This document shows, one piece after another, positions 1 to 29,170 of a DNA stretch of 29,170 bases. A model generated the notes under the pieces. The model did not search any database. It was given only the letters and a program-made list of their open reading frames with translations, and had not been told where the DNA came from. Made by a program: the position numbers and the translations under genes. Source of the DNA: a virus (Duplodnaviria; Caudoviricetes); IMG/VR virus record IMGVR_UViG_3300046003_005477, positions 1 through 29,170 of that record; one strand, written 5' to 3'. Numbering within the stretch: the stretch's first letter is position 1; every line of letters begins with the position of its first letter.

Positions 1-80
1 TAAATCCTCGCAGGCAATGATTACTTGCTTGCCGTTGAGGTCGGTGATGGTGGCTACGCCGGTTATTGTGTTTTCTGGTT

Positions 81-314
81 TCATGGTGCGAGTTTCTTGG
101 ATGCTTGTTTCATTGGCAGCAGCATGGTTGACGTTGCTTCCGTCTTGTTCAGTTCTGCGGCTTTGAGTTCAAGAGCAACTGAGTTAATTGTCTTACCCAT
201 GGCATTGACCATGACGATAGCTCTAGGGACAAAAGACTTGTCAATCCATGCGGTGTAAGCGGCTTCCGCGAGATTGTCGCGGACTTCTGATAGGTTGCTG
301 GGGTTCTTGTGCAT
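81..314 (-). CDS. hypothetical phage protein
   Basis: ORF from ATG (MHKNPSNLSEVRDNL...) in the leftward operon; its stop overlaps the next ATG at 84. Confidence 0.5.
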   Translation of the reverse strand: MHKNPSNLSEVRDNLAEAAYTAWIDKSFVPRAIVMVNAMGKTINSVALELKAAELNKTEATSTMLLPMKQASKKLAP

Positions 315-928
315 TGTTTTAGATTTCTGTGTATTTTTAATTGTTCGCGTTTTGCTTCTAGGAGTTCGGGGTGTTTGCGGAGGATAGAGGCGGTGAGGCC
401 AAGCCCGCCAGCTATGTATGAGCATGAGTTTTTATATTTGTCAGTTTTCCTGTAAATTCTTGCCCATTCTTTACGTTCAGGCTTTTGGTTATATGCCTTT
501 TGCCAGTCTTTATGTTTAGGCGTCTGTCTGAAGATTTTTTTGCGGGCTCTAATGCGAGACTTATTTTCAGGCTTTTGTCTGTATGCTTTTCGGTAGTCTT
601 TATATTTAGGCGTCTGGCTGATAATTTTTTGGCGGGCTTTAGCGCGAGCTAAAGCTCGGGCTTTGTTCTCAGGGTTTTGATACCACGCTTTAGCGCGGGC
701 TTTAATTCGGGCTTTGTTCTCAGGGTTTTGATAAAAGGTTTTCTGGCAAGATTTGTATTTAGAGGTTTGGCAATAGGCTTTCATGTAAGCCCTTCTTTTT
801 TCCCTCCACTCCTCCTCCGTCATATTTTTAGGCTTAGACACCGCCCACCTCCTCATCACGGCAAGGGCAAACAAATCCATGGTTAAGCCGGATAAGAGCT
901 TTAGCGTGAAGCTTCGCCGCATCTTCAT
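149..928 (-). CDS. Lys/Arg-rich repeat protein (phage hypothetical); true start probably near 825-840
   Basis: Internal repeats YQNPENKAR / RQKPENK / TPKYKD; low-GC segment; C-terminus overlaps the next ORF. Confidence 0.55.
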   Translation of the reverse strand: MKMRRSFTLKLLSGLTMDLFALAVMRRWAVSKPKNMTEEEWREKRRAYMKAYCQTSKYKSCQKTFYQNPENKARIKARAKAWYQNPENKARALARAKARQKIISQTPKYKDYRKAYRQKPENKSRIRARKKIFRQTPKHKDWQKAYNQKPERKEWARIYRKTDKYKNSCSYIAGGLGLTASILRKHPELLEAKREQLKIHRNLKQCTRTPATYQKSATISRKPLTPHGLTSLLSLELSSWSMPWVRQLTQLLLNSKPQN

Positions 929-1109
929 TAAGATGGGCGATTCCGTTGTAAATTGCCCTCAAGTGATAATCAGATTCGTCAAAACGGTCAGATAGAACAC
1001 CGTCGCTAATTTGAAGGTCAACAAAATGAAGCATAGCATTCCTGTCTTTCGGCAACGAACTAATAGGACGAGGAAATTTAATTCCTGCGATTTCAATGAA
1101 ATCACTCAT
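834..1109 (-). CDS. hypothetical protein
   Basis: 91 aa ORF with ATGA overlap to the upstream ATPase gene. Confidence 0.6.
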   Translation of the reverse strand: MSDFIEIAGIKFPRPISSLPKDRNAMLHFVDLQISDGVLSDRFDESDYHLRAIYNGIAHLNEDAAKLHAKALIRLNHGFVCPCRDEEVGGV

Positions 1110-2392
1110 GGCTGAACCTCCTCCCCATCCACAAACGCCACCGCCCCGTCAACGATATGCAATCCCTCGCTGCTGGCCGTCTCCTGAAACTTCTCAATCC
1201 AAAGTTGATAATCCCGCTCTGAAGCCAGCTTCGCCAGCATGTCCAGATTCGCGGAATTCATCAAAGCGCCCTCACGGATCACGATGATTTTCAGATTCGG
1301 ATTCTGACTCATCGCAACCAGCGCGGAAACCCGGATCTGCTCCGCCGTCGAAAGCTGACTGAAAAACACGCCGTTCATCAAAACGCCTTCGTCCGTCAAT
1401 TCTAAGCCGTCGAGCGGCAGGTTGGCGTCTTTGATCGCGTTCGACTTCGCAAGGTCGATCTCCTCAATCCTGCGATCAAGCGTGGCGTATTCAGCGCGGA
1501 GTTTCTTCACCCTGGCGGTGAGTTCACCGTGCTTGCGTGCTTGGCGCACGGCGCGGTTGGTTTCATCACTCTTGGCGATGGCGTCGCGGGCGGCGTCGAT
1601 GGCAGAAGGATCGGCAGCAGTCGCTTGCGCGGCCTTCAAGATATTCTGCGTCTCGTCAATCATCTCGGCGCATGTCGAATGATAGTTCTCCGCGTCCTTG
1701 AGTTTCGCCTTGATGCTGTCGATTTCTCGCAAGGCGGCAGCTTCACGTTCCATCGCTTCTTTCACTTGGCGCTCGGCGGCGACAAGCCACGCGGCGTTTT
1801 TCTCAAGCGTCTGCAACACCTCCACCAACTCCACTGCGCTAACCTCTTCCGCAGGAACGTCGGCGGCAGGTTCAGGCACCGCAGCGAGCTGCGCGACCGC
1901 TTCCTTGCCGTCACGGCCTGCGGCAGTGCGTTCGGCGTAGTGGCCGGCGCGCTTAGCATCCAGCTCGGTGAAGTCGAGGCCAGCGGCAGTCTTGAGAGCT
2001 TCAACCTGCGCCTTGGGCTTCAAGCGTGTGAATTCCAGCGGGTCGAATGCGTAGTTGCCTAGCAGGCCGTTAAGAAACGTCTGAGCCTTCTGCACGGGAA
2101 TTCCGTTGGCGTCGGTCAGGGTGAGGTAACTGCCCTTCTTCGTGATCTTGCGTTCCAGTAGATACTCGGCCTTGTCGGTGCCAAGGGTCAATTTCACGGA
2201 AGCCGCTGGGCGACCGTGGCGGATCGGGTCATCCAGTCCGGTGTTGCTGAGAGCGAGGATAATGCCGTCGAGCACGGAGGACTTGCCTTGGCCGTTGTCG
2301 CCGGTCAGAACGACGGGCTTGCCAGTGGTGGGGTCGATCTCGATGGCGGAGATTTTCTTGAGGTCGGTGATTTCTAGGTGGAGGATGTTCAT
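1106..2392 (-). CDS. SMC/Rad50-like ATPase (AAA_23) with coiled coil
   Basis: N-terminal Walker A GDNGQGKSS, long coiled coil, signature-like LSTAEQ, Walker B-like IIVIREG; start set at MNILHLEI. Confidence 0.85.
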   Translation of the reverse strand: MNILHLEITDLKKISAIEIDPTTGKPVVLTGDNGQGKSSVLDGIILALSNTGLDDPIRHGRPAASVKLTLGTDKAEYLLERKITKKGSYLTLTDANGIPVQKAQTFLNGLLGNYAFDPLEFTRLKPKAQVEALKTAAGLDFTELDAKRAGHYAERTAAGRDGKEAVAQLAAVPEPAADVPAEEVSAVELVEVLQTLEKNAAWLVAAERQVKEAMEREAAALREIDSIKAKLKDAENYHSTCAEMIDETQNILKAAQATAADPSAIDAARDAIAKSDETNRAVRQARKHGELTARVKKLRAEYATLDRRIEEIDLAKSNAIKDANLPLDGLELTDEGVLMNGVFFSQLSTAEQIRVSALVAMSQNPNLKIIVIREGALMNSANLDMLAKLASERDYQLWIEKFQETASSEGLHIVDGAVAFVDGEEVQP

Positions 2393-2416
2393 GGTGTTGT
2401 TATTTGTAGGAGAGTG

Positions 2417-2616
2417 GTCCGACGCGCACGGTTTCCCGTTGCTGCGCACACGCGCCGGATTGGTTGCCGGTCTTTCCCGGCTGTCACCTGTGTGCGGAGC
2501 TATTGTCGATGGTTCGACGCATTTTCCAGAACTCCTATTTGGGGCCGTGCCTTCCGTCAGTGTTGCGGCCATACCGTGACGCTCTCTACGTGGCTATTGC
2601 CTCGGGCGCGTCTGAC
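2417..2616 (-). ncRNA. candidate structured RNA in a 230-nt intergenic gap
   Basis: Ends pair (GTCAGACGCGC / GCGCGTCGGAC); internal hairpins GCCGG-GAAAGA-CCGGC, CGG-GAAA-CCG, GTCGA-ACCA-TCGAC. Confidence 0.45.
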
Positions 2617-2630
2617 GTGGTAGAAATCTA

Positions 2631-3140
2631 TCAGAACGGGATATGATCGTCGTCCACTTCCTCCACCGGAGCAGACGGAGGTTGTTGCTTCGCGGGCGGT
2701 GTCGATAGCGTCGTGCCATCAACCGTTGTTTTTCCGTAGAGGAATGCTTCGATCGCGTTCTTCTCGCAGTCTTTCCCCGCCTTGCTGACAAATTTCTCAA
2801 TCTTCAGCTTAGCTGTTCCAGTGCGAGCCTTAATCCACTTCAGCGTATCAGCGTCGGTGAAGTTGATCTTTCGGCCAGGAGCCATCTGGCCGGAGCAGGC
2901 TTTCATGAATTGGTCGATCTTCCATTTGGCGGCTTCGCAGAAGACGAGGTTTTCTTCGACTGTCGTGGTGCGGCCGGTTCCGTCGGAGAATTCAAACTTG
3001 ATGGGAAGCATTGAGTTTCCGCTGGTGCGGCCGGTGGTCATCTCGTTGATTTCGAGAATCTTCCATGCGTATTCGCCTTTCGGGAAAACAATGAAATCGC
3101 GGTCTGCTGGGTCTTGGTATTCGTATTTTGTGGGGTCCAT
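2631..3140 (-). CDS. DUF669-like single-stranded DNA-binding protein
   Basis: PKGEY motif, acidic tail DDDHIPF, adjacent to a Sak4-like ATPase. Confidence 0.8.
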   Translation of the reverse strand: MDPTKYEYQDPADRDFIVFPKGEYAWKILEINEMTTGRTSGNSMLPIKFEFSDGTGRTTTVEENLVFCEAAKWKIDQFMKACSGQMAPGRKINFTDADTLKWIKARTGTAKLKIEKFVSKAGKDCEKNAIEAFLYGKTTVDGTTLSTPPAKQQPPSAPVEEVDDDHIPF

Positions 3141-3194
3141 TATAGTGGTAGTTTCAGTTGGTTGGGATCGTCAAAAATATTAGGCAGGTATGGT

Positions 3195-4145
3195 TCATTC
3201 ATCGGTGGCAGGGGCGGAGAGTTCAGCGGTGTATTTATTCACGGCGTCACGGAAGCCATCGGCTTTGTTGAGGATGTTCTTCCGCTTGGCTTCTTTCAGG
3301 TCCGTGAGCGCCTGCCCATCGACCAGCCAGCCGATGTTGACCAGATAGGCAGTCGCCTCGGCCTCGATGCCCTTGAACACGACTGCGAGTTCATCGACAC
3401 TAGCAGAGGTCTTGGCGACCGCTGCGCGCTTGGCGAATTCATCCCATGAGAGTTCCATTTCGGACGGGAGGTCGAAGCGGGACTTGGCGAGGAAACCGGG
3501 GCGCTCTTCGGTGTACATGACGCGCCGGCCTTCGCCGGACGCTTTGGATTTCTTCGCGCCTTTCTCCTTGCGGAACGATGTCTGGAAGTTGGCGAAGAAC
3601 ATGCAGTCCACGGCTTCGTGGAACGTCGCCGCGGATTGCTGGTGCATCTTGAGCAGATAGCGGTCGTAGCGTTCGCCTTCGATGACATCCTCGACGGTTT
3701 TCACCAGCGAGTGACCAAGACCGATGACGTTCATTTTGTTTCTCAGGCGTTTGAGGCGCTTGAAGAATTCAACCCACTGTTCAGTGGCTCGGACGTATCC
3801 CTTGCCGAACCCGCCGTCGATCTCCTCGATGGATTTGCAATTTGATTCCCGGCAAAGGAAACTCCAAAGCAGAGGTTCCAGACCGTTGATCGTGTCGAAA
3901 ACCGCTGTCTCGAATTCGTGCTTCTCGTTTTCGAGCGTGTCGATTGCGGCGATGGCTTGCTGCCATGTTTCCAAGATCGGAAACCGCGCAACGTCCATGG
4001 TGCCGGTGCCGTCGTCGGTGCCGATAAAAATCGGTTTCGGGGCGGCTGCGGCGAACGATGATTTACCAACGCCACCAACCCCGTAGAGGCCGATGAAGTG
4101 AGGGCGGACGATTGGCCCGCGTGTGATGTTATTTAATAGGCTCAT
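3195..4145 (-). CDS. Sak4-like / AAA_24 ATPase (single-strand annealing recombinase)
   Basis: LYGVGGVGKSS Walker A, VFDT Walker B, GGFGKGY and AKSRF motifs. Confidence 0.85.
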   Translation of the reverse strand: MSLLNNITRGPIVRPHFIGLYGVGGVGKSSFAAAAPKPIFIGTDDGTGTMDVARFPILETWQQAIAAIDTLENEKHEFETAVFDTINGLEPLLWSFLCRESNCKSIEEIDGGFGKGYVRATEQWVEFFKRLKRLRNKMNVIGLGHSLVKTVEDVIEGERYDRYLLKMHQQSAATFHEAVDCMFFANFQTSFRKEKGAKKSKASGEGRRVMYTEERPGFLAKSRFDLPSEMELSWDEFAKRAAVAKTSASVDELAVVFKGIEAEATAYLVNIGWLVDGQALTDLKEAKRKNILNKADGFRDAVNKYTAELSAPATDE

Positions 4146-4152
4146 ACTGTTA

Positions 4153-4449
4153 TTATTTGTTTGGGAGAATGATGTCGAGGGCGTCACGGCCAGCGGCGGT
4201 GATCTGAAGGCGGAATGCACGGCGGTCTTTTTCGTCTGGAACACGCTTCACCAAGCCCATGGCGGCGAGTTTGTCGGCGATTGTCGTGACCGACGCCGCC
4301 TTGATCTTGAGCAACCTTGCCAGATTGGACATATAAACGCCTTTCTCGGATTTGTTGAGTATCGCCAGCGTGGCGATGTGGCTGAACGTCGTGATGTGGT
4401 GCTCTTTGCAGGCATCCAATGATTTTAGAAATTTTTCGGTGAAGTTCAT
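4153..4449 (-). CDS. MarR-family winged-helix regulator
   Basis: ASVTTIADKLAAMGLVKR...DRRAFRLQIT motif. Confidence 0.85.
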   Translation of the reverse strand: MNFTEKFLKSLDACKEHHITTFSHIATLAILNKSEKGVYMSNLARLLKIKAASVTTIADKLAAMGLVKRVPDEKDRRAFRLQITAAGRDALDIILPNK

Positions 4450-4540
4450 GTTTCGTAGGGTGTCCCGATCCGGTGGGAGTTTTAAAGACCAGCAGGTCAG
4501 GCACTAGAGGTCGCCACCCATCCACCGGATCGGAAAATTG

Positions 4541-4798
4541 TTATCGTTCCAGATTTGCTTCGATGTAAGAGACGATGTCGGACAGGCGGTAGCCGATACG
4601 CTTCCCAACGCAGAGAGAGACACGGGGGATTCCCATGGCGTCCATCGTGCGAGGCTCGACGTTGAGTAAGCCAGCCGCCTGTGACCGGCTGATGAGCGTG
4701 ATCCGGTCCCGGCACTCCGTGAGGATGTGCTGGACAATCTCGGCGCGCGCTTGGCTGAGAACGGTTTCGAGCTGTTCGGGGGTGAGGGTGATGTTCAT
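4541..4798 (-). CDS. small HTH protein (excisionase/MerR-like)
   Basis: LISRSQAAGLLNVEPRTM...IGYRLSDIVSYI. Confidence 0.6.
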   Translation of the reverse strand: MNITLTPEQLETVLSQARAEIVQHILTECRDRITLISRSQAAGLLNVEPRTMDAMGIPRVSLCVGKRIGYRLSDIVSYIEANLER

Positions 4799-4908
4799 GC
4801 GGAAAAAACGGTGATGGCGACGAGGGCGGCGAGAATGAGTGCGCAGGCGAGGATCACTCGGCCCGCCATGATCATTTTGCGGTGGCGGTATTGGTGTTCG
4901 GATTCCAT
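4795..4908 (-). CDS. small membrane protein
   Basis: MESEHQYRHRK followed by one hydrophobic helix; ATGA overlap with the next gene. Confidence 0.4.
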   Translation of the reverse strand: MESEHQYRHRKMIMAGRVILACALILAALVAITVFSA

Positions 4909-4996
4909 GGTGGTTAAATTCCTGGGCAGAGGTGGAGGTGGGCAATGACCGCGAAAACCACGGCGTTGATTCCGATGATGATGGCGAGGGTGATTT

Positions 4997-5818
4997 TCAT
5001 GCGGTGGCTTTTCCTGCGTCTTTTTCATTCATGGCAGCCACGGCGGCGGCGATAAAATTCACGGCATCCTCAAAAGGAACGGTGAACATTTCCCCATGCA
5101 GTCGCTCTTCATCATAATATTTATGAGAACGCCGCTCGATAACTGAGTAATGTTTGCTTTCGCATGATACAAAAACTCGCAGTATCGGAGAAGAGCTAAC
5201 TGTGGATAGTGATGCCAACCGCTCTTTTGGCTTTTGTGTCTTTCCGATCTTCACGACCGAGTTTGCGTATTCAATAACATAGACAAATCCAATCTCGCTA
5301 CGGCGACAGGGGCCTGCTAATTTCATGCGTTTAAGCATTTCGTTGAAAAAGCACTGGCTTTGATAATCAGGGTGCGACTTTTCCAAAAAATCAGCGGCAT
5401 ACGCCTCCTCAGATTCTAACCGCGACGCCTCATCATCGAAATCATCGCCGTTTAAATCGATCAATAATCGCAAAGCGCAGGCCATGAGGTCTTGCTCGAC
5501 AGACTTTATGTAGAGCAACTCCCGCTTGTTGCGTGGAACGTATTTGTGAATAGCCTCGTTCCAATAATTAAGTATTGCGAGCTTACCTTGCCCATTGACC
5601 ATGTGAACGCTATCCATAACGCTGATGCCTACGGGATAATATCCTCGCACCCATTGATTCTTGTTATTGATTCCGGCACCTTGGAGGACTTCGAGTTTCG
5701 TCATTCCAATTATGCGCCCGATGTCTTTTGCGCTGATTTCAAGAATTCGGTATCCCATGCGTCCAATCGAGGTGGTGACTGATAACGATGGCGCGCTGGT
5801 TGGGATGATGTCGTTCAT
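4997..5818 (-). CDS. T5orf172 / GIY-YIG-like domain protein (antirepressor-like)
   Basis: C-terminal GFVYVI...VKIGKT..PKERL...IERRSH...GEMF motif; start MNDIIP is coupled to the upstream gene. Confidence 0.75.
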   Translation of the reverse strand: MNDIIPTSAPSLSVTTSIGRMGYRILEISAKDIGRIIGMTKLEVLQGAGINNKNQWVRGYYPVGISVMDSVHMVNGQGKLAILNYWNEAIHKYVPRNKRELLYIKSVEQDLMACALRLLIDLNGDDFDDEASRLESEEAYAADFLEKSHPDYQSQCFFNEMLKRMKLAGPCRRSEIGFVYVIEYANSVVKIGKTQKPKERLASLSTVSSSPILRVFVSCESKHYSVIERRSHKYYDEERLHGEMFTVPFEDAVNFIAAAVAAMNEKDAGKATA

Positions 5819-6015
5819 GCCCCCGTCCTCCCCGTAATGCTTGCTTGGTTTTCCCGAATCAACTGCTCCAGCCATGTCGAGAATGACAAGCCAGAGGCAA
5901 AGGCGATTTTTTGCCCCGCCTTCAAAATGGCCGGGTTGATGGAAATGTTTTGGCGAACCTTTATGACCCTTTTTTTGGGCGCGCCCCGCTTGCGTGTAAT
6001 TTGCTTTGTGCTCAT
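5815..6015 (-). CDS. ribbon-helix-helix regulator (Cro-like position)
   Basis: RGAPKK then VRQNISI beta-strand and two helices; first gene of the leftward operon. Confidence 0.65.
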   Translation of the reverse strand: MSTKQITRKRGAPKKRVIKVRQNISINPAILKAGQKIAFASGLSFSTWLEQLIRENQASITGRTGA

Positions 6016-6019
6016 TCGA

Positions 6020-6047
6020 TGCGCAAGGGCTACACAAGCCTTGCGCA
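6020..6047. promoter_or_regulatory. palindromic operator in the divergent control region
   Basis: TGCGCAAGG...CCTTGCGCA inverted repeat immediately upstream of the ATG at 6015. Confidence 0.55.
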
Positions 6048-6098
6048 CCAAGCAACATCAATTTTACAATTATTTATTTATACACACGATAAATCGTG

Positions 6099-6127
6099 TT
6101 GCGGTGTGTATTCCGTGGGTGTATAGT
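6099..6127 (+). promoter_or_regulatory. sigma70-type promoter for the 6135 gene
   Basis: TTGCGG-17 nt-TATAGT, with the ATG 8 nt after the -10 (leaderless). Confidence 0.55.
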
Positions 6128-6134
6128 CCATTCC

Positions 6135-6476
6135 ATGAGCGCAAAAAAAACCACGAAACCAAAGGATAAAAACCCCTTGGAGGCAGTCCGCGTGAACATT
6201 TCCCTGACGCGCGGAACGCACGAAGTCTTAAAAGACCTCGCGGACCATCAACACCTCAGTTCCTCCGCCGTGATAACCTGCCTTATTCGCCGCAAGGCGG
6301 AGGAAGTCGGATTGCTATCCCCTTCCATCAATCCCGCAAATTACACCTACGAAGACCCCGACTCCGCTGATTATCCTCATCCCTTGGGAAACGACAACAA
6401 ATGCTCCCCTTCCATCCCTGCGCTTTCTGCTCTAAAACCTCCGTTTCAGGAGGAAAGGAGGCTTAGATCAAAATAA
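6135..6476 (+). CDS. ribbon-helix-helix regulator (repressor position)
   Basis: VRVNISLTRGTHEVLKDLA...SSSAVITCLIRR; divergent from 5815-6015. Confidence 0.6.
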   Translation: MSAKKTTKPKDKNPLEAVRVNISLTRGTHEVLKDLADHQHLSSSAVITCLIRRKAEEVGLLSPSINPANYTYEDPDSADYPHPLGNDNKCSPSIPALSALKPPFQEERRLRSK

Positions 6477-6483
6477 ACCGACA

Positions 6484-6738
6484 TCAATAATCCGAGTATC
6501 CGCGATTATCCTGTGGCCCGCCAATATCTCCGCCGTCGCGCTCTTGAGCCTTGTCCTCAAGCTCCATCTGCCTCATTTCTGGCGATTTTTCCATTTCAAA
6601 TTTTCGCGACAAATACACCTCTTTTGGGGTTTGCGGGACAGGCTTGTTTTCGGACCATATTTTTGACATCAGCCCAAAAAACAGGAGCGCGAGAAAACCT
6701 AAAAGACCAAACATAAACAGAGGCGGGCTAATTTTCAT
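6484..6738 (-). CDS. small membrane-anchored protein
   Basis: N-terminal transmembrane segment; lies between the repressor-like gene and the integrase. Confidence 0.5.
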   Translation of the reverse strand: MKISPPLFMFGLLGFLALLFFGLMSKIWSENKPVPQTPKEVYLSRKFEMEKSPEMRQMELEDKAQERDGGDIGGPQDNRGYSDY

Positions 6739-6753
6739 ACGCCCAAACCTACC

Positions 6754-7938
6754 ATGCACGTCGTAAAATACAAGTCCGTTTCCGTGAACGTCTATCCATG
6801 GCGGCACCCATCCGGAAGAGAGTATTGGCGGTTCAAGCAGGGAGGCAAGGACGTGACCCGCAGCACGCTCGAAAAAGCCAAGCGGGACGCGAAGAAGCAC
6901 GCTCAGACGATTTACCGTGGCAGTCTGGATCTAAACATCCTGGAAGCGGATGAAATCCGGAAACTGCAACGCATTGTCGAGGCGGGGGCACTCCAGCACG
7001 TCGAGGAGTTCCTGCTATGGCATTCCCGGAAAGCACCTAAGAAACTCGCCATTGACGCTTACACCGAATTTCTCGCTTTGAAGGAGAAGAACGCCGGTCG
7101 TTCGACTCAGAACGTCCGAACCATCCGAAAGCACGTCAAGCCGTTCATCGACATCCACGGGAAATCCGACCTCGCATCCATCACCGTGAAGGACATCGAG
7201 GATTATATGGAATCCAACCCGAAAAACAAAAACCGGACCCGCCGCAACATCAGGGCGTCGCTGGTGACGTTCTTCCGGTGGTGCCGACTCAGGGAATACC
7301 TCCCCGATGAACGCACGGCGGCGGAGAAGGCGGAGATCCCGATGGTGACTGACACGGTGCCAGAAACCTACACGCCCGACGAGCTGCGCGTCTTGCTGGC
7401 CAATGTTCGCCCGGATTTCCGGGCATGGCTCGCGGGCGCCGCGCTGGCGGGCATCAGGACCGATGAGATTTGCCCGATCGCCGGGAGTCGGAAACCTCCG
7501 CTGGATTGGAGCGACATTGACTTCGAGCGCGATCAGATCGTTGTAAGCCCTGCCACGGCCAAGATGAAGCGCCGGAGGGTTATTCCCATGTGCGCGGCAC
7601 TCAAGGCGATCCTGCTGCCGCTCAGGAAGCCCCAAGGCCCCATGCACGCTACAATCGCCCCCACCCGGAGCGACGGCAAGAAGATCGTGGCAGAAACCGC
7701 CCGGCTGGGCGCATTCATCGGCGGATGGAAGGACAATGCCCTGCGGGCATCTTTCATTTCATTCCGGTGCGCCCTGAAAGGAATGGGCGTCACGGCCATG
7801 GAGGCCGGAAATTCGGAGGATGAAATCAAGAAGTCCTACCTGGATGCCAAGAGTCCCGCCGAAGCGGAGGCTTGGTTTTCAGTGTCCGCGTTTTCGCCGA
7901 TCACCGAACATTTACCGAACACAGCGAAAAAACCTTGA
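6754..7938 (+). CDS. int: prophage tyrosine integrase
   Basis: AGIRTDEI (R), AKMKRRR (K), NALRASF, AGNS, KSY (Y); followed by attP. Confidence 0.9.
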   Translation: MHVVKYKSVSVNVYPWRHPSGREYWRFKQGGKDVTRSTLEKAKRDAKKHAQTIYRGSLDLNILEADEIRKLQRIVEAGALQHVEEFLLWHSRKAPKKLAIDAYTEFLALKEKNAGRSTQNVRTIRKHVKPFIDIHGKSDLASITVKDIEDYMESNPKNKNRTRRNIRASLVTFFRWCRLREYLPDERTAAEKAEIPMVTDTVPETYTPDELRVLLANVRPDFRAWLAGAALAGIRTDEICPIAGSRKPPLDWSDIDFERDQIVVSPATAKMKRRRVIPMCAALKAILLPLRKPQGPMHATIAPTRSDGKKIVAETARLGAFIGGWKDNALRASFISFRCALKGMGVTAMEAGNSEDEIKKSYLDAKSPAEAEAWFSVSAFSPITEHLPNTAKKP

Positions 7939-8095
7939 TTCTATATGGTGGAGGCGAGGGGAGTCGAACCCCTCAAGGGGTGCTTCTTTACGTTTTGTAA
8001 AGATCGGTTTTGGCTTGTTTTTTAGGTGTTTTTCTCTGTTTTTCATCCCAACGAAACGTGAAGAATCCCGGCTTTCACAGAACATTTACCGAACA
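7903..8095 (-). other. attP: core (7946-7973) matches a tmRNA 3' end, flanked by arm-type repeats
   Basis: Reverse complement reads AGGGGTTCGACTCCCCTCGCCTCCACCA (T-arm, acceptor with U70, CCA); GAACATTTACCGAACA occurs at 7906-7921 and 8080-8095. Confidence 0.8.
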
Positions 8096-8274
8096 TTTTT
8101 AAGCACCGCCTTACAATCAATGCAGACGAGCTTTCCATTTTTCTCCATCGGTGTCCCGAATTTGCAAACCGGGCAGTCCGGCAAATCAGCGTAGGACTTC
8201 GGGGCGTAGAACGGCTGACCAGATGGCGAATGCGCGTCTTTTACCGTCGGAATGGATTCGAGTCCTTTTTTCAT
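8086..8274 (-). CDS. small zinc-ribbon protein
   Basis: CPVC...CIDC; ATGA-coupled to the upstream gene. Confidence 0.55.
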   Translation of the reverse strand: MKKGLESIPTVKDAHSPSGQPFYAPKSYADLPDCPVCKFGTPMEKNGKLVCIDCKAVLKNVR

Positions 8275-8453
8275 GGCTTTTTCAGTTTATCCCGGCAAAC
8301 CACCCTCCCGGCTGCGATTTCTCGGAGCAATGCGCGCCAACTCGGCCGGCCGGAATAGATTCCGGCGCGTGCGGTGGCGTTGCATTTTCTGGAGATCGCC
8401 AGCAATGATTTGATTTCGTCGGCGTCGAGGTCGATGGTGTGGCGTTTTTTCAT
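8271..8453 (-). CDS. small hypothetical protein (possibly RHH-like)
   Basis: ATGA overlap with the intI stop. Confidence 0.55.
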
Positions 8454-9415
8454 GCGGTTCTTCGTAAAGGGATAATATTTCTCGCTACTTCCGCATCCAG
8501 CGGGCTATCCACCGTCGTCTTGCCGGCGGTATGCAAGTAAAGCTGTGTTGTTTCCAAACTCGTATGGCCGAGCTGTTCTTGAATTGTTTTGATGTCCACC
8601 CCATCGCGCAGTAGGCCGGTGGCATAGCTATGGCGGAGCGCATGCGGGTTCACCCGTTGCGTGATGCCTTGCAGTTCCGCCGCCTCCTTTAGCGCCGTCA
8701 CCAGTCGTTTGTCAGTCGCATGCCAACGATCCGTCCCATGGACTTTCTGAGATGGAAAAAGCCAATACCATGGCAGCGTCCCAAAGGTTCGGCGGCCAAA
8801 CTTGCGCATCAGACTTTCCTCATTGTGCGGGCAGATGATGCCGCTTGCGCGGTCGCGCTCCCATTGCATCCGGCAGGCCATGATTTGTTGTTCCAGATCC
8901 GCCACCAGGAATTCAGGAATCCGCAGCGCGCGGGACTTCCCGCCCTTGGCCTCATAAATTGTCAACACCCGATCCTCAATCCGCACATCCTTCAGCCGCA
9001 GCGTCAGCATGTCGCTTTCGATCCGCATGCCGGTTCCTGCCAGCAGTCCCGCTTGCAATCGCGGCACCCTTGGCATGGTTTGCATCATGCCGAGGATTTG
9101 GCGCATCGTGAGCACCGAGCGCATTGGCTTCGATCGGTTGCGCTTCGGAAGATCAAATTCCCCAAACTCCTTCAGCAAAACTTTTTCATAGAAAAACTTC
9201 AGTGGATTCAAAGCGTGCCACACACTGTTCGATGAAATCTTTTTCACGCTGGCCAGGTGGTTCAGATAGTCTTGCACCCCGGTGATTTCTCCACGCTTCA
9301 TCATCCCCGCAAACTCCGCGATCGTCGGCCCGTAGGTTTTTCGAGTATTCCGAGCCAGCCCCGCATTCAGCGCAGCCGTTTCGAAAGCCTTCATTACTTC
9401 TTCAATCGTTCTCAT
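8450..9415 (-). CDS. intI: integron integrase
   Basis: Catalytic R (GMRIES), K (AKGGKSR), HALRH, LGH, Y (TQLYLH); IntI-specific insertion SLMRKFG...WYWLFPS...RWH; C-terminal SPLD; adjacent attC array. Confidence 0.92.
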
Positions 9416-9444
9416 CGGATCGGATTTGTGGTTATAGACACTTA

Positions 9445-9470
9445 TTGGTTCCTATAATTAACTGTTCTGT
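9445..9470 (+). other. attI-1 (array 1)
   Basis: TAATTAACT-GTTCTGT, 49 nt from the intI start; its R box is complementary to R'' ACAGAAC of the first attC. Confidence 0.8.
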
Positions 9471-10183
9471 GTATGAAATGGGAGCACGTCCTGCGCGAGA
9501 CGAGCGGCGGCGATTTCGCAATAGCGTTCCTCCCGCTCGATGAGCACGGCGCGTTTCCCGAGATTCTTTGCGGCGTGTCCCGTGGTGCCGGAGCCTGCCC
9601 ACGGGTCGAGGATGGTTTCCACGTTCCCCGCTTGCTGGATGCACCATTGCATCAGCCCCAGCGGCTTTTGCGTCGGGTGTTGCGGGTTGCTGTCCGAGCG
9701 GCATCGGTGGTGTTTTGCTGGCCCTGGGATATTCGTGAAGGCGATTTCCGCACTGCTTCGCGTTTCCAAGTGCTCCACATGAGGCTTTTGCCACATCAGG
9801 AACTTTTTGTGAGGCGGCAGCAGGTTGCACAAGTAGTTCATTCCCCAGATGATTTGCAGGGTGGCTTTCTCCATTGCGGCGGCGATGGCTTCCCCGTCGA
9901 TTTTTTCATCATCCCAGTTTCCTTTCCTCGCCATGCCATAGCGGCGAGTCGTCCTCGATCCGTCGAGAGCGTTCATTCCATACGGCGGATCTGTCAGCAG
10001 GAGGTCAAAGCTTTCCAGCATGGGCATGATTTCCCGGCAGTCTCCGTGATAGATCGTCACGTATTCGTCGCGGTAGAACGGCACCGGCAACACAGAACAA
10101 GGCATCGCTCCTAACAGCCCACCGCCCCGCAGTTCAGCGGTGGCGTGGCTAGGAGGCTCAGGGAGTGGCGGAGTGGCGTTCAC
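9458..10183 (-). CDS. cassette 1: DNA methyltransferase (N6/N4, beta class)
   Basis: TDPPYG, HPTQKP, LDPWAGSGTT. Confidence 0.9.
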   Translation of the reverse strand: MNATPPLPEPPSHATAELRGGGLLGAMPCSVLPVPFYRDEYVTIYHGDCREIMPMLESFDLLLTDPPYGMNALDGSRTTRRYGMARKGNWDDEKIDGEAIAAAMEKATLQIIWGMNYLCNLLPPHKKFLMWQKPHVEHLETRSSAEIAFTNIPGPAKHHRCRSDSNPQHPTQKPLGLMQWCIQQAGNVETILDPWAGSGTTGHAAKNLGKRAVLIEREERYCEIAAARLAQDVLPFHTQNS

Positions 10184-10211
10184 GGGCTGTAGGAGGATTT
10201 ATGCGTTCTGG
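10092..10211 (+). repeat. attC 1.1
   Basis: R'' ACAGAAC; L boxes CTCCTA(A)CAGCCC / GGGCTGTAGGAG with an extrahelical base; R' GTTCTGG. Confidence 0.85.
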
Positions 10212-10936
10212 CCACGGAATAGATCGCCTTGCGCGAGTTCGCGCTTGATCCGTTCCACGGCGTTTTTGAAGTGTTCCGGGTCTTTCTCGATGCCAATGGC
10301 TTTCCGCCCGGTGCGGATTGCGGCGATGATCGTTGACCCGCTGCCCATGTATGGGTCGAGCACGGTTGCACCTTCCGGCACCTTGGCTTTGTCCATGCAC
10401 CACGCCATGAGCGCCACGGGTTTCTGCGTCGGATGAACGCGGGTCATCGTTTCCCCCGCCATGCTCAAGTCACGCTTGCAGTAGATTCCATGCCCGCCCT
10501 TCATCCACGCTTCCTCAGCATCACTCAGGAACGATCCGAAAGCTGCATCCATTCGCTTGATCCAGATCAGTTTGGTTCCCACTGGCAAGCGTGCGCCGAA
10601 GTGATTGGAGCCGAAGAGAACCACCTTTTCCCATGCGAGCCAAGGCGACGGGTCGAAGGGCTTGTCATCGTCGATGATGCCTTTCGCGTAGATCCTTGGA
10701 TTCTTCGGGCGGCGTTTTTGGCTGGCTTCACTTCCACCCTTGAATCGGGCGTTTTCACACGGCCATGCCATCCCATATGGCGGGTCACTTATCACGGCAT
10801 CCACGCCTTGCAGCGTCGGCGCAATGTCCATGCAGTCGCCCAGCCACACCTCAACCCCAAGAGCCAGAACAAGACGCTGCATGGAACGCCGAGGAGCGTC
10901 CTTGTCGAGTTCGGGCTGTAATTGGTCGGCGTCCAT
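10199..10936 (-). CDS. cassette 2: DNA methyltransferase (N6/N4, beta class)
   Basis: SDPPYG, HPTQKP, LDPYMGSGST. Confidence 0.9.
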   Translation of the reverse strand: MDADQLQPELDKDAPRRSMQRLVLALGVEVWLGDCMDIAPTLQGVDAVISDPPYGMAWPCENARFKGGSEASQKRRPKNPRIYAKGIIDDDKPFDPSPWLAWEKVVLFGSNHFGARLPVGTKLIWIKRMDAAFGSFLSDAEEAWMKGGHGIYCKRDLSMAGETMTRVHPTQKPVALMAWCMDKAKVPEGATVLDPYMGSGSTIIAAIRTGRKAIGIEKDPEHFKNAVERIKRELAQGDLFRGQNA

Positions 10937-10952
10937 GAGCTAGGCGTTCGTC
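10864..10952 (+). repeat. attC 1.2
   Basis: R'' CCAGAAC; CATGGA(A)CGCCGA / TCGGCGTCCATG; R' GTTCGTC. Confidence 0.9.
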
Positions 10953-11254
10953 TGATAATGAATGCACCCAAAGTCCGGCCCCGTGATGAGTTCGCCTGTG
11001 CAACCTCCTTCGTCGCACGTCGATACTCCGTCGCGCCGCATCTTGCGGTTGTCGCGTTTGCCGTAAGTCGGCTGAATCACCATTGGATGCTGGCAGTATT
11101 GAAGTTGGATTCCGTCTTCCGTGTGACCAGTTTGCCACAACTTACCCGGTTCGCCCCAGAAACGACAAGACGAACAAGTCACTCCTGGACAACCCTCACC
11201 AGTCTCCTGTTTGAGTTCGGTTTCGGGCTTCGATGTATCATTTTCGGTTTGCAT
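10940..11254 (-). CDS. cassette 3: Cys-rich hypothetical protein
   Basis: CSSCRFW...YCQHP...TGPDFGCIHY. Confidence 0.7.
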   Translation of the reverse strand: MQTENDTSKPETELKQETGEGCPGVTCSSCRFWGEPGKLWQTGHTEDGIQLQYCQHPMVIQPTYGKRDNRKMRRDGVSTCDEGGCTGELITGPDFGCIHYQTNA

Positions 11255-11301
11255 AGTGTTTTAGTGGTTAGCGGTGAGGGTGCCAGAGCTAGGCGTTCAT
11301 G
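11169..11301 (+). repeat. attC 1.3
   Basis: R'' GACGAAC; CTGG(A)CA(A)CCCTCACC / GGTGAGGGTGCCAG; R' GTTCATG. Confidence 0.85.
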
Positions 11302-11305
11302 GCCT

Positions 11306-11494
11306 TCACTTCGGGCGTTTTTTGGTGGCACGGAGTTCCCGAAGAGCGCCTTCCTGCATCCAACGATGCGGGACGTTCCGTCCGGTTTCCCATGCTGTGA
11401 TTTGCCCCTTGCCGAGGCCGAGCAAGGCTTCCGCCCCGGCCTGTGTCAGGCCGAGGCGGTCGCGCTCGCTTTTAAGTTGGTCGGCGAAGCTCAT
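11306..11494 (-). CDS. cassette 4: XRE-family HTH protein
   Basis: LKSERDRLGLTQAGAEALLGL...AWETGRNVP. Confidence 0.8.
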   Translation of the reverse strand: MSFADQLKSERDRLGLTQAGAEALLGLGKGQITAWETGRNVPHRWMQEGALRELRATKKRPK

Positions 11495-11688
11495 GCTGTT
11501 TTGACGGTGACGCTTTCTCCGTTTGCACCTTCGACCGTGACGGACGTTGGGCGGTTTTGGATTCCGGTGATCTTGGAGAAGATCTTGTGCTTGCCCTTGG
11601 AGTCGAAGCCCTCGGAGGCGAGGAGTGAGCGGAAGCCGGCGGCGGTGTGCTTGGTGACTTGCTTGGCGATGTAGGATTCGAATTTCAT
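11491..11688 (-). CDS. cassette 4: small hypothetical protein
   Basis: MKFESYIAKQ...; ATGA overlap with the HTH gene. Confidence 0.6.
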   Translation of the reverse strand: MKFESYIAKQVTKHTAAGFRSLLASEGFDSKGKHKIFSKITGIQNRPTSVTVEGANGESVTVKTA

Positions 11689-11734
11689 TTTCTTGGTTGG
11701 TTTGTTGTTGGTGTTGCTCAGTGGCAACACGCAC

Positions 11735-11785
11735 AACTTACGAGATTCTCGCACAAGGTCAATATTTATTTTACGAGATTCTCGT
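11735..11785 (-). promoter_or_regulatory. cassette 4 internal promoter with two palindromic operators
   Basis: TTGACC-16 nt-TAAGTT on the minus strand; CGAGA-N-TCTCG palindromes at 11741-11751 and 11774-11784. Confidence 0.65.
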
Positions 11786-11810
11786 TTTTATTCGGGCGTC
11801 CATTTTCGGC

Positions 11811-11897
11811 CATGAACAAGACGCTGATGACAAGCGCCGGAAGCGCCCTGTCAGGAATCGGAGTCTTGCGCGGCGCTGTCATAGCTCAGCGTTAGCC
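11811..11897 (+). repeat. attC 1.4
   Basis: R'' CATGAAC; ATGACA(A)GCGCCG / CGGCGCTGTCAT; R' GTTAGCC. Confidence 0.9.
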
Positions 11898-12121
11898 TCA
11901 GAGATTTCATCCCACAGGGAGGGCGGTAGCCATATGTCGTTATCCTTTGCCTCAAAGGCGTCTCCCGCCGTGAAGACGAGTCTGATTTCCCTCCCATCAA
12001 TGGACCGCAAGAACTCGTCCAGATACTCCCGCTCGTCGAGCGGGAGGGCGGCGCGTTCGTGTGGTAGTGCTTCGTCGTATAGGGCGATCAGCCCGGTTTT
12101 CATTCGTGCGTTCATAATCAA
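11879..12121 (-). CDS. cassette 5: hypothetical protein
   Basis: 80 aa ORF filling the cassette; its stop lies inside attC 1.4. Confidence 0.65.
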   Translation of the reverse strand: MIMNARMKTGLIALYDEALPHERAALPLDEREYLDEFLRSIDGREIRLVFTAGDAFEAKDNDIWLPPSLWDEISEANAEL

Positions 12122-12125
12122 GAAA

Positions 12126-12217
12126 GGCTAACAAGTGGATGCTGGCAACGGCGGGAAGTTGCCTGTTTGGTTTATTCGGAGTCCAGCGCCCGCCGCGCCA
12201 GATCCTTGTCGTTCTAC
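12126..12217 (+). repeat. attC 1.5
   Basis: R'' GGCTAAC; CTGGCAACGGCGGG / CCCGCCGCGCCAG; R' GTTCTAC. Confidence 0.85.
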
Positions 12218-12252
12218 CGAGAAGGGATCGGACCTTCCCGCGTAGATCGTGA

Positions 12253-12480
12253 TTACCAGCGTTTGCTTTTCTTCGGGCCGCTCATGAGTGCTGCGATCAG
12301 CGCGATGATTCCCACGATTGCGATGATGCCGAGAACCAGTCCAAGGCTGATCAAGATCGGCGACAATACCCACCACCACGACCATGCAATGACATTGCAG
12401 AGTTTCAGGGTGATGAAGACGATGGTGAGGAGACCGGCGAAGCCGATTCCTCCTGATGTGCTGCTATTGGTGTTACTCAT
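12253..12480 (-). CDS. cassette 6: small phage membrane protein
   Basis: GGIGFAGLLTIVFITLKL..VIAWSWWWVLSP motif; the frame stays open upstream into attC 1.6 (to 12534). Confidence 0.8.
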   Translation of the reverse strand: MSNTNSSTSGGIGFAGLLTIVFITLKLCNVIAWSWWWVLSPILISLGLVLGIIAIVGIIALIAALMSGPKKSKRW

Positions 12481-12511
12481 TTTTTCGGTGTTTTGGGGTG
12501 ATTCGGAAGAG

Positions 12512-12613
12512 GTAGAACAAGGGAGTGATGGCAACGGGAACTAGCCGTCGATGTCGTTTGAGTTATCGGAGTCCTGCGCGGCTAGTTCCCGCGCCATACC
12601 CCCAGCGTTCTGC
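12512..12613 (+). repeat. attC 1.6
   Basis: R'' GTAGAAC; ATGGCAACGGGAACTAGCCG / CGGCTAGTTCCCGCGCCAT; R' GTTCTGC. Confidence 0.9.
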
Positions 12614-12798
12614 GGAAAAGTATCGCGCCACGCCCAGACATGGGCGGCGTGTTTCCGTTGTGCTTTTGAGATTCCAGACGAGTCCGTGAATGTTACAGGG
12701 TCATCCATTCTTTCGCGCCAGTAGGCGATCCAGATGGAATGCCAAAGACGCAGAACAAGTCGCGGCAGGACAACCGCCCATTTGCTTTTCAATTTCAT
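12541..12798 (-). CDS. cassette 7: hypothetical protein
   Basis: Starts in attC 1.7 and stops in attC 1.6. Confidence 0.55.
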   Translation of the reverse strand: MKLKSKWAVVLPRLVLRLWHSIWIAYWRERMDDPVTFTDSSGISKAQRKHAAHVWAWRDTFPQNAGGMARELAAQDSDNSNDIDG

Positions 12799-12846
12799 AT
12801 CGTTTTCCCTTCATGCGCGGCGGTGCCTGCGCTTTTTGCGTTCGGC
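12750..12846 (+). repeat. attC 1.7
   Basis: R'' GCAGAAC; GCAGG(A)CA(A)CCGCC / GGCGGTGCCTGC; R' GTTCGGC. Confidence 0.88.
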
Positions 12847-13205
12847 AGAGATGAAGATCCGCAGATGAAGCATGTCCCATCCATGGCTCGGCTGAAGTTG
12901 CAAACATGTTCGCGCAATTTGCGCTCGCGTTGTTCCGTCACCGTTTCTGGTTGGCGGATTTTCACCCACTCCCCGCATTCCGGCCCACGCTCCTTCCAGA
13001 CTTGGAGTGAGCGCATGACTTGTCGTGCTTCAACTTTCTGCGCCATGTATCGGCTTTGATCGTCATCCGCGCCGTAGGCGAGCACCTGCATAATTTCCCA
13101 GCGGAATGACGGAGCGCCACGCCACCAGTAGAATCCGGGAGCATCGGGCCAGCCGAACAAGGCATCGCTGCCAACCGGCACTATCTTTTCAGTTTCTTTG
13201 CTCAT
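12795..13205 (-). CDS. cassette 8: hypothetical protein
   Basis: WPDAPGFYWWR motif; starts in attC 1.8 and stops in attC 1.7. Confidence 0.65.
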   Translation of the reverse strand: MSKETEKIVPVGSDALFGWPDAPGFYWWRGAPSFRWEIMQVLAYGADDDQSRYMAQKVEARQVMRSLQVWKERGPECGEWVKIRQPETVTEQRERKLREHVCNFSRAMDGTCFICGSSSLPNAKSAGTAAHEGKTI

Positions 13206-13249
13206 GGTCGTTTCATTTGCTGCCGGTGGCAGGATTTTTGTCGTTCATT
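13152..13249 (+). repeat. attC 1.8
   Basis: R'' GCCGAAC; CTGCCA(A)CCGGCA / TGCCGGTGGCAG; R' GTTCATT. Confidence 0.88.
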
Positions 13250-13291
13250 TCACTGGAAGAGAGGCGGGGGAAGAACCCCCGCCCGGTCGCA

Positions 13292-13585
13292 TCATGCGGC
13301 ATACCATCCGCCATTCCGCTTCGTGAACCACAGCACCCGCATCGAGCGGCTGACGATGGCGTAGCGGTTTGCGCCGTCGTAGTAGCGGACTTCGCCGCCC
13401 TCATTGCGCTTGTCCAAGTGGCCAAGGTCTTTGGCACCAAGAGCGCGGCGGGCTTTCTCTTGCTTGTCCGAGTGGCGATCCATTTCCTTGAGTTGCTTGT
13501 CGGTGGCAAAGATTGTTCCGATTCCGTTTTCTTGGATACGGTTTCCGTTGATGATTGCTGAGTTGATGATGGTTTCGAGTTGCAT
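13292..13585 (-). CDS. cassette 9: hypothetical protein
   Basis: 97 aa ORF divergent from an HTH gene. Confidence 0.6.
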   Translation of the reverse strand: MQLETIINSAIINGNRIQENGIGTIFATDKQLKEMDRHSDKQEKARRALGAKDLGHLDKRNEGGEVRYYDGANRYAIVSRSMRVLWFTKRNGGWYAA

Positions 13586-13686
13586 TGCAGTGGTTGGTTG
13601 ACGGCGTTACTCTGTCCGCATTGCAGACACTTGGCAAGGATTATTTTCTGCATTGCATACTTTTTTTTATCGGGTATGGTTTGCCC

Positions 13687-13866
13687 ATGACCTTCGCCGA
13701 ATCGCTTGCCGAGTTTTCCGCCGCCCAGATCGTCGCCGCCCTTGGATGTCCCCGACAGACGGCCTATGCGTGGCTTGATGGCACGCGCCAGCCCCCCGAA
13801 TGGCAGCAAGCGCTTTTCCTTGCGGCGATCCGTCGGCACGCGAAGAGAAGAGATGCCGGAAGATGA
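13687..13866 (+). CDS. cassette 9: small HTH protein
   Basis: AAQIVAALGCPRQTAYAWLDGTRQPP; TTGCAT...TATGGT promoter just upstream. Confidence 0.7.
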   Translation: MTFAESLAEFSAAQIVAALGCPRQTAYAWLDGTRQPPEWQQALFLAAIRRHAKRRDAGR

Positions 13867-13870
13867 CGGC

Positions 13871-13992
13871 AGAGAACAAGACGGTGATCCCGATGGAGAC
13901 CCGCCCCGAGTCAGGCTTTCAGTGGTGGCTATCATGATTTTTGGTGTGGCTGGCTGGCGCTCCCGTCTCCACGGGATACCTCTGCGTTCGGC
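13871..13992 (+). repeat. attC 1.9 (last of array 1)
   Basis: R'' AGAGAAC; ATCCCG(A)TGGAGAC / GTCTCCACGGGAT; R' GTTCGGC. Confidence 0.85.
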
Positions 13993-14199
13993 GGAACCAA
14001 TCCCGGAACCAATCCCGGGAACGACTTACGATATTGGTCAGCATGAGATTCCACGAGGGTTTTCACGCACAATGCGACTGACCAATACGCCCGACTTTAC
14101 GGAACATCAAGAAAAATAATCATCTGTATGGTAAATATCGTTATTTATTTTTTAAACTTCCGCCTTGATGTTTCGTGGGGAATTGTCATTTTCCCCTGC

Positions 14200-14379
14200 A
14201 TGTCCAAAATTTCCATTCCTCGCTTACTTAAAAAGAAGGACGTGGCGGCGGCGTTATCCTGCTCTGTGCGCCACGTCACCCACTTAATCCAGACAGGCAA
14301 ACTCACGTCGATCAGCCTCGGCGCTAAAACCGTGCGCGTCACTTTTGAATCCGTGGAAAACTTTATATCTGGAAAATGA
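14200..14379 (+). CDS. excisionase-like HTH (HTH_17) protein
   Basis: LLKKKDVAAALSCSVRHVTHLIQTGKL...VRVTFESVENFI; ATGA overlap with the helicase gene. Confidence 0.75.
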   Translation: MSKISIPRLLKKKDVAAALSCSVRHVTHLIQTGKLTSISLGAKTVRVTFESVENFISGK

Positions 14380-15986
14380 ACGCCATGGCCCTTGACCCAT
14401 CCGATTACGATTTCGAGCCTGAAAACGCCCAACCACCCAAGGACGACCTGCCGGATTACAAACCGCCATCTTCACCCCTCCGCCTAGTTCAGCCCGCCAC
14501 CGAGCCAAACCCGCCCCCGCATTCGGTAGGAAGTGAGAAGTCTATCCTCTCCCTCTACTGGGCATGGCCGGAAACTCGACCAGCGATCCAGCAAGCAGGC
14601 GTTTCCGAGGATCATTTCTATTCTCCCGGAAACCGGGTAATATGGAATGCTCTCGCAGCTCATCCCGACGCCGACCTCCCGTTGCTCGCTCAACGCCTGC
14701 TCGACTCCGGTCAACTCGACCGGGCAGGCGGGGCTGCATCCTTGGCTGATATTTACAGTTATGCGCTGCTCCCTCAGTGTCTTGACCAGCATCTTCAGAT
14801 CCTCGCCGAGAAATCAGCCGCGCGGTCAGCTATGACAGCATCGCGTAAGCTCATCGACGACCTCGAAGCCAGTCCCGGCGAGTCCGCAGAAATCCTCTTG
14901 CGCGCCGTCACCAGCCTCAAGGACATCGCAGACGCTGCTGGGTCCACGTCCCCGTTACTCGCTCGCGCCTACGCTCTTCAATACTCACCATTCGCCCGAC
15001 CTCCCGCCGACGAGGTTCTCATGCAAATCGGCCAGGCACCCATTGCCGCCCGTGGAAACCTCACCGTCCTGCAAGGCAAAGCCAAGGTCGGCAAGTCTGC
15101 GGTCGTCGCCAGCATCCTCGGCGCAGCCCTGCGTGGCAGATTCCAAGCCAAGGGCGACACGCTGGGCATTGACTGGACAGCGGATCGCCACACCGGCGCG
15201 GTGATCCACCTCGACACCGAGCAATCCCCTGCCGACTGGTGGGCGCTCGTCACCCGCGCATTCGCCCGCAGCGGCAACAAACAATTCCTCGACCGGTTGG
15301 TTTCGATTCCTCTCGTCCAGTTCAGCCGGCGCGATCGTTTGGCGATCCTTGAATCCGTCATCGCCGACCAGATCCGCCAACGCGGCACGGTGGATCTGGT
15401 CATCATCGACGGCGTGGCCGACCTCTGCACCAGCCCAAACGACGAGGAGGAGTCTTTAGAGCTGGTCGCTAAACTCATGGCAATCTGCCACAAACACAAC
15501 GTGGCGATAGTGTGCATCCTCCACGAAAACCCCGGCACCGATCAGGGAAAAACTCGTGGGCATCTCGGGTCAGAACTCAACCGCAAAGCCTTCGCCAACC
15601 TCCGAATCGACAAGGACAAGGACGGCGTTTCGACTCTTTACGGCACCGATATGCGCAAGCGGGACATCCCTCAGAATCAGGGCGTTTGCTTCGTCTGGAA
15701 CGATGAGGAACACATGCACACGGTCATTGGATCAGCCCGTGAAGTTGAGGCCGAGCGCAACTCCGAGAAGTCTCAACGGTCGAAATCCCGCAAGCTGGAT
15801 CAGGACCGCGCAGGGCTCGAAGACATCTTTGGAGATGAAGAATCCATGGCATACTCGGAGCTTTGGCCTGCCGTCGTGGACCGATTCGCGGTCAAGGAGC
15901 GCATGGCCAAGAACAAAGTTTCGGAGTGGATCAAGGCGGGAGTCGTCGTCAAAAACGCATCGGGGGAATATGAAATCGGCCCGTGA
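14376..15986 (+). CDS. replicative helicase: DnaB-like N-terminal domain plus RepA/AAA_25 ATPase
   Basis: PPHSVGSEKSIL, GKAKVGKS Walker A, HLDTEQ, VIIDG, RGHLGS motifs. Confidence 0.85.
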   Translation: MNAMALDPSDYDFEPENAQPPKDDLPDYKPPSSPLRLVQPATEPNPPPHSVGSEKSILSLYWAWPETRPAIQQAGVSEDHFYSPGNRVIWNALAAHPDADLPLLAQRLLDSGQLDRAGGAASLADIYSYALLPQCLDQHLQILAEKSAARSAMTASRKLIDDLEASPGESAEILLRAVTSLKDIADAAGSTSPLLARAYALQYSPFARPPADEVLMQIGQAPIAARGNLTVLQGKAKVGKSAVVASILGAALRGRFQAKGDTLGIDWTADRHTGAVIHLDTEQSPADWWALVTRAFARSGNKQFLDRLVSIPLVQFSRRDRLAILESVIADQIRQRGTVDLVIIDGVADLCTSPNDEEESLELVAKLMAICHKHNVAIVCILHENPGTDQGKTRGHLGSELNRKAFANLRIDKDKDGVSTLYGTDMRKRDIPQNQGVCFVWNDEEHMHTVIGSAREVEAERNSEKSQRSKSRKLDQDRAGLEDIFGDEESMAYSELWPAVVDRFAVKERMAKNKVSEWIKAGVVVKNASGEYEIGP

Positions 15987-16104
15987 ACGCCTAAATCTTC
16001 CCACCATGACCTTCTCTGCCACTCTGCCGCGCCTTGCGCTTCCTAACGAAAAACCCGCTCCGAACTCGGAGCGGGTCATGGTTGTGTGCGGCGTCTTGTT
16101 GAGT
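15982..16104 (-). repeat. attC 2.2 (last of array 2)
   Basis: Minus strand: R'' ACTCAAC, ACCATGACC / GGTCATGGT stem, R' GTTCACG overlapping the helicase stop. Confidence 0.75.
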
Positions 16105-16113
16105 GTCTTTGGG

Positions 16114-16347
16114 TTAGGCGAGCGGTGCGAGCGCACGGAGTGCCAACGTGGACGGCATCCGGCCAGACTCCCAACCCTCGACGGTGCGGCGGGAAACCCC
16201 GATCTCGTCTGCGAGCTGCTGAGTGGTCAATCCGGCCTTCTCGCGGATCGCTTTGATGCCGGGGCCGTAGTCCATGACGGACCCGTCATCCGCGAGGATG
16301 ACGGGCTGGCCATAGGGACTGGATGGGTGATGGGTGGTGACTCTCAT
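16114..16347 (-). CDS. cassette 2.2: XRE-family HTH protein
   Basis: IKAIREKAGLTTQQLADEIGVSRRTVEGWESGR. Confidence 0.85.
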   Translation of the reverse strand: MRVTTHHPSSPYGQPVILADDGSVMDYGPGIKAIREKAGLTTQQLADEIGVSRRTVEGWESGRMPSTLALRALAPLA

Positions 16348-16350
16348 GGC

Positions 16351-16704
16351 TTAGGCAAAAAGGCTATTGGCTTTGTGATCGTCGGCCTCAAACGCTGCCT
16401 TGATCTCATCGGCATTGGCTTCGGCTTCGGCCCACTCGACAAAATCGGAGTAAGCGGCCTCGCCGATCATGCAGTTGGTAAAATTGTGGGACATGCGCTC
16501 ATTGTTGCCGTCGTAGATGTCACCGTCCTCGTCCAACGAGATGTATGCGATATCACTTGCTCCGCACTTGATGAGGACCGCAACGCTGCTGTCGTTGTAT
16601 CCCTGGATGCACCAAGTCCAGTCGCCCTTGAGGGACTTGACCCAGTTGCGGGAGCCGTAACGAGGGGTGGAGGTGGTCTTGCTGATTTTGATGGTCGTTG
16701 TCAT
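16351..16704 (-). CDS. cassette 2.2: hypothetical protein
   Basis: MTTTIKISK...; preceded by an A/C-rich leader and a TGCGTAAAA / TTTTACGCA inverted repeat. Confidence 0.65.
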   Translation of the reverse strand: MTTTIKISKTTSTPRYGSRNWVKSLKGDWTWCIQGYNDSSVAVLIKCGASDIAYISLDEDGDIYDGNNERMSHNFTNCMIGEAAYSDFVEWAEAEANADEIKAAFEADDHKANSLFA

Positions 16705-16835
16705 GGTCTTGGTTGTTTTGGTGGTTTGGGTAGTCGCGTCGTGCAACTGGGAAGACAATACGCACGGTGCGTAAAAACAACAAGCTTTATTTTACGCAAA
16801 ATGCGTAATTCTTTTTTCCGCCCCGAAAGGGGTCC

Positions 16836-16924
16836 ACTCAACGCTGATGGTCTGGGACGGCGGACGTTGGACGCCGATTCCAAGTGAGACGTTCCCCGCC
16901 GTTCCCAGCACCTACTTGTTCAGC
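16836..16924 (-). repeat. attC 2.1
   Basis: Minus strand: R'' GCTGAAC; CTGGGA(A)CGGCGG / CCGCCGTCCCAG; R' GTTGAGT. Confidence 0.88.
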
Positions 16925-17034
16925 TCTTTTGGGGTGGTGTGAAAATAAACGAAGAAATATTGAAAAGCGTGTTGACGGAATCAAAAGGAAAGGGTATCTC
17001 TATTCACGTAAGCGAAAGCGAACCCCAAAACAAA

Positions 17035-17310
17035 ATGACAACCACAATCGAAATCGGAACTCAGGTCGAAAGAATCGCCAGTGACTACACCAACGGACGC
17101 AAGGGCGAGGTGATCGAAATCAACGAAGGCCGCGCCCGCGTCGCTTGGAGCGACTCACCCCGCACATGGGTGAAGTTCTCAGCCCTCAAGGTGATCGACC
17201 AAAAAGTGATCGCCGGGCCATGGAGCGAAACCCCAAACATGAAGAGCCACAAAGCAGCCCGCACCGTGACTCTCGCAGACGGAACCACCTACCGGGAATA
17301 TCGGAAATGA
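17035..17310 (+). CDS. cassette 2.1: SH3/KOW-like small protein
   Basis: IEIGTQVER...GEVIEI...ARVAW...TWVKFSALKV; TTGACG-17 nt-TATCTC upstream. Confidence 0.65.
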   Translation: MTTTIEIGTQVERIASDYTNGRKGEVIEINEGRARVAWSDSPRTWVKFSALKVIDQKVIAGPWSETPNMKSHKAARTVTLADGTTYREYRK

Positions 17311-17483
17311 AACCAACAAGAGGAGGCCCCCGAAAGGGGGCCGGGCGGAAGCCGACAGGCCGCACCGTCACAACGTCCAGCATCAACCTACCGCCCGAGC
17401 TATGGGACAAGCTGGATGCACTACGCGGGGAACTCACGCGCTCGGCATGGATCGCCGCCAAGATCAAGAATGCACGACTCTGA
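17307..17483 (+). CDS. cassette 2.1: ribbon-helix-helix (CopG-like) protein
   Basis: RGGPRKGAGRKP...SINLPPELWDKLD...RSAWI; ATGA overlap. Confidence 0.75.
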   Translation: MKPTRGGPRKGAGRKPTGRTVTTSSINLPPELWDKLDALRGELTRSAWIAAKIKNARL

Positions 17484-17489
17484 ATATCT

Positions 17490-17513
17490 GCTGAACAGTT
17501 AATTAAGCCGACC
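17490..17513 (-). other. attI-2 (array 2)
   Basis: Minus strand TAATTAACT-GTTCAGC shares 13 bp with attI-1; its R box is complementary to R'' of attC 2.1. Confidence 0.75.
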
Positions 17514-17560
17514 AGGCCGCGAATAACTACACCCCAAAAACCGCTACTCAAACGAACACA

Positions 17561-17745
17561 GTGCAATGGTGCAATATTGGTGCAATTTTTAGTGCAATAT
17601 TGCACCCCCGCCGGGTAGGTGCAATGCCCTTGGTGCAATGGTGCAATATTCCCCCCTCTTTAGAGGGGAATTGCACTATTGCAAATTGCACTACCGGCGA
17701 CAGCATCGGAAATGCTGGAAATTAGTTAGAACGAAAACATTGCAC
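17561..17745. repeat. iteron-like cluster, putative replication origin
   Basis: Seven GTGCAAT and four inverted ATTGCAC copies around a CCCCTCT / AGAGGGG hairpin in non-coding DNA. Confidence 0.65.
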
Positions 17746-18081
17746 TGCACCAACTCTCGACAACTCTCCACAACTCTCCACGACTCGACAAACCGACCAT
17801 GACCACCGGAATCCACATCATCCCGACCAACTCGACGGACCACAGAGATCCCCGCTGTTTGCGTCAGGATCAACGTGGCGGGCGTTTCGCGGATCTTGTG
17901 GGCGTCGGTGCCAAATCGGACTGGCTGACTCCGAAATCGATCCTAGAGATATTCAAACAAGCGTTTGAATATTGTCGCATCGTCGGATCATGATTCAAAA
18001 ATATGAATCCCCTCGCGCGCGCGGGTGCGGACGCGAAAATCCGTTCTTGCCTAAAAACTACATTTGCAAGTAATTTGCGTT

Positions 18082-18480
18082 ATGGACCTGATTGAAGCAA
18101 TCAACTCAAAACTCCCCGAAGGCCGCCGACCGATCACCAGCCTCTCGCACCCAGGAGAGATCAACCGACAGATTGCCGAGGTGCTCGCCGAAACCGTTTC
18201 GAGTGCCGAAGTAGGGGAGACGATTAAAAGTTTGCTCACGGCTGACAAGCGAACGAAGGAAGGCGGCTACGAACCAGACTGGCGCGCCCGTGAAGCCGGC
18301 GCAAAGCTCTGGCTCGCGTATCAGGTCGGCCTGCCCGTCCAACGCCAAGAGATCCACCAGACGATCACCACGCGCTCCGAGGAGGAGAACATGAAGACGC
18401 TGGCGAGTCCGGCGATGCTCGCGGCGATGAAAAGCTTGATTGCGAAGGCTGAAAATGTTCCACAGGATTCCGGAAAATAA
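18082..18480 (+). CDS. probable terminase small subunit
   Basis: Helical ORF (PDWRAREAGAKLWLAY) upstream of terL; the call rests mainly on position. Confidence 0.5.
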   Translation: MDLIEAINSKLPEGRRPITSLSHPGEINRQIAEVLAETVSSAEVGETIKSLLTADKRTKEGGYEPDWRAREAGAKLWLAYQVGLPVQRQEIHQTITTRSEEENMKTLASPAMLAAMKSLIAKAENVPQDSGK

Positions 18481-18673
18481 GCCCGTGGAACAATGTTAGA
18501 CGCTGGTTTTATGAAATTAGATAGACGAAAAGCCCGTGGAACGCCCTAAGCAGTAGGGCTAGAGCGTGGAACACCGATTCCGTATTATGTTTATTATTAC
18601 AAGTACTGAGGTTTTTCAGGGATTTTAGCGCGATTCTCTTGACGAAACATCAAGACCGTGAATCTTCGCGTTC

Positions 18674-19249
18674 ATGCACATCAAAAACATCGACGAGACA
18701 TTTCCCGCCCCCGGCTATTTCCGACTTTGCAACGACGACGGAGAGTTCCGCGTGCTCGATGCCACTGGCCGCCGCTATCGCTTACGGCCTGAGTCTGGCA
18801 CTCCTGTTGTCGGAGTCGCCGCCACTGGCACGATCAACCCTGCTGGCGCAGACAACTCGATCCTCTACACCGCCATCACCGCAGGTGCCGCAGGCAACGG
18901 GATCACGATCACCTACCTCATCAGCGGCGTCGGCTCTGCCGTCCTCACCGTTGTCACCACTGACCGCAACATCGTCGTCACTGCTGGCAGCGCGACTATC
19001 GCCTCCGCTGTCGTCACGGCCGTCAATGCTGATGCGACTGCCGCCGCTCTCGTCCTAGCTGCCGCGTCCGGCACCGTCACCGGCGCAATCGCTGCCGTGG
19101 CCGCAACCAACCTCACCGGAGGCGTCAATGCCACCACCGCGAGCAAGGGCGACCAGATGATTGATGGCGACTACCTCTACACCGCTACTGCCAACGTCGC
19201 CATCAGCTCCACCTCGGGCTGGGAAAAATCCGCCGTAGCTGCGGTCTAA
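18674..19249 (+). CDS. Ala/Thr-rich virion structural protein
   Basis: AGAAGNGITITY...TNLTGG resembles sheath/decoration-type domains. Confidence 0.6.
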   Translation: MHIKNIDETFPAPGYFRLCNDDGEFRVLDATGRRYRLRPESGTPVVGVAATGTINPAGADNSILYTAITAGAAGNGITITYLISGVGSAVLTVVTTDRNIVVTAGSATIASAVVTAVNADATAAALVLAAASGTVTGAIAAVAATNLTGGVNATTASKGDQMIDGDYLYTATANVAISSTSGWEKSAVAAV

Positions 19250-19351
19250 TGATAATTCTCCAGCGGTCCGCGCTGGCTGTCAGGTGAGTTGTTACACCTG
19301 ACAGGCTCATACACTCAGACCCGGCGAGAGCGGACACCGGGAAATTTTCTT

Positions 19352-19498
19352 ATGGATGCACCCGAATACATCACCGCGTTGGCCGAGGACATCAAAGAGA
19401 CGATCGACGCCTATCGCGTCACTCATGGCCTAACGCTCGCCTCGGTTGTAGGTGTTCTGGAGGTGGTCAAGGTGGAGTTGATGCAGGAGGCGGAGTGA
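19352..19498 (+). CDS. small hypothetical protein
   Basis: LTLASVVGVLEVVKVEL; overlaps the terL start. Confidence 0.55.
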   Translation: MDAPEYITALAEDIKETIDAYRVTHGLTLASVVGVLEVVKVELMQEAE

Positions 19499-21237
19499 TG
19501 GACATCGCCGAGCTTATCAAGGAAGCCGCTAAGTGGGACACCGCCGCTTGGATGGAGACAGGCGGGAAGATCGCCGATGACTCAGGCAACATCGTTAGCC
19601 CAACATGCAACGAGTTCCAACGGGACGTTAGCGACATCATCAAGTGGTGCCACGAGAACGAGCGTCCATGCCGAATGATTATTCTCAAGCCTCGACGCAA
19701 AGGAAGCTCAACCGTTTCAGTGGGTGCTGGATACACGCGATTGCAGGCACAGCGCGCAACAGGGTGCATAGCGGGTGGATCACACTACCAAGGCGGCAAA
19801 CTGTTCGACATGCTCAAGATCTACGCGAACAACGACACGATCAACCCGAAGACGTGCAAGGTGCAGGACATGGTGGCGCGATTCAACAATGGATCGAGCA
19901 TGGACCGGATGACGCTTGCCAACGCTGCGGCTGGTCGATCAGGTGGCTATCAGTTCCTCGTCGTTACGGAAATGGCCTTGCTGTCAAACGAAGGCGTCGC
20001 CAATGCCCCGGAAGTGGTGAGCGGCCTACTGAAGACGGTGAAGTTTCTGCCGGATACCATCGTTATCCTTGAATCCACGGCATCCGGCGCATCCGGCGAC
20101 TACTACGACCGGTATCAGCGGGCGATCACGTTCGAGGAATTCAAGGCCGGACAGAACGGTTACATCAAAGTGTTCTATCCGTGGTTCTCATTCAGGGACT
20201 CGCGCACCGATCCAGCAGGCGAGGCGATTACTAGCCCTGCCGACTACACCAGCTTCGAGAAGGAATATGCGGAGAAGTGGGAGCTGGATCTATGGCAGAT
20301 GGCATGGATGCGGATGACTCTGCGTGACGAGTGTAATGGAAACTTCGACAAGTTTCAGGAAGACTACCCAAGCGACGAGTTCAGCGCATTCCTTCGTTCA
20401 GGCCGTGGCCGCTTCAGTATCGAAGGACTCGCATACCAGGACAAGCGCGCTCGCGAGAATCCGCGTGAGTTCGGAGTGCTGGAGTATCGCCCCGGACCTG
20501 ACCGCGTGCAATGGGTGGCGACGACCGAGCAGCAAGCGCGGGTGGTTCGATGGGAGCAGCCGCGAATCGGATGCCGGTATCTCATGGCGATTGACCCGAT
20601 GACCGGTGCCAGTCAGACAGGCGGCGATGACCCCGACAGCCATGCGGTGTTTGTGCTGCGTGCCGGATTCTTGCAGCACGGCGTGTGGAATGAGCCGGCG
20701 GTAGTCATGCGGAATATGCTCCATGCGGACGGGCAGAGGTTTGGCGATTGGTGTGACATCGACGTGCTCGAAGAAGAAGTCTGGCGGATGGCGCGCCACT
20801 GGCAGGCGTTGATCGTTCCCGAAATGAACATGGACAGAGGGTTGGTCGAGCTGCTGAAGCTGCGTGGCGACGTGGATATTTATCAACGCGAGATGTTCAA
20901 CCGGCGCGAGCAGACGAAGACGACGGCACTCGGATGGATGACAGATCTGCGGACGCGACCGATGGTGATCGAAGGACTGGCACGGATGATCCGGGAGGCA
21001 GGCCGGGGGCAGGTGAACGAAGGCATCGAGATCCGTTGTCCATGGGCGATCAAGGAGTTGCGGAATTTCATCGTGAAGCCGAATGGGCGGAGCGAGGCAG
21101 CGACGGGGCATCACGATGATGCCGTGCTTGCGCTTGGATTTGGAAGCTATTGCCTGGACTCAGCGATTCCTTATCAGGAGCGGGTGAGGGAGTCGTATAT
21201 GCAGCGGGCGGCGGTGAAGAGAAATCAATGGTCATGA
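19495..21237 (+). CDS. terL: terminase large subunit
   Basis: IILKPRRKGSST Walker A, ILESTASG coupling motif, MAIDP and HHDDAVLA nuclease motifs. Confidence 0.9.
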   Translation: MMDIAELIKEAAKWDTAAWMETGGKIADDSGNIVSPTCNEFQRDVSDIIKWCHENERPCRMIILKPRRKGSSTVSVGAGYTRLQAQRATGCIAGGSHYQGGKLFDMLKIYANNDTINPKTCKVQDMVARFNNGSSMDRMTLANAAAGRSGGYQFLVVTEMALLSNEGVANAPEVVSGLLKTVKFLPDTIVILESTASGASGDYYDRYQRAITFEEFKAGQNGYIKVFYPWFSFRDSRTDPAGEAITSPADYTSFEKEYAEKWELDLWQMAWMRMTLRDECNGNFDKFQEDYPSDEFSAFLRSGRGRFSIEGLAYQDKRARENPREFGVLEYRPGPDRVQWVATTEQQARVVRWEQPRIGCRYLMAIDPMTGASQTGGDDPDSHAVFVLRAGFLQHGVWNEPAVVMRNMLHADGQRFGDWCDIDVLEEEVWRMARHWQALIVPEMNMDRGLVELLKLRGDVDIYQREMFNRREQTKTTALGWMTDLRTRPMVIEGLARMIREAGRGQVNEGIEIRCPWAIKELRNFIVKPNGRSEAATGHHDDAVLALGFGSYCLDSAIPYQERVRESYMQRAAVKRNQWS

Positions 21238-21596
21238 GAAGCGTTCGGAAGAAACTCACCCGGAAGGATTTAAAAGAACTCCCACTCCGCCCATACCCCG
21301 GCATGGTGTTCGTCACCAAGAGTCGGAAGGCGTTCGAGCGTGCAGCGATGGAGTTGTTTGGGCGCGAAGAAGACCTCAGCGGGAAAGCCGGGAGGTTTCT
21401 TATGGAGCCGTCATGGTATCATCCGCACACGTCGCTGGTCTGGTATTCGAGCCATGCGGTATTGGCGCACGAGCTGGCGCATGTGATCTTCGGTATCTTT
21501 GACGCAGTAGGGATTCGCGCCGAAAGCGGGAACGAGGAGCCATTCTGCTATCTATTGTCGCAGTTGTTTATGGAGGCTACGGAGAAGAATGGTTGA
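21234..21596 (+). CDS. small HExxH (zincin-like) phage protein
   Basis: LAHELAHV...NEEPFCYLL. Confidence 0.7.
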   Translation: MRSVRKKLTRKDLKELPLRPYPGMVFVTKSRKAFERAAMELFGREEDLSGKAGRFLMEPSWYHPHTSLVWYSSHAVLAHELAHVIFGIFDAVGIRAESGNEEPFCYLLSQLFMEATEKNG

Positions 21597-21626
21597 CATC
21601 CACCACGACGAAACGTAAAGACGTTC

Positions 21627-21700
21627 AGCGCGGGTGACGAAAGGCTAGTCGGGACTCTCATACGGTTCATTACTCGGTTCGATTCCGAGTCGCGCAACCA
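21627..21700 (+). tRNA. tRNA with CAT anticodon (Met, or Ile2), atypical
   Basis: Anticodon loop CT-CAT-AC, T-arm CTCGG-TTCGATT-CCGAG, 3' ACCA, 1:72 mismatch; TTGACA-17 nt-TAAAGA promoter at 21593. Confidence 0.75.
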
Positions 21701-21774
21701 AAAGGGCTTGTCGTTTGATTGCACTGTATTTGGCAGCAACCGATTCTGATTTCAAGCGACTCGCCCACCAAATA

Positions 21775-21852
21775 CCCAGAATAGCTCAGCAATGAGAGAG
21801 CGGCGGAATTCTAAACCGCAGGTCGTCGGTGCAATCCCGACTTCTGGTCCCA
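21775..21852 (+). tRNA. tRNA-Arg (TCT), atypical
   Basis: D-stem GCTC/GAGC, anticodon arm GCGG..TCT..CCGC, T-arm GTCGG-TGCAATC-CCGAC, encoded CCA. Confidence 0.7.
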
Positions 21853-21887
21853 TTTTTAGCAACAGCGGGAAGCCCCGCAACCATAAT

Positions 21888-22315
21888 GGGCCACTTCCGG
21901 TTTCGACAGAACAGAAGGCCCTCACGATAGCATGCAGAGGTTGATCGGTTGGCCTCTTAAAAGCCGATCACGAATCCAAATGGCAAACATCAGTTCGCCC
22001 CGACCGTCGCAGAAGCCGACGCCATCCTTGCCCGTTTCGGTTATGCCGAAGCTGGTGAACTGGCCGCAGCCTAAGCCTCGGAAGGTAACGGTCCCCGGAA
22101 TGATCCGATAACTGGGAGACTTCAAAGCGGATCAAAAGACAGTCTGAGTCCTGCCGATGATTCAGTGGTGGAGGCTATTGGAAGAATCGAAAGATGAAGC
22201 CAGTCGCCCTCAAGGACTCCGGCCGCCTTGTAAAATCCGGGTTGGAGATAAGCATGTTTGAAGTTGTGAGGAGAATCAGTTCTGGACAGGGGTTCGACTC
22301 CCCTGTGGTCCACCA
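21888..22315 (+). ncRNA. ssrA: phage-encoded tmRNA
   Basis: Acceptor GGGCCAC / GTGGTCC-ACCA with G3:U70, 5' TTCGAC, T-arm AGGGG-TTCGACT-CCCCT, internal frame ending ELAAA-stop (22074). Confidence 0.9.
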
Positions 22316-22356
22316 TTTTTCTTGACGAAACGTAAAGTTCATGAATCGTCACAGGC

Positions 22357-23922
22357 ATGGCAGCCAAGGACGAAGACATTGGAGGAGTGGGGCAACGCGC
22401 AGCAGGAGCCGTTGCGGCGAACAAGCTGGAGATTGTTGAGGGCTATCCAGGCAAGGAGAAGAAGAAGGAGGAAAAGAAGAAGAAAGGTGCCGTGAATCAG
22501 ATCCAGCCGCCGACCGATGACGGAGTGGTGAAAGATCCGAAACTCTACGCGAAAGCCCGCGCCAAGCAGTCGATGTTTTCAGGCTCCGGGCGTGTGATTA
22601 CGCCGGGGAAAGACGGCAACGACCGCTTCCAAGGCCGGTATCAGATGGGCCGTTTTGCAGGCAAGACGCCGGAAGAGGCGGATGAGATTTTTGAAAGGAC
22701 ATACGAAAAAGCCACCCCCGCCCAGCGCGAGGTGTATGCGAAGAAGGCCGACCCCGGCGCAGGCATGGCCCCGAGCGAACGAGCGAAGCAGTTGAAGCTG
22801 CAACGGGACAAGGAGGCGAAGGAGAATCCGGTTCCGCAGGCGAATGCGAAGGACGAGAAACCCGCCCCCGGCGCTGACTTCGAGAAGCTCACCGTATCCC
22901 GCCCACACAATTTCAACATGGATGCCTCGGGACTGGCCACCGGTCCTGATGGGAAGATCAACGCGATTGGCGATGGATCTACGAAGGATGGGAAGTGGAT
23001 TGCTGCACTTGGAAACGACGCAAGCCCGTTTGCCGCGATGGACGCGAATCCATACTCCCAAGCCGCGAAAGACGTTGCGAAAAATCAAGCCCTCGCCACC
23101 GAAAACACGGCACGAGAAAAGGCGACAGCCGAAAGGACCGCCCAGATGAAGAGCCAAGGTCAGGCCGCCGCCGTAGGACTTGGGGTCCAACCTGCTCCGA
23201 CTGTCGGACCGCCAGCATTTGTCGGACCGCCAGCTTCAGCAATGAATCCCGCGCCCAACGTCCAGCCCAACGTCCAGCCCGCCGCTGCCGCAGTTACATC
23301 TGCCGCTACTCCCTCCGCACCCCCGTTCGTCGGACCACCCGCCCCCGCCCCCGCCCCCGATAGCAAATACGATTTTGAACCCGGCGAAGGCAAAGAACTC
23401 ACAGGCATGGTCGGAGGCCGCAAGACCTACACCAAGGCTGACACGTTGTATGGCGCAGCGAAGCCGCCGATGGCAGCACCGTCGCTTGACGCCATGCGCG
23501 CCGACTACCAAGCCCGCAACCAGAACGTCGCTGCCGCCGACCGCGCCTTGCCGTCGTCACTGAGAACCCCGACGGCACCAACTCCCGCCGCTCTCCCGAT
23601 GCGCGGACCCGCCAGCCAACCAGCGGCCGTCACCGCGCCACGCGCAATCGTGAAGCCGAACCAAGACGTGATGAATCAGCACGCCTCTGCCATGGAACGC
23701 CAGCACGCTTACGGCGCAGATCCGGCACTGGCCAAGGAAACGCAAGGGATCTTCAACAATGCCGACGTGAACACCCGGAACGCCATCGGCGGTCAGGTGG
23801 CACTCCGGGCGCAGGGGATTGACAAGCCGGCCATTCAGAAGCCGCAACCAGTCTCCCAGCGCGTAGTCGCCCAACGTCCGGCCACGCCGGAGGAACTGCG
23901 GACCGGTAAAGCGAGAATTTAA
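22357..23922 (+). CDS. Pro/Ala-rich putative internal virion protein
   Basis: 521 aa low-complexity ORF preceding the giant gene. Confidence 0.7.
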   Translation: MAAKDEDIGGVGQRAAGAVAANKLEIVEGYPGKEKKKEEKKKKGAVNQIQPPTDDGVVKDPKLYAKARAKQSMFSGSGRVITPGKDGNDRFQGRYQMGRFAGKTPEEADEIFERTYEKATPAQREVYAKKADPGAGMAPSERAKQLKLQRDKEAKENPVPQANAKDEKPAPGADFEKLTVSRPHNFNMDASGLATGPDGKINAIGDGSTKDGKWIAALGNDASPFAAMDANPYSQAAKDVAKNQALATENTAREKATAERTAQMKSQGQAAAVGLGVQPAPTVGPPAFVGPPASAMNPAPNVQPNVQPAAAAVTSAATPSAPPFVGPPAPAPAPDSKYDFEPGEGKELTGMVGGRKTYTKADTLYGAAKPPMAAPSLDAMRADYQARNQNVAAADRALPSSLRTPTAPTPAALPMRGPASQPAAVTAPRAIVKPNQDVMNQHASAMERQHAYGADPALAKETQGIFNNADVNTRNAIGGQVALRAQGIDKPAIQKPQPVSQRVVAQRPATPEELRTGKARI

Positions 23923-23989
23923 TAACGGGCATCCCCGATAGGATGCAAACGACCGCCGGTGGATTCCGGCACCAACTCAATGAACACTC

Positions 23990-26900
23990 ATGGATGATGA
24001 AATTTTCCGCCAGAAAGGGCCAGGCGTTGCGCGTGGCGAAGCCGTCGATGCGAATCCGAGTGAACGGAGTGGTGGCGGAGGGTCCGGCACACCGATTTGG
24101 AAGTCGTTTATCACCAATGAATCCATCAACAAGCGGGACCGCGTAGCGATTGCCAACGAGCAGCGGGCGATCGCATCGAAGGACAACGAATCTTCCGCTC
24201 CCCACGAAACATGGGGAGGCGACAATGGCCGCCTACTGAGAAAAACCCGCAACGGCATCGAGCAGTTCGACGCGGAACTCTACACGGAAGATCCGAACGT
24301 CGGCGGATTCGCTCGCAAGAGTCTGTTTGACCGCGAGAAACGCACGGCGGCCGCCGAATACGACTCGCACGCTTTGCGGTTGGAAGATCCGGCGTTCAAG
24401 GCGAAGCAGTTGAGCAAGAAGGCTCGGGAGGACATCGAGCTGGAGGGTTCCGTGCTGGCGGAGACCGATCCTCGACACAAGCAGCTCAAGGCCCAACTCG
24501 TCGCCGACGACGAATACCGCGCCGAGCGCGCCGACTTGGAGCAGCGGAAATACGACGCCAAGGTCAAGGCGACGAATCTTGGCAACACCGACCATGAATC
24601 ATGGTGGTCAAGCCGCGAGGCACCTGCCCCGGTTGATCCGGTGCAGACCGCCGTTGCTCAGCGTGATGAAGCCGACGCCGCCGATCAGTCGGCGATGGAG
24701 GAAGAGAAAGCGTTAGGTCAGGAATTAGCTGGTGGAGTTCCCGCCGCTCGCTTGCAGGAAATTCAGGCGCGTCAGGCGGAAATCTCTCAAGCCCGCGCAG
24801 TGGCCGGCGAGAAGAAGGTGGAGGCGGGGCAGGCGATTGAGGGGGTGAAGGCCGCAGCGGAAAAAGAGAAGCCGTTTTTTGGAATGGGCGATACCGTTTC
24901 AGGCATTTGGGATGCGGTTAAAGGGCTTGGTGTCACTGCCCCTGCTGCATTTTACCAGTTAGTCGAGGGGATGGAACGCCCCGACACTTACTCTGAATCC
25001 GCCAAAGCCGCGTTCGCCGAGGCGGATGCGTTCAACAAGGAGATGCAGGCAAAGACCGCGGCGAATCAAGCGGCGGGAACAAGTTCATCGGTGGGTGAAA
25101 GTTTCCGCGAAGCTGGTCAAAGCCTTGGTTTCACGGCTGGAAGCATGGCCGCAGCAATTCCCGCTTCTATCGCCGGGGCAAAAGCGGGTGCCGCAACTGG
25201 CGCAAGTATTGCCGCAATCGCTGGCTTTGCCGGACCCCAAGCCGCAACTCCCGAAGAAATTGTAACCGTCCCCGTTGGTGCTGGCCTTGGCGGCCTTATT
25301 GGTGGCGGTGCCGCTGCTATGGCCGCGTCTGGAACAGCGGCCTATCGCATGGCCGGGGCGTCGTTCCTCAACGAATCATTCCAAGCCCTTGAAGCGGAGT
25401 CCATGCGTAAGAGCGGGCGGGCGATGAACGAGGAGGAAAAGCAATCGGCATACGAGTCTCTAATGCCTATCGCGCAGAATACCGCGCTTTGGGAAGCTGG
25501 CCCCGAGGCGGTCGGCAACGCCGTTTCTCTTGGCGCTGGTAAAATCATATTTGGGTTAGGTAAGCCACTCATGGCAAAATTCATGGCAACTGCTGGCGGA
25601 AAAATCGCCACAAAAGCCGGAGCTGCCGGAGCAGCGCTTGGAACCGAGCTTGCCACGGAAACCATCACGCAGGTTGAGCAATCCGCCGACCAACAGAAAA
25701 TGCAAGAAGTCGTTGCTGGACGTGATCCAAGCACGGTTTCCGCCAACTGGTCTGCTGGAGGCGTTGTCGAGGCGTTCAAAGAAGTTGCACCACAAACCCT
25801 TGCCCTCATGGGCTTAATGGGTGGTGCTGGCGGCGCTGTCAAAATTGCATCCAAGGGAGTTGATGCACTCAAAAGCACCAACGAAGGAGACGCAGCAGTC
25901 AAAGCGACAACCACAGCCCTCCGCGCCATCGACCCCGAAGCCCCCGCACCATCGGCGGATGAAGTGGTCAGTGCCGCGAGCATCGTGAATCCGAACCGTG
26001 GATTTGAAGGATTTGCCGAAGGCGTCCGGATGGAACGGGCGATGAAGATCATTTCGACGGAAGACGACGCATCGCTTGCTGCCGCTGAGGAGGCGCTGAC
26101 AGCCGCCAAGGCGTCAGGTGACACGAATGCAGTCACGCTCGCCGAAGAGGGCAAGGCGAAGGTGCAGGGACGAGCCGAGGGCGTCCGGGCGGTTCTAAAG
26201 ATCGCCGCTGGCAAGCGGTTGGAAGATTTGACTAAAGCCGAGCTGGCATCGCTTGGATTCAACGAGGGGGAAAAGGGAAAAACTCCCACCCCGATGTCCG
26301 ACGAGGAGCTGGCGAAAGTCGGGTTGGATGATATTCAGGTCACGTTGAGGGAAGATCCGGAGACGGAAGCCGTCGATCTAATCATCAGAGACGCCGCCAT
26401 CAAGCGGGTGACATCCATCCTCCCCGCCGCCGCCAACTTCGTCACGAACGAAGAGACGGCGATTGCAGGCGCGCAGAAGCGGAGGACTGAGGCGGCCGAG
26501 GCCGCGAAGGCCGCGAAGATTTCCGGGCAAGCCCCGGCACAACTTTCCACGGAGCAGCAGAATGGTGAGCAGGGAGATCCTGCTACGGGTTTGCAATTCC
26601 CCTTAGAAACAAATGCGCCCGTGGAAACATTTTTTGACGTGCCGGTCCGCACTGGTCCGCCCGTCCGAGTTCAGGCGAATTCGCCGCAGGAGGCTGAACT
26701 AGCCGTCGCTGGCATGTTCGCCCCGCATGAAAACGGCGTGTTGCCGAATCAGGCGGTGGCTGTCGCACCCGCCGTAACCGGAACTGAAAATGGAATACCA
26801 AATCAACCTGCCCCCCCTGCCGCCGGAGTCGCCGGAGGAAATGAAGTCCCGAATCCGGCAGCGGGAGTTCAGCCGTTGGTGGAGGGAGGTCCAGCGACTC

Positions 26901-29170
26901 CGCTCGTGGCCGATCCCGGCGTCGGAGTTCCAGGTGGAGGAGGATTAGCGTCTCCGCTCGCCGTCGGCCAGACGATCGTTCACGGAGGCATTCCGCGTGT
27001 AATCGCTGACATCATCCCTCACCCTTCAACGGGTTCACCCGTCGTTTCATTTACAGAGAACCCGCAAAGCTACGTTTTCCCAGAACCTCAATCCAATGAG
27101 CAGAACCCGCAAGCCCCACCCCCGCAAGCACAAGTGCCGATGCCATCGGTGCCAGTTGGGACGCCGACACCCGCGAACGCTGGCATTGCTGGCGGCAGCG
27201 CGCCGATTGCTGGGACTCCCCAAGCGCAAGTGCAAGGTGCGGTAGCTTCGCCCGAGGCACAAGCGATCGAAGAAAGGTATCAATCGTCTCTTCGCCTTGC
27301 CGACTCATGGGCAAAAAACGATCCAGAAAAAGCAGGGAAGATGCGCAAGGCTGCGGGAATGATCCGGGCCGCTGAAGTGCGAAAATTAACTGGCAATCTC
27401 ACAGGCAAAGAGCAACAGGCGAAAGCCAAGCGCGAGGCGTCAAATTACACTGGCAAGCCAGTTGTTGTTGGAGGCCAAACAGGGAAAGTCGCAAAAACCG
27501 CGTTTGGAAAAGTGGTTGTGGCGTTTGACAACGGAGAGACGCGATCCGTAAATCCTGATGAGATTTTCGACGCTCCCGCCACCCCCAAACCCGCCGCCGT
27601 TGCCAAAGCCCGCACCATCATCGCCGAACATCGTTCCGGTGTTCTGAAAGCCCTCACCCCCGAAATCCTCAGTGTCGCGCAAGAGACAGGAATGCCCGTC
27701 ACCAACAAAACGACGCTGGATGAAGTTGTTTCCCACCTCGACGCGAAGTTCCCGACGGTGAAAATCGAGGACATTCCAAAGCCGACGGTGGCCAAGGTTT
27801 CCAAGCTCGTCACCGAGACGCTGGGCGCGTGGAAGAAGAATCCCGCCATCAATTCAGTTCTCAAGCTCGACACGAAATTCACCGCCAAGGCGGAAACCGT
27901 TGAAGGCTCCGGCGTTCACTTGAATCCTCAGTTGTTGGTGCAAGAGATCGCCACGGCGGGACTCTCTGACACCGACGCGAAGGTCTGGCTCGACCGCGTT
28001 CTATTCGAGGAGCTTCACCACTTGTCGCAGCTCCAGACGTTCCGTGAAATCTATCTGCGTCAGGTAAAGGCGAAGGAAACGAAGCTCTCGTTCGAGAAAT
28101 GGCGTGAAGCCTACTCGAAAACTCTGATTCAAGAGTTCAAGAGCATAAAGTTCCTTGAGACTAATGAAAACGGCGACACCGTAGAAGTGAGTCTCTACGA
28201 AAAGGCCGTTGACGCCTATGGCGTGACGCTGAAAGCAAAAGGCACCCCCGCATGGATTCAAGTCTCCGAGATCAACCGGATGATCTTGCAAGACATGATG
28301 ACCGGTAATCCGACCGAGGCGACCAAGGCCGCGTTGGGAGTGAAGGAAATCCGAGACTTCATCAATCAAGCCCTCGAATCCCTCAAGGCGTTCGTCGCGG
28401 AGTTCCGTGCGGATTCATCAAACTTCTCCAAAGACCTGATCGAAAACATGGATCGGGTCGAAGAACTGCTAAAACAATATGGAATCACCAACGTCACAGA
28501 CCAAAACCAATCACGCCCAAGAACTCCAAAAGCTGATTCAGCTCAGCCCGCTCAAAGCAAGCCGAGTGTTGGAACTAGCATCACGCCCGCACAAGGGGGC
28601 GATAGCAGCCCTAGTGGGAATGGCGGGACTCAGCAGGCATCAAGCAACGGCGCTGGTTCACCATTACAGCCAGGTCAAAGGGTAGAGTTTGAGCATAAGG
28701 GAATCGCTGGAACTGGCGTGGTTCGTCTGGCGTCGAAAGAAGCGGTTTCGATTTATCCTGACAGCAATCCGGGCGCGGCGATTCTGGTTCCGGTGGGTAG
28801 CGTGAGATCGGTCGTCGCCCCTCTCGCGGACACCCCGCAAACCCCGGCTGCGGAGAAATCCCCGGTGGCTCTCACGCCCGAGGAAGAAAGTCAGAAAGCT
28901 TACACGAAGCTGAAGAGCTCCGTGGCAAAAGCTCAACGCTCCGAAAAATGGAGTGAAGTGGTTTCTCTGATCGACCAAGCTGAAAAAGACTTCACCGGCA
29001 CAAACGGATTTTCTGACCAATGGCAAAACTTCGAGCGTTACCGTGAAGACGCGCAGGAAAAACTCACGCCAAGATCGTTTGTTACGCCAATACTCAAGCC
29101 TTATGTGCCGTCCGCGCCCGCCCTCACCCCCGACGAGCAAGCCCTAAAAGACGCATTCTCCGACATGTCC
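23990..29170 (+). CDS. giant putative virion/ejection (polyvalent-type) protein, 3'-truncated by the window
   Basis: ATG at 23990 (MDDEIFRQKG...) is in the same frame as the last codons of the window, giving >1700 aa; absent from the ORF track, consistent with no stop; Gly/Ala hydrophobic segment, SH3-like modules, FEELHH motif. Confidence 0.8.
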   Translation, partial: MDDEIFRQKGPGVARGEAVDANPSERSGGGGSGTPIWKSFITNESINKRDRVAIANEQRAIASKDNESSAPHETWGGDNGRLLRKTRNGIEQFDAELYTEDPNVGGFARKSLFDREKRTAAAEYDSHALRLEDPAFKAKQLSKKAREDIELEGSVLAETDPRHKQLKAQLVADDEYRAERADLEQRKYDAKVKATNLGNTDHESWWSSREAPAPVDPVQTAVAQRDEADAADQSAMEEEKALGQELAGGVPAARLQEIQARQAEISQARAVAGEKKVEAGQAIEGVKAAAEKEKPFFGMGDTVSGIWDAVKGLGVTAPAAFYQLVEGMERPDTYSESAKAAFAEADAFNKEMQAKTAANQAAGTSSSVGESFREAGQSLGFTAGSMAAAIPASIAGAKAGAATGASIAAIAGFAGPQAATPEEIVTVPVGAGLGGLIGGGAAAMAASGTAAYRMAGASFLNESFQALEAESMRKSGRAMNEEEKQSAYESLMPIAQNTALWEAGPEAVGNAVSLGAGKIIFGLGKPLMAKFMATAGGKIATKAGAAGAALGTELATETITQVEQSADQQKMQEVVAGRDPSTVSANWSAGGVVEAFKEVAPQTLALMGLMGGAGGAVKIASKGVDALKSTNEGDAAVKATTTALRAIDPEAPAPSADEVVSAASIVNPNRGFEGFAEGVRMERAMKIISTEDDASLAAAEEALTAAKASGDTNAVTLAEEGKAKVQGRAEGVRAVLKIAAGKRLEDLTKAELASLGFNEGEKGKTPTPMSDEELAKVGLDDIQVTLREDPETEAVDLIIRDAAIKRVTSILPAAANFVTNEETAIAGAQKRRTEAAEAAKAAKISGQAPAQLSTEQQNGEQGDPATGLQFPLETNAPVETFFDVPVRTGPPVRVQANSPQEAELAVAGMFAPHENGVLPNQAVAVAPAVTGTENGIPNQPAPPAAGVAGGNEVPNPAAGVQPLVEGGPATPLVADPGVGVPGGGGLASPLAVGQTIVHGGIPRVIADIIPHPSTGSPVVSFTENPQSYVFPEPQSNEQNPQAPPPQAQVPMPSVPVGTPTPANAGIAGGSAPIAGTPQAQVQGAVASPEAQAIEERYQSSLRLADSWAKNDPEKAGKMRKAAGMIRAAEVRKLTGNLTGKEQQAKAKREASNYTGKPVVVGGQTGKVAKTAFGKVVVAFDNGETRSVNPDEIFDAPATPKPAAVAKARTIIAEHRSGVLKALTPEILSVAQETGMPVTNKTTLDEVVSHLDAKFPTVKIEDIPKPTVAKVSKLVTETLGAWKKNPAINSVLKLDTKFTAKAETVEGSGVHLNPQLLVQEIATAGLSDTDAKVWLDRVLFEELHHLSQLQTFREIYLRQVKAKETKLSFEKWREAYSKTLIQEFKSIKFLETNENGDTVEVSLYEKAVDAYGVTLKAKGTPAWIQVSEINRMILQDMMTGNPTEATKAALGVKEIRDFINQALESLKAFVAEFRADSSNFSKDLIENMDRVEELLKQYGITNVTDQNQSRPRTPKADSAQPAQSKPSVGTSITPAQGGDSSPSGNGGTQQASSNGAGSPLQPGQRVEFEHKGIAGTGVVRLASKEAVSIYPDSNPGAAILVPVGSVRSVVAPLADTPQTPAAEKSPVALTPEEESQKAYTKLKSSVAKAQRSEKWSEVVSLIDQAEKDFTGTNGFSDQWQNFERYREDAQEKLTPRSFVTPILKPYVPSAPALTPDEQALKDAFSDMS

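Follow-up and report, generated by a model that had tools for sequence, protein, structure and literature searches.

Integrons are treated as bacterial tools, with the orientation of their cassettes toward the promoter Pc held to be essential; what is one doing in a phage, with its cassette genes reversed? A freshwater phage, represented by a stretch of 29,170 nt (IMG/VR record IMGVR_UViG_3300046003_005477; hereafter the window), carries a complete bacterial-style integron whose cassette genes run on the opposite strand from that normally used (Table 1). We consider it probable that this is a complete integron of a temperate phage in which bottom-strand genes are added, lost and moved at the crossover (G/TT), with IntI as the likely catalyst and the array likely read toward intI.

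Marking the window as part of a tailed temperate phage are a partial terminase match (E 1e-9), Sak4 and an integrase, and an overlapping contig (G403) holds portal (phrog_1216) and head (phrog_240) genes; no match to a major capsid family was obtained, and a terminase search for relatives returned near-identical contigs only. Of 101 genomes in the G001 family, 87 contain a match to the 29-nt attP-like segment; among four loci fetched, three are identical to it over 29/29 nt, and each of the four contains a tmRNA gene. An Rfam scan returned tRNA and tmRNA only, Rfam having no attC family, and no intron or reverse transcriptase was found among 33 window proteins scanned, a subset of the ORFs. 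The 60-aa ORF adjoining intI, which has no Pfam or PHROG match, is likely to be the final gene of a leftward unit.

Table 1 Positions in the window of the integron, the second array and neighbouring features. CM, covariance model; the attC sites in the fourth column are on the + strand and were also recovered by the host-derived CM.
Feature	Position	Strand	attC	Remarks
Phage's own integrase	6754–7938	+		phrog_1; separate from integron
attP-like copy of tmRNA 3′ end	7945–7973	+		separate from integron
60-aa ORF	8271–8453	−		start overlaps intI stop (ATGA)
intI, integron-type tyrosine recombinase, 321 aa	8450–9415	−		member of divergent phage-linked clade
attI	9431–9470	+		conserved site; GTTAT motif; TAATTAACT; crossover G/TT at 9464
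Cassette 1: N6/N4 DNA methyltransferase	9464–10204	ORF bottom	10092–10211	PF01555, E 5.5e-19; stop codon from attI
Cassette 2: N6/N4 DNA methyltransferase	10205–10945	ORF bottom	10864–10952	PF01555, E 1.1e-18; ATG within attC
Cassette 3: 104-aa Cys-rich ORF	10946–11294	ORF bottom	11169–11301	ATG within attC
Cassette 4: 65-aa ORF and HTH_3 regulator (HTH_3/HTH_31)	11295–11890	ORFs bottom	11811–11897	
Cassette 5: ~80-aa ORF	11891–12210	ORF bottom	12126–12217	
Cassette 6: 75-aa membrane ORF (12253–12480)	12211–12606	ORF bottom	12512–12613	phrog_1374, E 8e-24
Cassette 7: 85-aa ORF	12607–12839	ORF bottom	12750–12846	ATG within attC, overlaps upstream ORF stop (ATGA)
Cassette 8: 136-aa ORF	12840–13242	ORF bottom	13152–13249	ATG within attC
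Terminal unit 9: 97-aa ORF and 59-aa HTH ORF	13243–13992	97-aa bottom, 59-aa top	13871–13992	
attC ending second cassette of second array, degenerate	15982–16104	−		partial CM match, E 0.02; circle signature exact
attC ending first cassette of second array	16836–16924	−		CM E 2.4e-5; fold z −3.5
Second attI-like site	17490–17527	−		no integrase gene; crossover G/TT at 17496; fits attI family pattern

The recombinase has TIGR02249 as its best family (194 bits, E 3.5e-57; cut-off 265; XerD 111) and a recognizable tyrosine recombinase domain (PF00589, E 5e-30). All catalytic residues are kept, with R131, K157, H258, R261, H284 and Y293 invariant across 30 homologues. Residues ~187–235 align with the IntI-specific insertion near patch III of VchIntIA (PDB 2a3v), a feature that the phage enzyme has in common with those of class 1 and sedentary chromosomal integrons (PMC4889954, PMC5027507, PMC5371416), including the host-family arrays. 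The best PDB match by sequence and by fold is 2a3v, which accounts for the top three matches of the predicted structure (TM 0.61–0.70; pLDDT 71.5, and 57–68 in the insertion part); the loop preceding R230 falls short of that in VchIntIA by about six residues, and W231 stands in place of H240. The integron-type assignment made in the preliminary description is borne out by insertion, catalytic residues and top family, with the score falling short of the family cut-off. The protein belongs to a phage-linked clade set apart from host chromosomal IntI (SH-aLRT 100, in a tree from a quick method), the members of which sit among genes of unrelated phage types (HK97-like, Mu-like and others); only 3 of 401 host-family genomes contain IntI of this clade. 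The phage collection searched contained no close relative, the best match reaching 40% (IntI1).

The attI site, with the R box GTTCTGT at 9464–9470, is conserved upstream of 17 clade integrases, 40–60 nt from intI. Its GTTAT motif lies 33 nt ahead of the crossover, compared with 32 nt for GTTAC in attI1 (counted by eye), and different first cassettes begin at the same attI G, both in a sister phage (L002) and between loci L003 and L009. A covariance model trained on 27 host chromosomal attC sites, and on no window sequence, gave 11 matches in 29 kb at E ≤ 1: the nine array attC sites, with identical boundaries, and two of a second array. The attI-like site and nine attC sites with their boxes and extrahelical bases, as first described, all stand; the preliminary description overlooked the second array. 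Two of the nine are weak (E 0.012 and 0.054; E-values are rough), and each of the nine carries an additional base at L″ position 4 (by eye). By folding energy alone four of the nine are clearly better than shuffles (z ≤ −2.7), two weakly so and three no better, a strict L″/L′ motif recovered 4/9, and blind folding of all AAC...GTT pairs was unspecific.

The attC bottom strand encodes ten of the eleven cassette ORFs, which run toward attI and intI as already noted, the exception being the 59-aa HTH ORF of unit 9. Recombination polarity is canonical: intI points away from the array, the extrahelical bases are on the R″–L″ arm, the crossover is in R′ and all 39 of 39 CM matches face one way. Therefore the cassettes were not inserted backwards; they were made with the gene pointing the other way. 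It is extremely unlikely that this arrangement arose from a prophage taking up a bacterial integron whose cassettes were put in backwards by top-strand recombination, even though PMC9892861 describes phages that have captured chromosomal and class 1 integrons, top-strand recombination happens at low frequency (PMC5027507) and the sister phage carries one sense cassette, of a bacterial-looking family, whose promoter is unexplained. Insertion the wrong way round would flip hairpin and gene together, while here the gene alone is reversed; a 2016 paper (PMC5027507) states that promoter-facing cassettes have never been observed. Nor do the separate clade of the IntI, the antisense cargo and the dissimilar hairpins fit capture: within-array attC identity is 0.47 in the phage (nt 8–37) versus 0.82 in host arrays, with no near-identical repeats. 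Counting against the main reading, phage attC sites have lost the bottom-strand energy bias (23/45, versus 101/124 in the host).

In each of cassettes 1–8 the 7-nt R box complements the cassette's own R″ exactly, the circle signature that had been reported and that holds for all eight pairs; cassette 9 has two mismatches. Matches for the cargo are two N6/N4 methyltransferases, one HTH_3 and one phrog_1374. PADLOC returned methyltransferase and SspD matches only (3 of 14 proteins). Because six bottom-strand cassette ORFs have no Pfam or PHROG match, the earlier characterization of the cargo as typical phage accessory genes is supported for part of it only.

Direct traces of movement come from the sister phage, which is 99.9% identical across the 9.5-kb left arm, has an identical IntI and differs by 1 mismatch in 1,017 nt up to attI, then departs from the window 5 nt past the attI G. 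Its array reads A, B, C, 4, 5, 7, 2, 8, 9 against 1–9 in the window: cassette 1 is missing, cassette 2 lies between cassettes 7 and 8 (encoding 258 aa, versus 245 in the window), and all changes fall at G/TT. Gene order, which the preliminary description had proposed comparing among related phages, is thus variable. Cassette 6 is cleanly absent from L002 and from contigs of five runs (joint 12209→12606), and the joints C2→8, C5→7 and C7→2 recur in lake-metagenome Logan contigs (runs X14, X16, X17 and X19) with 70–255 nt on the short side. A further joint, attI→cassette 3 (X16), was set aside, its short side being just 26 nt. No single-cassette circle junction was among the matches listed for the Logan contigs of eight runs, assembled contigs being prone to drop rare forms. 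This comparative pattern indicates that cassettes excise, insert and reorder at G/TT, and because a near-identical phage differs in the loss, position and gain of units precisely at the recombination points, the phage likely reshuffles its own accessory genes with the integron.

Could repeats that recombine by homology, or misassembly of the hairpins, account for the order changes instead? T4-type phages shuffle accessory modules through recombination of repeated stem-loops, the PeSLs, according to the sections of PMC2839356 concerned, and all sequences compared here are metagenome assemblies. We judge this highly improbable: only 5–8 nt are common to both sides of each L002 joint, always on G/TT, between hairpins just 47% alike within the array; runs that were assembled separately share these joints, and every new cassette carries its own complementary 7-mers. 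PeSLs likewise punctuate phage accessory genes and are able to circularize, but they are described there as promoter/terminator repeats whose similar copies recombine, whereas the system here combines hairpins of low similarity with a fixed 3-nt crossover and has a recombinase dedicated to it.

The reversed layout extends across the clade. The circle signature is present in 45 of 51 distinct cassettes from 14 clade loci (42 of 47 with CM-defined sites, from nine loci). With orientation called by a coverage rule that includes an ambiguous class, the 45 signature-perfect clade cassettes comprise 28 antisense, 1 sense and 16 ambiguous, against 3, 84 and 36 among 123 cassettes of host-family chromosomal integrons; cassettes from one locus, or from different loci, cannot be treated as independent counts. 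Among the 28 antisense cassettes the start lies in the cassette's own attC in 20 and the stop past the crossover in 23. Open bottom frames include the frame reading AAC as a codon in 33 of 34 cases, a bias that is partly built in, since in host cassettes, too, 9 of the 12 frames open on the bottom strand are this one. As read from the sequence, attC hairpins double as start/stop modules, often supplying the start codon, a role that the preliminary description overlooked.

The bottom strand of attC would often provide the start codon and first 15–30 residues of its own cargo, together with a stop codon for the gene reading into the hairpin, and with Asn encoded by the crossover AAC most cassettes would be translatable at any position. 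Upstream of attI the promoter scan gave no Pc candidate, a TATAAT in the attI L-box region lacking a −35 match, and within the array no leftward promoter came out of the standard scan. No RNA data set was among the holders of this DNA that were listed, which carries no weight on expression. A relaxed scan, whose candidates match the −10 box at only three of six positions, places a candidate leftward promoter/operator in cassette 4 (TTGACC at 11762, 16 nt, TAAGTT; missed by a stricter scan), the −35/operator string of which recurs in the first cassette of L012; unit 9 has another leftward candidate (TTGCCA at 13637). We infer that the array, proposed as an early operon in the preliminary description, is transcribed from promoters within distal cassettes, toward attI and intI. 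New cassettes would then enter at attI, the predicted 3′ end of the transcript, right before intI, and cassette 4, itself mobile and carrying a candidate promoter and a repressor, would reset expression of all units between itself and intI. Cassette circles are the presumed intermediates, and selection is likely to act on the DNA-modification cargo (methyltransferases and a PAPS-reductase/SspD-like gene) against host restriction. Phages would gain programmed variation of methyltransferase and other accessory genes, mirroring the anti-phage cassettes that bacterial integrons carry.

Facing the opposite way to the main array is the second array (15982–17527). The R box of its attI is the exact complement of R″ in the first attC; the first cassette contains ORFs 16993–17310 and 17307–17483 on the attC bottom strand, and the second a 135-aa ORF and an HTH on the top strand. 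Such units of attI and cassette without intI within 1.5 kb also occur as a third site in G402 and in L132, L138, L149 and L217, and therefore host IntI may serve them. The attI pattern has 123 matches in viral contigs, 116 of them without a downstream attC of this type.

These units bear on a further alternative, in which the host chromosomal IntI shuffles genuine, mobile cassettes, the phage intI being accessory or having drifted to another job. Canonical IntI is encoded in 152 of 401 host-family genomes, with attC sites of the same type; among 37 viral loci with two window attC arms, intI is present in the 2.5-kb flank of one, the window's twin; and the phage IntI scores under the TIGR02249 cut-off. 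Yet the phage intI is intact and under purifying selection (dN 0.16–0.25 versus dS of at least 1.6 or saturated, in 6/6 pairs), it keeps its close spacing to attI in 17 clade loci, and the two travel together among unrelated phages, while the phage attI pattern was matched once in 52 host loci scanned, far from intI. We regard shuffling by the host enzyme as unlikely, and the phage's own IntI as the likely catalyst.

Compared with regular integrons, the phage element retains attI by the intI start, attC with R″, L″, L′, R′ and extrahelical bases, the G/TT crossover, intI facing away from the array and entry of new cassettes at attI. It departs from them in its bottom-strand cassette genes, the frequent placement of start and stop codons beyond the cassette body, the lack of a Pc candidate from the scan and presence in unrelated phage types: the same machinery refitted to a phage, with shuffling traces among co-occurring phages. 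Phage integrons as such are already in print: Qi 2023 (PMC9892861), in the passages concerned, reports integron parts in phages, methyltransferase cargo and phage attC sites recombining with IntI1. The complete phage integrons described there are captured Vibrio, Shewanella or class 1 elements, unlike the phage clade here, and those passages do not contain the inverted layout as a system, the phage-linked IntI clade, the inverted expression logic or sister-phage shuffling. On re-analysis the TJE1 CALIN from that work is canonical, with genes on the top strand, and one methyltransferase of P12002L reads as a bottom-strand cassette, where the main-text passages mention 'divergent directions' only. 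A literature search thin on subscription journals, figures and bioRxiv supplements turned up no description of phage integrons with bottom-strand cassettes. In the inverted-integrase integrons of Treponema (PMC4889954) intI and cassette genes are likewise co-oriented, but there intI is flipped onto the attC top strand, whereas here a regular intI stays on the bottom strand and the cargo is flipped inside the cassettes. The second array resembles SALINs and attC × attG insertion (Loot et al., 10.1101/2022.09.11.507474) in having cassettes away from an integrase gene, although its orphan cassettes follow a full attI-family site and SALIN insertion is at a GWT attG.

A wider reading, conceivable but held tentatively, is that Verrucomicrobiota phages possess an integron lineage of their own and use it as a gene-assembly kit with portable start/stop attC cores, cassette genesis being visible in phages. 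Cores would be attached to phage genes at R″ and traded among cargoes; top-strand R″ × R″ excision, as one route, would yield a perfect cassette of one core and the next cargo. The cassettes would then be reordered at R′, keeping a single reading frame, and flow in both directions between phage and host arrays. Core/cargo exchange at R″ offers a testable handle on cassette origin. Its boundary coincides with that of group IIC-attC intron insertion, given as TTGT/T in the bottom-strand R″ in the portion of PMC7923331 that cites Leon and Roy 2009. Hairpin cores and cargo are indeed also swapped at R″: the cassette 3 attC core is joined to other cargo in L002, and in L217 cargo resembling that of cassette 7 lies behind another attI, with another hairpin (by eye).

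The array beside intI is a true integron in a variant form that has adapted to phages: its cargo is reversed, and comparison with related phages gives direct evidence that it is shuffled site-specifically. The top NCBIfam family for its integrase is the integron integrase TIGR02249 (194 bits, E 3.5e-57, against a curated cut-off of 265; XerD, 111), and the closest solved relative, by sequence and by fold, is VchIntIA (2a3v), with which the IntI-specific insertion aligns; the six catalytic residues are unchanged across 30 homologues. An attI-like site has its G|TT crossover 49 bases upstream of intI, and nine attC sites come after it. A covariance model trained on 27 attC sites from chromosomes of the putative host family, with the window sequence excluded, gave 11 matches in the window, namely the nine array sites with the same boundaries and two on the opposite strand. 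With TIGR02249 as best family, the IntI insertion, attI and nine attC sites recovered by a host-trained model, the complete integron reported in the preliminary description is upheld. The extra base in L'' lies on the expected arm in all nine sites (read by eye); folding energy alone is weak support for them, being clearly better than shuffles in four and no better in three. All eight of the previously listed complements between the leading 7-nt R box of a cassette and its own R'' (the circle signature) proved exact; the signature of unit 9 contains two mismatches. Nearly all cassette genes had been said to run toward attI and intI, and 10 of 11 ORFs are indeed on the bottom strand; family matches comprise two N6/N4 methyltransferases, HTH_3 and phrog_1374, for which the strand assignment was confirmed.

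Coordinates of features in the window and in related loci (L###, fetched loci; G###, their genomes or contigs)
Feature	Locus	Coordinates	Strand	Remarks
intI	window	9415->8450	(-)	321-aa tyrosine recombinase
attI-family site heading second array	window	17490-17527	(-)	two cassettes, exact circle signatures
Second array	window	15982-17527		no integrase gene
Exchanged replication module	window	14429-17944		
Exchanged replication module	L002	2079-4233		
TGCAAT/ATTGCA repeat cluster	window	17560-17800		intergenic
tRNA-Arg(TCT) and full tmRNA gene	window	21775-22315		between terminase and virion genes; unusually long tag peptide
Virion-region ORF	window	23984-29170		>1700 aa, cut by window end
Sense cassette	L002	7934-8491		185 aa, no Pfam family
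Sister-lineage IntI, attI and antisense cassette	L094 (G203)	12431-14524		PAPS-reductase-like cargo
Third, orphan attI	L222 (G402)	3020-3560		sister phage
Virion-region ORF	L223	536-10039		3168 aa
Methyltransferase gp35	L267 (Polaribacter phage P12002L)	29230-30059		attC bottom strand

The window, which takes up the full 29,170 bases of a virus record, is a phage, carrying terminase-like, Sak4, SSB, DnaB-like, integrase and excisionase-like genes; portal and head genes are added by a contig that matches it at 99.7% identity over 10.5 kb. Its host is probably a verrucomicrobium, because next to the phage integrase lie 29 nt that copy a tmRNA 3' end and match 87 of 101 genomes in the family to which G001, an Akkermansiaceae MAG, belongs; the match was searched within that family. 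The phage itself encodes a full tmRNA, and the tmRNA 3' end copied in its attP is that of the host.

A protein search gave 481 relatives of IntI (best 120 at 70-100% identity), for which 30 loci were fetched. Nineteen of these form a single clade (SH-aLRT 100, quick tree), separate from 24 host-family IntI and from IntI1; its profile matches 3 of 401 host-family genomes, and canonical IntI is present in 152 of the 401. This clade is phage-linked: in loci with long flanks (many are too short to judge, and L030 is ambiguous), intI adjoins an HK97-like head module (L004), Mu-like transposase genes (L005, L015 and L029, the last bordered by host genes), terminase and portal-type genes (L027) or phage replication genes (L003, L006, L009 and L021). 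Purifying selection on intI was found in six of six pairs. The sister-lineage IntI of L094 is 45% identical, and its accompanying cassette is 61% identical to cassette A of the sister phage L002, in a region that is prophage-like on ORF inspection.

The reversed orientation is phage-specific. Among signature-perfect cassettes, scored by one method with non-independent counts, the clade has 28 antisense, 1 sense and 16 ambiguous (n=45, 14 loci, omitting four duplicate loci and those without attC), and the host regions have 3, 84 and 36, respectively (n=123, from 13 of 20 regions). Taken one by one, all clade loci lean toward antisense and all host loci toward sense. Wrong-way cassette insertion, as treated in PMC5027507, is ruled out because the hairpins have canonical polarity (39 of 39 model matches in eight relatives) and crossovers lie in R'. 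The single sense cassette of L002, whose look-alike clusters are mostly bacterial, and a few antisense cassettes within host arrays (L081, L073) may point to two-way exchange between phage and host.

The hairpin belongs to the gene itself. The ATG lies within the cassette's own attC in 20 of 28 antisense cassettes, and the stop lies beyond the crossover in 23 of 28, so that moving a cassette alters its C-terminus; the methyltransferase of cassette 2 is 245 aa long in the window and 258 aa in L002. Where the bottom frame is open to the crossover, 33 of 34 cassettes include the frame with AAC as a codon, which carries a stop in 94% of 50 phage attC sites. The bias is partly intrinsic to the site, since 9 of 12 host cases also favour this frame.

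Gene order at this locus varies between related phages. The left arm of L002 is 99.9% identical to that of the window over 9.5 kb, with identical IntI, and its cassette order is A, B, C, 4, 5, 7, 2, 8, 9: cassettes 1, 3 and 6 are absent, three new ones lie at attI, and cassette 2 sits between 7 and 8. Every difference is located at G|TT. Homologous recombination or k-mer misjoining is disfavoured as the source because the joints share 5-8 bases, which should be insufficient for either. Joints C2->8, C5->7 and C7->2 are also present in Logan contigs of lake runs X14, X16, X17 and X19 (possibly one sampling campaign), with a short side of 70-255 bases. Loose ends at 9468, 11297, 12214, 12610 and 12845 reveal alternative cassettes behind the same crossovers, and L003 and L009 share one IntI sequence and diverge from the first base after attI. 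A simple history would be that cassette 2 was excised and re-entered at attI, integron-style, a direction that we infer.

Hairpin cores and cargo are likewise exchanged at R''. The attC3 core bears cargo B in L002, with identity beginning at GAAC and a one-base indel that leaves the ATG within the hairpin in frame. Cores 88-100% like core 6 head 18 scored viral-contig loci with mostly unrelated cargo, and for the core 2 arm 15 of 18 viral loci have a long ORF starting MDAD or MHAD in the hairpin, fused to different proteins. In chromosomal integrons a single core normally occurs with many cargoes; more telling is a single cargo on several cores, a pattern with few cases. The exchange could proceed by top-strand IntI cleavage or by IIC-attC introns (PMC7923331), both of which act at the R'' core/cargo boundary. 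The orphan attI of L222, which belongs to the same phage as L002, is accompanied by a cargo B paralogue on a different attC core.

Leftward expression of the array may start from candidate promoters, one in cassette 4 and one in unit 9. Both are accompanied by a palindromic operator and an HTH gene, and both have weak -10 boxes. The cassette 4 promoter string occupies the first position in L012, where it would drive intI directly.

The second array, missing from L002 in comparison with the window, faces the first across the replication genes. Units of attI and antisense cassettes lacking a nearby intI also occur in other viral contigs, so host IntI could act on such sites. The attI of L100 is nearly identical to that of the window, with no intI within 1.5 kb upstream. 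The stop codon of the DnaB-like gene sits in R' of the second array's last attC.

Captured integrons and CALINs with methyltransferase cargo in phages are described in the available text of PMC9892861. On re-analysis, its phage TJE1 is canonical, and one methyltransferase of its phage P12002L, gp35, reads as a bottom-strand cassette between complementary 7-mers, on which that text is silent; the reversed layout is therefore present in a cultured phage. Anti-phage cassettes are reported in bacterial integrons. We found no published description of the reversed-cargo phage layout, including in the accessible portions of PMC4889954, PMC5027507, PMC5371416, PMC4792948, PMC7923331, PMC8876359, PMC5737381, PMC2839356, 10.1101/2022.09.11.507474, 10.1101/2022.02.06.479319 and 10.1101/2025.02.12.637893.

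The replication module has been exchanged between the near-identical window phage and L002, their DnaB-like genes being just 67% alike and the downstream regions different. The TGCAAT/ATTGCA cluster could be origin iterons; in L002 the DnaB-like gene is followed by a different repeat family, CCGCAAAG. The virion-region ORF of L223 contains methyltransferase- and helicase-like segments.

Follow-up and report, generated by a model that had tools for sequence, protein, structure and literature searches.

A phage integron in which bottom-strand cassette genes cross the recombination site in one shared reading frame

The cassette genes of a phage integron were found to lie on the bottom strand, to cross the recombination site on an in-frame AAC (Asn) codon and to stop in the neighbouring att site, which we consider likely (with a probability of about two in three) to serve as a translational junction, terminating one protein and setting the ribosome to work on the next gene. 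Every cassette ends in AA, the C that completes the codon being the first base of each att site, where the AAC frame is closed by a stop within ~25 codons. Cassette orders differ among sister phages, and the tails beyond the Asn are swapped. The DNA analyzed (the window, the whole stretch of 29,170 nucleotides) derives from a lake phage, whose host is probably a member of the Verrucomicrobiota, and carries an integron with intI, attI and nine attC sites.

The integron and its arrays

The integrase scored 194 bits (E 3.5e-57) against TIGR02249, under the cut-off of 265, and is therefore regarded as a divergent member of the IntI family. Its best PDB match was IntI4 (2a3v, E 4.9e-47), with the integron-specific insertion aligned, and the catalytic residues R, K, HxxR, H and Y are conserved. 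In a quick tree, from which no direction of origin is drawn, it branched apart from 30 chromosomal IntI. Relatives numbered 481 at E<=0.001, with phage arrays in 56 loci; a search of INPHARED returned no close IntI.

In related loci attI occupies an equal position, its GTT preceding the start of intI by 36-56 nt and the sequence switching past the GTT; the short stop seen at attI-1 recurs, and the tails are NS, NSEL, NSKL, NREL and NSELNP. The attC sites are hairpins with AAC/GTT R boxes and extra R''-arm bases, and their polarity signature is that of host chromosomal attC. With intI on the minus strand and the attC top strand on the plus strand, the arrangement is not that of an inverted integron-integrase, and IntI abuts attI-1, which distinguishes the array from a CALIN, where no integrase is nearby. 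The array differs from a canonical Pc-driven integron, in which top-strand genes stop at or before R'', in that its cassette genes are on the bottom strand. A sigma-70 promoter scan of the window yielded no site on the minus strand and three sites, all on the plus strand (4.5 in shuffles).

The putative through-ORF of cassette 9 overlaps both a minus-strand frame (13292-13585) and an HTH-like gene on the plus strand (13585-13866). A second array contains attI-2 but lacks an adjacent intI; a contig switches sequence at the attI-2 crossover, which is spanned by a plus-strand mini-ORF, MHDSEYLL/NS (17470-17502).

Table 1. Features of the two arrays in the window. A slash marks the crossover, and every tail or end given is followed by a stop codon.
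Feature	Coordinates	Strand	Crossover (GTT)	Tail or end	Remarks
IntI-like integron integrase	8450..9415	-			321 aa; divergent, phage-associated lineage
attI-1	9440..9470	+	9464 (G/TT)	NS	stop 9460-9458
Cassette 1 DNA methyltransferase	9458..10183	-	9464	HTQ/NS	PF01555; start inside attC 1.1 (GTG 10183 or ATG 10105)
attC 1.1	10096..10207	+	10205 (R')	NA	R'' AAC 10096
Cassette 2 DNA methyltransferase	10199..10936	-	10205	RGQ/NA	PF01555; ATG 6 nt past start of attC 1.2 stop
attC 1.2	10868..10948	+	10946	NA	
Cassette 3 ORF	10940..11254	-	10946	YQT/NA	104 aa; ATG in attC 1.3 loop; no match in family searches
attC 1.3	11173..11297	+	11295	NA	
Cassette 4	11289..11754	-	11295	M/NA	small gene 11491-11754; HTH gene 11306-11533 (PF13560, own stop); mini-ORF 11300-11289
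attC 1.4	11815..11893	+	11891	NAEL	
Cassette 5 ORF	11879..12121	-	11891	SEA/NAEL	
attC 1.5	12130..12213	+	12211	NDKDLARRALDSE	
Cassette 6 membrane-protein ORF	12253..12534	-			own stop; exception, AAC-frame relay absent
attC 1.6	12516..12609	+	12607	21 residues past Asn	many unrelated genes carry a near-identical attC
Cassette 7 ORF	12541..12798	-	12607	FPQ/NAGGMARELAAQDSDNSNDIDG	ATG overlaps upstream TGA (ATGA 12798-12795)
attC 1.7	12754..12842	+	12840	NAKSAGTAAHEGKTI	
Cassette 8 ORF	12795..13205	-	12840	SLP/NAKSAGTAAHEGKTI	ATG 10 nt past start of attC 1.8 stop
attC 1.8	13156..13245	+	13243	NDKNPATGSK	
Cassette 9 putative through-ORF	13213..13935	-	13243	SEM/NDKNPATGSK	240 aa; from ATGA in attC 1.9
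attC 1.9	13875..13988	+			final site of array 1
attC 2.2	15986..16100	-	15988 (R')	NA	R'' 16100, flank matches cassette start; pair score weak (3.5), under detector threshold
Cassette 2.2 putative through-ORF	16006..16887	+		GPL/NADGLGRRTLDADSK	293 aa; antisense to HTH gene
attC 2.1	16840..16920	-			second array
attI-2	17470..17510	-	17496 (G/TT)	NS	G/TT on minus strand

Reading frame at the crossover and exchange of tails

An initial annotation of this DNA had listed seven ORF ends, at attI-1 and at attC 1.1, 1.2, 1.4, 1.6, 1.7 and 1.8; all were confirmed, each GTT being read as in-frame AAC. Likewise, the sites it had described as uncrossed (attC 1.3, 1.5 and 2.2, and attI-2) do stop the AAC frame. 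Its wording that every crossing ORF uses this frame holds for the ends in the window but is too strong for the arrays of related phages, where 116 of 117 read-through genes do so. Of 178 cassette ends there, one reads through in another frame, eight stop on a TAA that straddles the cut, and a further group stops earlier.

Because longest-ORF calling over-called top-strand shadow frames (30/146 in one set and 36/132, with many ties, in another), a codon model, stop-free bodies and PHROGs matches were used. Loci that duplicate the window or one another (L001, L010, L045, L074, L075, L110, L115, L116, L137, L217 and L218) were excluded from the counts. Beside R', the codon model ranked the AAC frame best for 106 of the 155 unique cassette ends, with a ratio of 106:17:13 over the bottom-strand frames. 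The corresponding ratios were 44:27:61 for R'' and 299:221:318 for 977 internal GTT triplets outside att sites. The frame was thus non-random at R' and random at R'' in the larger set, as the initial annotation had anticipated. The AAC-frame body was free of stops in 88 of 132 complete cassettes (9 and 8 for the other bottom-strand frames; 15, 9 and 7 for the top-strand frames), and in 22/27, 14/22 and 52/83 of three separately ascertained subsets. PHROGs matches were obtained for 28 of 115 AAC-frame ORFs versus none of 35 top-strand competitors; the eight matches among 58 competitors were bottom-strand genes that end at or before the cut.

Maps of two sister loci, L002 and L138, contain shared cassettes in other orders, rearranged at G/TT. 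Five read-through genes have one body with differing tails among the sister phages, diverging immediately past the terminal Asn, where divergence of homologs had been proposed as a check. In keeping with this, free-standing methyltransferase homologs commonly end a few residues short of the Asn position of the cassette copies. Cassette 1, which ends in NS in the window, ends in NAEPSHRDGGQDSAT in L138. In L002, the tail of cassette 5 is NV instead of NAEL, that of cassette 7 is NDKDLARRALDSE and that of cassette 8 is NA. Cassette 2 has three tails across loci, and its C-terminal peptide is predicted to be GQNA behind attC 1.1 versus GQNAKSAGTAAHEGKTI behind attC 1.7. Contig joints also fell at crossover GTTs (9463, 10943, 11298 and 12209): the joint 9463>10946 links attI-1 to the attC 1.2 crossover, 10943>12838 appeared in two runs, and 12209>12606 in all four runs examined.

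The three frames reported at R'' in the window (CS, LVL and LFG) were observed as described, but the accompanying premise that R'' travels with its gene did not always hold. The attC keep their left-hand gene in the L002 comparison; near-identical attC recur on unrelated genes, joined exactly at R'', and an attC 98% identical to attC 1.3 is joined to an unrelated gene in L002.

Stops, starts and alternative explanations

Beyond what had been noted before, the att sites also supply starts, and genes with an early stop are often followed by a mini-ORF that takes up the AAC frame. In counts of attC, here and in the chromosomal control, sites with no neighbour within 2.5 kb were excluded. Of 157 attC, 153 contain a stop in the AAC frame (104 in shuffles; 73 and 95 for the other frames), and one of the remaining four yields a 78-codon tail. 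A start codon was located within -10..+15 nt of this stop in 94 of the 157 (position null 0.29), and an ATGA at the stop itself in 37 (position null 0.012); the ATGA frame is open beyond R'' in 38 of 44 cases, compared with 14 and 14 for the other frames.

Genes stopping 1-60 nt early were assessed in a strict set of 15, which replaces a noisy class of 53 with many misassigned AAC-frame genes. Seven of them have an AAC-frame ATG mini-ORF across the crossover, with none in either of the other frames (p 1.4e-4), although some of the seven may be miscalled genes, since an ATG AAC end creates a TGA in another frame; three are PHROG-confirmed methyltransferases. Cassette 6 of the window is among the eight that carry no mini-ORF. 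As the mini-ORFs keep the frame with no protein to complete, and the next start is placed at the stop, the arrangement points to translational coupling of the ORF-11 type, in which a crossing ORF stops in the neighbouring site near the next start. In structure predictions, the start region was paired no less once the 5' arm had been removed (0.42 vs 0.41); the predicted opening energy fell from 7.4 to 0.5 kcal/mol with a ribosome footprint, a drop largely built in because footprint and start window overlap.

In terms of mechanism, we infer from the genomes that the integrase cuts at AA/C and performs the shuffling. The array would be transcribed towards attI and intI, either together with the leftward genes of the phage or starting at promoters that lie within cassettes. 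On reaching attC in the AAC frame, a ribosome would melt the mRNA hairpin, terminate in the attC loop and re-initiate at the ATG located in that loop. With a single frame in common, any cassette could be combined with any site; a cassette set in a different frame would acquire a tail that is either long or random, and its ribosome would not be passed on, which may be why the shared frame is kept. Since the frames cross on Asn and end inside the neighbouring site, any gene order is likely to give complete, translationally linked proteins.

A rival account, essentially that of the initial annotation, is that stop-less genes need a nearby stop, and that the starts found there reflect the compact gene packing of phages. 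It asks for no more than the observed frame lock and brevity of the tails, and it accommodates the 63 of 157 attC with no ATG near the AAC-frame stop. Yet the ATGA at the stop, the AAC-frame mini-ORFs after genes with their own stop, and the lack of an own stop in most genes are left unexplained, and we judge this account unlikely. The earlier proposal of a frame convention that gives complete proteins with changing tails is supported but incomplete, as the att sites also place the next start.

Alternatively, the frame could be a manufacturing footprint of a cassette-making process that joins attC at the start and stop of a gene in fixed register, so that selection would be unneeded. The ends of cassettes are complementary (80 of 114 match at 5 of 5 positions), many genes with no relation to one another carry one type of attC, and in the methyltransferases att-derived heads replace the native start while the Asn lies 1-4 codons past the motif where many free-standing homologs stop. 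However, the distance between native end and Asn is variable, the frame at R'' is not fixed, and attI, which is not a product of cassette birth, also stops the AAC frame. Moreover, the arrays of Verrucomicrobiota chromosomes, surveyed at a laxer threshold (40 regions, 10 with arrays), show no such register despite similar attC: 45 of 49 genes are forward, the AAC-frame stop occurs in 30 of 52 sites (expected 28.4) and ATGA in none of 52. These host arrays conform to the canonical integron, unlike those of the phages. Such an origin of the frame therefore appears doubtful.

An artefact, either of wrong-strand calls at pseudo-palindromic attC or of long shadow ORFs in GC-rich DNA combined with a detector favouring the AAC frame, is highly improbable and largely refuted, for although these phages supplied the 28 training sites of the detector and one of the search patterns, a plus-strand attI opens the array, attC stay with the left-hand gene in L002, contig joints lie at R', forward genes emerge when this detector is applied to chromosomes, the result holds for loci found without the pattern, PHROG matches lie in the AAC frame, and reversed sequence (1.98 Mb) gave 3 hits versus 231. 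A second attC search pattern returned 2 loci only.

A broader and more tentative proposal is that these phages may use a modular protein-coding grammar on integron hardware. Gene bodies would be start-less and stop-less, each attC would be a module that provides start plus stop and can be reused through exchange at either R' or R'', and even regulatory cassettes would keep a stop-free relay frame; shuffling would rewire a coupled operon and rewrite protein ends, and gene-attC junctions would record cassette birth.

Significance and comparison with known systems

Integron cassettes of the textbook type are promoterless, self-contained genes that point away from attI. In the widespread phage lineage described here, the genes are inverted and the recombination site is part of every predicted protein; recombination would therefore edit protein ends and likely set translation. 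The occurrence of junctions near native starts and stops, and of one attC on unrelated genes, offers sequence-level tests for the question of cassette genesis. Since DNA methyltransferases and further modification genes are abundant in the cargo, the integron may tune phage counter-defence.

A search of the openly accessible literature retrieved no published account of reversed polarity with a frame rule. Arrays of attC in phages, often with DNA methyltransferases, were reported in 2023, and the phage attC recombine with IntI1 (PMC9892861); the text consulted mentions neither inverted gene orientation nor a rule on reading frame, and the lineage presented here has its own IntI and attI. Among known arrays, those of TJE1 and Rctr41k are forward, the genes of P12002L stop short of the site, and two genes of the MW202573 cluster end in PNV before the stop; TJE1, P12002L and MW202573 were read by motif or annotation, their sites having been missed by the detector.

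In class 1 integrons, ORF-11 of attI1 and attC mini-ORFs couple translation (review, PMC8876359). The phage arrays resemble them in having a crossover-spanning ORF, a stop supplied by the neighbour and coupling to the next gene, the last of these as suggested here by sequence arrangement. ORF-11 is a short top-strand leader at attI, whereas here it is bottom-strand cassette genes that cross nearly every site, in one frame. In gcuF1-blaOXA-28 (PMC3375312), a cassette ORF similarly runs through an att site and cassette order alters the protein, but that case is a single forward-strand fusion, in contrast to the read-throughs that stop inside the site in nearly all phage attC. The inverted integron-integrase group, exemplified by Treponema (PMC4889954), shares the co-orientation of intI and cassette genes; there intI is flipped relative to attC, whereas here intI and attC have their usual arrangement and the genes are flipped within the cassettes. 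Finally, the synthetic coding attC of Nivina et al. (2020, PMC7439510) also recombine while encoding peptide. Those sites are engineered linkers; the phage sites are their natural counterpart, bearing a stop and a start in place of a linker.

Cassette genes obey a frame rule at the crossover

Six genes in the window cross the crossover, the GTT end of an att site (R'), and all do so in the frame that takes this GTT, on the attC bottom strand, as an in-frame AAC (Asn), designated here the AAC frame. All of the cassette ORF ends listed in the initial annotation are present in the sequence. The ORF at 13243, considered doubtful there, is an open, putatively coding frame of 240 codons that opens at an ATGA in attC 1.9. 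In cassettes 4 and 2.1, genes with their own stops are followed by AAC-frame mini-ORFs (MNA* and MHDSEYLLNS*). Cassette 6 is the exception, with a stop immediately ahead of the AAC; this sole window cassette lacking a frame relay is absent from the contigs of 4/4 sequencing runs. Two through-frames stay open between a start in the cassette's own attC and the AAC exit, the HTH-type genes of these cassettes lying in other frames; stop-free non-gene frames elsewhere in the window occur at 0.36% (210 codons) and 0.03% (245 codons). No comparable through-frame was present in eight family-confirmed cassettes with genes in other frames.

Features of the window
Feature	Position	Strand	Remarks
ORF	149-928	minus	internal repeats, about 17 and 30 codons
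Phage integrase	6754-7938		followed by copy of tmRNA 3' end
tmRNA and 3'-end copy beside phage integrase	7945-7973 and 21888-22315		3'-end copy is a likely attP
Second tyrosine recombinase (integron-integrase-like)	9415-8450		integron integrase family match, score under family cut-off
attI-1	GTT at 9464		adjoins intI start
Cassette 6	12211-12607
Through-frame	13213-13935	minus
Array 2	15986-17510	minus	shorter; starts at attI-2 (17496), an attI-like site without adjacent intI
Through-frame	16006-16887	plus

Related loci were gathered through integrase searches, attC patterns and methyltransferase searches. With 28 training sites, the attC detector returned 231 matches, versus 3 in reversed sequence; it scores one base past the GTT, and TAA-type sites may be under-counted. 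A codon model, built on 50 non-cassette ORFs and picking the best of six frames, selected the AAC frame beside R' in 106/155 ends (bottom frames 106:17:13). As proposed from the window, such a preference was lacking at R'', the AAC end of attC (44:27:61); internal GTT triplets gave 299:221:318. The final set comprised 178 ends: of the 117 that read through, 116 used the AAC frame; a further 8 ended on a TAA straddling the cut, and 53, a noisy class, were called as earlier stops. Of 132 complete cassettes, 88 had a body free of stops in the AAC frame, versus 7 to 15 for each of the other five frames, and this excess was present in every ascertainment subset. PHROG families matched 28/115 AAC-frame ORFs versus 0/35 top-strand competitors; matches were found in 8/58 competitors, all eight of which stop at or before the cut. 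Family matches of the cargo across loci were mostly DNA methyltransferases, together with PAPS reductase, HNH, Mom-like and Lar-like proteins.

The sites themselves stop the AAC frame in 153/157 attC, versus 104 in shuffles and 73 and 95 in the other frames. An ORF-opening ATG lies -10 to +15 bases from this stop in 94/157 attC, with an ATGA overlap in 37/157. Among genes stopping 1-60 bases ahead of the cut, an AAC-frame ATG mini-ORF spans the cut in 7/15 (other frames, 0). Among 22 loci of related integrases, the attI tail (att-encoded residues from the Asn on) is mostly NS*, NSEL*, NSKL*, NREL* or NSELNP*; a few tails are longer, and one locus has no callable tail. In ten control chromosomal arrays, 45/49 genes were forward, 30/52 sites contained a stop (expected 28.4), and ATGA was found in 0.

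Cassettes rearrange at G/TT and exchange tails

Nine attC follow attI-1, their top strand being the plus strand. The motif AAC...GTT is readable on either attC strand, and the sites could thus have been assigned to the wrong strand, the cassette genes then being forward. Against this doubt, a simple plus-strand attI starts array 1; attC shared with the sister-phage locus L002 keep their left-hand gene, and the sequence switches at the right-hand GTT; lake-run contigs join window positions 9463 to 10946, 10943 to 12838 and 11298 to 11888, as well as 12209 to 12606 in 4/4 runs; and host chromosomal attC of equal AACAAG...CGTT polarity bear forward genes. The recognisable genes of cassette 2.2 sit on the top strand.

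The integrase of L002 is 100% identical to that of the window and its left flank 99.9% identical, whereas the cassette order differs; L002, like the run X16 contigs, has other sequence in place of the array 2 region. Among 41 cassette ends observed repeatedly, seven carried more than one tail. Five of these are read-through genes, diverging after the terminal Asn as anticipated; in the methyltransferase of cassette 2, GQ is followed by NA*, NAKSAGTAAHEGKTI* or NASGDSPPFGG*. Some tails end NA*, reminiscent of degradation tags. The cassette methyltransferases have att-derived heads and a C-terminus of LF, LPF or LPL, 1-4 residues, Asn and the tail, whereas many free-standing homologs start MKPYY and stop at VLPF*, VLAL* or VLF*; some homologs have longer tails.

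The proposal that R'' travels with its gene does not always hold: attC of 95-100% identity occur on unrelated genes, also when the window is compared with L002, and their identity stops at the R'' AAC (the largest such family was enriched by the search pattern used). The methyltransferase of cassette 1 has a different attC in another sister phage, with only the R''-adjacent arm in common, and one contig gives weak evidence of an R''-type joint (13874 to 12516). These swaps may be products of attC x attC recombination on the top strand; the rate of top-strand recombination is low, according to the portion available of PMC5027507. Cassette ends showed 5-base complementarity in 80/114 cases, versus 1/114 with the array partner.

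Proposed relay and its alternatives

We favour a translational relay as the reading of the frame rule, with a probability of roughly two in three. IntI would catalyse the rearrangement, the array would be transcribed leftward, and the ribosome would terminate and re-initiate within the attC loop; modelled attC folding gives a weak hint that the start may be unmasked. That the rule serves completion only is improbable, that it is a footprint of cassette genesis slightly more so, and an artefact is very unlikely.

Integrase, host and comparison with known systems

The window is the entire IMG/VR record (29,170 bases; estimated completeness about half) and includes tRNA-Arg and tmRNA genes. Its integron integrase aligns best with IntI4, integron insertion included, has 481 relatives and, in a quick tree, falls outside 30 chromosomal IntI of Verrucomicrobiota. 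Three relatives (P0028, P0042 and P0048) have 394-397 aa versus about 321, possibly through an N-terminal extension across attI. The host is likely in Verrucomicrobiota, since a species-genome search with this integrase matched only two assemblies, named Akkermansiaceae and Luteolibacter.

The element is a complete integron, yet not of the canonical Pc-driven type. CALIN was rejected as its class, as was the inverted-integrase type, as far as the latter is described in the part of PMC4889954 at hand. Qi et al. (PMC9892861) described attC arrays in phages, the frame rule being absent from the available portion of their account. The rule is not universal among phages, because TJE1 (Qi et al.) has forward genes, the Rctr41k array is forward, and genes of P12002L (Qi et al.) stop early. 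No account of reversed polarity together with the frame rule was found in the literature searched; further comparison literature comprised excerpts of PMC3375312, PMC8618304, PMC7439510 and 10.1101/2022.09.11.507474. In MW202573, a phage of Qi et al., two of the annotated genes have a PNV* terminus located at attC-like sequence. The published attC cluster of this phage (2150-3444) appears reversed in polarity, and two further genes contain Asn-led tails. The window integron may be likened to the ORF-11 coupling, as outlined in the accessible part of PMC8876359, with coupling in the window probably extended to the cargo genes.
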